IMG/VR virus record: IMGVR_UViG_3300020608_000013
Span: 124,001-188,000 of that record
Strand: one strand, 5' to 3'
DNA length: 64,000 nucleotides
The notes below the pieces were generated by a model. The model worked only from the letters and a program-made list of their open reading frames with translations, did no database searches and was not told where the DNA came from. Numbering within the stretch: position 1 is the stretch's first letter; the number at the start of each line of letters is the position of its first letter. Below, in pieces: positions 1 to 64,000 of this stretch. A program made the position numbers and the translations under genes.

Positions 1-2605
1 GTTCTACACAAGGGTCTTGCATTATCGTCAACCATGTTGCGTTAGGCTTCATTTCTGGTTTTTGACGACGTTTAGCTTTCCTATTCTTGTAATCCTCGAC
101 CGATTTAAACAATTCTTTATAAGCGATGCTCGGTAGACGTTCATAACCTCTAACGCGTGACATTAACTCACTGTTAGGGTCTTCATGGTAATCGAAAGTT
201 AATAGTTCTACAGCACGTACAAGTAACGGAATGAACTCGTGGGGTTCGCCCATAGTAATTAACAAGTCTCTTGAGATCGGGTCTATGAATAGTTCGTTAT
301 AAGTCTCTATTTTCACCAGACCTCGCGCTTCTACGTTTAAGGTGTTTAGTATACCTAATAACCCTTCAGGGGTGTCGTAGTGAGCGACATTGTAATTTAA
401 GTTGGTTTTGTTGTAGGCGGCTAACCCGCTAAATAATAACTCCTCTTGAAAGTTTATTCGGTTAAATATTAGGTGGTAGTCTTTAAAGGTTATTGCATAT
501 TGATCAGGTTTTAATACATATTCCTCACCAACAGGTTTTACCGTTACATCTCGTGCAAAATGTTCAATACAGTAAGATAGCCCTTTTAAAGTCGCTAAGA
601 TTATAATGACAGGGATATTTCTCCCCATAAGTTTAACGGTTGCGTACTCTGTGAGCGAGTGTGTATCGAAGCGTAAAACATCCGTTAAATGTTTTTTATC
701 AACGTTGTTGTTTTCGTTTAAATAAGTGACTACCCCATCGTTGTTTAAGAAAAGTAATTGCCCTCCGTTATTAGTAACACCTATGAAAGTACCGTACTTT
801 TTTTCAGGCTTGGTGATGTCTTTTGTAGTCAACGTTTGACGTGTTTTATGGTTAAATGTTAAACGTGTGTCGTCACTAGTCTCGATCCAGTCAAATGATT
901 TTGCTAATGCGCTATAGTGTCGACCCTGTTGTTTAAAGTTGTTGTCGAAAACAGGTGTTGGGTTAAGTGAATAGTTTTCATATTTTAAACTAGTTTGGTT
1001 CACCGTTTTCTTTAACCATACCGCATAGTTATTTGCCTTACGAATACCTCGTTGTACAAATATTTTACTGACTGCGCTAGAGATAACGACATTTTCAGGA
1101 CCAATTTTTCTAAGCGGCATATCGACGGTTTGCTTACGCATCCGTGATAGATTACCGTTATTCATGAAAACACCGTCTTCATCTACCACAGGTAGCTGTA
1201 TAGTGAGTGTCGTTGCCTCGCCTTGTATGGGTTTATACCTTACTTTATACAACATGTAATTATCCTTAACAGATTTGACATGTTGTTTACTATACCCTTC
1301 TAAAACCCAACCACCTCGTTGAATGTGTGAAATGGTGTTAACCATATCCTTTTCCAACAGTTCTTCGATGTACTGTGTATTATCGTTAAATAACGATGAC
1401 TTTAACATCGACGCTTTAGTCACGCCTTTTATTTTAGGGAGTTTATCCCCTTTTAGTATAAGTTCGTCAGGCTTGATAGCAGTCAAATCATCTAGTCGGA
1501 TGGTAGGATCATCAGGGCTTTTAATATCGCGCCATTTACCAAGTTTACTTACAGTGTCGCGATGCGTCTTTTCATCAATAAGACCCACTTTAAGTAAATA
1601 ATTTAGTTTATTTTCGTTGAACGTTTCTATTTTCGGGATCGGTTCATTGTAAGTTTTATTTACATAAGTAGGTTTAGTGGTCGGGATTAACGTGTCGTTT
1701 AACTCCTCTTCTAAAATATCTAACTTTTCGACATCTTGATCATCATACTCTTTTGTAACAGTCGCCTCACTAATCCCATTTAAGAAAGACATGAGTTGTT
1801 TATTAAGTACTTTTGAATCTTTTCTAGAACGGGGTGGTATGTTTTTCCCTATAGTGGGTGAATATGTTTTATCTTTATTAAGATTGTGCAACCAACCTAA
1901 ATTTAAAATAACATAGTGTGTATTAAATTTCAAAATAAAGTTTAACCGACTTGCTTGTTCGGGTGTTAGCTTCCCAAGTCGTGTGGCGGTGTCATTTACA
2001 TTGGTGGAGCGATACAGGTCAAGTAAAACTAATTTACTGTAAGATAAACCTTTACTAAATAGTTGTTTATCGTCGATATGTTTTAAATAGTTTTGAGTCT
2101 TCTCATCGTATTTCACATTATCTAATTCGATTATATAGTAGGAAGGTACGTTTAATTTACTCGATTGTACCAAGCGCTCTAGAAAAAGGTCTAAAATACG
2201 TGCCTTCTTTTGTTGTGCAATACGATCGCGATCGCGTTCATTTAATGTGTGTTTTAATGAATCGTAGTTTAGAATGTAACGACCTTTTAAATCACTAATC
2301 GCTAACGGGTTTGTCGAGACGTGTTTAAACGTGCAATCACTATGTGTTTTCGTAAAATGATCGACAGTTTCTCGAACAGGGCGGTGAGGCATACCCTTAA
2401 GCCCTTTCTCATTATAGATAAGGTAAGGGGTTGTCGTTCTATAGGAGGTTAATTTAGTTAAGGGTTTAAATGGGGTGTCGCCGTCGGTCAGGTAATGTAC
2501 GATACAATTAGTAGGTAATTGTAGTAAATCGTAGTCTTTAACAAGGGGGTTCTTTAATCGTTTAGGTTCTCTAATTTCGTTATAGTGGACTACTAGATTA
2601 CTCAT
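1..2605 (-). CDS. rpoB: Virion RNA polymerase beta subunit, N-terminal part (phiKZ gp178-like); runs off the left window edge
   Basis: Not in the ORF track because there is no stop inside the window. My translation from ATG 2605 stays open to position 2 (MSNLVVHYNEIREPKRL...QLPVVDEDGVFMNNGNLSRMRKQTVDMPLRKIGPENVVISSAVSKIFVQR...EMKPNATWLTIMQDPCVE), which resembles gp178-family motifs. It is directly downstream of the gp180-like gene. Confidence 0.88.
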   Translation of the reverse strand, partial: MSNLVVHYNEIREPKRLKNPLVKDYDLLQLPTNCIVHYLTDGDTPFKPLTKLTSYRTTTPYLIYNEKGLKGMPHRPVRETVDHFTKTHSDCTFKHVSTNPLAISDLKGRYILNYDSLKHTLNERDRDRIAQQKKARILDLFLERLVQSSKLNVPSYYIIELDNVKYDEKTQNYLKHIDDKQLFSKGLSYSKLVLLDLYRSTNVNDTATRLGKLTPEQASRLNFILKFNTHYVILNLGWLHNLNKDKTYSPTIGKNIPPRSRKDSKVLNKQLMSFLNGISEATVTKEYDDQDVEKLDILEEELNDTLIPTTKPTYVNKTYNEPIPKIETFNENKLNYLLKVGLIDEKTHRDTVSKLGKWRDIKSPDDPTIRLDDLTAIKPDELILKGDKLPKIKGVTKASMLKSSLFNDNTQYIEELLEKDMVNTISHIQRGGWVLEGYSKQHVKSVKDNYMLYKVRYKPIQGEATTLTIQLPVVDEDGVFMNNGNLSRMRKQTVDMPLRKIGPENVVISSAVSKIFVQRGIRKANNYAVWLKKTVNQTSLKYENYSLNPTPVFDNNFKQQGRHYSALAKSFDWIETSDDTRLTFNHKTRQTLTTKDITKPEKKYGTFIGVTNNGGQLLFLNNDGVVTYLNENNNVDKKHLTDVLRFDTHSLTEYATVKLMGRNIPVIIILATLKGLSYCIEHFARDVTVKPVGEEYVLKPDQYAITFKDYHLIFNRINFQEELLFSGLAAYNKTNLNYNVAHYDTPEGLLGILNTLNVEARGLVKIETYNELFIDPISRDLLITMGEPHEFIPLLVRAVELLTFDYHEDPNSELMSRVRGYERLPSIAYKELFKSVEDYKNRKAKRRQKPEMKPNATWLTIMQDPCVE

Positions 2606-2610
2606 AGGTT

Positions 2611-4218
2611 TTACTCAAATTCAGTTAGATGGGCGTAAACTAATTCGTTCACGTTGTTACTTGGGCTATACATTAATTTATTTTTACGGTCAAGGTAGTA
2701 ATGGGCTTTATCGAATAAATTATGGACTTCTTGTATAGCGTCTTCAGTCCATAACGTATGAGCAGAAGTCATGTCACCATCATTATCGGCTGCTAATGGA
2801 CCGTAGTGGTTGACGTGGGGCGACATTCCGTCATAGTAGAATGTACTACCTCTGAGTGGGAAGTTAACGATTTTCTCACCAATAATAGTACCACTACTAT
2901 CAACTTGATCCAAATGAGTCGCATCGTTAGTTGTTTGTAAGTAGATTAATGAGGGATAGGTACTACCTTCATTAGCCGCAGGGTAACGGGTTACTATAGT
3001 AGGAGAGTCTCCTGCATAACTTTGCACCGATAGGTAGAGTAACTCAGTTAAATCTAAAGGTCTCAAATCTTGTTTATTGAAAACAGGCGCAAGGTCATTT
3101 TTATCGAAAAGTAACTGAACATATTTGTCATTCGATGCGATTAAGAATAAGGGCTTGCCTTTCACTTTAATAATCTCACGACGAAGTGAGTGGTTGGCGA
3201 ACCGATCAATAAGTTTACGGAGACCCTTTTCAGTATTTAATTCAGTATCGTTCTCATCAAACTTTATTACCGTTGGTTTAAAATTTGGACCTTCAAGTAC
3301 ACGAACAGTTTGGTTTGTAGGGTCGAATACTTGATCGAAAAATATAGATTTTAAATTAAATAACGCTTTAGGTAATAGGTTACTGACCGTTTGGTATAAG
3401 CCTAGAACTGTATGGTTTTCAGTGGGTAGTGTTTCATCATCGAGGTCGTGGTAACGCACGTTCATTGCGGTGAGAACGTTACGTGTTGTGTTATAAACTC
3501 CACGGTTTGCAAATTTATCCTGTGCGAACTTTTTGCGCCCGAACATAATAGACCTTATATGATGATAAACTGCATATACACCAAGTTGTATTTTAAATCG
3601 TGTAGCGTCTGCACTATACCTCGCTTCCTTATCTAATTTTGAAGGAATCAATGTGGTGAGTTGTAGCACTTTACGATACATAGGGGTTAACTCGTTTTCC
3701 TCTGGTTGACCATCGCTATTTTCTTCGACATCGCGCAGTCCCGCAGGGTAAACAAGAAATTTACTTAACAGTAAGTTATTCCTATTCATGCGGTTAAAGT
3801 CGACATCATAATTATGTCGATTGGATTGGTTGTACTCTAATCCATCGGGGTCGAAATTGCGTATAAAAAAGTCGAAACCTGTTTCACCATCAATAGCCTT
3901 CTCAAACCGCTTACTTTTCGAGTTAAAAACGGCACGTTCTTTACCTGCCATAATGTCAATGTAAAAAGCTTTCAAACGCGTTAATGTGAAAAAGATCGCA
4001 GGTTGTAAGACGGGTAATTTTAAATCAATATATCCGAAAGTAGTGTCCCGCGCTTCATCACCCTTCAGTCCAAAAATAGATTCAGAATAGAAACCTTTGT
4101 GATGATAGGCCTTCTCTCCGCTTTCGTAGATGTCGGGTACTTCAACAGGTTTTATACTGTTCACTTGCTGTGGCGTGAGTTCTAAAAGACCGAACTTTAG
4201 TGGCTGTACTTCACCCAT
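2611..4218 (-). CDS. rpoC: Virion RNA polymerase beta-prime subunit with catalytic DxDGD motif (phiKZ gp180-like)
   Basis: GFYSESIFG at the N-terminus, RNVLT and VTRYP motifs, catalytic LAADNDGDM. Lies between the gp178-like and gp181-like genes. Confidence 0.92.
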   Translation of the reverse strand: MGEVQPLKFGLLELTPQQVNSIKPVEVPDIYESGEKAYHHKGFYSESIFGLKGDEARDTTFGYIDLKLPVLQPAIFFTLTRLKAFYIDIMAGKERAVFNSKSKRFEKAIDGETGFDFFIRNFDPDGLEYNQSNRHNYDVDFNRMNRNNLLLSKFLVYPAGLRDVEENSDGQPEENELTPMYRKVLQLTTLIPSKLDKEARYSADATRFKIQLGVYAVYHHIRSIMFGRKKFAQDKFANRGVYNTTRNVLTAMNVRYHDLDDETLPTENHTVLGLYQTVSNLLPKALFNLKSIFFDQVFDPTNQTVRVLEGPNFKPTVIKFDENDTELNTEKGLRKLIDRFANHSLRREIIKVKGKPLFLIASNDKYVQLLFDKNDLAPVFNKQDLRPLDLTELLYLSVQSYAGDSPTIVTRYPAANEGSTYPSLIYLQTTNDATHLDQVDSSGTIIGEKIVNFPLRGSTFYYDGMSPHVNHYGPLAADNDGDMTSAHTLWTEDAIQEVHNLFDKAHYYLDRKNKLMYSPSNNVNELVYAHLTEFE

Positions 4219-4234
4219 AATCGCTCCTCTTGAT

Positions 4235-4289
4235 AAAAAAAATAAACATTTTCTAGTACACTAACGAGCGAGAACGCTCGTTAGTGTAC
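4235..4289 (-). terminator. Hairpin (15-bp stem 4256-4289), 13-nt gap, then T8 on the minus strand
   Basis: gtacactaacgagcg-agaa-cgctcgttagtgtac; A-run 4235-4242 on the + strand. Confidence 0.7.
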
Positions 4290-4310
4290 CGTACTCAATT
4301 TATCAAGCCA

Positions 4311-4832
4311 TTAACCTTTAACGCTATAAGTCGTTTTAACCTCCCCACCACTTAAAGTGATGCATTCATCTTGCTTTTCTAGGTATACTTCATTACATTC
4401 AATCATGGAGAGGAATGTCCTAAAGTAATTAGCAACTACATTCAACCCGCTACTACACCCATTGATAAAATCAATTTTCCTACGAGTAGAAGTGTCTAGA
4501 CCATTCTGATCATGTATGAATTCACTAGGCTCTGTTAAGAAGATTTTATTTTCTGTCCAGTCAGTAGGGTAGCAAACATCGTTTTCATTAAAAAGTAGCA
4601 CGCGGGTCTCGCATCCTTTATGGTGTGATACACAAAAGACCATACTACCACAACCCACAAGCGGTGTAAAAAAGCACAGCTCGTAAGGACTTTTAAAACA
4701 ACTCGTTGTTAGAACTCTGTTGTTCAGAAGGTTTCTTGCATTGATGTAATACTTCACATTTAGTAATGTGGTTTGTGTTAGGAGTATGGTGTTATTGAAG
4801 TAATCGCTATTTCTCATACATATCGCCCCCAC
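4311..4832 (-). CDS. Hypothetical protein
   Basis: 173-aa ORF abutting its neighbour (shared base 4832); no recognisable motif. Confidence 0.7.
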   Translation of the reverse strand: MGAICMRNSDYFNNTILLTQTTLLNVKYYINARNLLNNRVLTTSCFKSPYELCFFTPLVGCGSMVFCVSHHKGCETRVLLFNENDVCYPTDWTENKIFLTEPSEFIHDQNGLDTSTRRKIDFINGCSSGLNVVANYFRTFLSMIECNEVYLEKQDECITLSGGEVKTTYSVKG

Positions 4833-5383
4833 TAATTAGATAGGGTTAATACGTTAGTTTCTGTTAGTAGAACGGATTTATTTTTAATTATCCGTACGAA
4901 GGCTTGTTCATTCATTTGACTGAACACCCAGTTTATGTGGTCAGGGGATTGATTTACACTATTTGGTATTAGGGTCTTCAGGACGCTTGCGTATCGCAAG
5001 ATGGGGGGTATTGCAGCATATGCTTGTTGTATAACAGGTACTAATGGAGGAAGCGTGCTGTCTAACGTGTTAGCGATATTAGACGTTAACAACCGTTCGT
5101 TAAAAACAACTCTTTTCATTTTAGGCGTGTATATGATAATATCTGTACTATCGCCCGCACTATCGGTAGTGTAATAGAAACGCTCACCATGTAACGTACT
5201 GGATAGAATAGTCTTTTTTCTTAGGTTAGGCATCACACCTTTCTCAAAAACTTCCTTTACTAACACAGGCGTTACCCGTAATGGTCTTAGCGGCTCTACA
5301 TTTATGCTAGATTGTTTTGTTTCCATGTTTGTTTTCCTCGAGTTAAAATTGGGAAGAAATGTGCTATTTACAAAATAGCACAT
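4832..5383 (-). CDS. Hypothetical protein (true start may be the internal METKQ)
   Basis: 183-aa ORF in a tightly packed minus-strand operon. Confidence 0.7.
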   Translation of the reverse strand: MCYFVNSTFLPNFNSRKTNMETKQSSINVEPLRPLRVTPVLVKEVFEKGVMPNLRKKTILSSTLHGERFYYTTDSAGDSTDIIIYTPKMKRVVFNERLLTSNIANTLDSTLPPLVPVIQQAYAAIPPILRYASVLKTLIPNSVNQSPDHINWVFSQMNEQAFVRIIKNKSVLLTETNVLTLSN

Positions 5384-5401
5384 TATTTAAAGAAAGTTGT
5401 T

Positions 5402-6004
5402 TTAAAATTGACCTGGTGTTATCAGACCCACATCGCCCCTTTTTAAAAAAGAGCGGCTTCGGCTTGACGCTCTTATGTAGAGGTAGCACCTTTTATCCAG
5501 CGCAGGATGTTGTTTAATACTTTTTACCGTATAAACTGTTTTCTCACCTTTCTCAACAAAGACCTTTTCTTCATCAGTGGTTGTGATCTCACTACATAAA
5601 GTTGCTGTGTGGTAAATACACCATTTTGCCAATAAGGTGTGTTTTGTCGATAAGATGGTTTCTTCATGGTCTATGTGGTTTTCACCACGTTCCCTTACTA
5701 AGCCTCCGTCGACAAACCGTCTATAGTCACGAGCAAATAAGATTGGTCCATATTGTGCAATCTCTTTAAGATTTTTGTCAAAAAGGTAGATTGCTAGTTT
5801 ATTACCTAAATGGTGCGTCACCCCAAAGTAATCCTTGTTAAAGGTATGGACAATGACTTTCTCCCCCGTGTGTAGGTCCTTTGGCGGAGGTATGTCGTAA
5901 TAATGGTCGAGTAACCTTATGTTGTGCAAGGACCTAGCATCGTGTATTATTAATTCATCATAAGACCTGAATAATTTTTCAATCAAGATTTGGAAAATTG
6001 TCAT
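5402..6004 (-). CDS. Hypothetical protein
   Basis: 200-aa ORF with stop/start coupling to the upstream gene at 6004. Confidence 0.75.
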   Translation of the reverse strand: MTIFQILIEKLFRSYDELIIHDARSLHNIRLLDHYYDIPPPKDLHTGEKVIVHTFNKDYFGVTHHLGNKLAIYLFDKNLKEIAQYGPILFARDYRRFVDGGLVRERGENHIDHEETILSTKHTLLAKWCIYHTATLCSEITTTDEEKVFVEKGEKTVYTVKSIKQHPALDKRCYLYIRASSRSRSFLKRGDVGLITPGQF

Positions 6005-6615
6005 TATATCGTCGCATAGGTGAATTGCCCGTGCTTAATACGAGCAGGGACATTGTTTATGAACTCATTGACACTCGACCCAACAACCCGAGTGTCGTCG
6101 TTTAACTGTATAGTTAGTTTAGGACTAACATCATAAAGAGCCTCTATATTAACAAGCTCTCTACCACGTAGGTCTAGGAGTCTTAGGTTTTTGTAGGCGG
6201 TCAGTGTTCGACAGTCTATTTGCGCGTCAGGGTACGCGCTATTTAAGTAGAGCTGTTTTAGGCGGGGTGCGCCACCTATAATCGATAACCCTTGTACGTT
6301 AGAAGCATATAAAACCTCTAAATAAGGTAGTCTATATAAGACCACGACATCATCGTGGATGGGCCTTGAAATATCGAGTATGACTAGTTCTCTAAAGTCG
6401 CTTAAAAAGCTATAGTCTTTTATAAACGCACCTTCAAGGGTAATACCTTTAACGGTGTCATACCACTCTTGTGTTAGTTTATCGACGAAAACTTCTACAT
6501 TCACGGCATTTGTTAAATTGACAAATGGGGTTGGTTTTGGTAGGCGAGATTTTTGGTTTAAGGTCTGTACGTATGTTGTATTTCTATGTTTGAAAACATC
6601 GGGGGTGTTGAACAT
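6004..6615 (-). CDS. Leucine-rich-repeat protein
   Basis: Recurrent LxxLxL units: FRELVILDIS, LPYLEVLYASN, APRLKQLYLNS, YKNLRLLDLRGRELVNIEAL. Confidence 0.75.
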   Translation of the reverse strand: MFNTPDVFKHRNTTYVQTLNQKSRLPKPTPFVNLTNAVNVEVFVDKLTQEWYDTVKGITLEGAFIKDYSFLSDFRELVILDISRPIHDDVVVLYRLPYLEVLYASNVQGLSIIGGAPRLKQLYLNSAYPDAQIDCRTLTAYKNLRLLDLRGRELVNIEALYDVSPKLTIQLNDDTRVVGSSVNEFINNVPARIKHGQFTYATI

Positions 6616-6638
6616 TACATATCTCCGTTTTTGAGTTT

Positions 6639-7343
6639 TTAAAATTCATAATCTTCCACGTCAAGAGGTCTTCTAATAACCCCTAGCTCATCTTCGTCTA
6701 GATCGTCCTCGAACTCATCGTGGTCCTGTTCATCTGTATATACAGTTTTGATGGTCGTACTTTGTTGGAGGTACTGACTCAGTTCCTCCTTGTCGTAGTT
6801 ACTACCTAGTAGCGTTAGGCGTTCTATATCGGTATCGATTAAAGCGTCTAAATTCTCTAGGGTGAGACCTGATAGGTCTAGAGACGTTAACGACCTAAAT
6901 CCCGTTAAGAGGTTACAGTCTAGCACATCAGTGTCACACCATGTCGTCTCTGTTAAATCCAGGTGTACTAGAAGTGGTAACTTATGCAACCGCTCTAGCT
7001 CATGTGGGGGGAGGGTCGCTCCCTCCATTATTAGAACCTTGATGAACAGACCCTCAACGCCCTGAATCTGTTCTATATCATTATAGCTTATATCGCAATA
7101 ATGGATACTACGAAATAACGACATGCCGAAAAAATCCTCTAGAGCGTTTTCTCGACAGCGGATGGCGGTACAACCATTCATGAAAGATCGTGGTAATTCA
7201 AGGAGGACGGCGCTTTCTTCTAATACAACGTTATCTAGACTTAGGCTGAACCCTTCATCGTCCTTAAGTCGATCAGCTAGTTTAAACAACTCGATTAAGT
7301 CATTAGGTTCGTGCCATTGAACAGGCGTTTTAATCTCGGACAT
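6639..7343 (-). CDS. Leucine-rich-repeat protein with acidic C-terminal tail
   Basis: IHYCDISYNDIEQI, LPLLVHLDLTET, FRSLTSLDLSGLTLENLDAL, IERLTLLGSN; tail DEQDHDEFEDDLDEDE. Confidence 0.82.
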   Translation of the reverse strand: MSEIKTPVQWHEPNDLIELFKLADRLKDDEGFSLSLDNVVLEESAVLLELPRSFMNGCTAIRCRENALEDFFGMSLFRSIHYCDISYNDIEQIQGVEGLFIKVLIMEGATLPPHELERLHKLPLLVHLDLTETTWCDTDVLDCNLLTGFRSLTSLDLSGLTLENLDALIDTDIERLTLLGSNYDKEELSQYLQQSTTIKTVYTDEQDHDEFEDDLDEDELGVIRRPLDVEDYEF

Positions 7344-7378
7344 TTAAATTCCTCTTTCCATATTTTGATGCCAATATA

Positions 7379-7386
7379 ATAATATA
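7379..7386 (-). promoter_or_regulatory. Putative early (virion-RNAP) promoter core TATATTAT
   Basis: One of eight intergenic copies; one base from the phiKZ early promoter consensus TATATTAC; 36 nt upstream of the LRR gene start at 7343. Confidence 0.65.
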
Positions 7387-7414
7387 TGTTCGTAAATATT
7401 TACATTTAAAAGGA

Positions 7415-10400
7415 GTGTCGTTAATGAGTGACAATGAACTACACCAACTCGATAGTAATGAAGAAGATCGTATGTTGGACGATCTGTTCAATGACGACTA
7501 CGATCCACAAGGTTTTGACAAAGGGTCGAGAGACCCAATACAAAGTTTTTATAAAGGGACACGTAAAGAACTAAAAGAGACATTTACAGACTCTTCAAAA
7601 ATTGAAGATTTATTAGAAAAAACCCTACCCGACGAATACGCAGAAGCGTTGAGCGTTTTTAACTCAACAACAAGTGCGATAGAAGATGTCGTTGACGCTT
7701 CTAAAAACGATTTCCGCTATAAAGCGAAAGAGATATTAACCTCAACCGAAAAGATATTGCCCAATAAAGCTACCTCACTTAAAGAGAGAATTAGTAAACT
7801 CAACGAGTCCATCACTATCGATGATGAAGATGATGGACCAATAGGGATCAGTGAGGAAGAGGAGTTAAAACAGCGCCGTAAAGAAGAGTTAAGTAGTGCT
7901 TTGGCGAAACTGGCGCGTAAGGAAGAAAATCGTGATATAGTTACGAGCGCTGCTACTTCAGCATCTGTCGATAACCTAACCTTATCGACGGTTAAAGGTA
8001 ATCAAGCGATACTAACCGCACTGTCTGCGTTAAGTCGTAGTACTGAACGCACGGCTAGTTTTCACGAACAGATTACAAATAGCTACTACCGCAAATCACT
8101 AGAACTCCAATACCGCCAATTATTTACCCAGATCGATACCTATAAACTGTCAAGAAGCCACTTTAAAGAAATTGAACTTATTATGAATAAAGTTCAACAT
8201 AATACTGGCTTACCAGAGTTTAAGAAAATTACTCAATCAGAGCGGTTTGCTGAATTGTCTCAAACGAAGTTCATGATGGCTGCACAAGATTCCTTGTTCG
8301 GTAATGCAGAGTTTATAAAGAAGGGGATAGAGAATCTTAAAGATAAACTAGGTAGTAAGATAGATACTATCAAGAATACGGCTTCCTTAGTTGCTCAAGG
8401 TAAAGAAGCTATTGGTGACGAAGACCCTTATGAAGAAGCGGGTAAATCGTTCTCTAAATCATTAGGTGTTGTGCTCGGCAAGCTCTTTAAAGGACCTACA
8501 GAAGAAGAACGTCTCGAAGCTTTGCGCGATAGAGCTGAGCGTGAAGACCCTACTTCTATATGGGGTAAACTTTATCGGAAAGTGACGGATGAGTACCATA
8601 AGCGTAATGATGTGTTTGAAGAGAACACGAGTGAGCTTAGAGCAAGGGTTCGCGAGATCGGTCAGGAACTTGGTCGCAATACTGCTAGTTTAGAAGACGT
8701 ATTAAACCGCACAGCCTCCTCGGAAAGATTAGAGGATAGTATGGGTGATGGGTTTGCCAAACGTTTTGGTAAGGCGGCTGCTCGTAATATACTTAGCGCT
8801 TTCGGGGAAGCGACGGATGTCAATTTTGAAGATCGTGATATTGAAGATGAGTTTGGTGCATTCGCTAAACGAGATAAAACGACATTAAACCAAGTAATCC
8901 CCACTTTACTTTCTAAAATATACGATGTAACTCGCGCTATACATGAGGGTAGCGATCAAGTTACTGAAACAGTTTACGATCGAAGAGATGGTAAAATTAA
9001 GTCAAGGGAGGCGCGTGGCGCTGAAGTACGTGAGCGGTTTACAGGTGAGGCGGTAGCAAGTTCTTACCGTGGTGCGCTAGAAGAACTCCATAAGAAAATA
9101 GATGATCTTGGTGATTTTGATGAGGTAACAAGTAAGGAAGTAAAACGTAAGTTAAGCGAGATTGGGTTTAACGATGTACTGTCTAACGGTCTAAGTGCGG
9201 TTAATATCGATACGTTACTTAATGAAAAGTTTTATACACCTGAAGAAGAAGACCTGTCAAATAAAATACGTGAGGTTTTAAAAGATCGGTTAGATGATGA
9301 TAAAAAGTTAAAAGGGGAACTTAATGATGAGTTAATACGGTTAAGGAAGAACATCCGTGACGTTAGGGGGGAGATGGATGAGTATAGGCTTGAGTACGGT
9401 AGCGATGGTCTGGTTGACTCTGGGTTAATTACTGTCGATAGTAACGGCTCGCAAAGTTTAAACTTAGACGCTTATCGGCGCTACCTACTGGGTGAGTCAG
9501 TACTACAATCAACAGAAAGTGAGCGTAGTGAGGACACATCTACAAGAGAGGAAACACGCGAACACGATCCAGAGCGTAGTCAACGATCTGTTGTGGACTA
9601 CACTACACTACTAACATCTATCGACCAGTCTTTAACTGTCTTGACAGGGCGATCTGTTACAGACTATAGTAGTCCGTTAACTACCCTGAACGACACTGTT
9701 AAGACGATAGCTGAAAAACCTACGCCTGACTATACTGATGCGTTTACACGGATTACAGAATTACTCGAAGAGGTTAGTCGTAAACAACCGATCGATTATT
9801 CAGATAAATTAGATTCAACAAACGCGTTATTGACACGCCTCTACGAACGCCCTACACCATCATTAACCGAAAGTTTAAGCGAAACCAACGCGTTACTTGA
9901 GTCGCAAGTGAGTCGTCCCGACTACGACTACAGTTACCATAAACAAACGAATAAGTTACTTAGTGGGATAAAAGAACAACTTAGTAATAATGGGACAGAT
10001 TTACAACCAATACTAGATGGTATGGCTAGCCACCGTGATAGCCTCATAGAGACGCATACGTTACTACACGACAAGCAACTTGAGGTTCAAGGTAGTTTAC
10101 AGTCGGTTGTTAGGGAAATGGGCGAGACGTTACTAGACTGTTGTCAAGAACAGTTGAATCGTCTGGGTACATCGAAGTCACAACCTACCGTGGAAGAGAC
10201 TTATGATACTACTTCAGTTGAAACAGGTGATTACAAACCTATCGATCTTGTAGAGCTGCTTTCAAAACGACCTGAAGAAATAGACCCCGAATTATTGAAA
10301 CGTATTGACGAACAGCGTTATGAGTTAGTAGAGGAAACTTATACAGACGGGAATGAGAAAGTCAAGGGGAGTTTAATTGAGAGTAAACTCCCTGCTGGGT

Positions 10401-13400
10401 ATGACCTTATTTATAAAGCAGGTTCGTTTACCGTAGGTAAGGTTGCAGGTAAAACGGTTAGTGCGATATATCGTCCCCGTGATGTCTATAAGAAGGGTTC
10501 TCCCTACCCAGCGATGACTGCGGTAGATATGCGAAACGGTCTTTATAGAGACCGTGAAAGTGGTGAGGTCATTAACACTTTACGGGACATTAAAGGCGAT
10601 GTAGTAAATACAGATGGTGATCTAGTATTAACGGATACCGATATTCGTAACGGACTTTACGATAAGAACGCTCGCCGTATAACACTACCTTTCTCAACAC
10701 TAATGCGGATTAGTCGTCGACTAGCTGGGTTTGTTGGTAAAGGAGTTGGGCGCTCTACTTCTTTATTATGGAATGTCGCAACCTTTAGTCCGTTAAGACG
10801 TAGACGCGATAGAACACGACCTAATGTGGAAGGCGTTGAGGGCGATAATGGTAGTCTTCGTAGAGGGCAAGTAAACGCGCCAAGAGTTGTTGAGGTCAAT
10901 GACCCAACAATCGATAAAATCCCTACAAAATTGGATAAGCTCATCAATGTCATTAAAGAACGTATACCTGATCCAAGACGAGCGTTTAATGACCATGATG
11001 GTGATGGTGTGCGTGAGGGGTCATGGCGTAACCTATTTAAGAGGAAAGAACGTCGTGAAGAAAGTGGTCGCGGCGACGTGACGAATATCACCACGACTGA
11101 AGAGAAGAAGGGTAAGGGTTGGTTGCTTTCCCTGTTAGGTGGTGCAGGGGTTGCTACACTAATTGGTCTTAAAAAGATCAAAGAGTTCTTCTCTGGTAGT
11201 TTAATGGATATGCTTAAAGGCGTGACTGAAGTTGCTACTAAGAGTGTCACTACTGTCGGAGGCGGTATATTAAAATTACTCGTGCCCGCAGGTGCAACGG
11301 CAGCAGCCGTAGGTTTAGGTCAACGCCTCATTAACTCAATACGAGGGCTGGGTAATCGCACAAGTAATACTTATGACCAAGTTGCCAATAACGCACCGAG
11401 ACTACTTAACGCGCAAGGGATCGCAGGGAGCCTTAGTCGATTAGGCGCTAGTGTCATGGGTACTATCGGGGGTTGGTTAGGTCTTACAGGGGATAGTAAT
11501 GGTAATCGTTCAAATACACCAGCAGGTCAAAACCAAACGACACAAACGCAACCAAGTCAAACACCACAAAACCAAACAACTCAAGCGCTGAATGATGCGA
11601 GAGACACATTATCTAATGTCGAAAGACCATCGCAAGATGGGCGAAGAGGTGACGGACGAGATACTCGTGACAACCGCAATCCGTTGACGGAGGAGGATCA
11701 AGATCGTCGTGGGCGTGGTAGAGGTCGGGGTGGTTTACTACGAAGAGCGGGTCGTGGTCTTCTCAATTTCGGTAAATCCATGTTCGGGCTTAATGGTGGT
11801 ACAGGGATGGCTGCCAGCGCAGGTCGAGCGGCAGGTTTAGCACGCGCTGGGTTAATCGCTGGTAGTGTTATGTCGGGTGCAGGTGGGTTAGGTGCTGTTG
11901 TTGCGACAGCTAGTACTGTACTGGCCTCGCCTGTTGTACTAGGCGCTGCAACGTTAGCGGCTGTAGGTTATGGAGGGTATAAACTATACAAACATTTAAA
12001 CCGCAATAATGTGACAGGTTTTGATAAACTACGTTTACTACAATACGGTTATAGCGATGGGATGGAGGATCATTACTATACCGTATTACGTCTTGAAGAA
12101 GCCATGCAAGATAACTGCATTTCTTATAAAGATGGTGTGGCGACTATTGATGAGAAAACAGTACCTGTTGAAGAGATATTTGAAATTTTCGATATTCGGG
12201 CTTCAGATAGTACGTTAGTAGCACCTTTCTTGACATGGTTTGATAAACGGTTTAAACCTGTGTTCATCAGACACCTAACAGTGTTATATGGGTTAAATTC
12301 ATCGCTTAAGTTAAAAGAGATTGATAAACTTGGCGGTGATCAGAAATTGACTTATTTGAAGCGAGCGTTATTTGAGACTGGTCCTTACCACATTAATGTC
12401 TCACCGTTGCATTACTATAAAGAGCTTAGTGTTAAATGGGAACATGTTAAAGCACATGGCGAGTCATTGAAAACGCAGTTGAGTAATGAGGATGAGAAAC
12501 AGAGTCCTGGAACGGGACCTGGTAGCGCTTCTACAACCATCAAGGAAGGAGAGAAAGAACAAGTTGCTGATGTCTATAGTAAGGAGAAAGATGAAGGTGG
12601 GCAGAATGTGCCAAAAGGTGTTGATAAACTCATTGCTATGCCGCCCGCACCAGAAGGTTTGTTTAAAGGTATTGATGCGTCTAACGCACAACCACGTATG
12701 CCTGATAAACCTGTTGGAGTACCTTACATCGACCAATCCTTCCAAGGGAAGAGTGAAGCCTATGTACCCGCATCTAGCGGACATGAAAACTACTTAACTT
12801 ATCGTGTACACAGCCCACAGCAAACAGCGAGTAGTCAGCCATTACCCGAAGCTCCAGCGACTAAAGGGTATACAGTAGTAGAAGCAAAGGCTGAGGATGT
12901 ACCGCAAGAGAACTACACGCTTAATACAAATGTCGCACCGACTAAAAAGAACATGCTTGAGATTATTCGTAAAGCTGCGCTTAAAGTTGGTGGTGTTGAC
13001 CCAACCTTCGCTCAAACAGTCGCGGCTATTGAGTCATCATTAAACCCTAAAGCGAAGGCTAAAACAACTTCAGCCTCTGGACTATTCCAGTTTGTTAAAG
13101 ATACATGGTTCGAGCAAGTCAAGAAACACGGGAAGAAGTACGGGATAACTAATCGTACCAATCGCTTTGATCCAATGGCTAACTCGCTATTAGGTGTTGA
13201 GTACATCAAGTCTAACTTAGCTGCCCTTAAAAAGGTTAAAAGTAGCCCTAATGCGACCGACGCTTATCTAGCGCATTTCTTAGGTGCTGGTGGTGCGCGT
13301 ACTTTACTACGACACTTAGCGAAGAACCCGAACACTAAAGGTAATGCGATCTTATCCAGAGCTGCTAAATCGAACAAGTCTATTTTCTACAAGAAGGGTA

Positions 13401-15115
13401 GAGCGAGAACAGTTCAGGAAATCTACGACTTAATGACAAATAAGGTTAAGAAGAGAGCGGCTGAGTATGGTATACCTTTTAACGCTTCGGGTGGTATAAC
13501 TAGAAGTGGTTCTAGTGATGGAGAGTCTACTAAAGGGGAAGTTGTTAAGTCCTCACCTGTAATGGACGTGACGTTCAATAAAGATGGTGTATCGCCGCCT
13601 ACCCCATTACCTGCAAATGGTGGGTTGACAGGCGCTGGTGGTAGTGCTAATACGCAAGGGGGTGTTCCTACAACACCTGCTAGTTTTATGGGAACGAGTC
13701 AGCAAACGTTCGGTACAAATAGCGCGACTACGCCAAATGTAGAAGGTAGTGGCTCAGCAGATAAACTATTTGGCGGCGGCGCAGACTCTCCTGAAATAAC
13801 GGGTAAGGGTGACGGTGGTGGTACACAAGGTAGCAGTGTTGTTGGTCACGGCGGGGCGTTGAAAGACGGCTCTGGTGGTATGAAATACATCAAGAAGCAA
13901 CGTTCTAGTATACGTTTCAAAGGACTCAACCCTCAGCTCTGGAAACAATTTCTTGGGATGGCTGAAGAGTATGGTGAGAAGACGGGTAAATCGATTCAAG
14001 TTAACGATGGTTTCCGTACTCGCGCAATGCAAGAGGCGTTGTTTAAGAAATATGGTCCAGGACGAGCTGCTAAGCCAGGACATTCTCGACACGAGACAGG
14101 GTTAGCTATAGACATCCAAAGTGCTACTGCGGCTAAACTTGAAAAGCTTGGTCTTATGAAGAAGTATGGGTTCACCAGACCTGTAGGTCAAGAACCTTGG
14201 CATTTAGAACCCGCAGGTATACAGCTTGACCCTAAAAGGTCTAAAAGTGACCCTGAATATGCAAGTAAGATGATTGCAGCCTCCGCAGGGCGTGGCGGTG
14301 GTGGTTATGGGATGAAGAAAAATGCTCGTAAATACGGTCGTGATGTAAGTTTGGCAAAATCCCTATTCGAGGCAGGCACGCCGATTAAACCTTCAAAACC
14401 AGCGTCACCGACTAACCTCGACAAGACAGAGAAGACTGCACTGAACAAGGCAGGTATTACACCACCCAAACCTGCTATAGGGGGTGGAGGCGAAGCGCCC
14501 TCTAAAGATCAGACGATGGCTAAACTCGCGGAAGCGAACAAAGTTGTTACAGGAGGGACAACAACAAGTGGTGTTGAATATGGTAGAGACGGTAAACCCT
14601 TACCACCACTACCACCTGGCACGGTTAAAACAAACAACCCTTGGCCAATGCCATCAGCAACTAAAGCTGCGCCGACACCAGCGCCTATAGTTGCCACCCC
14701 ACCTGTTATTGATAACCTTTCTAATAGTGACGCGGTAGCAAGTGTGGATAGTGAGCCTAAACCTAAGTCTACGCCTACAACAGTGCCAAAACAAAACAGT
14801 AATGTACAATCTGTACTTAGTGGGTTGAACCCTTATCAATCAAAAGAGTTTTCACCAACGGCTGAAATTGGTACGAATACAGCAAACATGGCCAAGACGC
14901 TTAGTTCGTCAGATGTCACGCTTAGAGAGATAAAGAGTCTGTTGAATCAATACCTTAAACAAAACAAACCTTTGAATACGGGGGATAAAGTTGAAGAACT
15001 TAAGCAAGAGGAGAGTATTGTTAAACCATTACAATCTAAAAACCCTACTAGTGTACCGTTACCTACCATAACGGAATCAAAACCTTTGCCAGTAAATATG
15101 GAAAGATCGATATAA
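7415..15115 (+). CDS. Tape-measure/tail-associated lysin (phiKZ gp181-like) with lytic transglycosylase and M15 peptidase domains
   Basis: 2566 aa, next to the gp180- and gp182-like genes. SLT motif AAIESSLNPKAKAKTTSASGLFQFVKDTW (~12950-13470). M15/VanY-like GFRT..Q..L...AAKPGHSRHETGLAIDI...EPWHLE (~13910-14215). Hydrophobic Gly/Ala-rich central segments. Confidence 0.9.
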   Translation: MSLMSDNELHQLDSNEEDRMLDDLFNDDYDPQGFDKGSRDPIQSFYKGTRKELKETFTDSSKIEDLLEKTLPDEYAEALSVFNSTTSAIEDVVDASKNDFRYKAKEILTSTEKILPNKATSLKERISKLNESITIDDEDDGPIGISEEEELKQRRKEELSSALAKLARKEENRDIVTSAATSASVDNLTLSTVKGNQAILTALSALSRSTERTASFHEQITNSYYRKSLELQYRQLFTQIDTYKLSRSHFKEIELIMNKVQHNTGLPEFKKITQSERFAELSQTKFMMAAQDSLFGNAEFIKKGIENLKDKLGSKIDTIKNTASLVAQGKEAIGDEDPYEEAGKSFSKSLGVVLGKLFKGPTEEERLEALRDRAEREDPTSIWGKLYRKVTDEYHKRNDVFEENTSELRARVREIGQELGRNTASLEDVLNRTASSERLEDSMGDGFAKRFGKAAARNILSAFGEATDVNFEDRDIEDEFGAFAKRDKTTLNQVIPTLLSKIYDVTRAIHEGSDQVTETVYDRRDGKIKSREARGAEVRERFTGEAVASSYRGALEELHKKIDDLGDFDEVTSKEVKRKLSEIGFNDVLSNGLSAVNIDTLLNEKFYTPEEEDLSNKIREVLKDRLDDDKKLKGELNDELIRLRKNIRDVRGEMDEYRLEYGSDGLVDSGLITVDSNGSQSLNLDAYRRYLLGESVLQSTESERSEDTSTREETREHDPERSQRSVVDYTTLLTSIDQSLTVLTGRSVTDYSSPLTTLNDTVKTIAEKPTPDYTDAFTRITELLEEVSRKQPIDYSDKLDSTNALLTRLYERPTPSLTESLSETNALLESQVSRPDYDYSYHKQTNKLLSGIKEQLSNNGTDLQPILDGMASHRDSLIETHTLLHDKQLEVQGSLQSVVREMGETLLDCCQEQLNRLGTSKSQPTVEETYDTTSVETGDYKPIDLVELLSKRPEEIDPELLKRIDEQRYELVEETYTDGNEKVKGSLIESKLPAGYDLIYKAGSFTVGKVAGKTVSAIYRPRDVYKKGSPYPAMTAVDMRNGLYRDRESGEVINTLRDIKGDVVNTDGDLVLTDTDIRNGLYDKNARRITLPFSTLMRISRRLAGFVGKGVGRSTSLLWNVATFSPLRRRRDRTRPNVEGVEGDNGSLRRGQVNAPRVVEVNDPTIDKIPTKLDKLINVIKERIPDPRRAFNDHDGDGVREGSWRNLFKRKERREESGRGDVTNITTTEEKKGKGWLLSLLGGAGVATLIGLKKIKEFFSGSLMDMLKGVTEVATKSVTTVGGGILKLLVPAGATAAAVGLGQRLINSIRGLGNRTSNTYDQVANNAPRLLNAQGIAGSLSRLGASVMGTIGGWLGLTGDSNGNRSNTPAGQNQTTQTQPSQTPQNQTTQALNDARDTLSNVERPSQDGRRGDGRDTRDNRNPLTEEDQDRRGRGRGRGGLLRRAGRGLLNFGKSMFGLNGGTGMAASAGRAAGLARAGLIAGSVMSGAGGLGAVVATASTVLASPVVLGAATLAAVGYGGYKLYKHLNRNNVTGFDKLRLLQYGYSDGMEDHYYTVLRLEEAMQDNCISYKDGVATIDEKTVPVEEIFEIFDIRASDSTLVAPFLTWFDKRFKPVFIRHLTVLYGLNSSLKLKEIDKLGGDQKLTYLKRALFETGPYHINVSPLHYYKELSVKWEHVKAHGESLKTQLSNEDEKQSPGTGPGSASTTIKEGEKEQVADVYSKEKDEGGQNVPKGVDKLIAMPPAPEGLFKGIDASNAQPRMPDKPVGVPYIDQSFQGKSEAYVPASSGHENYLTYRVHSPQQTASSQPLPEAPATKGYTVVEAKAEDVPQENYTLNTNVAPTKKNMLEIIRKAALKVGGVDPTFAQTVAAIESSLNPKAKAKTTSASGLFQFVKDTWFEQVKKHGKKYGITNRTNRFDPMANSLLGVEYIKSNLAALKKVKSSPNATDAYLAHFLGAGGARTLLRHLAKNPNTKGNAILSRAAKSNKSIFYKKGRARTVQEIYDLMTNKVKKRAAEYGIPFNASGGITRSGSSDGESTKGEVVKSSPVMDVTFNKDGVSPPTPLPANGGLTGAGGSANTQGGVPTTPASFMGTSQQTFGTNSATTPNVEGSGSADKLFGGGADSPEITGKGDGGGTQGSSVVGHGGALKDGSGGMKYIKKQRSSIRFKGLNPQLWKQFLGMAEEYGEKTGKSIQVNDGFRTRAMQEALFKKYGPGRAAKPGHSRHETGLAIDIQSATAAKLEKLGLMKKYGFTRPVGQEPWHLEPAGIQLDPKRSKSDPEYASKMIAASAGRGGGGYGMKKNARKYGRDVSLAKSLFEAGTPIKPSKPASPTNLDKTEKTALNKAGITPPKPAIGGGGEAPSKDQTMAKLAEANKVVTGGTTTSGVEYGRDGKPLPPLPPGTVKTNNPWPMPSATKAAPTPAPIVATPPVIDNLSNSDAVASVDSEPKPKSTPTTVPKQNSNVQSVLSGLNPYQSKEFSPTAEIGTNTANMAKTLSSSDVTLREIKSLLNQYLKQNKPLNTGDKVEELKQEESIVKPLQSKNPTSVPLPTITESKPLPVNMERSI
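9596..9991 (+). repeat. Five to six tandem 22-aa (66-nt) degenerate repeats inside the gp181-like protein
   Basis: DYTTLLTSIDQSLTVLTGRSVT / DYSSPLTTLNDTVKTIAEKPTP / DYTDAFTRITELLEEVSRKQPI / DYSDKLDSTNALLTRLYERPTP / SLTESLSETNALLESQVSRPDY / DYSYHKQTNKLL... Confidence 0.8.
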
Positions 15116-15127
15116 AGCTATAATACG

Positions 15128-15151
15128 GACGCTGGTTGAACACCCGGCGTC
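15128..15151 (+). terminator. Weak GC-rich hairpin between the gp181-like and gp182-like genes
   Basis: gacgctgg-ttgaacac-ccggcgtc (one G-U pair), no U-tract. Confidence 0.3.
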
Positions 15152-15166
15152 TAAAAGGAGTAAAGT

Positions 15167-17230
15167 ATGGGGATAACCTATATTAAAGAAAAGATCACTG
15201 ACCCAGTTAGTACGTTGACTATAGAAAAATGTGATACTGTTCTTGACGACCATTGGGCGAGAAATTCGTTCTTAGTAGGTACAAGAGAGTTCAACGAGGC
15301 TATTGATAAACGTAATCGCTTTTGGTCACTAGCAGACAATGACTACACCGATACTAGAATGGGTGCGAGTATTGGTGTGAACGCCAGACCGCAATTTACA
15401 CGCTACTCTGATATACGGCATAAAGGTCGGTTAAAGGGGCGTAACGATGTAACACTGTCAGACGTAGGAGGGAGTTACGGTAAAGGTCGCTTCTATAAAG
15501 AAGCGATCGATGAACCTAGTGAGACAGTCTATTTTAGAATGGGTGTGCCGCAATTCAGTTCACTTTTCCATTTCTTTTCTAACGCGTTCGACGCAAATTT
15601 AAGTTCGTTAGCAAGGACTGGTCGAACACGATCGATTCTCTATGATGCGTCTAAAGCCTTATCTACCGTCGCTTTTGTACTAGCGTTTCCTGTACTAAGT
15701 GCAGGTGTTTTTGCAGGTAAATTACTGGGCATGTATTTCGGTAGAAACACCTCGAAGTTCTACACATTAAAACCTACAATGCACCTATACTGGGGGGCGG
15801 TTAATACAATTCTTAACACTTTAGCGATTAACTCAGGTATATTACCTCGGTTTATGCATGGTGAGTACAACGACCAGCAAATCGGTGAGAACTATGAAGT
15901 TGATAAATCGATGTTAGATAATCTGCATTCGATTATGCCTGACATATTCGATAGTACCTATGGGTTATGTGCTTACGCGATCGCTAATAAAGCACAACGT
16001 AGGGCTATTAAAGCGAAACAAGATGAGTTTGATCGTTATGATAAAGCGTCAGCGCAAGAGTGGGTGGGAAAAGTAAAGAAACATCACCAAATGTATGTTG
16101 AAGATGTTCCTGGAGACCGTACGCTTATAAATTACGTAAGGAACTACATACAGCCAAGTTATTGGCTTTCAAAAGGTGATGAGGATGAAGAGAAACTGGC
16201 GAACGACCCGAAAACAGACCCAAAGACAGGTGATCGGTTACGAGAGCCTGATGATAAAGCAAAGTTCTTTGAGTCGTTAGATGCGAATTATTCTGACGGG
16301 AGTATGTTCGCCGCTTTTAAAGTTGATCATATCGCATCAGTTCAAGAATCGTTTTCTAATTCCGTAGGGGAGTCGGATATTGCTAGTAAATTTAACAGTA
16401 TTTCCGCAACAGGTAGAAATATACGATTTAATCTCGCAGGGGGTAACATCGGCGATGATGTGATTTCTGAAGGTATTGAGATGATCGGTATGGCAATCAA
16501 CGATACTGTTACTGGGTTAGCTGAAGGCGGGTCGTTAGGGTTATCTAATATCTTACTCGGGCTATCTGGCGCTGGGTTTATTGATGTACCAAAACAATGG
16601 CAAAACTCAACCGTCACCTTACCTGAAATAACGTATACGACTACACTAGTCGTGCCCTATAATAATGTGTTCTCAAGACTCCATAATTTATTTTTACCTA
16701 TTAGTATGCTCCTCGCTACAGTACTACCGTTGTCGACAGGTAAGGCTTCATACACTTCACCCTTTTTAGTGCAAGGCTTCCATCAAGGAAAACTTCAAGT
16801 ACAGACAGGTATTATGAAAAGCATGTCGTTTAAACGAGGCGCTACTAATTTACCTTTTTCGCCTGACGGTAATGCGTTGAGTATCGAAGTGTCTTTTGCA
16901 TTATACGATGTGTCGAGTATTATGCACATGCCCCTATCCACAGGGTCGTTATTTGGTACAGACATGACAGCCGACGAGGATAATATACTAATGGATTATC
17001 TTGCTGTTTTAGCGGGCCAGGGGTTGTATGATCAACTATATACACTCCCTCGCGCTAAGTTGAAGTTAGCAAAGACTATTCGTAAAATCACTACGCTAAC
17101 TTCCCCAAGCGCAATGGCTTCGTTTGCACACCACCAAACAACTTCTACTATCTTAGGCAGTATTTTCAGTTTAGGGTCTGGGCATATAGCACAGGCTGTT
17201 AGTTCAGGGTCAGACATTATACCCAAGTAA
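15167..17230 (+). CDS. Virion tail/baseplate structural protein (phiKZ gp182-like)
   Basis: 687 aa directly after the gp181-like gene; family-type motifs G.SIGVNARPQFTRYSD, IDVPKQWQNS, YNNVFSRLHNLFLP, SFKRGATNLPF. Confidence 0.82.
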   Translation: MGITYIKEKITDPVSTLTIEKCDTVLDDHWARNSFLVGTREFNEAIDKRNRFWSLADNDYTDTRMGASIGVNARPQFTRYSDIRHKGRLKGRNDVTLSDVGGSYGKGRFYKEAIDEPSETVYFRMGVPQFSSLFHFFSNAFDANLSSLARTGRTRSILYDASKALSTVAFVLAFPVLSAGVFAGKLLGMYFGRNTSKFYTLKPTMHLYWGAVNTILNTLAINSGILPRFMHGEYNDQQIGENYEVDKSMLDNLHSIMPDIFDSTYGLCAYAIANKAQRRAIKAKQDEFDRYDKASAQEWVGKVKKHHQMYVEDVPGDRTLINYVRNYIQPSYWLSKGDEDEEKLANDPKTDPKTGDRLREPDDKAKFFESLDANYSDGSMFAAFKVDHIASVQESFSNSVGESDIASKFNSISATGRNIRFNLAGGNIGDDVISEGIEMIGMAINDTVTGLAEGGSLGLSNILLGLSGAGFIDVPKQWQNSTVTLPEITYTTTLVVPYNNVFSRLHNLFLPISMLLATVLPLSTGKASYTSPFLVQGFHQGKLQVQTGIMKSMSFKRGATNLPFSPDGNALSIEVSFALYDVSSIMHMPLSTGSLFGTDMTADEDNILMDYLAVLAGQGLYDQLYTLPRAKLKLAKTIRKITTLTSPSAMASFAHHQTTSTILGSIFSLGSGHIAQAVSSGSDIIPK

Positions 17231-18325
17231 CTCATTATCGATTAACTTACCGATAGGTTGGGTTTTGTGAACCATACCTGAAGCAACAAGTTGTTCATTA
17301 GTAACACTGTCGTTGAAAGCAGGTGTCGCTTTAACCACATTATCGTTCATTGCCAGCGCACCTGTGTTATTTCTAAACGGTGCTGTTGTAACGTAATCGT
17401 AGTTTTTCCAATTACTACCTTCTACATGATAGCCACGGTTGCGTACACTAGCGAAGTCGAAATAAGTGGGTTCTCCGTTAAAATAATCGATAAACGAAAT
17501 GCTTGTTTTGTCCCAATTTTCATCATAACGAGGTAAATTAGTACGTAAACGATCATTCATCGCTATCGCTTTTATTGGGTCACGCATATCGTTTTCAGGT
17601 AGCGCACTAAGTAGCGTGTAAGCTAAGTCTTTAGCACCTCGACCGTTAAGTAGTAGTCTAGTGAAATCGTTATCGAGTATGTCGAGAAGAGGTAGTAGAA
17701 GACCTTTACGGTTGGCGATGTTGAAGAGTTTATTAATGAAGTCAGACACCATGCCTTCTGGGAGTAGATTCGCTAAAAAGGTCGCATCACCAGGTTTGTA
17801 GTCGCAAAGTGCAGCAGAGGCTAGAAGCGACGTAGCTGCCCCTTTTTGGGCGTTTGAGGCGCTACCCCCACCATTACCCTTATCAGGACACAAACCTTCT
17901 TGATGGCCCGTGTGAGCCGCTATAAAGTCACCTAGTGATTCCAACATCGCTTCTAAGAACATACCTAGAAAATCAATGTCTTTTAATCGCTTTAAACTAT
18001 CTCGTATTCCTTTAAGATTATCCCAAATCCCCATAAGAGACTCAGCAAACTGTTTGAGTCCTCTTATGTCGATACCTAGATTCTTTAAGAAATCGCCTAG
18101 CCCGTCAATCGACAATCGACTTAGTAAATCATCTAGTAAACTTTTAATTTTGCCCTGTAACCCGTCAACGAAGTTATTGAGTAAAGCGTTTAATTGAGCA
18201 GTCATCTCTAGAACTTCAGCGGCTGTTCGGTTGAGTACGTTGTTGTCAGCAAGACCCCTGAAATTAGTGACCGCTACGTTGGTCTCTTCGTCCAACATTT
18301 TAAAACGTTGTGCGGCGATAGCCAT
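17210..18325 (-). CDS. Putative virion structural protein (conserved position convergent on the gp182-like gene)
   Basis: Start moved from 18361 to ATG 18325 (MAIAAQRF) because an AGGAG SD precedes it; 21-nt convergent overlap with the gp182-like gene. Confidence 0.6.
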   Translation of the reverse strand: MAIAAQRFKMLDEETNVAVTNFRGLADNNVLNRTAAEVLEMTAQLNALLNNFVDGLQGKIKSLLDDLLSRLSIDGLGDFLKNLGIDIRGLKQFAESLMGIWDNLKGIRDSLKRLKDIDFLGMFLEAMLESLGDFIAAHTGHQEGLCPDKGNGGGSASNAQKGAATSLLASAALCDYKPGDATFLANLLPEGMVSDFINKLFNIANRKGLLLPLLDILDNDFTRLLLNGRGAKDLAYTLLSALPENDMRDPIKAIAMNDRLRTNLPRYDENWDKTSISFIDYFNGEPTYFDFASVRNRGYHVEGSNWKNYDYVTTAPFRNNTGALAMNDNVVKATPAFNDSVTNEQLVASGMVHKTQPIGKLIDNELLGYNV

Positions 18326-18335
18326 AAAAACTCCT

Positions 18336-18393
18336 AAAAAATAAATGAATAGAAAGTACACTCACTTAATGCACGTAGCATTAAGTGAGTGTA
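18336..18393 (-). terminator. Hairpin (16-bp stem 18357-18393), 15-nt gap, then T6
   Basis: tacactcacttaatgc-acgta-gcattaagtgagtgta; A-run 18336-18341. Confidence 0.65.
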
Positions 18394-18400
18394 TGAATAG

Positions 18401-18823
18401 TTAATCGATCTGTGCGTGACCTACTACAAATAGGTTATAGAGGATGGTCAGTGCGCCTAAATAGACTGTACCTTTACCAAATTTGGCTAATGCGGTATTG
18501 AAGGGAGGTATCACGGTCTCCTCAAAATAACTACTGTAGTTTTCTCGAATCGTTTCGTCCCGTGGGGGTGGGTAACTACTAGTCACTGATTTCGTGATTC
18601 GTTTTAGGCTATTCAAACATTCTATATCTGTAGCGATATAGATAATTGCCTCAACATCGGAACGTATTTCAGTTATGTTAAGTATGTTGTCGAGAATTGT
18701 TTTACCGTATGCATCATCTACTAAGGTATATATGTTTATACTACGAAGTAAGTCTACAGTTTCGGGGCTGATTTTTTCAATATGGTTAGCTGTTAGGGGG
18801 TTGCTTGCTGTCTCGTTTTTCAT
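18401..18823 (-). CDS. Hypothetical protein
   Basis: 140-aa ORF. Confidence 0.7.
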   Translation of the reverse strand: MKNETASNPLTANHIEKISPETVDLLRSINIYTLVDDAYGKTILDNILNITEIRSDVEAIIYIATDIECLNSLKRITKSVTSSYPPPRDETIRENYSSYFEETVIPPFNTALAKFGKGTVYLGALTILYNLFVVGHAQID

Positions 18824-19289
18824 CTTCGTCAGTCTCTTCTATTTCAGGAATGGTTATTGCGCTAAAAGTCTCTTCTATCGAGGCTAGGCGTGTGGTCATT
18901 GCGTCAAAATCATCGTATGCGCCTTCCTCTTCATTTTCATAAATAACAACTCTATTCGAGACTACTAGCGCTTCGCTAAAGGTCTCGTTACTTGTGGCAT
19001 TAACTTCAACTTTTATAGTAAAATCAGGTACACCTAAATAGTTGACTAATAAGTCTATAAAGGTCTTCATAGTGAGGGAATCACCGATTAAGGTTTTGCG
19101 TATGTTACCCTTTAAGTTCGACACGTTCCGATTGTTTTTACCCGCTATTAAAAGATAGCGTGTCATGCAACGTGCCTTCATCTCTGGGTCATCTGCACCT
19201 AGACTAGTGGTGATTTGATCAAATATTGATTTTAACAGTTTATTGGAGTCTTGCCTTATGTCGGTACTGTTATCTGTACTTTCATCCAT
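18786..19289 (-). CDS. Hypothetical protein, resembling a conserved phiKZ-like family
   Basis: KGNIRKTLIGDSLTMKTF resembles a recurring jumbo-phage motif (from memory); acidic C-terminus. Confidence 0.6.
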   Translation of the reverse strand: MDESTDNSTDIRQDSNKLLKSIFDQITTSLGADDPEMKARCMTRYLLIAGKNNRNVSNLKGNIRKTLIGDSLTMKTFIDLLVNYLGVPDFTIKVEVNATSNETFSEALVVSNRVVIYENEEEGAYDDFDAMTTRLASIEETFSAITIPEIEETDEDEKRDSKQPPNS

Positions 19290-19663
19290 AATTGTTCAAT
19301 TATTAATAATTTTAAATAATCATCGTCCCTAATAGGGGTATTTAGTAACTGGACTAGTTTCATCACCTCCTTCTCTTGATAAATTTTCTTTATAATGAAA
19401 AAATCTTTAAAGTTGATTTCGTGATGGTTGTTAAATGCTAGATTACCATCTCTTTGCTCAAGTACTATATTTAAGTCAACCACTGTATTGATATTTTGAG
19501 GGATTTGTAGCGTCATTGGTTGTGAGTTAGTACTATATACACATTTAAAAATAACAGGTTCACTAATTTCTTCCATCAGGTACTTCAACTGGTGTTTGTT
19601 AGGTGTGTGTAGACGTTTATTCTTTTCTTTTCTCAAGGAAAAAATATTGGTTAAGTACATCAT
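19256..19663 (-). CDS. Hypothetical protein (start uncertain: 19663 leaderless, or 19576)
   Basis: 135-aa ORF; the first ATG is 4 nt downstream of a TATATTAT motif. Confidence 0.6.
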   Translation of the reverse strand: MMYLTNIFSLRKEKNKRLHTPNKHQLKYLMEEISEPVIFKCVYSTNSQPMTLQIPQNINTVVDLNIVLEQRDGNLAFNNHHEINFKDFFIIKKIYQEKEVMKLVQLLNTPIRDDDYLKLLIIEQLWMKVQITVPT

Positions 19664-19667
19664 GTTT

Positions 19668-19675
19668 ATAATATA
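19668..19675 (-). promoter_or_regulatory. Putative early promoter core TATATTAT
   Basis: In the divergent intergenic region 19664-19707. Confidence 0.6.
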
Positions 19676-19707
19676 TGTTTAATAGTGTTTAAAAAATAGG
19701 AGTATTT

Positions 19708-20094
19708 ATGGCTAACACTGAAGAACGACTAGATAAGAACGCTCAACTAAGAGACCTTTTAATCGACGAACTTTCTGCAACGGAAGATCAGCGTAAGGAG
19801 TTTGTTAATGAACTAGCACGACTACTTAAAGATTCGGACTCGCAGGCCATTAACATGAAAAGGTTGTTAATTGAGGAGCGCCAGAGTGATAACATTGCTG
19901 AAATTGCCGCAGAGTTAATGAAGAACATCAATCCTGATCGCTATAGAGCGAAGAAAGCGGTATGTGATAACCCAAGTAAAGACACTGTTATTGAGGACGA
20001 GGGTTTTGTTTCCGTGGATGGTGAGTTTGAACAAGGGTGTCAGTTACTAACAATGGATATTCTTAAAGAAGGTGATGAGGACAAACCTTCATAA
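19708..20094 (+). CDS. Hypothetical helical protein
   Basis: 128 aa, AGGAG SD upstream. Confidence 0.8.
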   Translation: MANTEERLDKNAQLRDLLIDELSATEDQRKEFVNELARLLKDSDSQAINMKRLLIEERQSDNIAEIAAELMKNINPDRYRAKKAVCDNPSKDTVIEDEGFVSVDGEFEQGCQLLTMDILKEGDEDKPS

Positions 20095-20119
20095 CAACAT
20101 CTATCCACTTACCCAATTT

Positions 20120-20176
20120 AAAAAATAGATAGTGACGAGACAGCTACCTATGCTTTTATTAGCATAGGTAGCTGTC
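20120..20176 (-). terminator. Hairpin (16-bp stem 20139-20176), 13-nt gap, then T6; between convergent genes
   Basis: gacagctacctatgct-tttatt-agcataggtagctgtc; A-run 20120-20125. Confidence 0.7.
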
Positions 20177-20281
20177 AACTACGCCTAGTCTTTTAACCCA
20201 GCCGATCGGTCGACTATACTACACTTATTTCTAAAGGGCTTACAAAACCCCTTGTCAAGATAGGTGTTGTTACGCGACACA

Positions 20282-21037
20282 CTATCTTAAAAGATCGTCA
20301 TGTATAGAGAACAATTCAATAGGTAGAAAAGTTAAATTAATACTCATCTCATAGTCTAATTCAATATGTCGATAGATGCTTAATTTTACTTTCAATCCAG
20401 TGTTAAGTTCTTCTTCCACTTCTTTTACTCTTTCAGGTGGGTTGATATGTGGTTTCACGTTGATGGCGGGTGCGAACAGTGTAACGCTAGGGCATGAGGA
20501 TTTATCGAAATTTTTTAGCCGAGCCTGTGCATCGAGTAGTTTATAGTACTCATACATAATAACAACAGCGTAGTTATCATTCATCAGTTTTGGCGTTAAT
20601 TGCTCAGGTGTGTATGAGACTGTTTTAACAACCGTTGTACGAGGCATACCCTCAGCCATAAGTTTAGCGCTAGTTCCCCGAACAATAGCGGTTAACTCGT
20701 TATCATTTAACGTACTATATGGGTGTGTGTTAATATGCACTTCAAGTTCGTCAATATCAGGCACACTACGATCCCTGGCCTCTTCAATTTTAGTGACATA
20801 CTCAGCTATAAAAGAAATCATCTTAGTCGCTACAGCGTTGACTAAAAGACCTTTATTACGTCGCTCATAATGGTCCATAAAGGCTTCGTAATCAATCCCT
20901 TCAAAAAGGTTACTATCTCGTTTGAAATAACGGTCATCGGCTAGTAGTTTACCAACGTGATCTTTATCCATCATAAAGACCAGTGCCAATCGTGTGTCCA
21001 GTATACTATCTAGGTCAACGATGATTGATGAGGGCAT
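20282..21037 (-). CDS. Conserved phiKZ-like protein, possible HAD-like fold
   Basis: Start moved to ATG 21037 (AGGAG SD). N-terminal IIVDLDSILDTRL resembles HAD motif I (DxD). Follows the gp149-like gene. Confidence 0.55.
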   Translation of the reverse strand: MPSSIIVDLDSILDTRLALVFMMDKDHVGKLLADDRYFKRDSNLFEGIDYEAFMDHYERRNKGLLVNAVATKMISFIAEYVTKIEEARDRSVPDIDELEVHINTHPYSTLNDNELTAIVRGTSAKLMAEGMPRTTVVKTVSYTPEQLTPKLMNDNYAVVIMYEYYKLLDAQARLKNFDKSSCPSVTLFAPAINVKPHINPPERVKEVEEELNTGLKVKLSIYRHIELDYEMSINLTFLPIELFSIHDDLLR

Positions 21038-21050
21038 GTACTGAACTCCT

Positions 21051-21719
21051 TTATAAATTATTATCAATGTGCATCGCTTTAAGCGCAATGGATAAGACTA
21101 ACTTAGACTTCACTTCACCGCTATAAGGGGCGATAGTATCGAGTGTCGTATTACCGTGTCTTGCGAGTAAGGTAGTCATAGCATTATACCCCTTCAGATC
21201 GCCACCACGGTATTTATCTAGTTCAAGGTTAGTTTTGGTTAGCCCAAGCCCTGCGAGTATCGATACTTCGATTTTAGAAAGTCTAGCACCTTTAGAATCT
21301 CTCGTCGGTTGGTTTGTCATTTTATCAACCATCATCGAACTTGCTTTTGGTATCTTTACTTTCTTACTCCAGAGTTGAGAGACTAAACGTACGGATATTT
21401 CTAACAACATGAATTTGTTAGGCGTTTTAAATCGCATTCCATCTTCTTTAAACCAAAGGTGTTGGTAAAATTCAACGCCGTATTTTTTACCCACTTTCAG
21501 TAGATGTGCTTTCGTTATGGTCTCTTCTTCTAAATTTGGGAGGGTTACATGAACAACTTCTTTACCTGTAGATAAGTTAATCATGTATTGATCGAATTCT
21601 TCATCACTTAGTGTTTTGAAGTGGTCTTCATAATAAGCACGGTTAACACCTTTGTCGTTTGTACACAAAGTGTCACAAAATTCTAAGATAGCTTGTTCAG
21701 CTTGCTCTCTTCTAGTCAT
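21051..21719 (-). CDS. rpoB: Virion RNA polymerase beta subunit, C-terminal part (phiKZ gp149-like)
   Basis: MTRREQAEQAIL...FKTLSDEEFDQYM N-terminus; SKGARLSKIE and KYRGGD correspond to the RpoB C-terminal region; 222 aa; two genes from uvsX. Confidence 0.85.
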   Translation of the reverse strand: MTRREQAEQAILEFCDTLCTNDKGVNRAYYEDHFKTLSDEEFDQYMINLSTGKEVVHVTLPNLEEETITKAHLLKVGKKYGVEFYQHLWFKEDGMRFKTPNKFMLLEISVRLVSQLWSKKVKIPKASSMMVDKMTNQPTRDSKGARLSKIEVSILAGLGLTKTNLELDKYRGGDLKGYNAMTTLLARHGNTTLDTIAPYSGEVKSKLVLSIALKAMHIDNNL

Positions 21720-21734
21720 ATTTTACCTTTTAGT

Positions 21735-22235
21735 TTACAAAATGTCTTGAACACCTAAGTATCGCTTAGCAATTGGGTGGTCTTCCATGTTTTTGAAATC
21801 CTCTACTCCTAACTGCCTGTTTAATCTTTTATCTAGACCATTATGATGAAGTAGTCTAGTGGGTGTGTCGTTATTTTTATGGTGCGTGAGGTAGCGACCT
21901 ATTTGCTAAAACCGATGGCACTTTTCGGGATCGCCTTCACTACACATGAACGCCGCGTTGATAATGGCGTGTTTATTGTGGTACGTTATAATGGAATCTA
22001 GTTTCTCACGCATAAGAGGGACATCGGTTTTTAACCCACCTAACGTATTCCCGCGATGTAGATAGGATACACCATACTCTTCCAAGTGTTGTGAGAAGCT
22101 TTCTCTATTGTAACTTGGCGCGTATTTAGAGTAAGGTATTGACCTAACATCTATTAACACCTTAATATTTTCTTCACACAACCGCTCCATAAAAACAGGT
22201 AAAGGTGTATTTGAATGACCTACTAAATAGAACAT
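21735..22235 (-). pseudogene. DUF488-family protein interrupted by one in-frame TAG at 21906-21908
   Basis: GHSN, LIDVRSIPYS, LGG and MCSEGDPEKCHR motifs. The frame continues past the TAG as QIGRYLTHH... for 56 more codons to TAA 21735. Confidence 0.75.
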
Positions 22236-22285
22236 TATTTCTCCTAAAAAGAAGCCCTGTGCTATCGACGACAGGGCAGTATCTG

Positions 22286-22585
22286 TTAACGGTAATTAGC
22301 AACCAGTGTAGGTAATATTTTAGTTTTTAAACTGTTGAACCAATCTAAGGTATTAATATCACTCATTAAGGTTTCTCTAATTGATTTTGTGTTAATAAAT
22401 GCCATTGTTGCTAGTGAGAAAAAGAACGCATTAGCTAACTTAATTTTTTCTATTAAATCAGTAGACTTTCTCAGTTTTTTAATGCGCCAATCGTTTTTAT
22501 AAAAAAACAAAATCTCATTGTTACTGTGTTGCTTAATTAAGCTATCAAGTGTTTTGTCGAAATCATCCATCACTATTTTTTCCAA
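22286..22585 (-). CDS. Small conserved phiKZ-like protein between uvsX and the RNAP gp149-like gene
   Basis: 99 aa, C-terminal DWFNSLKTKILPTL; coupled to the uvsX stop. Confidence 0.7.
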   Translation of the reverse strand: MEKIVMDDFDKTLDSLIKQHSNNEILFFYKNDWRIKKLRKSTDLIEKIKLANAFFFSLATMAFINTKSIRETLMSDINTLDWFNSLKTKILPTLVANYR

Positions 22586-24027
22586 AATGGAGTATATAAC
22601 TCGTGGGACATTTTAATCATGTCCATTGTAGATAAAAATGGGGGGTCTAGGTTGTCGTTATCATACATCCACCACCCACGAGTTTTAAGTAACTCGTTCC
22701 AATCCCACTTACCTTTCAATTTCTCAAGTAACTCTGAAGGACTGACATGTAAGTGTAAGTTGTTAGTAGCAGAAGGTCGCCACATGTTCTTCATTTGCGC
22801 TAACTCGTTAGTGATTTCTACGGCGCGGCAGAATAAGGGGTCGTCCTCAATGAGTTGACGTAGACTATTGTTTTGAAATTTTTTCTCAGGATAAAGTTCG
22901 AGCGTATACCATGCACCACCACGCTTAATACCATAACCCTTACACATCTCGTTCAAGTAATACCATTCACTCAACGTGTTTTGAACACCCTCGGTTTGTG
23001 AATAAACGACAGGTACGACAACACCAGATATATTCGATTTACCACGATGTTGTGTTATTGTTACGATTTTTAAATCAGGGTCATATAGGTGTTTGTCATC
23101 GGTACTTCTAGGGTATTTTGTAAAACCCGTGTCTTTATTTAGTAAAAGTTTAGGTTCACTTAATAGCCAGAAGTTGTTAATTAAGTAGAAAAACTTTCTA
23201 GACACGCCTCGTATATTGAGTTTACCCCCTAGTGTCGGTAAGAGGTAATCTTCGAGTGGTTTCTTAAATGATTTGCGACCTGAACTAATTTCTAGAACAG
23301 GTTCTACGTGTGCTGTAAGACAAATACGTGCGTTAGCTTGCTGACACGAGGTAGAGAGGTGTGAGAGTATCTGAGAGCGTGCCCTACCGACATGAGCGGG
23401 CGCAGTATTTCGTAGTGCGTCGTCTACATCAGTCGTGTCTTTAATTTTTTGATCCGCCGAAGTACCGAATTCAGATAGGCTGTCGCAAGTACCAAAACTA
23501 TCAACACGTTGCTGAAACAAACTCTCACCATCACGATCGATGAAAGGAGTGTCTATTTTCTTCATGAGTGCTTCTTTATCACGGTTAAATTTAAACCAAC
23601 TTGAAAAAAATTTTTCACCCGCCATAGTTGCTCGGTTACATGGAGTGATATGACCATCTAAGATAAAGTCAGTGATGTCTCCTAAAGTCGTATTATTAGC
23701 ATAAGTTTGTAAACGTGCGTCATTACTCGTTTGTTCGGTATCGTAAGGGTCTATTTTAATCATATCCGTGGCTGCAAAAACCCGTGCTGCCGCAGTGAAT
23801 AGATCGTGGTACATTACCGTAGACTTACCTGCTTGTGCTATACCTGCATAGCCTGTAATAGGGGCAAAACCGCCATTTAGTAAAGATTCACCATGTTTCC
23901 CTTCGACGTAATAACCCGTAGAAATATCACGCCCTCCGCCAATATTGATATTGGTAAACATTGAAGGCGCTTTTTCTATATTAGATTCGGGAAAACCGCC
24001 CATCATCGCTTTGTCTTTTTTTGCCAT
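22573..24027 (-). CDS. uvsX: UvsX/RecA-like recombinase (phiKZ gp152-like)
   Basis: Walker A GIAQAGKST, YDTE, Walker B-like DSLSEF, TAHV, HRGKSNISG, GVQNTLSEWYYL; 484 aa. Confidence 0.88.
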   Translation of the reverse strand: MAKKDKAMMGGFPESNIEKAPSMFTNINIGGGRDISTGYYVEGKHGESLLNGGFAPITGYAGIAQAGKSTVMYHDLFTAAARVFAATDMIKIDPYDTEQTSNDARLQTYANNTTLGDITDFILDGHITPCNRATMAGEKFFSSWFKFNRDKEALMKKIDTPFIDRDGESLFQQRVDSFGTCDSLSEFGTSADQKIKDTTDVDDALRNTAPAHVGRARSQILSHLSTSCQQANARICLTAHVEPVLEISSGRKSFKKPLEDYLLPTLGGKLNIRGVSRKFFYLINNFWLLSEPKLLLNKDTGFTKYPRSTDDKHLYDPDLKIVTITQHRGKSNISGVVVPVVYSQTEGVQNTLSEWYYLNEMCKGYGIKRGGAWYTLELYPEKKFQNNSLRQLIEDDPLFCRAVEITNELAQMKNMWRPSATNNLHLHVSPSELLEKLKGKWDWNELLKTRGWWMYDNDNLDPPFLSTMDMIKMSHELYTPFWKK

Positions 24028-24174
24028 AAGTAGGTCTCTTGTGTTAATTTAATCCATAGCTATTTGCTAATAGAAGTGTTTAGTAAGTCGTAGTGTCCAC
24101 TACTTCCACTAAATCAATTAATGAGGATTTCGTATATTTTTATACATTGATTAAATTTAAATAAAGGTGTACTT

Positions 24175-24963
24175 ATGAAAGTAAGTGATTTTACAGACGA
24201 TGATTACCGTATTCTAGACGTAAGGGTAGGTAACGAGTCTTTGTTTAGCGTTTACGATGCTGTTGCCGATAAAATAGGTAACTATCTATTAGGGGCGATA
24301 CAAGATTTTGGCGAGTTCATCCATAAGCCACAAGCGGAGATTTATACAATACCTCATCGTGATTTTAAAAAGTTGAGAGATAAAATACTAGCATCTTCTT
24401 ACCACGAGTTATCAGAATTGACTATAGATGTACCCGCAGGGTTTGAAGGGAATATCTACCAATACGGCCATTACTTAAGAACATCGCTCACAACGAACCG
24501 TAGCGCTATTGAAGAGGTTTTAGGGTATACTAGACCTTATCTGGCTAAAAGCCTCAATGAGACTAATACAGGGTCAACTAGACCCATTATAAAATACTTA
24601 CTCGATTACAAAGAAACGCGAACCTCTCATAAAGAGACGATTGAGACCTACTTCAATCGTTCACATGAGTTAACCCGTCGTAAATTTGGCGATGTGTTCA
24701 ATACTAAGCAAGAAATGGTCGATTTCTTTGAGGCGTTTAAATCAACTGAAGTCGATGTTAAAGAATTGGCAAAAGTGCAAACTTCAGTGCGAGAGCTTAG
24801 TCTGTATCTGAACAAAGTGGTGGAGCGCTCAACGGATATTGATCGTAAAACACTAGCCACACTAGGTCAAGCAGTCTATCAGATCGCGAAGGGGGTTGAA
24901 GAGTATAGTGTCTTAAACTACCGCGCAGGCGAGTTGTTCAATACGGTAAAAAAATTAACTTAA
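24175..24963 (+). CDS. Putative virion structural protein (phiKZ gp153-like)
   Basis: Divergent from uvsX as in phiKZ-like phages; helical, with FGDVFN and YQIAKGVEEYSVLNYR motifs. Confidence 0.55.
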   Translation: MKVSDFTDDDYRILDVRVGNESLFSVYDAVADKIGNYLLGAIQDFGEFIHKPQAEIYTIPHRDFKKLRDKILASSYHELSELTIDVPAGFEGNIYQYGHYLRTSLTTNRSAIEEVLGYTRPYLAKSLNETNTGSTRPIIKYLLDYKETRTSHKETIETYFNRSHELTRRKFGDVFNTKQEMVDFFEAFKSTEVDVKELAKVQTSVRELSLYLNKVVERSTDIDRKTLATLGQAVYQIAKGVEEYSVLNYRAGELFNTVKKLT

Positions 24964-24967
24964 CAAG

Positions 24968-25008
24968 TAACACAACACTACCAGTTTTCTTCTGGTAGTG
25001 TTGTGTTA
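24968..25008. terminator. 17-bp stem hairpin between convergent genes
   Basis: taacacaacactaccag-ttttctt-ctggtagtgttgtgtta. Confidence 0.65.
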
Positions 25009-25012
25009 TTCA

Positions 25013-25465
25013 TTACTTTAGGTGTACCTTAGCAATATCTCGCTTGAAGATTTTTGTGAAGTTCTCTACGAAGACTAAACCCATTGCTTTCAAGAAGAAG
25101 AAACAATTTATGTCACAAGTGTTTAAGACGTTGCCTAATTTTACCATCCCTTCTAAATGTCGCCTATCATAAATAACTAAAACATCATCTTCTATAATAG
25201 AAGGCTCTATGATGTAGTTTAGTAATTTACGATTATTGTGAATGAAGGTCTCGTCTAGTGGTTTTAGATAGGGTGTGTCAATGACCTGTATGCGGCGGTA
25301 TGATCGACTAAACGATTTAGTAAACATCATTGCCGCGTCTTGATCAGGTTTAGTGACAGTAGCGTCTATGAAGTTAGACGGTATTAATATTTCCTCTAAT
25401 ACATGTTTGTCATAGAGAACGTCTAAACCATTGGCTATTGTGAAAATCACAACACGGTTACTCAT
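25013..25465 (-). CDS. Hypothetical protein
   Basis: 150-aa ORF. Confidence 0.7.
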   Translation of the reverse strand: MSNRVVIFTIANGLDVLYDKHVLEEILIPSNFIDATVTKPDQDAAMMFTKSFSRSYRRIQVIDTPYLKPLDETFIHNNRKLLNYIIEPSIIEDDVLVIYDRRHLEGMVKLGNVLNTCDINCFFFLKAMGLVFVENFTKIFKRDIAKVHLK

Positions 25466-25967
25466 GATCTGCTCCCATTATAATATCAACGTATTCGCAA
25501 GACGAAGATTCTAGCCAACAACACCGATCGGTTAGTACATCACTATAAGGTATTAAATCACCAATAGCGTCACTGAAAAATACACGGAAATAACGTTGAG
25601 TGATAAAACCTATTTTCAAGTAAAGGTTACTCACGATAGACGTATGTGGTTTTAGTATCACTACATCACCACCACTCAACTCATGGAATAATTTTACAAA
25701 TCCCTTCTTGTTCCCCTTATAAAAACCCACCTCTTCAATATCTCTTTTTTCATCACCATCACTAGCAATTAAATCGACATTTCTAAAGGGTACGTAGTTA
25801 ACTTTTCTATAGTTAATTAGTGATTTTTTATCTGACGCATCTTTTAAAGTTGTCAAGTCTGTAATAAATATAACATTCTGTAAAGATGGGTCGTAAGTGG
25901 TCGCTACTATAGATAGGTCATCATAGGGTACTATTAATAGTTTTCTCGACATAAGATTTTTCGACAT
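25458..25967 (-). CDS. Hypothetical protein
   Basis: 169-aa ORF. Confidence 0.7.
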   Translation of the reverse strand: MSKNLMSRKLLIVPYDDLSIVATTYDPSLQNVIFITDLTTLKDASDKKSLINYRKVNYVPFRNVDLIASDGDEKRDIEEVGFYKGNKKGFVKLFHELSGGDVVILKPHTSIVSNLYLKIGFITQRYFRVFFSDAIGDLIPYSDVLTDRCCWLESSSCEYVDIIMGADHE

Positions 25968-26436
25968 ATTTACTATTTATACCGTTATACGATTTCAATA
26001 CTAAATAAAGTAGACCAGGACTATAACGCCAAGGTTCGTCAAGTCGTAGTAGACTACCCACCCACTCTGAACAAAAATATTGGTTTTCGTTATGGGTACG
26101 TACCTTCAATAACTGACCTACCAGAACACCTAGTAGATCGTAGTTAGCGTTTTTCGTACTCTTGTAGTAAGCCTCAACATCCTCTTGGTCTACCCAATCA
26201 ATCGGTACAAAGTCCCAGTTTTCGGGTTTAATACAAAGTTCTCGTTTAACAACACCACCGTCTCTAAATGAAGAGGTGTATGCTAAAACCTTTGTACCTG
26301 CATCAAAATCATTAGGGTTAAAATCATTATCACAAACTACGAACTCTACATGTGAGTAGATACTAAATGTTCGTAGGCGAATGGATTTATCGGTAATATT
26401 ACCCTTACCTTTATAAAACATTGCGTAGTATTTCAT
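25921..26436 (-). CDS. Permuted papain-like amidase (NlpC/P60 superfamily, YaeF/YiiX C92-like)
   Basis: His motif YSHVE precedes YDLLG and the Cys motif YFCSEW, ending YSPG; His-before-Cys order is the permuted arrangement. Confidence 0.8.
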   Translation of the reverse strand: MKYYAMFYKGKGNITDKSIRLRTFSIYSHVEFVVCDNDFNPNDFDAGTKVLAYTSSFRDGGVVKRELCIKPENWDFVPIDWVDQEDVEAYYKSTKNANYDLLGVLVGQLLKVRTHNENQYFCSEWVGSLLRLDEPWRYSPGLLYLVLKSYNGINSKYVEKSYVEKTINSTL

Positions 26437-26501
26437 TTGTTACTCCTAACGGTTGACTACTATCAATGAATTATGAGTAGGGTAAACGCTATCGTGTTCG
26501 T

Positions 26502-26921
26502 TTAGTACCAACCTCGACCACGACCAATATGGTCACTTGAGACCCCGTATACCATACTCCTTTCGTTAGTTAACTTGTAAGTATTACTCAACGCATGGTG
26601 TTCACAAAAAAGCCAATCTAAATGTACCTTGTATTGGTTCGCTAAACCCTTACACATTTTTCTGTTCTTTTCATTAAGCGTTATTAAATAACGCACGATT
26701 TCCTCAATCGACTCGTTTATAAACGAATTGGCTATCGCGCTAGTTTGAGTACGATGTAGCGCATTCATGTGGATTATCGCATTGAATATTTTTTCATCAT
26801 TAGCCATTGCAACAATCGTTGGGTAATCCGTTCTACCAAAACGTTTATCCAGAACGGGCGTGCTTTGTATCGTCTTAACCAGGGTTGTTAAGCGGTCTTT
26901 TATAGGAAGGTATTCAAACAT
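26502..26921 (-). CDS. Hypothetical protein
   Basis: 139-aa ORF. Confidence 0.7.
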   Translation of the reverse strand: MFEYLPIKDRLTTLVKTIQSTPVLDKRFGRTDYPTIVAMANDEKIFNAIIHMNALHRTQTSAIANSFINESIEEIVRYLITLNEKNRKMCKGLANQYKVHLDWLFCEHHALSNTYKLTNERSMVYGVSSDHIGRGRGWY

Positions 26922-26945
26922 AACTAATCTCTATTTATGACGGTG

Positions 26946-26983
26946 AAAAAAAAAATAGGTTAGCCCGAAGACTAACCTATTTT
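26946..26983 (-). terminator. Intrinsic terminator (canonical spacing), T10
   Basis: Minus strand aaaataggttagtcttcgggctaaccTATTTTTTTTTT. Confidence 0.8.
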
Positions 26984-26986
26984 GAA

Positions 26987-27175
26987 CTACTTATAAACTA
27001 GTTCCCATGTGTAAGACACCCAGTTATTCTCAAGGTTATCCAACCATTTTCCCTTCAACGCATGATAATGTTCGTTGCTAGGAATAGGGTGGTCATCTAC
27101 GTGATTTTTTAACTTTGAGTAATCTAAGTGTTTTGATACTGGTGTGTCTATCGGTCTCTTTGGGGTTTCTACCAT
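26987..27175 (-). CDS. Hypothetical protein
   Basis: 62 aa, GGAG SD, overlaps the stop of the acidic micro-ORF. Confidence 0.6.
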   Translation of the reverse strand: MVETPKRPIDTPVSKHLDYSKLKNHVDDHPIPSNEHYHALKGKWLDNLENNWVSYTWELVYK

Positions 27176-27303
27176 AAACTCTCCTCCACCTCTTCTAAGA
27201 TTGCATCGGCCTCCTCTACAAGGTCGGAATAGTCATCAAATGGAATTTCGGGTAAAGTTTGCCCTTGATCTTGGTCTTGTGTTTCATTGGGGTCGTTACA
27301 CAT
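27169..27303 (-). CDS. Hyperacidic micro-protein (44 aa), not in ORF track
   Basis: MCNDPNETQDQDQGQTLPEIPFDDYSDLVEEADAILEEVEESLW; 15 D/E, no K/R; GAGG SD. Confidence 0.65.
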   Translation of the reverse strand: MCNDPNETQDQDQGQTLPEIPFDDYSDLVEEADAILEEVEESLW

Positions 27304-27366
27304 AATATGTTCCTCTTGCGGTATAGTAAATAGAAACTTCAGTAGCCCGCAAATTACTACTGAAAC

Positions 27367-27528
27367 TCAATACTTTGTTTCGCCGACTTTATTCACTTTA
27401 AGACGTTTTCGATGTTTGGAGGTTGCCTCAACCATTATCTCATCGACCCGTTGTAGAAACTTTTCTTGTTTACGCTTGTCCTCTTCAGGCGAAATCTTAA
27501 CGTAAGAGGGTACATAGATTTGATACAT
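27367..27528 (-). CDS. Small basic protein (53 aa), not in ORF track
   Basis: MYQIYVPSYVKISPEEDKRKQEKFLQRVDEIMVEATSKHRKRLKVNKVGETKY; AAGG SD; fills the gap between neighbours. Confidence 0.55.
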   Translation of the reverse strand: MYQIYVPSYVKISPEEDKRKQEKFLQRVDEIMVEATSKHRKRLKVNKVGETKY

Positions 27529-27539
27529 ATTAAGATACC

Positions 27540-27917
27540 TTATTTAATTTTGATTAGTTTTTTCTTCAGTGGCTTTTTGAAGCCTAATAGTACTGCTAAG
27601 GTGAAGCTAAACCAATTAGTCTTTACAAACTTTTTAAGTGTTTGTAAATCCCCTATTTCATATAAGGTGAGACTATCATCTCTAAGGGTAATAGAGGGGT
27701 AGCGAGTACCCTCTAATTTGAGAAGGTTTATTAGCGTGTATAAGGTGCAATTTGTCAGGTTAGTTGTTCTTGACGCAGACCTTGGTAGCTTATAATCACC
27801 TTCGATAAATGAGTCTTGCTCAACGCCGTTGGTTTTGGTCTCATAACCAATTATTTTAACCATGTCGTTGTTATAGATGCCGAACGCATAGGTTCGGTTT
27901 TTTGTCGTTGTGTTCAT
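27540..27917 (-). CDS. Hypothetical protein
   Basis: Start moved to ATG 27917 (MNTTTK) to remove a 68-nt overlap; GAGG upstream. Confidence 0.65.
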   Translation of the reverse strand: MNTTTKNRTYAFGIYNNDMVKIIGYETKTNGVEQDSFIEGDYKLPRSASRTTNLTNCTLYTLINLLKLEGTRYPSITLRDDSLTLYEIGDLQTLKKFVKTNWFSFTLAVLLGFKKPLKKKLIKIK

Positions 27918-27921
27918 TTTA

Positions 27922-28773
27922 TCATTCCTCTGTATTAGTTGCGGTAAAACAACCTTCAAGTACGTCACACGTTCGGCGTGTGAATTCATTCACTAACTTT
28001 GCATTTAGGGAACGTTTGTCAGTCTCCTGAAAGTTATAGTGTTTGACAAAGGCCTCATTAAACACCCCGTTTGTAGAAATGAGGTGTTTAGATAACCCAA
28101 TACTATCTAGGTGTCTTAAATTCACTTGGTTCTTCAGGAAATCTTGAGCGACAACCTCCCTATCTAGTTTTGACCACTTCCTTGTTTGTGATACTAGACC
28201 TTCTTTAAGCGTTTCGAGAATTTCATTTCTCTGAAACTCAACCATCTCATATATATCGTTCAGGAAATTAGAGGTATTGTACATATCGTTGCTATCGTAC
28301 TCACCATAGGGCATACCTTTGGTGTCGTACACATAAGACTTACCTTCATGAGAGAAGGTGTTCTTAATGATAAGCATGTAACGACTACCATTAAGTTTAA
28401 ACACAGGGTGTCTGAACCACACATCGTCTCGCAAGTAGAGGCTTAGCGTGGCGCTATGCTCGCCTAATAACTTCTCTCGGATAGAGGTAGTGTCATCACC
28501 GTCATTCATGTCGAGGAGAACAGGTAATAACGTATCGTCGTGCGGGTCTGTCGTCTCTAATTGACCCGAAAACGCTATTTCGTCAACCATGTTAGGCACA
28601 GCGTCTGCGAACGCTAACGTTGTGCGTAATTCCTTGTTATTGACATAGACAAAATTGTTTACGTCACTGCGCTTCTTAATACGATCTAAGAGGGCAGGTA
28701 GTAATCCTTTACCATACCCATACCACTTTACAGGGTCTTTGTTAGTTACGTATATCAGGGGTGATGTGTACAC
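27922..28773 (-). CDS. Hypothetical protein
   Basis: 283 aa, GTG start with GGAGG SD. Confidence 0.75.
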   Translation of the reverse strand: MYTSPLIYVTNKDPVKWYGYGKGLLPALLDRIKKRSDVNNFVYVNNKELRTTLAFADAVPNMVDEIAFSGQLETTDPHDDTLLPVLLDMNDGDDTTSIREKLLGEHSATLSLYLRDDVWFRHPVFKLNGSRYMLIIKNTFSHEGKSYVYDTKGMPYGEYDSNDMYNTSNFLNDIYEMVEFQRNEILETLKEGLVSQTRKWSKLDREVVAQDFLKNQVNLRHLDSIGLSKHLISTNGVFNEAFVKHYNFQETDKRSLNAKLVNEFTRRTCDVLEGCFTATNTEE

Positions 28774-28774
28774 G

Positions 28775-28894
28775 TTAACCTCCCAACATCGCGATTAAAT
28801 TCGGGGCGATTGAATAGACCGCCATTATTAGAAACAAGGTAAGAGGTGTACCCCATAATAGAGCGAGTAGTGTGTTAGTTAGTATGTTATTCAT
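28775..28894 (-). CDS. Small hydrophobic (single-TM) peptide, 39 aa, not in ORF track
   Basis: MNNILTNTLLALLWGTPLTLFLIMAVYSIAPNLIAMLGG; GGAG SD; first ORF after the promoter at 28941. Confidence 0.6.
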   Translation of the reverse strand: MNNILTNTLLALLWGTPLTLFLIMAVYSIAPNLIAMLGG

Positions 28895-28940
28895 AATTTT
28901 CTCCAGTTGTTTGAGGGTTTAAGTCATTTAACTCATTACT

Positions 28941-28948
28941 ATAATATA
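28941..28948 (-). promoter_or_regulatory. Putative early promoter core TATATTAT
   Basis: Intergenic, downstream of terminator 28996-29051. Confidence 0.65.
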
Positions 28949-28995
28949 CGGTTGTTACATTTTATATTATAGTCAAAATAATACTAGATCGGTGT

Positions 28996-29051
28996 AAAAA
29001 AATACAAACAATAGTTCTGTATACGGGTCAATACCCGTATACAGAACTATT
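28996..29051 (-). terminator. Hairpin (19-bp stem 29010-29051), 7-nt gap, then T7
   Basis: aatagttctgtatacgggt-caat-acccgtatacagaactatt; ends the tail-fibre operon. Confidence 0.75.
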
Positions 29052-29130
29052 TACTTTACAAGATTTGGCTAGATTACTATCAGTATAGATTAAGTTTCAG
29101 ATAATAGAGTTTAGCCTACTAAAAATTTAC

Positions 29131-29904
29131 CTAGAATTTACTTACAAGTTGTAAAAATTGCTTATTGTTTAACGTATCTCCTTTATCAGTTTCAAGGGCA
29201 TCGTCAGCATTTTGTATTTTCTGCAACCAGTCGTCGTCAAACTTAATTGACTTGTAACGCACTGTACCGCGTCGCTTTATGCCAATCCATGCCGCTGAAT
29301 ATAATTTTAAAAGTTTAGCATTTTTATCCAGCACTTTACTAGACCAAATATCAGGTGTCTCGTCGCCCTTTAAACGAAGTTCGATGATAAACCGCTCATC
29401 TTCGCCCAACCCACCAATGCCCAACGACCGTATTTTTAACGCATCGTTTAGTTGAGACTCGTATGTGTCGATCTCTTTCTGGTTAGCGCGTTTTGTGAGT
29501 CGCGATAACGCTAAATCAAAATCTTGCTCAAGCTTATCTAAACGCGCCAAAACAATACGTTCAAATGCTTCCTCAGATGCTTTCACTACACCGTTTTCTA
29601 AATAAAAACCTTTGCCCAAATACTCGAATAAAGGGTAATTAACTAGTATCGCATTACTTGAATAACCTTTAGTGACAAATTCACCGTTCTTAGAATCAAA
29701 AACAGCATAATCAGCTTTTGTTTTTGCTGCTAACGTGTAGGTTAGGCTTTTAATATCAAGCGTGCCGTTTTCAACCGTTAAATATTGGTTTTTGGTTATT
29801 TTAGGTGAAATAACTGTTAGTGCTGGTTGTTCGGATGGGTCGATACCTGTTTTGATTAAATTAGCGTATGTTTTTACTTTATTGTCATGTAAATATAAAT
29901 GCAT
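29131..29904 (-). CDS. Putative tail fibre assembly/chaperone protein
   Basis: Follows a fibre-like gene; C-terminal helical KEIDTYESQLNDA segment resembles the E..TW..Q..EA pattern of fibre-assembly proteins. Confidence 0.5.
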   Translation of the reverse strand: MHLYLHDNKVKTYANLIKTGIDPSEQPALTVISPKITKNQYLTVENGTLDIKSLTYTLAAKTKADYAVFDSKNGEFVTKGYSSNAILVNYPLFEYLGKGFYLENGVVKASEEAFERIVLARLDKLEQDFDLALSRLTKRANQKEIDTYESQLNDALKIRSLGIGGLGEDERFIIELRLKGDETPDIWSSKVLDKNAKLLKLYSAAWIGIKRRGTVRYKSIKFDDDWLQKIQNADDALETDKGDTLNNKQFLQLVSKF

Positions 29905-29907
29905 TTC

Positions 29908-31428
29908 TTACCACTCCATTGTTAAGCTACCACCATTACTGGCGAGGTCAACAAAAACTATATGGTTAGTACCATCGGTTTTTGGTGTTAGGCTTAATAC
30001 AACTTCTTCAGTTGTAGGTAGTGTGGCTACACCATAAGCCGCACCTTGAAATGTATGGGATACTGCGCCCGATACTATTGTCGGTTGACCAGGCTGCGGA
30101 TTTATACCAGGTACTATAATTTGAGCAGGATTTTCAACCCCGTATACCATCGTGTATTGACCGAATCCCCAGCTTACACCAACCAAACTTCCTGCGCCGA
30201 CAGAACCTGTGCGTGTTTGTACTCCCGCATGTGTGGTCGCTGTTATTGAGTAATTTATAGTATTCCCACTAATTGATGTTACAGATGCAGAACCTGATAA
30301 GTTACCCCCATCGCCAGGTTTATTAATAGTTAAACTATAAGTGGGTTCGCCATATACGGGTGCCACGCTAGCGACGCCGCCGCCTCCGCGACCGCGCAAA
30401 ATAATGCTATCGACCAAACCATTAATTGCATAATCGGCGCTAGTAAATGCAGTTACACTACCGCTCGGATTACCACCCATCGTTGTATTATATGTTTCAA
30501 TTAGCGACTCTAAGCTACTTTCTACTGCATAGATACTAATTTCAACATTTTCACCCTCAACATGATCGCCAACATCAAAAACCAAATCATCATTATTCGG
30601 ATTTTGCATCACGCTAATACCATGATTACTACCATCAAACTTAACGTCTATAGTCGAGTTAGTGGGCTTGTTATTCACAGTCAATGTGAATGTGCTTCCG
30701 ATGTATAAATTCGCAGGTACATCACCAGTGATTGTTGTATTACTAACGTCAGGCGGCGATGCTTCAATTATCGTAGTCGAGGCATAAACGCGTGCGAAAA
30801 CATTACCCACCGCGTCTTCTAAAACAGCGTACACCTGAAAATTTTCGCCGCTAGTTAGCCCGTTGGGCAGCGTGAAAGTTAAATTTCCTGTAATACCTCG
30901 CGAAACAGTTATTGAAAATTCGCCAATTTCATCACCGTTAGCACGATATAGTTTAGCTTTGGAAATTAGTATACCGGTTAACACTGTAGAATTGGTAGTA
31001 ATAGTAACTTCAATCACCTGCCCAGATAAAGCGTTTGGCGGCATTGATATTACTGTGTTTGTTTTAATAGCACTTCCAGATGGAAAATCATAAGTATCTG
31101 CCCAATTAGCGATAGCAGTATTGAAGGAAGTAGTAAACTCGCTTTCAGTCATGCCACCTGTTGGGAAGTCGTACGTGCTCGCCCAGTTTGTAATAGCGGT
31201 GTTGAACGAAGACATGAACTCCGTTTCCGTCATACCGCCAGATGGGAAATCATAGTTGTTCGCCCAATCCGCAATCGAATTTGTAAAATAAGTAACAATT
31301 TGTGATTGGGTTAACAATACACCGTTGTTACCGTTGTCGTCGGTAACAAGTACTTGACCTTGAGCGGTATCTACTGTTAAGTCAATGTTTTCTTCAGGGT
31401 TTTCCTGTAGGTAGGAATAAATTCCCAT
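29908..31428 (-). CDS. Putative tail fibre/receptor-binding protein
   Basis: 506 aa, Thr/Ser/Gly/Asn-rich beta-type composition with Ig-like segments, N-terminal 27-aa repeats, inside a fibre operon. Confidence 0.55.
   Translation of the reverse strand: MGIYSYLQENPEENIDLTVDTAQGQVLVTDDNGNNGVLLTQSQIVTYFTNSIADWANNYDFPSGGMTETEFMSSFNTAITNWASTYDFPTGGMTESEFTTSFNTAIANWADTYDFPSGSAIKTNTVISMPPNALSGQVIEVTITTNSTVLTGILISKAKLYRANGDEIGEFSITVSRGITGNLTFTLPNGLTSGENFQVYAVLEDAVGNVFARVYASTTIIEASPPDVSNTTITGDVPANLYIGSTFTLTVNNKPTNSTIDVKFDGSNHGISVMQNPNNDDLVFDVGDHVEGENVEISIYAVESSLESLIETYNTTMGGNPSGSVTAFTSADYAINGLVDSIILRGRGGGGVASVAPVYGEPTYSLTINKPGDGGNLSGSASVTSISGNTINYSITATTHAGVQTRTGSVGAGSLVGVSWGFGQYTMVYGVENPAQIIVPGINPQPGQPTIVSGAVSHTFQGAAYGVATLPTTEEVVLSLTPKTDGTNHIVFVDLASNGGSLTMEW
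31072..31314 (-). repeat. Three tandem 27-aa (81-nt) repeats
   Basis: LTQSQIVTYFTNSIADWANNYDFPSGG / MTETEFMSSFNTAITNWASTYDFPTGG / MTESEFTTSFNTAIANWADTYDFPSGS. Confidence 0.9.
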
Positions 31429-31456
31429 ATAAATACTCCCCTATAATTGAAGATTG

Positions 31457-31789
31457 TTAAGCGGCAGATTTAGAGAAACCACGCGCATTTACTTCAATGT
31501 GATCGGTATCTCCACTGATTGTGATATAACTACCTGGTTTCAAGACCCAGCAAGTACGTTCTTCGACCTGTTTAGGCTCAAATTCAAAATTATTGAAAAT
31601 GTGGGTAGTAGCGCCATCGCTATTAAGCAACTTAACGGTTACTTTACCTGTATTTGTCTCGCTAAGATTAGTCACATATAAATGAACAGATGCTGAAACT
31701 TCTGTACTTGGTAGGGCTGGGAATAAAGTAACAGCGGTGTTATTACCTACTGTAGTTTTAACTTCATTAATAGGTGTTGTGTTCACCAT
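31457..31789 (-). CDS. Hypothetical beta-rich protein in the tail-fibre operon
   Basis: 110 aa, GAGG SD. Confidence 0.7.
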   Translation of the reverse strand: MVNTTPINEVKTTVGNNTAVTLFPALPSTEVSASVHLYVTNLSETNTGKVTVKLLNSDGATTHIFNNFEFEPKQVEERTCWVLKPGSYITISGDTDHIEVNARGFSKSAA

Positions 31790-31801
31790 TTGGGTAGTCC
31801 T

Positions 31802-33196
31802 CTAGTTATTAAAAAAGGGTGTGTTATTTATCAAACTATGTAGTTCGTAAACAGCTTTCTCAAGTTTGATTATTTTTTCATCTTTTTCTTCAATCGTTGT
31901 CTTTAACGCTACTACGCCATCTTTAAGCACTTTGAGGTCTTCTGACATTTTAGTATTTTTTACTACTTGTTCCTCAAGTGCGCGATTAACTAGCGTATTC
32001 ACTTCACTCTGTGTTTCAAAAGCTTCGTCAACTTTAGTATTTGTAGTCAGTTGGTCGTTGAGTGTAGACCGTATGCTATCAATACTATCTGTGTTCCTTT
32101 TAATTGATGTATTGTGGCCGTTTAGAGTTGATTGTATGGTTAATATACCACTTTCAATATCCTTAAGATTGTTTGCAACCACTACGTTCTCGACAGCTTG
32201 TTCCTGAAGTATTTTATCTACATTACCATTCCACTCTGTTTGTGTTGATTGTAATGTCTTAAGGTGTTGGTCAATGTTCTCGATGTCAGTAGTTATCGTA
32301 GCATCGAATGTTTTTTGATCTCTAAATGTGTCTTTTACTTCAGTATTAAAATTATTTTGTGTTAACAAAGCTTTCTCAATTAATGTCAATTGAGTATCGT
32401 TACTATCCACACGCAGGCTAAGGGCGTTATGTATCGCCATTGTGGGTAAGTCGTCAATAGCTTTTATTTTAATTTTGATGGGGTCGAGTGCAGATTTCAG
32501 ACTATATGGTGTAATTAATGTGTTGGTACTAAGACCTTCTTTCGTTTCTATCCTAGTAGCGAGGGCGCAATTTTCAACCTTTTCAAGCCCTAATTGTTGT
32601 TTAGTCACATTGTGCGGATTATCATCCATAGTAGTATGCGCGAGAAAAGTCTGGTAGCACTGTTTTGTTTCTGAAATAGCTGTTGCGACTCGACCAACCG
32701 CTTCAATTAATTCTGCATGACCGTTTACACGATTAAAATCTTGATCGTGAGGTTCAGGTGGGAAAATGTTCCACCGATCGGCCAGTTGGTCCCATGAAAC
32801 TGTTCGTGGGTTATAGGCACGATCAGCCAACAACTTATACACTTCAACATAATCTACTTTATTACCTACCCCAAGCGTCTGATATGTGACAGCGATAGTA
32901 CCTGCTAGTAGGGGGTTTAAAAAATGTATTCCTCCATATATCGGATATGTTCTAACGGTATTTGTTGCAGCAATGTAAGGTATTGTGAAACTATAGTCTT
33001 TACCTTCAACCAATTTTACATAATCACCATCATCGTTATAATGGAGTATAGTGAAGTTGTCGGTTATAAAAAAAGGCGATTGCTTTAAAATAACGTATTG
33101 GTAGGTTAAATCATTATTAGGTGTTAGCGTATGAAGTTCACTCTCTACCAAATTATCAACACTTTTACCCGTTTGATCTACCTTGTAAGTCTGCAT
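31802..33196 (-). CDS. phiKZ-like tail fibre/baseplate-attachment protein with C-terminal coiled coil
   Basis: VDQTGKSVDNLV N-terminus, YGGIHF, TYQTLG, NPRTVSWDQL, FPPEPH and the fibre motif NPHNVTKQQLGLEKVEN. Confidence 0.75.
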   Translation of the reverse strand: MQTYKVDQTGKSVDNLVESELHTLTPNNDLTYQYVILKQSPFFITDNFTILHYNDDGDYVKLVEGKDYSFTIPYIAATNTVRTYPIYGGIHFLNPLLAGTIAVTYQTLGVGNKVDYVEVYKLLADRAYNPRTVSWDQLADRWNIFPPEPHDQDFNRVNGHAELIEAVGRVATAISETKQCYQTFLAHTTMDDNPHNVTKQQLGLEKVENCALATRIETKEGLSTNTLITPYSLKSALDPIKIKIKAIDDLPTMAIHNALSLRVDSNDTQLTLIEKALLTQNNFNTEVKDTFRDQKTFDATITTDIENIDQHLKTLQSTQTEWNGNVDKILQEQAVENVVVANNLKDIESGILTIQSTLNGHNTSIKRNTDSIDSIRSTLNDQLTTNTKVDEAFETQSEVNTLVNRALEEQVVKNTKMSEDLKVLKDGVVALKTTIEEKDEKIIKLEKAVYELHSLINNTPFFNN

Positions 33197-33252
33197 AATT
33201 AGACCTCTTTAAATTATCTAGAAATTTAGTCAACCTATTACAAACGAGGAAA

Positions 33253-34464
33253 GTGATGTTAATTTATATAGCTTATCATTATAAATGTCGTAAAAAAGGG
33301 CGTTATACACGTACCGAAGCAAATGACAGCCTGTCTGATATATTCAAAAACCCTTATGTGAAAGCAGAGGTGAGTGAAGATGGTGTTGTTAAATATTTAG
33401 ATTTAGAACCTTATCGCGCACAATATGATCAATCACCCATAACAATAAGTGAATTCATAAACGCTTTAACAGATTACGAGCGTTTCTTATCTTTAAAACT
33501 CTACACACAGATCGATCGTGTGGAATATGAGGAATTATATTCTTGTGGGTATACGGTCTTCCTGGGTAAAGAAGGTGAATACGTCCCTGAAGGCTATCCG
33601 CTAACAGCGATGGACGATCTCATTATTAAACGCCCTAATAGTAGTTTTGATAAGCAAGCTTTCTTTGAAGCTTGTGTCGTTACAGTCAATGGGTTCCTCT
33701 ACCCTATAAAATATACTAATGACGAACTCTATGTGAGTAAGGCAGGTCGATCGCGACATATTACCCCAGTGACAAAACAGAACACTATCGGTATTATAAA
33801 CTTTCAAAACATAGGGGTAATCCGAACAATTCCTTTAGAAGATGTAACAGTCAACCCCTACATTGATAACATCGATCTGTTCAAAGGGTTGGTCATTAAC
33901 TATCCACGTAAAGAGGGTAAAAGTTATTTAGTGTCTATTGGTGGTTATCTACACCACTTTCCTACAGACTATCTACTACTTAATGATAAACTAACTATAT
34001 TTTTAGATAAAACGCCTTATATGGAGAGATTGTTAGATACTATACGTATGTTAGACGTTAGTCAATTAGAACTCCCTAAAAGCGATGACGCTACATTAGA
34101 TAAATCTTTCGTTACGTCAGATAGTTTCATCCGAAGGTATTTAAATATGCCTCAAAGTTTCATTATTGAGATCGATACACCGTTCATTGAGACTGAAGTA
34201 CAGTCTATTAAAAACGGAAGAATCCCAAATCGATTTCGTTGGTATGATGAACCGAGAGACCTACTAATAACAAATTACGGTAATGTTAGTAATTACGATA
34301 AAACGTATTACGGCGATTGGTTAGTAAAAGTTCTAGACCCTTTATCGTACCGCTATCGTCATAATGAGAGAATGCCTGAAAGATACGGTAATAGCGCTAG
34401 AATACCTGGCGTATACACACCATCAACCTTCTCTCATTTCCTTTCCATTTTAAAATATAGTTGA
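33253..34464 (+). CDS. phiKZ-like virion structural protein
   Basis: 403 aa divergent from the fibre operon; CVVTVNGFLY and YLVSIGGYLH motifs, SFIIEID near the C-terminus. Confidence 0.6.
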   Translation: MMLIYIAYHYKCRKKGRYTRTEANDSLSDIFKNPYVKAEVSEDGVVKYLDLEPYRAQYDQSPITISEFINALTDYERFLSLKLYTQIDRVEYEELYSCGYTVFLGKEGEYVPEGYPLTAMDDLIIKRPNSSFDKQAFFEACVVTVNGFLYPIKYTNDELYVSKAGRSRHITPVTKQNTIGIINFQNIGVIRTIPLEDVTVNPYIDNIDLFKGLVINYPRKEGKSYLVSIGGYLHHFPTDYLLLNDKLTIFLDKTPYMERLLDTIRMLDVSQLELPKSDDATLDKSFVTSDSFIRRYLNMPQSFIIEIDTPFIETEVQSIKNGRIPNRFRWYDEPRDLLITNYGNVSNYDKTYYGDWLVKVLDPLSYRYRHNERMPERYGNSARIPGVYTPSTFSHFLSILKYS

Positions 34465-34471
34465 TAATAAA

Positions 34472-34918
34472 ATGATCGAAATGATTGTCGCCCATACCCC
34501 CAACCGAGTAATAGGTTCTAACGGACACCTCCCTTGGAAAAATAAAAACGATATGGTTTGGTTTAAAAAGCATACCGTTGGTAAAGCTATCGTAATGGGT
34601 CGTAATACATATGACTCGATAGGTAGACCTTTACCAAAACGACGTAATATTGTTGTTTCTCGTACTTTAGAGATAGGGAGAATAAACAATATTATGGTTG
34701 CTAGAACACCACCTTTGGAAGGTAATTACATGGTCATTGGCGGTGCTGCGATATATGAGCACTATTTACCCTATGCAGATATACTTTATCGCACAATACT
34801 CCATAAAGAGTATGGAGGTGACACTTACTTCCCAGTAATCGATGAAAAGTTGTTCAAAATCGTTTTTGCGTCTACTGATAGTGACGCAACTTACCAAATA
34901 CTTGAGAGAAAAAAATAA
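34472..34918 (+). CDS. folA: Dihydrofolate reductase
   Basis: IVAHTPNRVIGSNGHLPW, DMVWFK, VMGRNTYDSIGRPLPKRRNIVVSR, VIGGAAIY, GDTYFP. Confidence 0.97.
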   Translation: MIEMIVAHTPNRVIGSNGHLPWKNKNDMVWFKKHTVGKAIVMGRNTYDSIGRPLPKRRNIVVSRTLEIGRINNIMVARTPPLEGNYMVIGGAAIYEHYLPYADILYRTILHKEYGGDTYFPVIDEKLFKIVFASTDSDATYQILERKK

Positions 34919-34967
34919 ACGACAAAGGTTATACACGTTACTATAGCTTAAGCTATAGTAACGTGTA
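34909..34967 (-). terminator. 36-bp perfect palindrome (34932-34967), 16-nt gap, then T7 on the minus strand; between convergent genes
   Basis: tacacgttactatagctt/aagctatagtaacgtgta; A-run 34909-34915. Confidence 0.7.
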
Positions 34968-34972
34968 ACGCC

Positions 34973-35140
34973 TTATTCTGTGATACACTCTAGGGCACAC
35001 AAGAAGATCGGGTCATACCCATGTTGATTTTCGCAAAGTACGGGTTTGTCTTCATCTTTATACTTATCTTCTAAGTAATCAATAAAAGATTTACGACCTT
35101 CATTCGTGTCGTCAGAGGTATCACGGCGATGTACCGTCAT
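34973..35140 (-). CDS. Small hypothetical protein (55 aa), not in ORF track
   Basis: MTVHRRDTSDDTNEGRKSFIDYLEDKYKDEDKPVLCENQHGYDPIFLCALECITE; GAGG SD. Confidence 0.55.
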   Translation of the reverse strand: MTVHRRDTSDDTNEGRKSFIDYLEDKYKDEDKPVLCENQHGYDPIFLCALECITE

Positions 35141-36215
35141 CGTTAGTTACCTCATTCTTGCGAGCATAGCGAAGGATCGCGTTTTCGATTTCGCTAAGTT
35201 GTCCTAAATCAATAGATGAAGGGTGTTGTCGAAGGTAGTGTGTGTATGCCTCCTCTACGGTATCGTATTGAGGACACACTTGTTTCACTGCATAGGTGAG
35301 TAGTCTTGTGTCCGTATAATCACTAAAGCTCGACCAAGCCGTCTTAAACGAACACCCTCTTTTTGCTAAAAGGGCGAGTACTCTCATTAGAGCCATTGTA
35401 CCGCTATCAATGTTTACGGGTATGAAAGTTCTATCCATTGTCTGTGCTGCGAAAAGAACATACTCATACCAACCTGGAACATTTCCAGGGTAGTTTTTAA
35501 TAGCGATCTTTTTTAGCACATGTGTTAAGTCGTCACCTAACTCTAGTAAAACATCTGCAATACTTTGGTCAGTCTCTTCACAAATTAGGGGGTAGAGGGG
35601 TAGTACTGCCTCATAACCTCCTTTTAAAGCCACTAAATTATTATGCTTTAGTAATAGTCGCGCCAAAGGGATTGCGTCGCTAAAGTGGTAAGTGATGTCA
35701 TTAGCGAGGTCTTCGTATTTTTTTCGACGTTCAAAACCAACATCGTTAAGTCTCAAAGCCTTTTTACCCAACGCTATGTAAGTCTTTTCTAATAACGACC
35801 ACTCCAAGCCATTGTTGATGTATACATGGTCTTTAAAGATATTATCATAACAGGTTGGGCTTGAGTCCCGTTCCCGCATTGTTTCACGGATAGTCTTGAC
35901 CACAAAGCTATTATTATGGAATAGCGCTCTGTTTAGCCTAAGCGCTTGAGGTGTATCGACATTTAGTTTAGCTAAAATGTTAATACTAACCGTTTCAGCG
36001 ACTGTTGCGCTATTTTCTGAACTTATTCCCAGCGTGGCATGATAGGCGTAGAACATACACTCTAAAGGTGTTATATCTCGATTATTCGTTTTAGCTCTTG
36101 CAAGTTTTTTATTCGCTTCACGAACCATATTATCCATGTCCTTGGGTTCTACAGAAGAAACTAGTCCAAGGTCTTTTACAAAAACTTTAATTTCGTTTGG
36201 GGTAATTGTATCCAT
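35121..36215 (-). CDS. Hypothetical protein
   Basis: 364-aa ORF. Confidence 0.8.
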   Translation of the reverse strand: MDTITPNEIKVFVKDLGLVSSVEPKDMDNMVREANKKLARAKTNNRDITPLECMFYAYHATLGISSENSATVAETVSINILAKLNVDTPQALRLNRALFHNNSFVVKTIRETMRERDSSPTCYDNIFKDHVYINNGLEWSLLEKTYIALGKKALRLNDVGFERRKKYEDLANDITYHFSDAIPLARLLLKHNNLVALKGGYEAVLPLYPLICEETDQSIADVLLELGDDLTHVLKKIAIKNYPGNVPGWYEYVLFAAQTMDRTFIPVNIDSGTMALMRVLALLAKRGCSFKTAWSSFSDYTDTRLLTYAVKQVCPQYDTVEEAYTHYLRQHPSSIDLGQLSEIENAILRYARKNEVTNDDGTSP

Positions 36216-36268
36216 TTTCTTTTACCTTGTGTTGAAGGGCCTGATGTATTAACAGACCCTTGTTAAAT

Positions 36269-36907
36269 TTAAAGAGTGTTAAGATAACTGTGTTGGTGGA
36301 TGTCTACTTTACTGTAGACTTCCTTAAAAGTTTTTGCAGTACCCACATCACCCTTTGACTCGACATCATCAAGTATGTCAAGCGCAAGTTGTGACAATTC
36401 TATAGTAATTGCCTGAGTGAACACACCGTTACTTTCTAAGTAACGTATCGCGTTGCGGTATCCCATACCGTCATCCACCAAGTTTAGAACTTTAGTAATG
36501 AGTTCTCTCGATGCAACGTCTGGCCCTTCTTCGATCATGGCTTTCGCATAAGGAGTCTGATGGTTCCTTAATTTAAAGCGATAAAGCCATTTGTCAATGG
36601 CTGTAAATGCCTTAGCATCAACCACTCTCAAAGAGGGTCTAACAGCGAAAAATTCTGTTAACCTCTCTAACATTTTTTCAGTGGAGTAGAAACTTAACAA
36701 CCACGAAGGACTAAGTTTTACACTTAGACGTTTAGCCATAAATGTAAAAAGGGGTGCGTTATTCTCACCTTTACAGTGACGCACCGTTGCTAGATGTTTA
36801 TGCCGATGATAGCATAAATAGAGTGTGTAGAAATCAGCAATCTCTCTCGGGTTGAGGTTCTTCACCTTACTAATTACTTCTGACGGGTTTCTCGCATCAA
36901 ATGACAT
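36269..36907 (-). CDS. Hypothetical protein
   Basis: 212-aa ORF. Confidence 0.75.
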   Translation of the reverse strand: MSFDARNPSEVISKVKNLNPREIADFYTLYLCYHRHKHLATVRHCKGENNAPLFTFMAKRLSVKLSPSWLLSFYSTEKMLERLTEFFAVRPSLRVVDAKAFTAIDKWLYRFKLRNHQTPYAKAMIEEGPDVASRELITKVLNLVDDGMGYRNAIRYLESNGVFTQAITIELSQLALDILDDVESKGDVGTAKTFKEVYSKVDIHQHSYLNTL

Positions 36908-37233
36908 TATTCACCCCCCAAGATTCTTGAATCGAGTCTAATCTGTGTTAAGATTAGGTTCACAAATTCTACTAGGACAGTAGGGTCTTTTTCACTAAAG
37001 TTTTTCAAGAAAGCTATAGTGTTAATATAACCTGCTATGTTAGACTTCATCATCCAGACATGGGTTTTTAAACAGGGTGATAAATCCTTATCACTAGTTA
37101 CGCTCATAATCTTATTCTCTATTTTCATTAAATAAGGTGTTATTTCTTCGTTAATGAATTCGAGAAAAGCCTTATGAGAGTATTTATCTTCCCGTGTATA
37201 TTTTTGATTTTTAGTAATTAATTTTAAAATCAT
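36907..37233 (-). CDS. Hypothetical protein
   Basis: 108-aa ORF, coupled on both sides. Confidence 0.7.
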   Translation of the reverse strand: MILKLITKNQKYTREDKYSHKAFLEFINEEITPYLMKIENKIMSVTSDKDLSPCLKTHVWMMKSNIAGYINTIAFLKNFSEKDPTVLVEFVNLILTQIRLDSRILGGE

Positions 37234-37463
37234 AATAAGTTCTCCCTTTTTAATAAACGAATTACTTCACTCTTTGCCATAATAAACCCACATGAGCATA
37301 ATAGTTTATGGGTGTTCTCTATCGTCAACTCTTCGGGAGCCAACGAATGTAAGATGTTTTTTATCTCATCACCCTTACACACTTCACCAGCGTGCTCGGT
37401 TTTAGACGTTAAGTCAATGTCGGGTATTGGTGTTAGCATTTTATCCCTCATCTGTATCAACAA
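37230..37463 (-). CDS. Hypothetical protein
   Basis: 77-aa ORF. Confidence 0.6.
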   Translation of the reverse strand: MLIQMRDKMLTPIPDIDLTSKTEHAGEVCKGDEIKNILHSLAPEELTIENTHKLLCSCGFIMAKSEVIRLLKRENLL

Positions 37464-37581
37464 TGTTTATTTCTAAGAAATCGTCAAAAGGGTAGTCGAT
37501 TTCCTCTTCTTGTGAGTCGTTCACGGTATCTGTTTCATGCACTTCTTCATGCTTTTCAGTGTCAATGAGACTTTTTTTCAT
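37441..37581 (-). CDS. Hyperacidic micro-protein (46 aa), not in ORF track
   Basis: MKKSLIDTEKHEEVHETDTVNDSQEEEIDYPFDDFLEINIVDTDEG; 17 D/E; AGGA SD. Confidence 0.6.
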   Translation of the reverse strand: MKKSLIDTEKHEEVHETDTVNDSQEEEIDYPFDDFLEINIVDTDEG

Positions 37582-37601
37582 GGGTAGTCCTATCTTTAAA
37601 G

Positions 37602-38351
37602 TTAATAGTGGTTTGTGTAGTGTTTAATACGCAACTCCTCATCTATCTTTTTGAAAAGAGCGCCTAAACTCCCTTGGGGTTCTTTTAAGTACATATCTCC
37701 CTCTAAGGCAGATAAGTAGGAGACTGCCCCAGGTAATTTAAAGAACATTTTAGTCAATAACGTGTGTTCTCCAAACACTTTCTCGAATTCCACGCTTTCT
37801 AGGAAGATATGGTCTAAGTCTTCATGATACACACGTACTGCTACAGCACATATCTGGTTTTGTATCATAAGGGGTAGTGGTTTCAACCACTTTTCAACCA
37901 TGTCTCTAATGAAGCCCTTACCACCAGGGTTATAATGGTAGTGAGCAAGTTCGGGAAACGTGAGTTTCTCCACATCAATATTTAGACGATCGACATCGAC
38001 ACTCTCCAAACTCGTTCTTTTTAGTAAAGATTCTCGGTAGCTCATCGCTAACAAATAGCGATGGGCTGGTACATTAGGGTCAGGTACTTTACTCTCTATA
38101 CAATGGTTGAGGAAAACCACATTTAGTATGTCCGTATAGTGGACATAATTAAAATCTTTCATTATATCCTCATACTCTTCTTTAGTACAGGGTGTTAAAT
38201 TATCGAGGTCTACGTGATCGCGGACTGAAACATCGCTTTTGATAGCATCTATCATTTTTGGCGTTAAACTCGTTACACCAAAATGGTATTTGTAGAACTT
38301 AATTTTGTCTAAATAACTTTTCCATTTAGTAAGTGGGTTTGTAGTGATCAT
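37602..38351 (-). CDS. Hypothetical protein
   Basis: 249 aa, GGAG SD. Confidence 0.8.
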   Translation of the reverse strand: MITTNPLTKWKSYLDKIKFYKYHFGVTSLTPKMIDAIKSDVSVRDHVDLDNLTPCTKEEYEDIMKDFNYVHYTDILNVVFLNHCIESKVPDPNVPAHRYLLAMSYRESLLKRTSLESVDVDRLNIDVEKLTFPELAHYHYNPGGKGFIRDMVEKWLKPLPLMIQNQICAVAVRVYHEDLDHIFLESVEFEKVFGEHTLLTKMFFKLPGAVSYLSALEGDMYLKEPQGSLGALFKKIDEELRIKHYTNHY

Positions 38352-38428
38352 CGAGTCTTCTCCTGTTTAACGGGTTTTCTTAAATCTACCAAGGTACGAC
38401 GGCATTCACCATCGTACCTTGAGGTCGT

Positions 38429-39229
38429 TTAATTTGCAGTAGTTGTAAGATTCTTTAATAAATTTACTAAGTCTATTAATGGTCGAATCTCTGGATATAG
38501 TGACTTTTGTAAGTCAAGTTCTCCGCAACCATTAACTTCGTAATGTTTCACCATCTCTTCTAACGGTGCTTTGATCACACTATCCTTCTTCAAAAAATCT
38601 GCAATAACCTCACACTCTTCTTCAGAGTGGTATTTAGCCACTACACGAAGAACATAGCGTTTTACGTGAGTCATGTTAAAAAACTCCTCGTGAGTGCCCA
38701 TGTAAATTAATAGGCTAGTTAACGACAAGATTTGTTTTGTAGGTTTTAATTGCATTAAAAAGGAAAGGTCGTTGTTTTTATTGGGAGGTAGTCTACGTTC
38801 TATAGCACGCTTATAGTAAGCTATTTTGTCGAAATATTTACTAACCGCACTATCCTTCGTATCTTGTACATACCCTTTTGGATATTTCAATGGGTCGTTT
38901 CTCATTAGGGTGGCAAGGTCTACTGCTTGTTCCTTGGGTATCTCAAACGCTTCCGCATGTTCATAGTAGTCTGCACTACCCCAATAACTGCGTAGATAAG
39001 ACGGTGTAGCATTTAATAGAGCGTTATTCGCAAAATGCTCGATTGTTGCAACAAATCGGTAGTGTTTGGGTATATCGTCTAAAGGCGGTCTTTTCTTTTT
39101 CTTGCTTTGAGTTCCAAAAGCGCTCAAATCGTTCCAATTGATCAATGTTCTATCAAATTCTTCAAGCGCTTCCAACACTTGTTTCTCTGATGGTGTTCCC
39201 GCAAGGTCTGACGAGTCTTCTTTAGTCAT
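38429..39229 (-). CDS. Hypothetical protein, paralog family A
   Basis: Shares YL.SYWG...Y.EHA, LTSLLI, FF.M..VK and LYPE motifs with 39785-40924. Confidence 0.8.
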   Translation of the reverse strand: MTKEDSSDLAGTPSEKQVLEALEEFDRTLINWNDLSAFGTQSKKKKRPPLDDIPKHYRFVATIEHFANNALLNATPSYLRSYWGSADYYEHAEAFEIPKEQAVDLATLMRNDPLKYPKGYVQDTKDSAVSKYFDKIAYYKRAIERRLPPNKNNDLSFLMQLKPTKQILSLTSLLIYMGTHEEFFNMTHVKRYVLRVVAKYHSEEECEVIADFLKKDSVIKAPLEEMVKHYEVNGCGELDLQKSLYPEIRPLIDLVNLLKNLTTTAN

Positions 39230-39291
39230 TTTCTTTTCCTTAATGATTTAGGTTAAAGTTACTGAGCTACGCACTATGGTAACTCAACATT

Positions 39292-39299
39292 ATAATATA
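39292..39299 (-). promoter_or_regulatory. Putative early promoter core TATATTAT
   Basis: Extended similarity with the 41998 copy (aaattaatacaggcgTATATTATaatgttgag vs aaatttatacaggtgTATATTATagtgttgag). Confidence 0.75.
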
Positions 39300-39332
39300 C
39301 GCCTGTATTAATTTATATTAAAACACTTTTTC

Positions 39333-39389
39333 AAAAAAAAATAAACTAGAGTAATATAGACCAAGTTGGGCAACCCAACTTGGTCTATA
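39333..39389 (-). terminator. Hairpin (16-bp stem 39355-39389), 13-nt gap, then T9
   Basis: tatagaccaagttggg-caa-cccaacttggtctata. Confidence 0.75.
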
Positions 39390-39399
39390 CCTTCTATCA

Positions 39400-39788
39400 A
39401 CCTGCGTAAATTCTAATTGTGTCGAATTCGACATAATTAAAACATCGTCATACATACTTTTTAAACAAATCGACGTTCTTAAAGTTAATTAATTCAACTA
39501 TCTTTCGTCAGGAGACGTATTTACTGAATAGCTGTTTTGTTTAACAGTTCAAGACGTTCTTGCTGTGGCGTACATTAAGCGTTTCTAGATTAGCAAAACA
39601 AGCCAGTTGCGAAACGTCTGCATACCACCGTAACGACCTACTCTACTTTGTATACCTATAGCGTTGGTAGCCTGAACCCATTCTTTAACGCTAATTATAT
39701 AGCTATTCAAACCTACAACACTTCTAATTCTATCGAATTCGATAGAATTAGAATTAGGGTTATAAATGCGTTCCCAAACGCCTTCTAC
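39400..39788 (-). pseudogene. Decayed KilA-N domain gene remnants (four fragments, frameshifted)
   Basis: 39624-39788 VEGVWERIYNPNSNSIEFDRIRSVVGLNSYIISVKEWVQATNAIGIQSRVGRYGG; 39574-39624 YADVSQLACFANLETLN; 39509-39565 QQERLELLNKTAIQ*IRLL; 39400-39441 FNYVEFDTIRIYAG. Confidence 0.75.
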
Positions 39789-40924
39789 ATTTTTTGACTT
39801 CTAATAGCGCCGTCTAGTGATTTAGCGATATTTAAGAACGGTTTTACTTCTGGATAGAGTGTTTCATACAAATCCCAGTCGTTGCTACCGCCTCCACCAT
39901 AGTGACTAGCCATTGCTTGCGTGACCGTATTAAAAGTGTCTGTAAGTAGAAGCGTTTTAAGCATGTCGTGTTCTTGCTTACGGTGGTTCTTCATCACAAT
40001 ATCAACAACCGCCGTTTTTACGCGAGACATACTGAAAAACTCACTATATTCCCCGACTACAATTAACAGACTTGTGAGACGAATCGCCTCTAAAGAAGGT
40101 ATTAACTGACTTAATTGACTTTTACATACGTAGCAGTCAGGTGTTCTACTTTTAATAACACTTTCATAATACTGTACTGTACGGAAAAACTCGTCGATAA
40201 TTTTCCCCTCTTTTTCACAAACGTTACTTTCGTTGAATGTGTAATCTTTATTCTTAATTAAGGTGTAGAGCTTCCCAACTTCCGTATCGGTTAGACCAAG
40301 CGCTTTCGCATGTTCAGCATACGCTTCACCTCCCCAGTAACTAAGGAGATAGCTTGCCGCATCGTCGCCCAATGCCTTTTTTGCGTAATACTCTACAGTA
40401 CTGATAACACGATTATATTTAGGTAAGTCAAGTAGATTAATAGGCTCTCCCGAAAGACAGTCGGTCATTTCTTTAAGTGTTGACGTTTCGCCACCTAGCT
40501 TCTTTTTGAGGTAGTTTTCGTATCCATTGGAAATTTCAGTGCGAACTGCCGCTAACGCACGATCTACGGCTTCACTAACCTCCTGTCTTACACGACGCTT
40601 CGTCTCTTCTTCAACCTCCGAAGACGCTTCTTTGCCAGACACCTTACTTGCCCGTTCTTTAAACGTCGTTGTCTCTGCCTCCAACGCTTCTTGAAGTTTA
40701 GTAGTGCTAAAGTGACTTCCATGTGTGTCCATTGCTAGCTCCTCTTTTAAATCATTCACGAACATCATTGCACGGAGAAAGTGTATTGATTTATTTTCAA
40801 ATTCGCCACAATAGGTTATGAAATCACGTTGAGTTGGTGTCAAAACCTCTTCATTCTTACCTATCCCGTAAACATGTTTGTGGAAAAATTTATCAATAGG
40901 TGTCGTTAAAGGCGCTTTTTCCAA
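39785..40924 (-). CDS. Hypothetical protein, paralog family A with N-terminal coiled-coil extension
   Basis: C-terminal ~210 aa align by eye with 38429-39229. Confidence 0.8.
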   Translation of the reverse strand: MEKAPLTTPIDKFFHKHVYGIGKNEEVLTPTQRDFITYCGEFENKSIHFLRAMMFVNDLKEELAMDTHGSHFSTTKLQEALEAETTTFKERASKVSGKEASSEVEEETKRRVRQEVSEAVDRALAAVRTEISNGYENYLKKKLGGETSTLKEMTDCLSGEPINLLDLPKYNRVISTVEYYAKKALGDDAASYLLSYWGGEAYAEHAKALGLTDTEVGKLYTLIKNKDYTFNESNVCEKEGKIIDEFFRTVQYYESVIKSRTPDCYVCKSQLSQLIPSLEAIRLTSLLIVVGEYSEFFSMSRVKTAVVDIVMKNHRKQEHDMLKTLLLTDTFNTVTQAMASHYGGGGSNDWDLYETLYPEVKPFLNIAKSLDGAIRSQKM

Positions 40925-41919
40925 CTAGGGACGAACAACCATTTGTCGACTAGACCCTCAGTACCCTTTAAGTCTGAAATTAAAGCTTTGACACCTACAT
41001 CACCTAATAACTCCCCTGTGTCTTTGATTCTCTTGCGATTGAGTAAATCTACCACATTTTTACCATAGTCTTGATAGACTGCGCTCATCAACCCAACATC
41101 AATGGTGTCGTAGTTATAGTGACGCATTAAAGCAACAACAGTGAAGTGGTCACGACCTAAAAAATCTGCTGGACGTGTAGTGTCGGGCTTTTCGTTTGTG
41201 GATTCATCTTGGTTGGGTTTACAATGGTGTTTAGCGACATATTTAGTAACATACTTGTTTATTAAACTTGTCTGTGAAGCGCTCAAGGTACATCCTCCGT
41301 AATTTTCCCACATACGAGGGTCGAGATACCGATCATCCTGTAAGATAAAATTTAAAACGAAACTAATGTCTAAACATTTTTCGTGTTTTGAAGTCAATTC
41401 TTCTAACACTTCCTCTTCTCCAAGGTAAGCCATGAAACGCTTGTCGTTACCAAGCCCGTTATCATTAGCTACTCGCCAAACACCATAAGCGTAAACTTTA
41501 ATAGAGTCTAGACTATCACTTAGATCAACCCCAACCCTAGTGACATAATAGCTCACTAAGACATCGTAAAGTTTTTTACTAAAACCCATTTTATAAAACT
41601 CGCGCTTATCCAGACTATTACGCAATAATCTTAGAAAATTGAGTAATTTACTATGTTCCCATGCATAAGTGATCGATTCACTTTCTGCTATAATCGCATT
41701 AAGAAGTACATTTACTTCAACATCATGACCAATAGTCTCATATATGTATATAAAATGGTCGTGAACATCCCGCCCATAGACTTTTCTAATGGCGTTTAGT
41801 AAATCAACACTATTTTCCTTTGTGAAATGCGCCCCTACATGATTTAACGCTATGGTGGTAGTTTTCAGTAGCGGTAACTCGATTGTAACGTCGATAGTAT
41901 CGTGGTTCTGATTAATCAT
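40906..41919 (-). CDS. Hypothetical protein, paralog family B
   Basis: Shares VYG..V..H...Y and D.R..DPR.W..Y motifs with the C-terminal part of 42967-45552. Confidence 0.8.
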   Translation of the reverse strand: MINQNHDTIDVTIELPLLKTTTIALNHVGAHFTKENSVDLLNAIRKVYGRDVHDHFIYIYETIGHDVEVNVLLNAIIAESESITYAWEHSKLLNFLRLLRNSLDKREFYKMGFSKKLYDVLVSYYVTRVGVDLSDSLDSIKVYAYGVWRVANDNGLGNDKRFMAYLGEEEVLEELTSKHEKCLDISFVLNFILQDDRYLDPRMWENYGGCTLSASQTSLINKYVTKYVAKHHCKPNQDESTNEKPDTTRPADFLGRDHFTVVALMRHYNYDTIDVGLMSAVYQDYGKNVVDLLNRKRIKDTGELLGDVGVKALISDLKGTEGLVDKWLFVPSWKKRL

Positions 41920-41997
41920 AATATTTCTCTCATGTATTTGTAGGTATTCAGGTAACTACTGTTGTGGATTATTGAGCTAACGGTTTAGCTCAACACT

Positions 41998-42005
41998 ATA
42001 ATATA
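41998..42005 (-). promoter_or_regulatory. Putative early promoter core TATATTAT
   Basis: Followed by the hairpin ttgagctaa-accg-ttagctcaa. Confidence 0.75.
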
Positions 42006-42040
42006 CACCTGTATAAATTTACTTTACTAGGTTAGTTTAT

Positions 42041-42090
42041 AAAAAAAATACAGACACGTTGTACCCTAGAGAACACTCTCTAGGGTACAA
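42041..42090 (-). terminator. Hairpin (14-bp stem 42059-42090), 10-nt gap, then T8
   Basis: ttgtaccctagaga-acac-tctctagggtacaa. Confidence 0.75.
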
Positions 42091-42095
42091 TATAG

Positions 42096-42902
42096 TTAGT
42101 CAGTTTTAAAAATTGTAAGTATCTCTGGATACGTGGGTAGTCGATTCCTAACGATCAGTTTCTTTAACTTATCTGGTTCATCGATTAAACAATCGTTAAT
42201 GTACGAAAGCACATACGGTAGGTTTTCGGAACGTAAGATGGTTTTCACTGACTCATTATCAGTTTTACAATACTCTAAAACAATATCGTTTATTTCACGA
42301 TAGGTATTTAGTGGGAAACATTTTGCTTTATAATGGTAGGCTAGGTATGCTAAATTATTCAAAAACCAAACTTTGTGTGTTCTCGACTTTATATCATGCC
42401 GAGCGGCGCGAACTAGTTCGTGGACTTCTCTTTGAGACATTGTAGCTTTTAAAGAGAATGTAGGTATCTCGCTAACATTTTTGAGATATTGGGTTAATAA
42501 AGTATCAATACCTAGATTAATAGGTCGATTACCGAACCCAACTTTCTCGAAAGCGCGTGACATTACTGCACCAATCCCTTGTTGTGAAAAACCCGTCATT
42601 ATGTCTACACACAAGTGTGGATCGAACCCTCTTGACGCTAATAGGAAGATGAATTCGTTTGTATGAATGATGGCTTTGTAAGCCATATCGTCGAGTACTA
42701 AATCATTCATCGTGAACGGGAGATTCAGAGTGCGTATAGTTTCTATGTCTTTTGACATTACATAGTCGACTAATGTAGTGATCTCACCGTCTGACCAATT
42801 TGCTAAACGCTCGTTATTGTTATAACACTCATAATACATCCCTGTTAAAGAAGTTTGATTTGAAATGTAATGTAAATTTATTTTAAGGACCATAGTAAAC
42901 AC
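42096..42902 (-). CDS. Hypothetical protein
   Basis: 268-aa ORF. Confidence 0.75.
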   Translation of the reverse strand: MFTMVLKINLHYISNQTSLTGMYYECYNNNERLANWSDGEITTLVDYVMSKDIETIRTLNLPFTMNDLVLDDMAYKAIIHTNEFIFLLASRGFDPHLCVDIMTGFSQQGIGAVMSRAFEKVGFGNRPINLGIDTLLTQYLKNVSEIPTFSLKATMSQREVHELVRAARHDIKSRTHKVWFLNNLAYLAYHYKAKCFPLNTYREINDIVLEYCKTDNESVKTILRSENLPYVLSYINDCLIDEPDKLKKLIVRNRLPTYPEILTIFKTD

Positions 42903-42911
42903 TCGTGTTTA

Positions 42912-42953
42912 ATTAGAGGGTCTAGTGTGCTATAGCACACTAGACCCTCTAAT
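42912..42953. terminator. 42-bp perfect palindrome between co-oriented genes (no T-tract)
   Basis: attagagggtctagtgtgcta/tagcacactagaccctctaat. Confidence 0.5.
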
Positions 42954-42966
42954 AAGTTAATTAAGA

Positions 42967-45552
42967 TTAATAAATAAACTTTTTACGTAGGTTGTTCAAT
43001 TCCTCCAATTTCTCTGTGTAGTCTGTGATTTCATCAAAAGGTTTTTTACTAACCATATCTCGTTCGTCGACTTTAGCCAAAGTTCTTGCTATCGTTTTAG
43101 CATAATCTTTATAATGACCACTTGAGAATATTTCAAAAACCACTGGGTTTCGTCTACAGTTTTTAAACGCTACGCTTTTCAAAAACTGTAGGTTTTCTAA
43201 CACATTATAGTACTCTCTATGTTCGTACAAATGGAGTAAAGTGTTCGCTACTTTCACTCGATTCTCTGACTCAGGGATTCGGTTTAATAGCTGGTAGAGT
43301 TTACTATCTGTATCTAAACCTAATAGGTGTTTCAGATAGTAATTCTTGTCATGCACGCGCTCATAATCGGCGACAAGGTAACGAACCGCTTGCATTTGTT
43401 CTTCGGGTAATGAAGTCGTGTGGTAGGTTTTCCACACGCGTGGGTCAGCGAAACGATTGTCATTGAGAACATTCTCGATTAGACGTTGTACAACTTTTCC
43501 TCTCTCGTCACGAGGGATGAACTTACCTACTAGCCCTTCCCGTACTAGATATTTAAAAACAAAAGTGTTCCCGCCAAGATTGTATTGATCAACCACGCGC
43601 ATAGTAGATGATAAACATACTCTTATGTAGTCGTAATCATCTATTGTTGCAAGCCCCATTTCTAGCGCATGACGCTCGATAAGTGATTTTGGGATATGGT
43701 AGTCTGCCCCAATCGTGCCTAAATGTTTTAAGCACTTGTATGCTTCAACATACTCCCATACCTCAGTCAAGGGGAGGCTCTTTTCAACATGTCGATTAAG
43801 TACGTTGTCTACATGGGAGGCATCGCTAGAGCCTTTATACAGATTCAAGAGATGTTCGTAAACCCCAGCACCATAAGCAACTTTAGCGGCACGCATTATG
43901 ATTTCGCGCACATCTACTGCAAAACGTTCTTTAGCATACTTCAACGTTTTAAAAAGGCCGCTTAACAACACCACATCTACTTTTTTATTAGCATCTTCAA
44001 ACTCATCTACTGAGAGACTGTGGATAAAACTAACAACAAACTTGTTGACGCTGACGAAATTGATAGTATTCGTATCTAGTGACAGGTAATATAAATTACC
44101 CATTAATGCTACATCTGTTAAGACTCCCTTAAAGAAGTCTACAGTTATACTCAATGCGTTCAATTCGTGCGTAGTGACTGGCGAGTCTAACTTAAGCGCT
44201 CGTGTAACTAAAGTGTTAAGGTCACATTTTTTAACAAATGTTATGATGTTCTTTCTATTTAATTCACCATAGCTTTGAAGTATTATCAAAACACAAGTAA
44301 TTAGATTCTTAACACCGCTTAGGGTCGTAGGGTCAAGACTAAACGCATGTTTACTATGTTTCCAATCGACGAACACCTCTAACGACGTTTGGGTAATCCC
44401 CAACTCTTTATAAGCCTCCTCATCTAGTAATTGAGTTAGTAACTTATTAAACATATAGGCGCTATGGAAATCTGCTTGTGAGTGATTAGGTTCAACCACC
44501 CGCTCAAAATCCATTCCATGAGAACCTACTTTACGCGCCTCTTCCCCGAACACTTTACCTAATGCGGTAGCGACAGCTTGGGGAGCCGCGCCTTCGCGAT
44601 CATACCCGAGGTAAGTTAGCACACTACTAACGTTCTTATCGAAGGATAATGTTGATGTTTTAGAACTTGGTATAGTAACTGTACTCGTTTTTGAGTCAAC
44701 GACACTATCAATGCAAGCGTTGATATATTTGTCAACTAAATCGACATCAACCGTGTGTTTATACAAGGCGGCTAACCAACGGCTATCTTCGCCAGTCTCG
44801 CCACCTATATTCGAGAACATTAGTTGTCTCGTACCGTTATTAACTTTAAAGCCCATAGTGTGGTAAATGGTGAAGTATGGGTTTAGATAAGATGGGTACC
44901 AAGGTTGGTCTAACTTTGTAAACAACCCTGTTAGCACACCGCCAACTACGGCTACAACAATACTTCTTGTGAAGTCTATGGGGAACACGCATTCTTGATC
45001 GACACGCACTTCTTCTAAGCTTTTTGTTATGTCACTATAACAATTGATCTTCTTCGATAGTAGGTAACGTCTACAGTCTTTTGCGACCGTAGTTGTGAAA
45101 TGTTGTTCAACTAGGGCAATTATACAGTCTAATGAACCCTCATCTATCTCTACTCTAAAGAAACTTAAAACGCCAACTATTTGTTTGATAGTTTGACATT
45201 TGTTCCCATTACCTGACACATCACTGATTTTGCAATCAATGGTTCTTTTCCCCCACACGTTAGTAATGCCTTCGTACACATTCTCAGGAGACTCTTTTTC
45301 CAGTACGGTTTCAAACATCTTCGCTAGATTTTCATCATAACATGATGGGTCTTTACTAACAACCCATCCGCCCAATATGTCGGTTAAGACAGTCCCACTT
45401 CCTTTAATGAAGTTTTCAATATGTTTTTGAGAAGTCTTGTCTTCCTCTTTTAAGTTGGTAAGTAGTTTCTTAAAAACGGTAATGTCATCAACACCTTTTT
45501 CACGCATGATTGTGGAGGCGGTGTTTAATATTGTAAGCGTTCGAGTTTGCAT
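42967..45552 (-). CDS. Large hypothetical helical protein containing a family-B domain
   Basis: 861 aa, AAGGA SD; C-terminal third similar to 40906-41919. Confidence 0.85.
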   Translation of the reverse strand: MQTRTLTILNTASTIMREKGVDDITVFKKLLTNLKEEDKTSQKHIENFIKGSGTVLTDILGGWVVSKDPSCYDENLAKMFETVLEKESPENVYEGITNVWGKRTIDCKISDVSGNGNKCQTIKQIVGVLSFFRVEIDEGSLDCIIALVEQHFTTTVAKDCRRYLLSKKINCYSDITKSLEEVRVDQECVFPIDFTRSIVVAVVGGVLTGLFTKLDQPWYPSYLNPYFTIYHTMGFKVNNGTRQLMFSNIGGETGEDSRWLAALYKHTVDVDLVDKYINACIDSVVDSKTSTVTIPSSKTSTLSFDKNVSSVLTYLGYDREGAAPQAVATALGKVFGEEARKVGSHGMDFERVVEPNHSQADFHSAYMFNKLLTQLLDEEAYKELGITQTSLEVFVDWKHSKHAFSLDPTTLSGVKNLITCVLIILQSYGELNRKNIITFVKKCDLNTLVTRALKLDSPVTTHELNALSITVDFFKGVLTDVALMGNLYYLSLDTNTINFVSVNKFVVSFIHSLSVDEFEDANKKVDVVLLSGLFKTLKYAKERFAVDVREIIMRAAKVAYGAGVYEHLLNLYKGSSDASHVDNVLNRHVEKSLPLTEVWEYVEAYKCLKHLGTIGADYHIPKSLIERHALEMGLATIDDYDYIRVCLSSTMRVVDQYNLGGNTFVFKYLVREGLVGKFIPRDERGKVVQRLIENVLNDNRFADPRVWKTYHTTSLPEEQMQAVRYLVADYERVHDKNYYLKHLLGLDTDSKLYQLLNRIPESENRVKVANTLLHLYEHREYYNVLENLQFLKSVAFKNCRRNPVVFEIFSSGHYKDYAKTIARTLAKVDERDMVSKKPFDEITDYTEKLEELNNLRKKFIY

Positions 45553-45638
45553 AATATGTTCCTTTTGTTAATGGAGTAAGTGAGAGTAGTTTACTCCCAC
45601 TTTATTGACATTGTTGATATTTAACTACGGTAACTACC

Positions 45639-46544
45639 CTATGCTTTCGGGTAGTATGCTTTAATATCTTCCATGAGTGCATTATACCGCACCATTTCCG
45701 CAGGTGTGGCAATACTTTTAAGGCGCTCTTCCATCATATTTAGGTTTTCGTGTAGGTGGGGTTTCAATACAATACCATGATCTTTTAACTCATGGTGCAT
45801 GTTATTAAAGTATAGTGGGTGACGCTTCTTAACTAATAGGTAGCATATATGACTAAAGAGGTCATGGTTATCGTTAAGACCCAGCGTACGCGTTTGACAC
45901 GGATATTCTCTATTACAGAACGTCTTGTCGAGTGCGATTGCTCCAGGCGTGTGAAGAGGAAGTTTGTGGTAATTAGAGGAAACCACGAACCATTTTACCG
46001 CACTATCTCCATCCATTCCCCAAGTGTTAAAAACAGTGTTAAACACGCCCATTGTTTCGGGCGAAAAATGCTCTTCGAGTAGGGTAGTGAGGTAGTCGTT
46101 CTCTAGGGTTAAGTTATGATAATGGTTTAGAATGTAAAATATTTCAAAAAAACCTCTACGCTCATAACTGCCCACGTCCTCTATAAAACCAAGAATATGA
46201 CCTTTAATACCCTTAAGTAATTCTGCCTCAGTCATGCCTGTATACTTCATCCAAAACAGGTTCCACGCCCTCAATTTAGGCGCGACTCTGTAATCCTCTA
46301 GACAAACCCCATCGTTTCGTAGCGAGTAGATGCAAGTGTCAAGCGCACCTTCAACATCTTCAAATGTCAAGAGTTGTTTGACAAAATTATTAATCGTTGG
46401 TTCGTGTCTATCTAATGGTCCTGTGGTGTAAATGTCTTTCCGTACTCTATCCAGGTATTTCTCAACCTGTACCAGTACAAATAACATTTCATGTTTATTG
46501 TTAATCTTACTAAGTTTGGTTAGTAATTCAGCGAAGTCGTCCAT
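45639..46544 (-). CDS. Hypothetical protein, paralog family C
   Basis: ERRGFFEIFYILNHY...TPGAIALDK matches 46620 (ERRSVVELSIVLTHY...TPLGLYLDK) and 47660 (QQRFVELMYILNIY...TPLEIE). Confidence 0.8.
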   Translation of the reverse strand: MDDFAELLTKLSKINNKHEMLFVLVQVEKYLDRVRKDIYTTGPLDRHEPTINNFVKQLLTFEDVEGALDTCIYSLRNDGVCLEDYRVAPKLRAWNLFWMKYTGMTEAELLKGIKGHILGFIEDVGSYERRGFFEIFYILNHYHNLTLENDYLTTLLEEHFSPETMGVFNTVFNTWGMDGDSAVKWFVVSSNYHKLPLHTPGAIALDKTFCNREYPCQTRTLGLNDNHDLFSHICYLLVKKRHPLYFNNMHHELKDHGIVLKPHLHENLNMMEERLKSIATPAEMVRYNALMEDIKAYYPKA

Positions 46545-46598
46545 AGTTTTATTCCTATATTTAAGGTTATGGTTGTTAAATATTTAACAACCATAATT

Positions 46599-46606
46599 AT
46601 AATATA
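46599..46606 (-). promoter_or_regulatory. Putative early promoter core TATATTAT
   Basis: Immediately followed by the palindrome ttatggttgttaaatatttaacaaccataa. Confidence 0.7.
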
Positions 46607-46619
46607 TGGTTAAATTAAT

Positions 46620-47573
46620 TTAAACATATCCACCTTGTTTAAAAACTTCGATTATTGATAACGTTTTTTGAGAGAGTTTAGTTTTTGTGTAGTTTAGATT
46701 CCGTTTCTGGTAAAGATTGATTGAATTAAATAAACGTTTTACAATTTCTTTTTCATGAGGTGTTGTACCCGACATTACTTTAGTAACGATATTGGTAGTT
46801 GGTTTATAAGGTACTGGTAGAGGTTTATCCATGTAAGGTTTAAAGACATCATTTTGTTTTAAATAGTCTTCAAAATATGTTTCTAAAATAGTCCTAATAA
46901 AATATCTGAACTTATAATGTTGGTCAACCACACTTTTCTCGTCATAAGGGTTGTCTTCACTTAAACCTTTGTCTAAGTATAATCCTAATGGTGTAATAAT
47001 ATTAAAAGACCCATTTTCATGAACCACCGCCCTTTTAAAATCACTATTACCATAAAGATTATAGAATTGCGTGAGCCTTAGTAACGCACATGGTGACAAA
47101 TGTCGTTCACAGACTTTTAAATGTTCTTGAAATGGCGTAGGGTTGCTTTTATAGTGGGTTAAGACAATAGATAGCTCTACAACACTTCGTCGCTCGAACA
47201 AATCGAACTGAGGTAACATATTTGCTATACTATCAACTACAATATTATCCTGTAAAATATATTCAGTTGTATAACTAGACCACCCTTGTCGGAGTATCGC
47301 ATGTGTTTGGAAAGCCAGTCCATCCTTAACAGGAGCTTTAAACAGTTCTTTAAAAAGTATTTCATCTAATTCGTCATAAAGGTTGTTATTGTTTTTACTA
47401 ATTAATTCTATTAATAAACGAAAAATATTAGGAGGTAGATAACTAAGCGGAGAATGTTTAATGTAGTTAATATCTTCACACTTCTTTAAATACGGTAATG
47501 CGATACATATATCCTCCACACAACCCTCTACCACCACTTTTTCGCAAAAATCTTTAATTAGTGCGTCGCTCAT
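46620..47573 (-). CDS. Hypothetical protein, paralog family C
   Basis: 317 aa; shared motifs as above. Confidence 0.8.
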   Translation of the reverse strand: MSDALIKDFCEKVVVEGCVEDICIALPYLKKCEDINYIKHSPLSYLPPNIFRLLIELISKNNNNLYDELDEILFKELFKAPVKDGLAFQTHAILRQGWSSYTTEYILQDNIVVDSIANMLPQFDLFERRSVVELSIVLTHYKSNPTPFQEHLKVCERHLSPCALLRLTQFYNLYGNSDFKRAVVHENGSFNIITPLGLYLDKGLSEDNPYDEKSVVDQHYKFRYFIRTILETYFEDYLKQNDVFKPYMDKPLPVPYKPTTNIVTKVMSGTTPHEKEIVKRLFNSINLYQKRNLNYTKTKLSQKTLSIIEVFKQGGYV

Positions 47574-47592
47574 TTCTTAAATCCTTTAATAG

Positions 47593-47645
47593 AAAAAAAA
47601 ATAGTATTTATAATATACGCTACTAACTTAGTTAGTAGCGTATAT
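47593..47645 (-). terminator. Hairpin (15-bp stem 47613-47645), 11-nt gap, then T9; the stem overlaps a TATATTAT motif
   Basis: atatacgctactaac-tta-gttagtagcgtatat. Confidence 0.7.
47610..47617 (-). promoter_or_regulatory. Putative early promoter core TATATTAT, partly within a terminator stem
   Basis: Motif match 37 nt upstream of the 47573 start. Confidence 0.5.
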
Positions 47646-47659
47646 TTCCTTCATTTCAT

Positions 47660-48922
47660 TTATGTGTAAGGGTATTCTTTCACAAACCGCGAACCTTCCG
47701 TTTCAATATACTCAATTAGAAAGTCAAGTGTGACACCCTCTTCTTTAGTTGGGTCGACTAACTTTAAGGGGATATTAAACAAGGTCTTGTATCCGTGCTT
47801 CTCTACTAACCCTGCAAAGGTAGTGTAGTCGTCTTCAGATAGTGTAGTTTTAAGGTTGTCTAACACCCACGCCTCTTTTTGATCAATACCCTTACGGTTT
47901 TGACGATGAGTGTGTAATAACTGACCTACTACTGTTTTCAAGACCACATTATTTTCCAGATCATTAACCACTTGACTGATTTCTTCAGGTAAAGCGAGGT
48001 TTTCTGTCACGAACCCAGTATAATGGTCAACTAATTTAATTAAAAGCTTTTCTACGAAAGTTTGCTGACTAGGTGTAATATCCGCATAATCCACACCCTG
48101 TGTAGCCACACCATCTACAATACCTTTATCCACCGCCTCAATACAGCCTGGGGGTAGTTCATACCCCTTACAGAAGTCTGGGTAGTTTCTCGATAGTGCT
48201 GTACCGATACTCGCTAGTAAAGCAGTTTGTCTACTAACATAAACGTATTGAGGGAAAACTATTCCTTTATTAAAAAGTAGTTCATCTAGTTTATGGGCTA
48301 ACGTAGTCTCGATTTCCAATGGTGTGAGGTCTGTATCAAAAGTGTGTTGTATTGACTTCACACCACTAGTATTAAAACATGCGTTCATTGCGCGTGTCAG
48401 CTCATCCGACCCTTCCTCTTTAACAATCACCATGATCTCTTGCGCTGTAACCTCAACATCGCGGTAGATGTTAAGAATGTACATCAATTCAACAAAACGT
48501 TGCTGAACTCTTGGTTGTAGCTTACACAACAATGAAGCAGCTTGACCTCTACGTAAAGGCCGATCATAAACTTCTTCAGTCGATGGTAATGTGCCATATT
48601 CTTGACTATTTTTAATATATCTACCATCGATAATGATGTCCTTATGGAGGAAAGGTTTCCAGTGTGATGGTACATCTAACGGGGGGCGCGGGCAATGTTC
48701 TTTAACATAGTCTTCGTCAAGGGTGGGTAGTAATTCTACCATATAGTTTCGTAACGGAATGTCGTATGCGTTTAAAGGGTTGTTATATAGTACTAATGTA
48801 CTTAACAACGCTTCTTTATGTTTTAGCATGAGGGGTAGTACATCTTCAAGAGAGTGTTCACGAAATGTTCGTTCATCAGGATCAACATATGTCGTTTCCA
48901 TGAATTCTTTAATAGATAACAT
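47660..48922 (-). CDS. Hypothetical protein, paralog family C
   Basis: 420 aa; central region shares family-C motifs. Confidence 0.8.
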   Translation of the reverse strand: MLSIKEFMETTYVDPDERTFREHSLEDVLPLMLKHKEALLSTLVLYNNPLNAYDIPLRNYMVELLPTLDEDYVKEHCPRPPLDVPSHWKPFLHKDIIIDGRYIKNSQEYGTLPSTEEVYDRPLRRGQAASLLCKLQPRVQQRFVELMYILNIYRDVEVTAQEIMVIVKEEGSDELTRAMNACFNTSGVKSIQHTFDTDLTPLEIETTLAHKLDELLFNKGIVFPQYVYVSRQTALLASIGTALSRNYPDFCKGYELPPGCIEAVDKGIVDGVATQGVDYADITPSQQTFVEKLLIKLVDHYTGFVTENLALPEEISQVVNDLENNVVLKTVVGQLLHTHRQNRKGIDQKEAWVLDNLKTTLSEDDYTTFAGLVEKHGYKTLFNIPLKLVDPTKEEGVTLDFLIEYIETEGSRFVKEYPYT

Positions 48923-48940
48923 TTTATATAGGTCCTACGG

Positions 48941-49744
48941 TTAATGGGTTTTAAGGTGGTTTATGATAGTGTCTTGTAACGCTTCGTTCAAGACAGATGT
49001 ATTGTTCACAACAAGATGATCGCACAGGTTGTTCACAAGATTTTGGGTATAGTTTCCTATACTACCAATACTATTCGGTCGTCTATGTATTTTTTTACCC
49101 CCCTTTTTAAATTCGATTAAGTTTTCTATTTGGGTGGTGTAGTTATATAATACATTTACTTCTGCGTTTGTAAGCACGGCATCTTTTATTGAGGTGATGT
49201 TGTAAAACACCCCCTTTTCTGCAATAATAAAACCAAGTCCACTTCCTATCCGCTGCACAAGCACCTCATCAACAATCTCAAAAGGCGGGCAGGCTTCTAA
49301 AAGATAGTTGGTAATCACCCCTCTATTGTAAGTATGTGTATTAGCGCAACTCGTGAGATCAGATAAATTAATACGTGGTTTCGGTAAGCTGCACAACCAA
49401 GTGTCGAGACCTTTTGATTGCACAGATTGTTTTAGCGCATTAGGTAACGTGGCAGGTGTATGCCAGATTACATCAGTAAACGCTCCGTAATCAAGTAACT
49501 TGACTAGGTAGTTATAATGCGGGACATTCTGGTCCTCCAACGCGGAGAGAATTTCGTGATTGGTTTGATTCATAAAACAAGCACTATAATGTCGTAACAA
49601 CCCAACCGTTTCTTTAAATTCAGCTTCCATTGGCGTGTCTCGTAAGATATTATACCAGAAACCACCAATTTGTTCTCGCAACAGTTTAATAACAGCGCGG
49701 TCTTGCGTTTGACCAACCTCGACATTCACATCAATAACACTCAT
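48941..49744 (-). CDS. Hypothetical protein
   Basis: 267 aa, AGGAG SD. Confidence 0.8.
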   Translation of the reverse strand: MSVIDVNVEVGQTQDRAVIKLLREQIGGFWYNILRDTPMEAEFKETVGLLRHYSACFMNQTNHEILSALEDQNVPHYNYLVKLLDYGAFTDVIWHTPATLPNALKQSVQSKGLDTWLCSLPKPRINLSDLTSCANTHTYNRGVITNYLLEACPPFEIVDEVLVQRIGSGLGFIIAEKGVFYNITSIKDAVLTNAEVNVLYNYTTQIENLIEFKKGGKKIHRRPNSIGSIGNYTQNLVNNLCDHLVVNNTSVLNEALQDTIINHLKTH

Positions 49745-49770
49745 ATTTATCTCCTAGTTTATGAAGGAAG

Positions 49771-49793
49771 AGAGGTATAGTTTCTATACCTCT
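49771..49793 (-). terminator. 10-bp hairpin in intergenic gap
   Basis: agaggtatag-ttt-ctatacctct, no long T-tract. Confidence 0.4.
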
Positions 49794-49804
49794 ACACTAA
49801 CGTA

Positions 49805-51478
49805 TTACTTACTCAAATAATCTCTTACCAAAGCGATTAGACTATGTTCCGCTTCAACATCGTTATTAAGCGTGTCACGAAGGTACACATAAAATTGTTG
49901 TTTTAGGCCAGCTTCTTTACTATCTTTTAAAAAGTGATCCATATGTTCTAATAACGCACTACTTTTAAAACGATCAATGGTATAGCCATCACACCTTACA
50001 TTGTGTTCAAGGTCTTGTAGTACACCTAAATACAGTTTAAATACCTCGATTTCAGGTTGATTGCGATAATACCGTCTAAAGTAATGGTCGAACACGCCAT
50101 TATCGAATTTATCATCCACGCAAACTTTGTAGATGATATTAAATAGGCTATTTTTATCACAAACCCCTACACGCTCTTTTACATAATTGTAGATTCGACT
50201 GACGTTACGTTTAACAACGTCTTTGTATACCCAGGCTGTCGCAACTAAACCGAGTTCTATTTTAGCCTCACTTAGTTGATAGGTCGCTGTAAGCGGTTTA
50301 ATAAGTTTAAGTATCTTTCCTAACCCTACACGTTTTACCTTATTTTCGTAAAGCGATACTAAGGCATCTAAAGAGCCTTTCTCGTCAGGTGAAAGTTCCT
50401 CCGCTACATGTTTTCTAAGTATATTAATATTTAGTAATAGAGGGTCTAATGTGGTATAATCAACATCGTCGTTATTGACAAAAGATTTTAGCGCATTAAC
50501 GACGTACGCATAGCGAACATGAGTAGCGTTAGTTTTCTCAAAATCAAACGTTTTGTACATATCGTTAGTGCGTATCATTAACATAGCGTCTACACAAACG
50601 TCATAACAATCAACATCTGCGTAGTAGTTTAAGTCCACCTCATTAATTTCCGTATATTTCCCCAAATGTTGCGCGAGGTGGTGGGCATCATCAAACTTGT
50701 CATTACGCCCTACATCAATAGCGTCACGCATGTCTTTTAAAAGTTCTGGAGGTAGTGTTAACCCAGAACACATGATCGCTTCGTGGAGTAAGTTAGGTTT
50801 CTTTAAAATGTAAGCCCAGTAATGGTTTAGACAGCGGACGAGTTTAATAATCTCTTTAGATAGTGCAGGGCTTGGGCTTGGTTTTTTACCACCATATTTA
50901 TAAATATCCTGTAGTTCGATTTCTTTAAGTAGTGTGTCAGTCCCTACACTACCTGTCTTTTCCATTAACTCCGCACGACCTTTAAAGAAGTCTAAAGTCT
51001 GTTTCTCAATAGGTGTAAGACGCTTAACTAAGAAATGGTAGGGCGTGTAGGCAAGGTTGTTAAGTCCCATCCGACTACCAGCGATAAAGGCATTATCTAT
51101 AGTCTCTGCGTTGCTCACATAGTACAGTGAGTAATCTGTACGCAATAGTAATAAACATAACGTAGTATTTGTTATATGGTTTACCGTTTTATTAATTTCC
51201 TCAGCCGTTTTATCTTTAAGGATGTCTTTAGTAGTATAGTAAGTAAGATCACCATCATTATAGGGATTTTGTGCTCGCATTATAAAACTTAATTCTAATC
51301 GAGTACAATAATCGCCCTGTTGAACAACACCTTCAGAACCTTTATCACTACACACTTTTGTAATTCGTTTTTCGGTGAGCGTATCACACGCAGTTGGGAA
51401 GAACCCAATGCAATCGATGTAGTGTTTCTCCGTTTTTTCAATTTGACTGTCTGTACAAACGATGTTACTATTTTCCAT
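49805..51478 (-). CDS. Hypothetical protein
   Basis: 557-aa ORF. Confidence 0.82.
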   Translation of the reverse strand: MENSNIVCTDSQIEKTEKHYIDCIGFFPTACDTLTEKRITKVCSDKGSEGVVQQGDYCTRLELSFIMRAQNPYNDGDLTYYTTKDILKDKTAEEINKTVNHITNTTLCLLLLRTDYSLYYVSNAETIDNAFIAGSRMGLNNLAYTPYHFLVKRLTPIEKQTLDFFKGRAELMEKTGSVGTDTLLKEIELQDIYKYGGKKPSPSPALSKEIIKLVRCLNHYWAYILKKPNLLHEAIMCSGLTLPPELLKDMRDAIDVGRNDKFDDAHHLAQHLGKYTEINEVDLNYYADVDCYDVCVDAMLMIRTNDMYKTFDFEKTNATHVRYAYVVNALKSFVNNDDVDYTTLDPLLLNINILRKHVAEELSPDEKGSLDALVSLYENKVKRVGLGKILKLIKPLTATYQLSEAKIELGLVATAWVYKDVVKRNVSRIYNYVKERVGVCDKNSLFNIIYKVCVDDKFDNGVFDHYFRRYYRNQPEIEVFKLYLGVLQDLEHNVRCDGYTIDRFKSSALLEHMDHFLKDSKEAGLKQQFYVYLRDTLNNDVEAEHSLIALVRDYLSK

Positions 51479-51481
51479 GAT

Positions 51482-52282
51482 TTAATTTCCTGTTTTTACG
51501 TAAATGTTATGGTTTTGTAAATATTCAACACTATCATAATCAAAATAGTATTGCTTTTCAGTGATTGTCACGACCTTTAAAGAAGGGCACGCGACTAGTT
51601 CTCGCAAGTTTTTAATAGTGGTGTTAACACATATCAAAGACGCTAAGTTACTAGGAAAGCTCCCATTGAAACAAAAATTACGGCAGTTAGAAAGTACTAA
51701 ACGTTCTAACCGTACTAATGGTTTAAAAACCATTTGATGTTCAGTAAGATCGCAATCGAGTATAAATAACGATGAACAGCTTCGCCACTCATAAACCACA
51801 TTGCGGAGTTCTTTCCTAACATCTAAGAATTTGTCTTTCGTCTTATCTTGTATGACGACCTCTTGCCTCAAATCACTATGTGTGATGACAAATTCGGTAA
51901 ATTTAGCAATGTGACCGTCAGCCCAATGTTTAAGGTTAGGGTGGCTAACAGCACACCCATAATCTTTTAATTCGCTAACGATGGCGCGAATAGCTTTCGT
52001 ATTTGGCATAGTAAGTTCACTGAGTAACGTGACGTTATCCAAATACATGCGTTTAGGCACAACATAGTTAGTAAGAACATTGAAGTCTCCTGACACTTCA
52101 CAGTTCTCAAGCACAATAACACTGGCATTGTGTTTCGCAACGTCTTCTACAGGGAGTCGCGAATCGTTCTTAACGGTTATTTGTTGCACACTTCCATGAC
52201 AAGTATCTCGTAAACCTTCTACTATATCCACATAGTTGTATAAAGCGCCCTGATCATCGAGCAATGGGTAGTTTTCACTCAT
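51482..52282 (-). CDS. LRR-like protein
   Basis: SVIVLENCEV, KRMYLDNVTL, SSLFILDCDL, VRLERLVLSNC, NLASLICVNTTIKNLRELVACPSLKVVTI. Confidence 0.65.
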   Translation of the reverse strand: MSENYPLLDDQGALYNYVDIVEGLRDTCHGSVQQITVKNDSRLPVEDVAKHNASVIVLENCEVSGDFNVLTNYVVPKRMYLDNVTLLSELTMPNTKAIRAIVSELKDYGCAVSHPNLKHWADGHIAKFTEFVITHSDLRQEVVIQDKTKDKFLDVRKELRNVVYEWRSCSSLFILDCDLTEHQMVFKPLVRLERLVLSNCRNFCFNGSFPSNLASLICVNTTIKNLRELVACPSLKVVTITEKQYYFDYDSVEYLQNHNIYVKTGN

Positions 52283-52371
52283 AAATTTCCCCTTTATTTA
52301 AAATAGGGTGTCGGTCAATGAGTTAAGAGATAATCCTTCATTTACCTAACACCCACAAAAATGTTAAATAA

Positions 52372-53130
52372 TTATACTAATTGTTTCTCCAGCGATTCTG
52401 TTTGACCGCTACATGCAAGGACTAGTAGTATAGTATTTAACTCGTTAAAGTTCCTATGGTTTAAGGACAGCATTTTACCCACAACATCATCTTTACCAGA
52501 TGAGTTCTGTTCGATACGTTTATAGGTATTCACCGCACGACTTAAAAGCTCTTCACTATGGCGAAAGAGTAATTTCTCGACAATCTTATCAGGTCGATCC
52601 CATGACCCTATAATAGTAGTAAGGTGTTGCGATAAGGCTTGCTCGACTTCCCAAGGTAGGTCTAACCATACGGGTGGTTTTTGCATATACTGGAGTAGTA
52701 ACCCTACATTAAGAATATCGCTATGAGCGCACCGAATACTCTTTAAGTATACTGCGGCGGCACTTAACGTCGCTAATGTCATATTATCGAGCGTTACACG
52801 GTTTTTAAAGTAATGTGGTATTATGTTACTAAACAGAAAGTGTAAGAACAGATCGTCGTCCAAAATAGAAACTTTACCATTAACATAAGCTGTACACATA
52901 TCGGTTAAAATACGCTGGAATTTCTTAATGACAAAACTATCTAGCCCACCCGACCGTTCGACAAGGGTGCGGGGTACGCTGATACGGTTACTATCAGCAC
53001 TATCAATAACCTCTTGACTGAAATATTGAAAAGGTGAGAATATATTATCTTCTACTGCACTACGGAAAACATTTTCAGCTCTTCTCAATACGAACACTTC
53101 TTGATATTGTACGCTTAATGTAGTTTTCAT
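52372..53130 (-). CDS. Hypothetical protein
   Basis: 252 aa, AGGAG SD. Confidence 0.8.
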   Translation of the reverse strand: MKTTLSVQYQEVFVLRRAENVFRSAVEDNIFSPFQYFSQEVIDSADSNRISVPRTLVERSGGLDSFVIKKFQRILTDMCTAYVNGKVSILDDDLFLHFLFSNIIPHYFKNRVTLDNMTLATLSAAAVYLKSIRCAHSDILNVGLLLQYMQKPPVWLDLPWEVEQALSQHLTTIIGSWDRPDKIVEKLLFRHSEELLSRAVNTYKRIEQNSSGKDDVVGKMLSLNHRNFNELNTILLVLACSGQTESLEKQLV

Positions 53131-53996
53131 TACTTTACTCCTAAAAAAGTTTTAGCTTGACTTACGAAACGTGGCATAACACTGTCTGTAGGGATCATTA
53201 CAGGCTTTTCATTTTCGTGTAAGGGTGTAAGTCTTAGTGTTGGTAAATTATCGAAAAAACGCTGTTTAAGCTCGGCTACGATTTTTGGGTGGCGTAACCA
53301 ACGGGCCAGCTCTTCGCCTTCATAGTTACCGAAACTTCCGCGTAATTTATCTAACTTGTTAGAGGTGAGGTGGAGATGTAATTGCTTAATTTGTCCCTCG
53401 CTCAACTTGTCAAATAAGTTATGGCTTAACCCTTTATATCGCACAGGATGACCAGCTAATAAAACATCTACAAATTCGTCGACGATGGGTGCAAAAGGCC
53501 GTTGTACCATGTTTTCTATATGCGATTCACAATGTGCGAGCACCTCATCAACATACCCTTGTAATTTCCAGCTATCTAAAGCGTGTATATCCATATACCG
53601 AATCATTTCTTCAATGATAGGTTGCTCTGGATCGTTGAAATCTAATTCATTTATCGGTGTTCGACTAACTTTCTCAATCGCACGTACAGTTAGGTAAAGG
53701 ATGAATGGGTCTTTATCAATCGAGAAATTAGAGCCAAAACTGTACAGTTGTAAAACATCTTTACAGAACGCATCGCGCTTTTCAACACTATCCTGCTCCC
53801 AGAAAATTGGTTCGTCGTTTACGTGAGTACAAGATGTATTTATTAACGTATTCCACTCTTCTTTGGTGAAATAATGATAGATTACGTTATTACATGCTAG
53901 ACTCTCCTTATTTAACTCATTAGTAATTGAACTAAAAAATGACACGACAGGTTTTAATAGGATCAGTTCTTTATTCACGGAGGTGTACATTAACAT
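53130..53996 (-). CDS. Hypothetical protein
   Basis: 288-aa ORF. Confidence 0.78.
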   Translation of the reverse strand: MLMYTSVNKELILLKPVVSFFSSITNELNKESLACNNVIYHYFTKEEWNTLINTSCTHVNDEPIFWEQDSVEKRDAFCKDVLQLYSFGSNFSIDKDPFILYLTVRAIEKVSRTPINELDFNDPEQPIIEEMIRYMDIHALDSWKLQGYVDEVLAHCESHIENMVQRPFAPIVDEFVDVLLAGHPVRYKGLSHNLFDKLSEGQIKQLHLHLTSNKLDKLRGSFGNYEGEELARWLRHPKIVAELKQRFFDNLPTLRLTPLHENEKPVMIPTDSVMPRFVSQAKTFLGVK

Positions 53997-54013
53997 AGTC
54001 TCTTATTTTATTT

Positions 54014-54047
54014 AAAAAAAAATAGGTGTTGGTCGCCAACCAACACC
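54014..54047 (-). terminator. Intrinsic terminator (near-canonical spacing), T9
   Basis: ggtgttggt-cgcca-accaacacc then TATTTTTTTTT on the minus strand. Confidence 0.8.
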
Positions 54048-54066
54048 CCACGGTTTACTACAACTT

Positions 54067-55122
54067 TCAACGTTCGTTCAATTCTGTGACGAACCTAACC
54101 AGTTGTTCTTTAAAAGCTTCGAGATCGGGTTCATGTAATTTACATGGGCCAAGTTCTTCGAGACCTTTCAAGGGTCGAATTTCTCCCGCAATGTAAGCTT
54201 TCAATAACACTTTTTCAAACCCTAATAGTTGATCACTAACTCTAGGTATGAATTGATTAAGCGGGAAGGGATTTTGACTATCGTTGAACTGATCACCCAC
54301 TACCTCTTTCCAGATAGTGTATTTAGCGTAGGCTAAATATGAATTAATACGAACCACTTTGTTATCTACGACTGAGGCTTTCGTGCAGATCAAATCCACT
54401 CTTTTAACGAGTAGGTCGACTAAATTATTCACTCTATCAGTGAGACAAATTGGTAATTGTGTCCCTGTTGAAGGAGTGGTTCGAGAAGGTGGTGTTGTTC
54501 TCGCGTACTCATTAACTTGTATATGGAAACCTTCGTAAGTGACAGTGACAGGACAATACCCGTGCTGCGTAACAATATCGCCTACATAAGCGCGTAAGTT
54601 ATCAAGAATTGTATTAGCGATAACATCGTAAGTTACAGTGGTCTGTGTAGAGCCGTTATAGCAGTCGATAATACCTGTAGCTAACGACTCCACCCATTTA
54701 TCAATACCTGTGTCATCACTAAAAGTGATATTATTTAAACGCGACTTACGGTAATCATCGTCGTTCAACATGGCTAAAAATAGCCGCGTATCGCCGTTCA
54801 AATAGTTACTTAGCAGTTTATTAAAGTTGTTGGAAGTCGCGCATTTAGGACATAGCTCGATAGCTCTAAACATTATAAAAGCTTTGAGCGTATTATATTT
54901 TTCTGGCACGTATGCAACGGCGAATGGTTTAAAATCGCGGTCTAGTCTAAACCCAGCATCTAGTATTTTAGTAAAGTCGTCTCTAGTGACGGCTCTTGTA
55001 CTCTTAGCAATCGCATCCAAGACACTTTCACTAATATCATATTCTTTACAAAGAGCTTCTAAACCCCCGTCATGCAGGTAGTGTAAGGGCTTTACACTTA
55101 ACTTGGTGGGTGCTAATTTCAT
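54067..55122 (-). CDS. Hypothetical protein
   Basis: 351 aa, AAGGAG SD. Confidence 0.8.
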   Translation of the reverse strand: MKLAPTKLSVKPLHYLHDGGLEALCKEYDISESVLDAIAKSTRAVTRDDFTKILDAGFRLDRDFKPFAVAYVPEKYNTLKAFIMFRAIELCPKCATSNNFNKLLSNYLNGDTRLFLAMLNDDDYRKSRLNNITFSDDTGIDKWVESLATGIIDCYNGSTQTTVTYDVIANTILDNLRAYVGDIVTQHGYCPVTVTYEGFHIQVNEYARTTPPSRTTPSTGTQLPICLTDRVNNLVDLLVKRVDLICTKASVVDNKVVRINSYLAYAKYTIWKEVVGDQFNDSQNPFPLNQFIPRVSDQLLGFEKVLLKAYIAGEIRPLKGLEELGPCKLHEPDLEAFKEQLVRFVTELNER

Positions 55123-55451
55123 GACATCTCCTTTTTATCGCCGTGTATGTGGTTTAGGTATTTAACTTCATCAATAAGTGCGTCGAGCGCTTTATTGACC
55201 AATGGGTATAGTGGTTGCCCTGTAAAATACACCTTTGTTTCTTCAGGTTCGTTAATAAACTCAGTTGTTGTACGGTTGAATAACATAGGCTCGACTTGTT
55301 TAAGTTCGCGTCTTGTGTAAAAAGATGCAAAAAGACTAAGAATGTCTTCTGGTGCCAGTTTAATTACTGTATTGTAATAGTAATGTACTAAACTTAGTTT
55401 TTCTTTTAAAGATTGTTCATCAATTTTAAAAATTGTATATTTTGACTCCAT
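55119..55451 (-). CDS. Hypothetical protein
   Basis: 110 aa, AAGGAG SD. Confidence 0.75.
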   Translation of the reverse strand: MESKYTIFKIDEQSLKEKLSLVHYYYNTVIKLAPEDILSLFASFYTRRELKQVEPMLFNRTTTEFINEPEETKVYFTGQPLYPLVNKALDALIDEVKYLNHIHGDKKEMS

Positions 55452-55529
55452 TTGAGTTCTCCTTTATTTCTCACTATATTTACTTACACGGTATTTTATT
55501 ACCGTGTAAGCTGTTACAAAATATGTTGT

Positions 55530-56108
55530 TTATTTAAATAAGTTTTTCAATCGACTTACAACATATTTTAAAGACCCCATTAACTGTTTTGTAATTAAGG
55601 TAGCGGCTAACGTAAAATTAAAACTAGTTTTCTCCATATTAGAAACTTTATCAATAGTGTGTGGTACATACCCATTTAGAAAAAGAAAGTAATGGTTTGT
55701 ATCACCACCATCGTCGACCGCATGAATAATATTAACGCCCCCACTCAAAGGTTTTGTAACACGATGCTTTAACCACTTAATGTGATAGATAATACTATAA
55801 CGCTCCTTTCCCACCCTAGTATTGACCCATTTCACAATAGGGTGGTAATAAGAATAACCTTTATCAATTACCTCTACTTCATTTAATAGATTAACGTCAA
55901 TAGATTCTAAAAACCGTTTATTGTTTAAGCAAATTAAATTAATTATAAATAACGGTTTATCAACGCGGACATAACTTACCACAGGGATAATTAATTTACT
56001 ATTTTTAAAGAACGTATATAGTGTATCATAGTTTATCCTACATTCGTAATAATCTACTACATAAGTCCAATTTTTAGCAAACATTTCTTCTTTACTAAAT
56101 ACATGCAT
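55530..56108 (-). CDS. Hypothetical protein, paralog family D
   Basis: FIINLICLNNKRFLESIDVN...KWVN matches 56131 YVIDLVCINDDYLLDNIDLN...KWVN. Confidence 0.75.
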   Translation of the reverse strand: MHVFSKEEMFAKNWTYVVDYYECRINYDTLYTFFKNSKLIIPVVSYVRVDKPLFIINLICLNNKRFLESIDVNLLNEVEVIDKGYSYYHPIVKWVNTRVGKERYSIIYHIKWLKHRVTKPLSGGVNIIHAVDDGGDTNHYFLFLNGYVPHTIDKVSNMEKTSFNFTLAATLITKQLMGSLKYVVSRLKNLFK

Positions 56109-56130
56109 AATAGCTTCCCCTACATTTTAC

Positions 56131-56643
56131 TTAAAAGTGGCGTTTAAACCAATTTAAACACTTTCTAAAAAACGACTCTACCTCTTCAAATGGCAGAGGG
56201 TTTACAGAAAGGTTATAATTTTCATTTAACCCGTAGCGGTGGTTTAACCATATAATCATACCAACATCGTCTTTTAGAACACTCATCTTTTCAAGTATGT
56301 TATCGGGGCAATCGGGTAGATTATGGTCTAGGAGTCGTTCTATGTGACCAACTGCTAGTTTACGATCGTTTTGGGGTAAACCATTTACCCATTTTGAAAA
56401 GTAAACATGGTCTTTAAAAAGCGCTGTGCTCGTAAGTACCCCACCATTTAAATCGATATTATCCAGTAAGTAGTCGTCATTTATACACACTAAGTCGATT
56501 ACATACCTAACATCTAAAGGGACAATGAGTTGCCTAGGCATAACCAACATTAAACCCATTGCTTTTTCGACATACGCTTCATACCTGTGGGGGTGCTCGT
56601 ATAGTTCAACAAAAAACAAGGGTACGTTTATACCTGATTCCAT
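56131..56643 (-). CDS. Hypothetical protein, paralog family D
   Basis: 170 aa; shared motifs as above. Confidence 0.75.
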   Translation of the reverse strand: MESGINVPLFFVELYEHPHRYEAYVEKAMGLMLVMPRQLIVPLDVRYVIDLVCINDDYLLDNIDLNGGVLTSTALFKDHVYFSKWVNGLPQNDRKLAVGHIERLLDHNLPDCPDNILEKMSVLKDDVGMIIWLNHRYGLNENYNLSVNPLPFEEVESFFRKCLNWFKRHF

Positions 56644-58325
56644 TTACGACCCCCATTGTGAGGTTGCGTAATAACGTTTACGCTTTTACCCATCTTCGTC
56701 AGTCGTTTAAAATTTTCCATACTACCAACTGACTTCCCATCCCATATTACAATACCTCTCGTACAATCCGTACTCATGTGAAAGTCTTTAGCCATGTGTA
56801 AGATACGTCCGTTACTACTCTTCGCTTCGATGTAGCGTAAATGGAATAGACCGCTTGCTAAATTACGCGGTTGTTTACCTGAGTAGTAGACCATCACATT
56901 CTTTTCATAGTGGTGCTTCTTCAAGTATTCTTGTACAAGCGTGTCTACACCGCTACAATCCCCCACAAACACGATTTCGTTATTAGTCATTAAAACATCA
57001 AGTCCTTTAATCACTTTAGGAGGTAATTCTCGTACAATAGACCGAGACCCACTTATGAAGACACTATCTCGACCACTAAATAAGTCAGCAAGAGGTTCTT
57101 TCAATAGCTGCTTAATAATGTTGTCAAACTCAACCACTAAAACGGAATCTACATTAGTGACATCTACACTATGCTCAAACACCTTGAGAATAATAGAAAA
57201 ATATTCATTATTATTCATTTTATTTTGAGCCACTTGTTCTTTAACACAAGCGATTATTTCATCACTATCTCTAAAGATAGTGTATTCTTGACATATTTTT
57301 TCCAGTATAGCGATCCCTGTCGCAACGCTAGTATTTAATATAGCATCAATATTACCTTCAATAGCTTGCTTAAAACTAGCTATTGTCTTTACAGGTGTTA
57401 TTGTAATACCCCCTGTTATTAACGTTTCAAAGAGTTTTTCAAAACTCTTCTCAGCTTCTAAAGTACTCCCAAGATTATCGAAATAATCACCCATGTCATC
57501 AATAGTCAACCCGTTAATAACCTCTACAGACTTGTTAAATAAGGTATTAAGTTCGTTCAATACGCGTTGATATTGCTCAGTGATATTATAAGACGCGATC
57601 TCTCCTTCAGATAGTGCGTAGGGTTCGAGAACCTTTCGTAAAAAGTAAATAAGCGTATTAGTGTCACCATTACCCAATACACCCGTTAACGCTACATCGC
57701 CCATAGCTTCTAAATCACGGGTCACACCATATGCACGCTCCACCTCTACTAGGAAGTTTAATATGGTGTAATTAGCTCGCTCTACTTTACTATTAATTAT
57801 GTTCAGTATATCGTATAGTGCGGTAACTACCACGACATCATTCACATAAAACAAGGTTTCTTCGCTACTTTCCCTAGCCTCTTCCAGTATTTCACCGACC
57901 AATCCGTCGTTTACTCTACCAGTTTCTTCAAGTTTAAAAGTTGCGTATTCTAATATCTCCTTTTTAAATTCTATTAATACTGAATTTATCATTTTAATAT
58001 CAATAGACATTAAGCATAGGTCGAGGTCATGAGTGGTCAACCCAGATTTAAACACTTTTAGTACATCAGGTTTTGACCGCCCGTCATTAATAATCTTTAC
58101 TATTTTATCATTGTCAAAGCCAAACTTTAGTCTATTATTTAACCATAATAACGTTTGCGTGAACCCTTTTGTATTGAGGGCACGTAGATCACTTTCGCTT
58201 AATTCAATAAGTATGAAGCCGTTAATATGCTTTTTACAAGCTTCTTTATCCTTTTCAGAGTACTCTGTGTTAGGTAGTGTTAGCGAATCTGCTATATCGT
58301 TTAATAATGTATTTTTTACTTTCAT
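56628..58325 (-). CDS. Helical N-terminal region fused to a C-terminal SLOG-superfamily domain
   Basis: C-terminal ~135 aa (~56660-57065): VFISGSRS, FVGDCSGVDTLVQEYL, PRN, KDFHM, GIVIWDGKSVGSMENFKRL...GKSV, which is the SLOG (YspA/YAcAr-like) Rossmannoid pattern. Confidence 0.8.
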   Translation of the reverse strand: MKVKNTLLNDIADSLTLPNTEYSEKDKEACKKHINGFILIELSESDLRALNTKGFTQTLLWLNNRLKFGFDNDKIVKIINDGRSKPDVLKVFKSGLTTHDLDLCLMSIDIKMINSVLIEFKKEILEYATFKLEETGRVNDGLVGEILEEARESSEETLFYVNDVVVVTALYDILNIINSKVERANYTILNFLVEVERAYGVTRDLEAMGDVALTGVLGNGDTNTLIYFLRKVLEPYALSEGEIASYNITEQYQRVLNELNTLFNKSVEVINGLTIDDMGDYFDNLGSTLEAEKSFEKLFETLITGGITITPVKTIASFKQAIEGNIDAILNTSVATGIAILEKICQEYTIFRDSDEIIACVKEQVAQNKMNNNEYFSIILKVFEHSVDVTNVDSVLVVEFDNIIKQLLKEPLADLFSGRDSVFISGSRSIVRELPPKVIKGLDVLMTNNEIVFVGDCSGVDTLVQEYLKKHHYEKNVMVYYSGKQPRNLASGLFHLRYIEAKSSNGRILHMAKDFHMSTDCTRGIVIWDGKSVGSMENFKRLTKMGKSVNVITQPHNGGRKWNQV

Positions 58326-58425
58326 GTTGATTTCCTAATTGTTGAAAAAATTTACCAATAACCCATTTCTTAATTTTACATTAGAACCTCCTTCATTTCT
58401 ACACAAACTATTTTTTTAAAGTGGT

Positions 58426-58481
58426 AAAAAAATATTAAAACAGATTATGTATAGGAGGTAGTCTAACTACCTCCCATACAT
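58426..58481 (-). terminator. Hairpin (58447-58481, one mismatch), 14-nt gap, then T7
   Basis: atgtat-a-ggaggtag-tctaa-ctacctcc-c-atacat. Confidence 0.65.
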
Positions 58482-58486
58482 CCACG

Positions 58487-58639
58487 CTACTCTTCTAAAT
58501 CACGGTGCAGGTGTTCGCCTACATCGATTGGCTCACTATCATCGTCGTCATCATCAATGGAGTCTACCACGGCATCAAACGTCAGTGACTCATCTTCTGG
58601 CAAACATTTTACCAAAAGGTTTATTAATTGTTCGATCAT
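58487..58639 (-). CDS. Hyperacidic micro-protein (50 aa), not in ORF track
   Basis: MIEQLINLLVKCLPEDESLTFDAVVDSIDDDDDDSEPIDVGEHLHRDLEE; 18 D/E; ATGA coupling to the upstream stop, GAGG SD. Confidence 0.65.
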   Translation of the reverse strand: MIEQLINLLVKCLPEDESLTFDAVVDSIDDDDDDSEPIDVGEHLHRDLEE

Positions 58640-58902
58640 GAATCGCCCTCCGTCTCAATACTACACTCTCTCAAATAGAGTTGTGTCACAGAACGATCTA
58701 ACAAAATACCAGCTTTGTTAGTTTTAGGGTAACTATACACTCTGTCTAGAAGCCTCCTCCGCACCTCTGCTAAAGTCGCGTTTGGTGTGAAAACCAGCCC
58801 ACAATCCCTCTCTAATAATTGACGGACTTTCACTACATCAAGTTGTCTTGAATGTCGCTCGATGACAACAGACACTGTGAAAAAATATGATACGTCGTTC
58901 AT
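58636..58902 (-). CDS. Hypothetical protein
   Basis: 88 aa, GAGG SD. Confidence 0.7.
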   Translation of the reverse strand: MNDVSYFFTVSVVIERHSRQLDVVKVRQLLERDCGLVFTPNATLAEVRRRLLDRVYSYPKTNKAGILLDRSVTQLYLRECSIETEGDS

Positions 58903-58918
58903 AATAACCTCTTATTAC

Positions 58919-59353
58919 TTAAGTTAAATTGTATCCACTACCGCAAATTACGGCAATGTAAGCTTTTGTACACTCTCTTATCAATTCTTTCTTTATACGA
59001 GGGTTCTTAATCGTGTTAATTTTCGCTAATGATGATTTAATAACCATAAGTCTAACCTCCATATAATCGTCTTTTAACTCCCCCTCAGTGAGAGGGTTTT
59101 CTAATTTACTATAAAACGAACAATCCTCCATTAAACGATTGTAGATGTTTTGGTATAGGAGACCCCTCATTTGCCCCTCTAGTACCTCTTTTTCTTTACG
59201 TAATGTTGTTCTTAAAAGAGCATCGTCGACGCTATCCTCATCTACCACATTCCATCGTTTTTTCAACTTAGACAAGTTTACATCACTCAGCTCTAGCTCG
59301 CGCTCTAGAAGCAATTGGGTAGGCATATCACCTAAGAATTTTAAGTGGTTCAT
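58919..59353 (-). CDS. Hypothetical helical protein
   Basis: 144-aa ORF. Confidence 0.75.
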   Translation of the reverse strand: MNHLKFLGDMPTQLLLERELELSDVNLSKLKKRWNVVDEDSVDDALLRTTLRKEKEVLEGQMRGLLYQNIYNRLMEDCSFYSKLENPLTEGELKDDYMEVRLMVIKSSLAKINTIKNPRIKKELIRECTKAYIAVICGSGYNLT

Positions 59354-59358
59354 ATTAT

Positions 59359-59808
59359 CTATCCTATATCATATATTACGAAATGGGTGTCTGTCCCCAT
59401 GTATTTTTCAATCATCGACGGGTATACGTCAGACCTTTCCAGTTTACCTAAACCACAACCTAATGGTGGTAACGCGACTGAATGTAGATTCATGTCTACA
59501 CTACATTGATATATTACATCTATCGCGGCTTTCACATACTCTTTCGTAGACTCATCTTTCCAATGTTTTTTAGTCGGTACGTTTAGTATGTAGTATGGCG
59601 CATAAGCGCCGTTAATTGAGTGGATCAACGCGCTCCCTATACGAAGACGACCTTCGCTACAAGCCTCTTTATAAAGAGTGTAGTTTTCAGGGTAATGGTT
59701 CTTAAACGCCAGTGCGAGACCTGCGCCTGAAACACCGACAGTGTTAACAGGGTTGATAATCGCCATCTCTGTGGCGTTAAAGATATTCCCACGCTTAAAG
59801 GTTATCAT
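59359..59808 (-). CDS. Macrodomain ADP-ribosylglycohydrolase, DarG-like
   Basis: ITFKRGNIF, IINPVNTVGVSGAGLALAFK..YPENY..YKEAC, NVPTKKHW (DarG-type catalytic Lys context), SVALPPLGCGLG. Confidence 0.92.
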   Translation of the reverse strand: MITFKRGNIFNATEMAIINPVNTVGVSGAGLALAFKNHYPENYTLYKEACSEGRLRIGSALIHSINGAYAPYYILNVPTKKHWKDESTKEYVKAAIDVIYQCSVDMNLHSVALPPLGCGLGKLERSDVYPSMIEKYMGTDTHFVIYDIG

Positions 59809-60611
59809 ACACTCCCCAGACCCTTTAACTTTTTACGTAAGATGCGCTCTCTTACAAAACTATATGGTGCTGTATAGAAAAATTTAAGTTTAGGCACTAG
59901 TCTTTCCTCTTTTAAATGAGCAACTAGGCTCTCTACAAGCACTTTTAAAAGTTTAGGGTTCGTTGTTTGGTACATAATAAGAGACATTTGTACACTCCCT
60001 TTATCAAGTGTACTTATTACGTCTTTTATTTCGGTATAAAAATGTAAAGACCCCCACGTAATATTTTTCTCCTTACACACCATGTAAAGTCTCAATGCGA
60101 ACAGAACGTAAGTAGTACGTGACTTAACCCCAAACTTACCATCAATGACTAACCTTGCTAGACTAACCGTATTCTCTTCCGTCATTGAGTTATCATGGCT
60201 CAATTCTGGTAAAGGGTGTGCGGCGGTAACTATTCGCCATTTTAGTAGCCCGTCTAACCATAACTCTCTCACAAGCGTTAATGGGTGTGTATAAGGTAGA
60301 TATGTAAACCCTAACAATTCTCTTGCTGTAAAAAAAACATGTGCGCCTGCAATGATGTACTTGTGGTCCATTTCAACATAACGCTGTAACCGCTCTTTAA
60401 CAACCTTATCTTTAACGTGATCAATCTCTCGCACTATTATATCTCTTATACGGTCCTCATTTACAGGGACAGTCTCCTTCTCTGTCATATTACTTAACTT
60501 TAAGTAAAATATTGTTAATTCATTACGGGCGCTCGTCCCATGCTGGTAGAATAATGTAGTGGACACCCAGTCCACTAAGTCTACTAATATTTTCTTATCT
60601 AGCTTACTCAT
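59805..60611 (-). CDS. Hypothetical protein
   Basis: 268 aa, coupled to the macrodomain gene (GTATGA overlap). Confidence 0.8.
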   Translation of the reverse strand: MSKLDKKILVDLVDWVSTTLFYQHGTSARNELTIFYLKLSNMTEKETVPVNEDRIRDIIVREIDHVKDKVVKERLQRYVEMDHKYIIAGAHVFFTARELLGFTYLPYTHPLTLVRELWLDGLLKWRIVTAAHPLPELSHDNSMTEENTVSLARLVIDGKFGVKSRTTYVLFALRLYMVCKEKNITWGSLHFYTEIKDVISTLDKGSVQMSLIMYQTTNPKLLKVLVESLVAHLKEERLVPKLKFFYTAPYSFVRERILRKKLKGLGSV

Positions 60612-60676
60612 TTTAAAATACCTTTTAGTATGAGACCATGTTCATATATGAACATGGTCGTGATTAAGCGCTTGTT

Positions 60677-61084
60677 TTAGAATTTAACCCCGTTAAATTC
60701 TCCATATAAAGCGAAGAAAGTAATATGTACTAGCATCTCTTTGATGCGAGATTTATACGCCTTTAGGAAATAGCGAATATCACTTCTTCTATTACGGACT
60801 GCATAGGCCTGCATATAAATACGACCCAATTCAACCATCGTGATCTGATCTTTCTTACACAAGATCAAAATCCTCGTGCGCTCGCAAGGGAGCGAGTTTA
60901 ACTTCTCTAATAGTTCGACGGCATCGTACGCCTCCCCCGTCACACTACATTCGTAATCTAGTACGAAAGCATGATTAAAAAAACCTGACAGGGTTTTCCG
61001 CGCTTCCACTCCTTTATTCCCATTTAGGATGTTTTTGAATTGAAGGAAGGTGTCATATTTTAATTGTTCACGACGTGTTGTCAT
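60677..61084 (-). CDS. Hypothetical protein
   Basis: 135 aa, GAGG SD, first gene after promoter 61139. Confidence 0.75.
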   Translation of the reverse strand: MTTRREQLKYDTFLQFKNILNGNKGVEARKTLSGFFNHAFVLDYECSVTGEAYDAVELLEKLNSLPCERTRILILCKKDQITMVELGRIYMQAYAVRNRRSDIRYFLKAYKSRIKEMLVHITFFALYGEFNGVKF

Positions 61085-61138
61085 CTTAATAACCTCTTAT
61101 AAATTTAAAGTATGGTATTATCCCTTAATACCATACTT

Positions 61139-61146
61139 ATAATATA
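61139..61146 (-). promoter_or_regulatory. Putative early promoter core TATATTAT
   Basis: Immediately followed by the hairpin aagtatggtatta-aggga-taataccatactt. Confidence 0.7.
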
Positions 61147-61175
61147 TGTTTATAATTAGCTATATTAACCCTTTT

Positions 61176-61231
61176 AAAAAAAAATATGATGCATTAGTTA
61201 GTATAAAGGTGGAAAACCACCTTTATACTAA
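61176..61231 (-). terminator. Hairpin (15-bp stem 61198-61231), 13-nt gap, then T9
   Basis: ttagtataaaggtgg-aaaa-ccacctttatactaa. Confidence 0.75.
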
Positions 61232-61239
61232 TAGATATT

Positions 61240-61926
61240 TTACATAATATCTAGAACAGAGCCTTTAAAGAGTTCGGTGTTTAACACCTCACCTCCACTA
61301 ACGTGGAGGTAGCCCAACTTGTCTAACGGTAGGTCTTTTAAATCGACTTTAAACCCCATTCCTGTAACAGAAAGAAAGTCTAAATGTTTATACCCTTTCA
61401 ATAAACTGAAGTCTGGTTGACTATCGACAGTCAGCATTATATTCAGCGCATCGTCTCTTAACCTGAAGATATTGTTGACAACATTACTACTAACGACCTC
61501 GATAGGCGCAATAAGTCCACATGACACCCCTCTAAAAGCTTCATCTGGGATGATAGTAGAGCCTTTTATAATCTCTCCAATTTCACGACGCACACGTACC
61601 TCAATACCAGCATCAATGCAAGCTAGTAAAGGTGCTACGTGTTTCTTGGCAGTACTACCTTCATAGTACACCGTCTTTAAGCCTTTAATGGCTGACAAGT
61701 CTTGCGTCTTAATACTACAATTCTCAATAACAATACAATTTACGCTACCTGTGATTAGTACATCGTACACGAACCCGTCACCTGTGAATACAAGTGTATC
61801 AAGGTCTTGTTTAATAGCAATTGGGTTTCTAATGGTGGCATTATTAAAAAATAATACATTTACTTTTACAGAAGAAACCATATTCTGACCAACGACTATT
61901 TCTTCAAAATATTTCACATTTTCCAT
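61240..61926 (-). CDS. Degenerate LRR-like protein (two-module family)
   Basis: DLDTLVFTG, VNCIVIENCSIKTQDLSAIKGLKTVYY, CIDAGIEVRV, YKHLDFLSVTG, DLPLDKLGYLHVSG. Confidence 0.55.
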   Translation of the reverse strand: MENVKYFEEIVVGQNMVSSVKVNVLFFNNATIRNPIAIKQDLDTLVFTGDGFVYDVLITGSVNCIVIENCSIKTQDLSAIKGLKTVYYEGSTAKKHVAPLLACIDAGIEVRVRREIGEIIKGSTIIPDEAFRGVSCGLIAPIEVVSSNVVNNIFRLRDDALNIMLTVDSQPDFSLLKGYKHLDFLSVTGMGFKVDLKDLPLDKLGYLHVSGGEVLNTELFKGSVLDIM

Positions 61927-61951
61927 TTCTATTACCTTATATTAAAATTAA

Positions 61952-61981
61952 TAGAAAGGTGGATAACTGACCACCTTTCTA
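61952..61981 (-). terminator. 11-bp hairpin sharing the aaaggtgg/ccaccttt core with the 61198 hairpin
   Basis: tagaaaggtgg-ataactga-ccacctttcta. Confidence 0.45.
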
Positions 61982-62004
61982 TACTAAACAATTAGACTAT
62001 ACCA

Positions 62005-62529
62005 CTACTTACCTTTTTTAGCCTTGGTCTTTTTACCCACCGATTGTTTGTGCAATCGTGTTGGAATAAAAGCACCCACTGACTTAAAAGTGTACGTCAC
62101 TTTATTATGTGTTCTAGGGAGGTCGAGGTTTGACATAAGGCAATGTTGTATTACTGCTTTTCTAGCTTTAACTAACAATGGCTTCTTCGCTATTGAATGC
62201 ATGGCGGCTATGTTATCAACCTTGATCTCTCTATTAAAGACACCATAGTGTTTCAACTGGTAGTGTCTCCCCTCTACAAACTCCCACCCGAAAAAGGACG
62301 TAGTCTTGATATACTCGAAGAGTTGCTTACTCGTGGCGAATACGGGGACTGAACTCACTGATTTTGCACGTTTGTTCAATTTTTTCACAGACCCTTTCGA
62401 GGTCAAGTCTGTCAGTGGTGATGGTACATACGTGTCCGCTGGCTTCCATTCAAGCCCTACATCTGCCGAGGTATTTAAAGCAGTTACGATAGTTGCAGTG
62501 GCTAAGGTATATAGTATTACGTTTTTCAT
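62005..62529 (-). CDS. Putative exported protein (signal peptide), basic
   Basis: MKNVILYTLATATIVTALNTSA|DV: basic N-terminus, hydrophobic core, T-S-A cleavage site; Lys-rich C-terminus. Confidence 0.65.
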   Translation of the reverse strand: MKNVILYTLATATIVTALNTSADVGLEWKPADTYVPSPLTDLTSKGSVKKLNKRAKSVSSVPVFATSKQLFEYIKTTSFFGWEFVEGRHYQLKHYGVFNREIKVDNIAAMHSIAKKPLLVKARKAVIQHCLMSNLDLPRTHNKVTYTFKSVGAFIPTRLHKQSVGKKTKAKKGK

Positions 62530-62626
62530 AAAGTTCCCTTTTAAAAGTTTAGTTTAGTGTAATGGGTGTGTATTTCACCCATTACAAATAGACTCATCTT
62601 GCAGTAGATGGTCGTCATGATACGCA

Positions 62627-63343
62627 CTATCTTGATCGCATAGTACGCACTTTCGTCATCCCAATATGGTTGATGGCGTTTTCAATACCCGTGGGTAGGT
62701 TGACAAGAATAATCTCGTCGATTTCTAACGGCTCAATTACATCTAGGAGCGTGGTATGTGAGCCACGCCAATCCTTTATGATTAGACGTTTAAGGGTGGG
62801 GAAGTCTTCTAGGTTTAATTCTAATGAACTTCTTCGGCGTAGTTCTAGTGATAATATACATGCGCGGTCGTCACCTAAATTGTCTAATGGTGCGTTACCA
62901 CTCATGCGCTCGAAAAAACAACAGGGTTCTTCTTCATAAACAACCACACCTTTCACCTTTAGTCTTTTCAGTACTTCCTTATCGTTACATGATAAGGGTT
63001 CTTCAAGCCTGTAGTAAGAGACTGTCTTCAACGGCAATTCTTCTAGGGAATCGAAATTGTATAGAATACAACCTTCAAAATGGAGGTGTTGTACCTTAGT
63101 ACCCCATAACCGTCTCAACTCGACTTCCACGCCTTTAAACTCAAGGTGTGTTACACCTCTCAAATCTACGCCATTCAAGTCGTGGGGTAGGTCTAGAATA
63201 CGATGGGCAGGATGCGTACCCATGTCAACCGTAGTCCCATAATATGTATATCCTTCACCATAAGATGTTATTTGAGTCACGCTATCGCCTGTTGCGATAG
63301 GTGAGTTTTTTAAATTGCCGTTTATGTTAATCACATTTGCCAT
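62627..63343 (-). CDS. LRR-like protein (two-module family)
   Basis: LRGVTHLEFKG, TKVQHLHFEGCILYNFDSLEELPLKTVSY, LKVKGVVVY, FPTLKRLIIKD, LEIDEIILVN. Confidence 0.65.
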   Translation of the reverse strand: MANVININGNLKNSPIATGDSVTQITSYGEGYTYYGTTVDMGTHPAHRILDLPHDLNGVDLRGVTHLEFKGVEVELRRLWGTKVQHLHFEGCILYNFDSLEELPLKTVSYYRLEEPLSCNDKEVLKRLKVKGVVVYEEEPCCFFERMSGNAPLDNLGDDRACILSLELRRRSSLELNLEDFPTLKRLIIKDWRGSHTTLLDVIEPLEIDEIILVNLPTGIENAINHIGMTKVRTMRSR

Positions 63344-63346
63344 TTT

Positions 63347-64000
63347 TTAGTCCTCAATCACTTCTAAGACCACACCTTTACTAGCAAGACGTTTAATCTC
63401 TGTTGGTAATGGTACACTTTGACCTTTAAGTGTAAGATGTCTCAACGTTGTTAGGTTATGTAATAATTCAGGGTGTGGTATATTCCCTTGAATTGTTAAG
63501 TGAAATACCTTTGTCTTGGCGATTTCGTTAATCAAGAAAGGCCAGCCTCCTTCGTAATCGTTGATTACGACCTCTTCCAGGTTTTTATGACGTAGTAAAA
63601 TCGACCGAACGCCAATGCCAGGACCTTTCTTTATAATAAACTTCGTTACAAAGCGATCCTCATCATCGCCTAAACCTGTCTTGGGTGAGAAGAACTCTAC
63701 CCACACACCTCTCTCACGTAACGTTGGGATTACGTCATCAATGCGACCGTCAAAGACGACCGAATTAGAGACAATGCCAACAAACCCTAATTTCTTTAGA
63801 TCGCAAAGTTTGTCAATACTACGGATCGTTGCGTTCTCTAGCAGTAATTCAGCTACACTACTATCGTTACATAAGTGACGTAAGTCAAAAGTGTCGTTTC
63901 GCAAATGTAATGATCGTACATATCGGTCATTTACTTTTTTGAGCACGCTATCATTACCGATAGTGGTTGCTTTACTCAGTAGCTCAACTCTGTCAAGCTT
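63347..64000 (-). CDS. LRR-like protein (two-module family); 5' end lies beyond the right window edge
   Basis: The frame stays open upstream of the track's GTG 63946 to 64000 (KLDRVELLSKATTIGNDS). YVRSLHLRN, VAELLLENATIRSIDKLCDLKKL, LRERGVWVEF, NLEEVVIND, NLTTLRHLTLKG, LASKGVVLEV. Confidence 0.7.
   Translation of the reverse strand, partial: KLDRVELLSKATTIGNDSVLKKVNDRYVRSLHLRNDTFDLRHLCNDSSVAELLLENATIRSIDKLCDLKKLGFVGIVSNSVVFDGRIDDVIPTLRERGVWVEFFSPKTGLGDDEDRFVTKFIIKKGPGIGVRSILLRHKNLEEVVINDYEGGWPFLINEIAKTKVFHLTIQGNIPHPELLHNLTTLRHLTLKGQSVPLPTEIKRLASKGVVLEVIED

What the first reader, a model, noticed from the sequence alone, without database searches (positions are those of the whole stretch)
56628..59808. 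Putative ADP-ribose/NAD counter-defence neighbourhood: SLOG fusion, acidic peptide and macrodomain in one putative early block
Seen: a DarG-like macrodomain (59359) and a SLOG-domain protein (56628) lie 1 kb apart downstream of promoter 61139, with an acidic 50-aa ORF between them. A terminator at 58426-58481 separates them. Established: macrodomains remove ADP-ribose (DarG reverses DarT DNA ADP-ribosylation); SLOG domains bind nucleotides, and ThsA SLOG senses the Thoeris ADPR-derived signal. Inference: a locus countering NAD/ADPR-based immunity (DarTG, Thoeris, Sir2-type).
Basis: partly seen in the sequence, partly recalled or inferred. Interest (0 to 1): 0.65.

Follow-up and report, generated by a model that had tools for sequence, protein, structure and literature searches.

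The report
Phage DarG-like macrodomain with SLOG partner
An uncultured giant phage from marine vent biofilms carries an enzyme gene that most likely strips ADP-ribose off DNA to defeat the bacterial DarTG defence. One kilobase away lies a nucleotide-binding (SLOG) gene of a type that recurs beside or fused to such enzymes, a pairing already predicted in the literature.

Summary
ORF 59359-59808(-) is a 149-aa stand-alone DarG-type macrodomain. It matches NCBIfam antitoxin_DarG at 1e-44, and its best solved relatives are the T. aquaticus and M. tuberculosis DarG macrodomains at 3e-30. Residues N8, N22, T79, K80, H82, W83 and G117/G119/G121 are kept. It lacks the DarG C-terminal half and has no DarT neighbour, so it resembles the orphan antitoxin AdfM of PhiKZ (31% identity).

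ORF 56628-58325(-) is 565 aa. Residues 1-418 are an orphan helical region. Residues 419-565 fold confidently as a SLOG domain, closest to DprA, Moco carrier protein and YpsA, not to ThsA.

The two genes are in separate transcription units. The macrodomain operon has a phage-specific early-type promoter motif and ends at a strong terminator. The SLOG gene has no copy of that motif.

The same unnamed SLOG family sits next to a DarG-clade macrodomain in an unrelated ~200-kb phage lineage. It is also fused to one in about 33 metagenomic protein clusters. Many other family members have no macrodomain nearby.

The anti-DarTG reading is well supported. The Thoeris and Sir2 readings have no specific support. 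The SLOG-Macro coupling was already described by Iyer et al. 2022.

The parts
61139..61168 (-). Phage-specific promoter-like motif (TAATATA, about 13 nt, CATATATTATA), 62 nt upstream of the first ORF of the macrodomain operon.
   Evidence: TATATTAT is 17-fold enriched in upstream gaps (21 of 83). The aligned copies share an extended consensus. In RNAP-encoding jumbo phages, such AT-rich motifs proved to be early (virion RNAP) promoters wherever transcripts were profiled (PMC7598289). The early class here is inferred by analogy.
60677..61084 (-). ORF of 135 aa, basic (pI 9.4), orphan. First gene of the operon.
   Evidence: No Pfam, PHROG, PADLOC or NCBIfam hit. About 7% divergent in a related population.
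59805..60611 (-). ORF of 268 aa, orphan. Its stop overlaps the macrodomain start by 4 nt.
   Evidence: The ESM Atlas gave no usable hit. It is mostly removed by the 966-bp deletion variant.
59359..59808 (-). Stand-alone DarG-type macrodomain, 149 aa (AdfM-like orphan antitoxin).
   Evidence: It keeps N8, N22, T79, K80, H82, W83, G117, G119 and G121 of T. aquaticus DarG (alignment, residue roles from PMC5179494). It is the only macrodomain in the genome.
58919..59353 (-). ORF of 144 aa, orphan.
   Evidence: Only sub-threshold hits.
58636..58902 (-). ORF of 88 aa, orphan.
   Evidence: The PIN hit (0.015, 16.4 bits) is below the cut-off of 23.6.
58487..58639 (-). Acidic 50-aa ORF (pI 4.05, with an Asp run). 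Last gene of the operon, translationally coupled through an ATGA overlap.
   Evidence: No family hit. No counterpart in L005, L006 or L012.
58430..58481 (-). Intrinsic terminator (16-bp stem, 3-nt loop, T-run) ending the macrodomain operon.
   Evidence: -25.1 kcal/mol.
57072..58325 (-). N-terminal residues 1-418 of the 565-aa protein. Orphan region, predicted all-helical, fold not assigned.
   Evidence: No homologues of the full-length protein. AF2 without an alignment gave pLDDT 37.7. The Atlas model of the whole protein has pTM 0.33.
56631..57071 (-). C-terminal SLOG domain (residues 419-565) of an unnamed, widespread family.
   Evidence: 3,609 clusters at E <= 1e-3. AF2 pLDDT 92. Structural matches. 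Conserved motifs SGSR, GDxxGxD, RN, KDxxM and WDGxSxG(T/S). It is the only copy in the genome.
54024..54048 (-). Terminator-like hairpin closing the downstream unit (the SLOG gene plus ORFs of 170, 192, 110 and 351 aa).
   Evidence: -16.4 kcal/mol.

Best explanation
The locus holds two accessory counter-defence genes centred on ADP-ribose.

(1) The 149-aa macrodomain is an orphan DarG-type antitoxin. It is transcribed from an early-type phage promoter. It most likely hydrolyses the ADP-ribose that DarT-type toxins attach to thymidine in single-stranded phage DNA, and so neutralises DarTG defence, as shown for AdfM of PhiKZ. The homology and the conserved catalytic residues are shown here. The substrate and the counter-defence role are inferred.

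(2) The 565-aa protein ends in a SLOG domain of an unnamed family. That family recurs beside or fused to DarG-clade macrodomains. The domain most likely works in the same pathway by binding or processing an ADP-ribose-containing ligand: free ADPr, an ADPr-derived signal, or ADP-ribosylated or single-stranded DNA. The orphan helical N-terminal part supplies an unknown output or targeting function. The fold and the recurrent linkage are shown here. The ligand and the activity are inferred.

The acidic peptide and the other four small ORFs are orphan operon members with no assignable role.
For: Macrodomain:
- NCBIfam antitoxin_DarG 1.1e-44 and PADLOC DarG 2e-47.
- Best solved relatives are the DarG macrodomains, at 3e-30.
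- It keeps K80, whose K80A mutant is inactive, and N22, the next most important residue, plus H82, W83 and G119 (with PMC5179494).
- It is 31% identical to PhiKZ gp104 (AdfM), and the Asn that the authors mutated in gp104 (N23A) is conserved.
- AdfM removes DarT2 ADP-ribose from DNA and is needed for phage resistance to DarTG2 (PMC13309987).
- No DarT is found in the phage.
- The genome is of the PhiKZ type: RNAP beta subunits and a PicA-like gene.

SLOG domain:
- AF2 pLDDT 92, and every top structural match is a SLOG member.

Linkage:
- L005/L010, L012 and L006 form one lineage of ~200-kb elements that lack PhiKZ-type RNAP. There the macrodomain lies 1-3 kb upstream of the SLOG gene on the same strand.
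- L018 and about 33 clusters at 90% identity encode ~280-aa SLOG-macrodomain fusions.
- All three partner macrodomains have DarG as their best solved match.
- About 0.07 macrodomains are expected by chance in the 467 kb scanned. The Poisson probability of two or more independent lineages is about 0.002.
- In the tree, the linked SLOG domains sit in at least three separate places.
- Published comparative genomics reached the same conclusion for viral SLOG, Macro and NADAR domains (PMC9503650).
Against: - The two genes are in separate transcription units, and the SLOG gene lacks the early motif.
- Most members of the SLOG family have no macrodomain nearby. This holds for 12 loci with at least 3 kb on both sides, for Lak-B2 and Cba120, and for the macrodomains of LR756511 and PhiKZ, which have no SLOG neighbour.
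- The macrodomain differs from T. aquaticus DarG at T20, K29, Q34 and N120.
- Macrodomains are versatile in substrate, and Iyer et al. favour soluble ADPr derivatives as the targets.
- The host is unknown, and so is whether it carries DarTG.
- There is no RNA evidence.
- A natural variant deletes the 5' part of the macrodomain gene, so the gene is dispensable in some populations.
- The SLOG family lacks the Glu of the LOG PGGxGTxxE motif; Asn stands at that position. A LOG-like hydrolase mechanism therefore cannot be assumed.
Confidence: 0.55

Rival explanations
1. The adjacency in this genome is incidental. The macrodomain is an anti-DarT enzyme. The SLOG fusion protein has an unrelated role, for example DprA-like ssDNA handling or recombination mediation, or nucleotide-regulated control of its helical N-terminal part.
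For: The genes are in separate transcription units with a strong terminator between them. The best structural match is DprA. The family is usually found without a macrodomain. Iyer et al. list sporadic SLOG fusions to nucleic-acid-processing domains.
Against: There is independent adjacency in an unrelated phage lineage, and a family of direct fusions to DarG-clade macrodomains. The chance expectation is about 0.07.
Confidence: 0.25
2. The SLOG domain counters diffusible ADPr-derived immune signals (Thoeris-type cyclic ADPr isomers, His-ADPR and the like) by sequestering or degrading them, and the macrodomain cleans up soluble ADPr derivatives.
For: ThsA uses a SLOG domain to sense its signal, and the fold is shared (8wc0). 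Iyer et al. predict that viral SLOG domains act on ADPr derivatives produced by host immunity. The family has many invariant polar residues (D47, D52, R78, K104, D105, S123, N129), consistent with a defined small-ligand pocket.
Against: There is no specific similarity to ThsA (rank 43, TMq 0.48; not in the top 50 by Z). Known Thoeris sponges (Tad1, Tad2) are not SLOG proteins (stated from general knowledge). The partner macrodomains are all of the DNA-acting DarG clade. There is no experimental precedent for a phage SLOG sponge in the papers searched.
Confidence: 0.15
3. The macrodomain acts on ADP-ribosylated protein or RNA, or on ADPr-1''-phosphate or O-acetyl-ADPr, rather than on DNA. It might, for example, reverse host or phage ADP-ribosyltransferase marks.
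For: Phage homologues are annotated as ADP-ribose 1''-phosphate phosphatase (phrog_335 'phosphatase'). TARG1, a protein-acting relative, also matches (2.5e-5). Several ligand-contact residues differ from T. aquaticus DarG.
Against: The DarG macrodomains score about 80 bits higher than any other solved macrodomain class. W83, proposed to stack on the modified thymine, and K80 are kept. The nearest characterised phage protein, AdfM, acts on DNA.
Confidence: 0.15

Closest known systems
AdfM (PhiKZ gp104), the chimallivirus orphan DarG2-like macrodomain (Morgan et al., Cell Rep 2026, PMC13309987)
   Same: A stand-alone ~150-aa macrodomain of the DarG clade in a jumbo phage with PhiKZ-type multisubunit RNAPs. 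The Asn mutated in gp104 (N23A) is conserved. No DarT and no DarG C-terminal domain.
   Different: Only 31% identical, so it is closer to bacterial DarG macrodomains than to gp104. This phage is about 33% identical in RNAP beta to every known PhiKZ-like phage. A phage nucleus is not established: there is a PicA-like hit but no chimallin or PhuZ hit. Activity and localisation are untested.
DarG antitoxin of DarTG (T. aquaticus and M. tuberculosis; Jankevicius et al. 2016, PMC5179494)
   Same: The best sequence match (3e-30). It shares K80, N22, T79, H82, W83 and the G117-G121 loop.
   Different: It covers only profile positions 1-146 of 338 of NCBIfam antitoxin_DarG, and scores 153 bits against a cut-off of 250. 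It has no DarT-binding C-terminal domain and no adjacent DarT.
Viral SLOG-Macro/NADAR ADPr-processing neighbourhoods and fusions (Iyer, Burroughs, Anantharaman, Aravind 2022, PMC9503650)
   Same: A SLOG gene next to a Macro gene in a jumbo phage. The recurrent adjacency and fusion found here match their Figure 5h description.
   Different: This SLOG family passes no Pfam SLOG model. Here it carries a 418-aa orphan N-terminal region. No NADAR or DUF4326 accompanies it in this genome.
DprA, Moco carrier protein and YpsA (SLOG superfamily members with solved structures)
   Same: Same fold over the whole 156-residue model: Z 13.5-14.1, rmsd 3.1-3.4 A, 132-151 residues aligned.
   Different: Sequence identity is 10-18%. 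Pfam DprA, YAcAr and Nuc_deoxyrib_tr hits are found only below threshold, and only in some family members. The DprA SAM and winged-helix domains are absent.
ThsA SLOG domain (Thoeris effector sensor)
   Same: The same superfamily fold.
   Different: A weak match (Foldseek E 0.023, TMq 0.48, rank 43). There is no Sir2 or transmembrane effector domain, and no Thoeris context.

Membership tests
DarG-type macrodomain / orphan antitoxin (AdfM-like) | Macro fold detected by a curated model | tested here: met
   Pfam Macro 1e-15, 58.2 bits against a cut-off of 22.
DarG-type macrodomain / orphan antitoxin (AdfM-like) | Closer to the DarG clade than to other macrodomain clades | tested here: met
   DarG macrodomains score 107-108 bits against 29 bits or less for the alphavirus nsP3, TARG1 and TTHA0132 classes. 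PADLOC DarG 2e-47. NCBIfam antitoxin_DarG 1.1e-44.
DarG-type macrodomain / orphan antitoxin (AdfM-like) | Catalytic Lys80 and Asn22, and the ADPr-binding loop | tested here: met
   An ungapped alignment over residues 1-129 shows N8, N22, T79, K80, H82, W83, G117, G119 and G121 identical (residue roles). T20, K29, Q34 and N120 differ.
DarG-type macrodomain / orphan antitoxin (AdfM-like) | Removes ADP-ribose from thymidine in ssDNA and rescues DarT toxicity | not testable with these tools
   Needs biochemistry or genetics.
Full-length DarG antitoxin of a DarTG module | C-terminal DarT-binding domain and an adjacent darT gene | tested here: not met
   The protein is 149 aa, covers 1-146 of 338 profile positions, and scores below the equivalog cut-off. 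No DarT is found by the Pfam search or by tblastn. No PADLOC hit in the neighbours.
AdfM in the sense of Morgan et al. (a chimallivirus protein imported into the phage nucleus) | Encoded by a nucleus-forming phage and imported through PicA | tested here: inconclusive
   A PicA-family hit at 4.4e-9, but no chimallin or PhuZ hit. PhiKZ chimallin finds only 102 of about 306 RNAP-bearing phage records, so absence is not shown.
SLOG superfamily | Three-layer Rossmannoid alpha/beta fold matching solved SLOG members across the whole domain | tested here: met
   AF2 pLDDT 92 and pTM 0.87. The top 50 by Z are all DprA, MCP, YpsA, ShosA, LOG or TRPM, with Z from 14.1 down to 9.7.
SLOG superfamily | Passes a curated SLOG family model (YpsA, YAcAr, DprA or LOG) | tested here: not met
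   No Pfam hit for the window's domain. Only sub-threshold YAcAr, DprA and Nuc_deoxyrib_tr hits, in 6-7 of 108 relatives. The domain belongs to an unmodelled family.
ThsA-type (Thoeris) SLOG sensor | Specific similarity to ThsA SLOG and fusion to a Sir2 or transmembrane effector | tested here: not met
   8wc0 is at rank 43 with TMq 0.48 and is not in the top 50 by Z. The N-terminal part has no Sir2 or other Pfam hit.
Viral SLOG-Macro ADPr-processing pairs (Iyer et al. 2022) | SLOG and Macro adjacent or fused, recurring in unrelated viruses | tested here: met
   This genome: 1,034 bp apart. The L005/L012/L006 lineage: 1-3 kb apart on the same strand. The fusion family: L018 and P0154-P0186. The pairing is not universal.

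The most novel reading that the evidence does not exclude
The unnamed SLOG family may be a dedicated partner of DNA-acting DarG-type macrodomains. It would act as a DprA-like module that recognises ssDNA or ADP-ribosylated DNA, or that binds DarT itself. The phage macrodomain and SLOG protein would then together reconstitute a split DarG. In at least some bacterial DarTG loci, DarG is a Macro plus DprA-like fusion. The orphan 418-aa N-terminal part would add a new output.
Probability: 0.15. Interest if true: 0.7.

Novelty: new member of a known kind. Interest (0 to 1): 0.4.

Why it matters
- It extends the recently characterised AdfM-type orphan antitoxin strategy to a very divergent PhiKZ-like phage from marine vent and biofilm communities.
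- It gives a concrete, testable handle on an uncharacterised but very large SLOG family (about 3,600 clusters at 50% identity, no Pfam model).
- That family's repeated adjacency and fusion to DarG-clade macrodomains ties it to ADP-ribose biology. Determining its ligand would test a published but still untested prediction about how phages deal with ADPr-based immunity.
- The ~280-aa natural fusions are probably better first targets than the 565-aa window protein.

Tried and rejected
- Homologues of the full-length 565-aa protein: none by tblastn against GenBank phages, the word-index search or the IMG/VR pattern search. Only the C-terminal domain has relatives.
- Close relatives of the macrodomain in IMG/VR: none found by pattern search. 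The A2 alignment was too diverse for a pattern search.
- Near-identity DNA search against GenBank phages: no match.
- Paralogues of the neighbourhood genes within the genome: none at 1e-3.
- Fold of the N-terminal 418 residues: AF2 without an alignment gave pLDDT 37.7, which is unusable, so no fold search was run on it.
- Test of 'split DarG': profile-profile comparison of the SLOG family with bacterial DarG-like proteins gave no match (probability 0.1%). Comparison with only the DprA-positive DarG C-terminal regions gave a weak match (probability 9.7%, E 0.003 for one comparison, 104 columns). This is inconclusive and is treated only as a lead.
- Acidic peptide as an AdfB-like or DarG-C-terminal-like DNA mimic (idea from PMC11481870): it has no homologues and no conserved acidic ORF in the other linked loci. 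The idea is kept only as speculation.
No result.
- Chimallin and PhuZ: not found. The searches lack power for so distant a phage.
- DarT positive control through the genome search: not possible, because the record is not held. It was replaced by a tblastn with a bona fide DarT, which found noise only.
- ESM Atlas search for the 268-aa ORF: no usable hit.
- Contexts of three further SLOG representatives: short contigs, no macrodomain, no common theme.
- A second joint in run X5 (55653 to 57192): it has only 21 letters on one side and was disregarded.

Full report
CONTEXT

The window is bases 124001-188000 of a 212,020-bp IMG/VR virus record with direct terminal repeats. It encodes PhiKZ-type multisubunit RNA polymerase subunits. 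One matches phrog_2986 at 7.5e-136, and tblastn with PhiKZ gp055, gp074 and the major capsid protein gives hits. The best RNAP beta matches in GenBank phages are only about 33-34% identical, across all known PhiKZ-like groups, so this is a deep, undescribed branch. A PicA-family gene is present (phrog_3141, 4.4e-9). Chimallin and PhuZ were not detected. That is not evidence of absence, because PhiKZ chimallin itself finds only 102 of about 306 RNAP-bearing phage records. Near-identical DNA occurs in biofilm, hydrothermal-vent and marine metagenomes from three studies. No RNA runs hold it.

OBSERVATION CHECK

Gene order. All genes between 54 and 62.5 kb are on the minus strand. Read along the minus strand, the order is:
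- a promoter-like site at 61168-61139;
- ORFs of 135, 268, 149 (macrodomain), 144, 88 and 50 (acidic) aa, running from 61084 to 58487;
- a hairpin terminator at 58481-58447 with a T-run (16 bp; -25.1 kcal/mol);
- the 565-aa ORF at 58325-56628, followed by four more orphan ORFs;
- a second terminator at 54048-54024.

Promoter. The generic sigma-70 scan is not above shuffled expectation (39 found against 30.5 +/- 5.1). However, the site at 61146-61139 is a copy of a genome-specific motif. TATATTAT occurs in 21 of 83 upstream gaps, a 17-fold enrichment. The intergenic copies share an extended consensus: TAATATA, about 13 nt, then (C/G)(A/G)TATATTATA. Nearly all of them lie 40-110 nt upstream of minus-strand ORFs. 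In RNAP-encoding jumbo phages, such conserved AT-rich motifs upstream of presumed early operons have proved to be early (virion-RNAP) promoters wherever transcripts were profiled (Sokolova et al. 2020, PMC7598289). The macrodomain operon is therefore plausibly early. The 161-bp gap upstream of the SLOG gene has no copy, so that gene's timing is open. It could be read through from the operon or use another promoter class.

THE MACRODOMAIN

ORF 59359-59808 matches:
- Pfam Macro at 1e-15;
- PADLOC DarG at 2e-47;
- NCBIfam antitoxin_DarG at 1.1e-44, covering only profile positions 1-146 of 338 and scoring 153 bits against a cut-off of 250.

The best solved relatives are the T. aquaticus and M. tuberculosis DarG macrodomains (5m31 at 3e-30, 5m3i at 8e-30). 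They score about 80 bits above any other macrodomain class. The alignment is ungapped over residues 1-129, so the numbering is shared. N8, N22, T79, K80, H82, W83, G117, G119 and G121 are identical; T20, K29, Q34 and N120 differ. In T. aquaticus DarG, K80A is inactive and N22A is the next most damaging mutation (Jankevicius et al. 2016).

The protein is 31% identical to PhiKZ gp104, and the Asn that the authors mutated in gp104 (N23A) is conserved. Gp104 (AdfM) was recently shown to remove DarT2 ADP-ribose from DNA, to rescue DarT2 toxicity and to be required for PhiKZ to resist DarTG2 (Morgan et al. 2026).

No DarT is encoded by this phage, and there is only one macrodomain in the genome. Homologous macrodomains occur in 321 GenBank phage records. 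The reading as an orphan DarG-type antitoxin is therefore well founded by homology. Substrate and role remain inferred.

THE SLOG PROTEIN

The 565-aa protein has no full-length relatives and no Pfam family. It has a weak PHROG hit to phrog_289, 'GTP-binding domain', over residues 421-554 (6e-6).

The C-terminal 156 residues have close stand-alone relatives. A profile search finds 3,609 clusters at E <= 1e-3 and 1,362 at E <= 1e-10. These are mostly 130-190-aa proteins, plus some fusions. The family has no Pfam model. Only 6-7 of 108 members give sub-threshold hits to DprA, YAcAr or Nuc_deoxyrib_tr.

With a 108-sequence alignment, AF2 gives pLDDT 92.1 and pTM 0.87. All leading structural matches are SLOG-superfamily members:
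- DprA 3uqz: Z 14.1, rmsd 3.4 A, 151 residues aligned;
- Moco carrier protein 6y01: Z 14.1;
- YpsA 2nx2: Z 13.5;
- ShosA 8zva: Z 13.4;
- LOG enzymes: Z about 12;
- TRPM N-terminal domains: Z about 11.

Foldseek agrees: DprA 4ljk is first (E 3e-4) and ThsA 8wc0 is only rank 43 (TMq 0.48). Viral models of DUF2493/YspA, mycobacteriophage D29 gp61 and 'DprA-like' phage proteins also match.

Invariant or nearly invariant positions are G17, S18, G46, D47, G50, D52, R78, K104, D105, M108, W119, S123, G125 and N129. The position of the Glu in the LOG PGGxGTxxE motif is occupied by Asn, so a LOG-type mechanism cannot be assumed.

Residues 1-418 are predicted helical but could not be modelled (pLDDT 37.7 without an alignment). 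This part is an orphan.

IS THE LINKAGE RECURRENT?

(a) A 198.5-kb IMG/VR record with inverted terminal repeats and no PhiKZ-type RNAP (L005 = L010) has a macrodomain at 8607-9038 and a stand-alone SLOG gene at 9992-10456 on the same strand. A 200.7-kb relative (L012) and an NCBI contig (L006) share the arrangement at distances of 1-3 kb. These three are one lineage. Beyond these two genes, they share nothing detectable with the window's genome.

(b) Contig L018 encodes a 283-aa protein with the SLOG domain at residues 11-125 and a DarG-type macrodomain at residues 138-278. The word search returned about 30 near-full-length relatives at 70-96% identity. My profiles find both domains in 33 clusters. 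One of these lies in a 156-kb contig among SSB, RNase H and DUF4326 genes.

(c) All three partner macrodomains have DarG as their best solved match.

(d) At the density of such macrodomains in GenBank phages (322 places in 2.3 Gb), about 0.07 would be expected in the 467 kb of SLOG-centred DNA scanned. The Poisson probability of two or more independent lineages is about 0.002.

(e) In a quick maximum-likelihood tree, the linked SLOG domains fall in at least three places: the fusion clade (SH-aLRT 95), the window's protein, and the L005 and L006 branches. That run was the quick tree, not the finished careful search, and many forks are unresolved.

The linkage is not universal:
- 12 loci with at least 3 kb on both sides have no macrodomain.
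- Lak-B2 and Cba120 have the SLOG gene without a macrodomain.
- LR756511 and PhiKZ have the macrodomain without this SLOG family.

The association has already been described computationally. [quoted passage not shown] They report SLOG domains in 31% of jumbo phages. They predict that these domains sense or process ADPr derivatives made by host immunity.

MECHANISM

Most likely, the macrodomain is an early-expressed orphan antitoxin that reverses DarT-type ADP-ribosylation of phage ssDNA. The SLOG protein most likely acts in the same ADPr-centred pathway as a ligand-binding or ligand-processing module.

Which ligand is open. The signal-centred view (cyclic ADPr and similar) is the published prediction. 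I note a DNA-centred alternative, for three reasons. The partner macrodomains are all of the DNA-acting DarG clade. The nearest fold is the ssDNA-binding domain of DprA. Some bona fide bacterial DarG proteins next to DarT are Macro plus DprA-like fusions (P0197: PF02481 at 32.3 bits against a cut-off of 29.6; loci L080-L082). Direct profile comparison between that DarG C-terminal region and the phage SLOG family is not significant, so this alternative remains a lead.

No specific evidence supports a Thoeris or Sir2 target. The genome has no NADAR, DUF4326 or NAPRTase, and its only Nudix lies 107 kb away.

The acidic 50-aa ORF looks like a real, translationally coupled gene. It is an orphan and is not conserved in the other linked loci. 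A role as a DNA mimic or DarT blocker, by analogy with AdfB, is speculation.

POPULATION DATA

Contigs from four metagenomes cover the locus at about 99% identity for 55500-59449. Over 59814-61300 the identity in run X2 is only about 93%. In one hydrothermal-vent run, a 1,094-nt contig (depth 9.9) joins 59595 to 60562. This deletes 966 bp: codons 1-71 of the macrodomain and most of the 268-aa ORF. A lower-depth contig (depth 3.2) from the same run still lies inside the deleted stretch, at 60048-60178. This is contig-level evidence only. It fits an accessory, dispensable counter-defence gene.

VERDICT

Novelty is modest. The macrodomain is a new, divergent member of the AdfM/DarG orphan-antitoxin kind, and the SLOG-Macro pairing is a published prediction. 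Two things are new here. One is the 565-aa architecture with an orphan N-terminal region. The other is the delineation of a large, unmodelled SLOG family whose nearest members include natural fusions to DarG-type macrodomains.

Noticed in passing
window 7386, 19675, 28948, 39299, 42005, 46606, 47617, 61146 (minus strand), and about 17 more sites in G000:C1: A genome-wide promoter-like motif: TAATATA, about 13 nt, then (C/G)(A/G)TATATTATA. There are about 25 intergenic copies, almost all 40-110 nt upstream of minus-strand ORFs. It is probably this phage's early (virion RNAP) promoter class.
   Followed up: partly
window 59596-60561: A hydrothermal-vent metagenome contig (run X4, depth 9.9) lacks these 966 bp. 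That removes codons 1-71 of the macrodomain and most of the 268-aa ORF. The intact form is also present in that run at depth 3.2.
   Followed up: partly
window 59814-61300 compared with 55500-59449: In a related population (run X2), the two ORFs upstream of the macrodomain differ at about 7% of positions and carry a 14-nt and a 3-nt deletion. The macrodomain-to-SLOG stretch differs by only about 1%.
   Followed up: no
G000:C1:81170-82348 (outside the window): A PicA-family gene (phrog_3141, 4.4e-9) is present, but no chimallin or PhuZ was detected. Whether this divergent PhiKZ-like phage builds a nucleus is open.
   Followed up: partly
L080 6716-9224 (also L081, L082): These are bacterial DarTG loci. 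The DarT gene has an added weak HD-domain hit. The DarG is a 407-aa fusion of a macrodomain and a DprA-like (PF02481) domain.
   Followed up: partly
L018 195-782: The contig that carries the SLOG-macrodomain fusion also encodes a second, different YpsA-like SLOG protein just upstream.
   Followed up: no
L078 1-67 and 16658-16846: In a 156-kb contig, the fusion gene is flanked by two DUF4326-containing proteins, one of 1,965 aa. Iyer et al. link DUF4326 to ADPr processing.
   Followed up: no
P0007 (362 aa): This protein has a Pfam YpsA domain (2.9e-21) followed by a copy of the unnamed SLOG family, so it is a tandem of two SLOG domains.
   Followed up: no
window 7415-15115 (+): A single 2,566-aa ORF. 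It lies in the part of the window with higher GC (0.42-0.46) and positive GC skew. It was not examined.
   Followed up: no
window 15167-17230 (+): A 687-aa protein that matches phrog_3181 (unknown function) at 6e-155. It is a conserved jumbo-phage protein but is not chimallin.
   Followed up: partly
G000:C1:73849-74184: The only other ADPr- or nucleotide-related domain found in the genome is a Nudix hydrolase, 107 kb from the locus.
   Followed up: no
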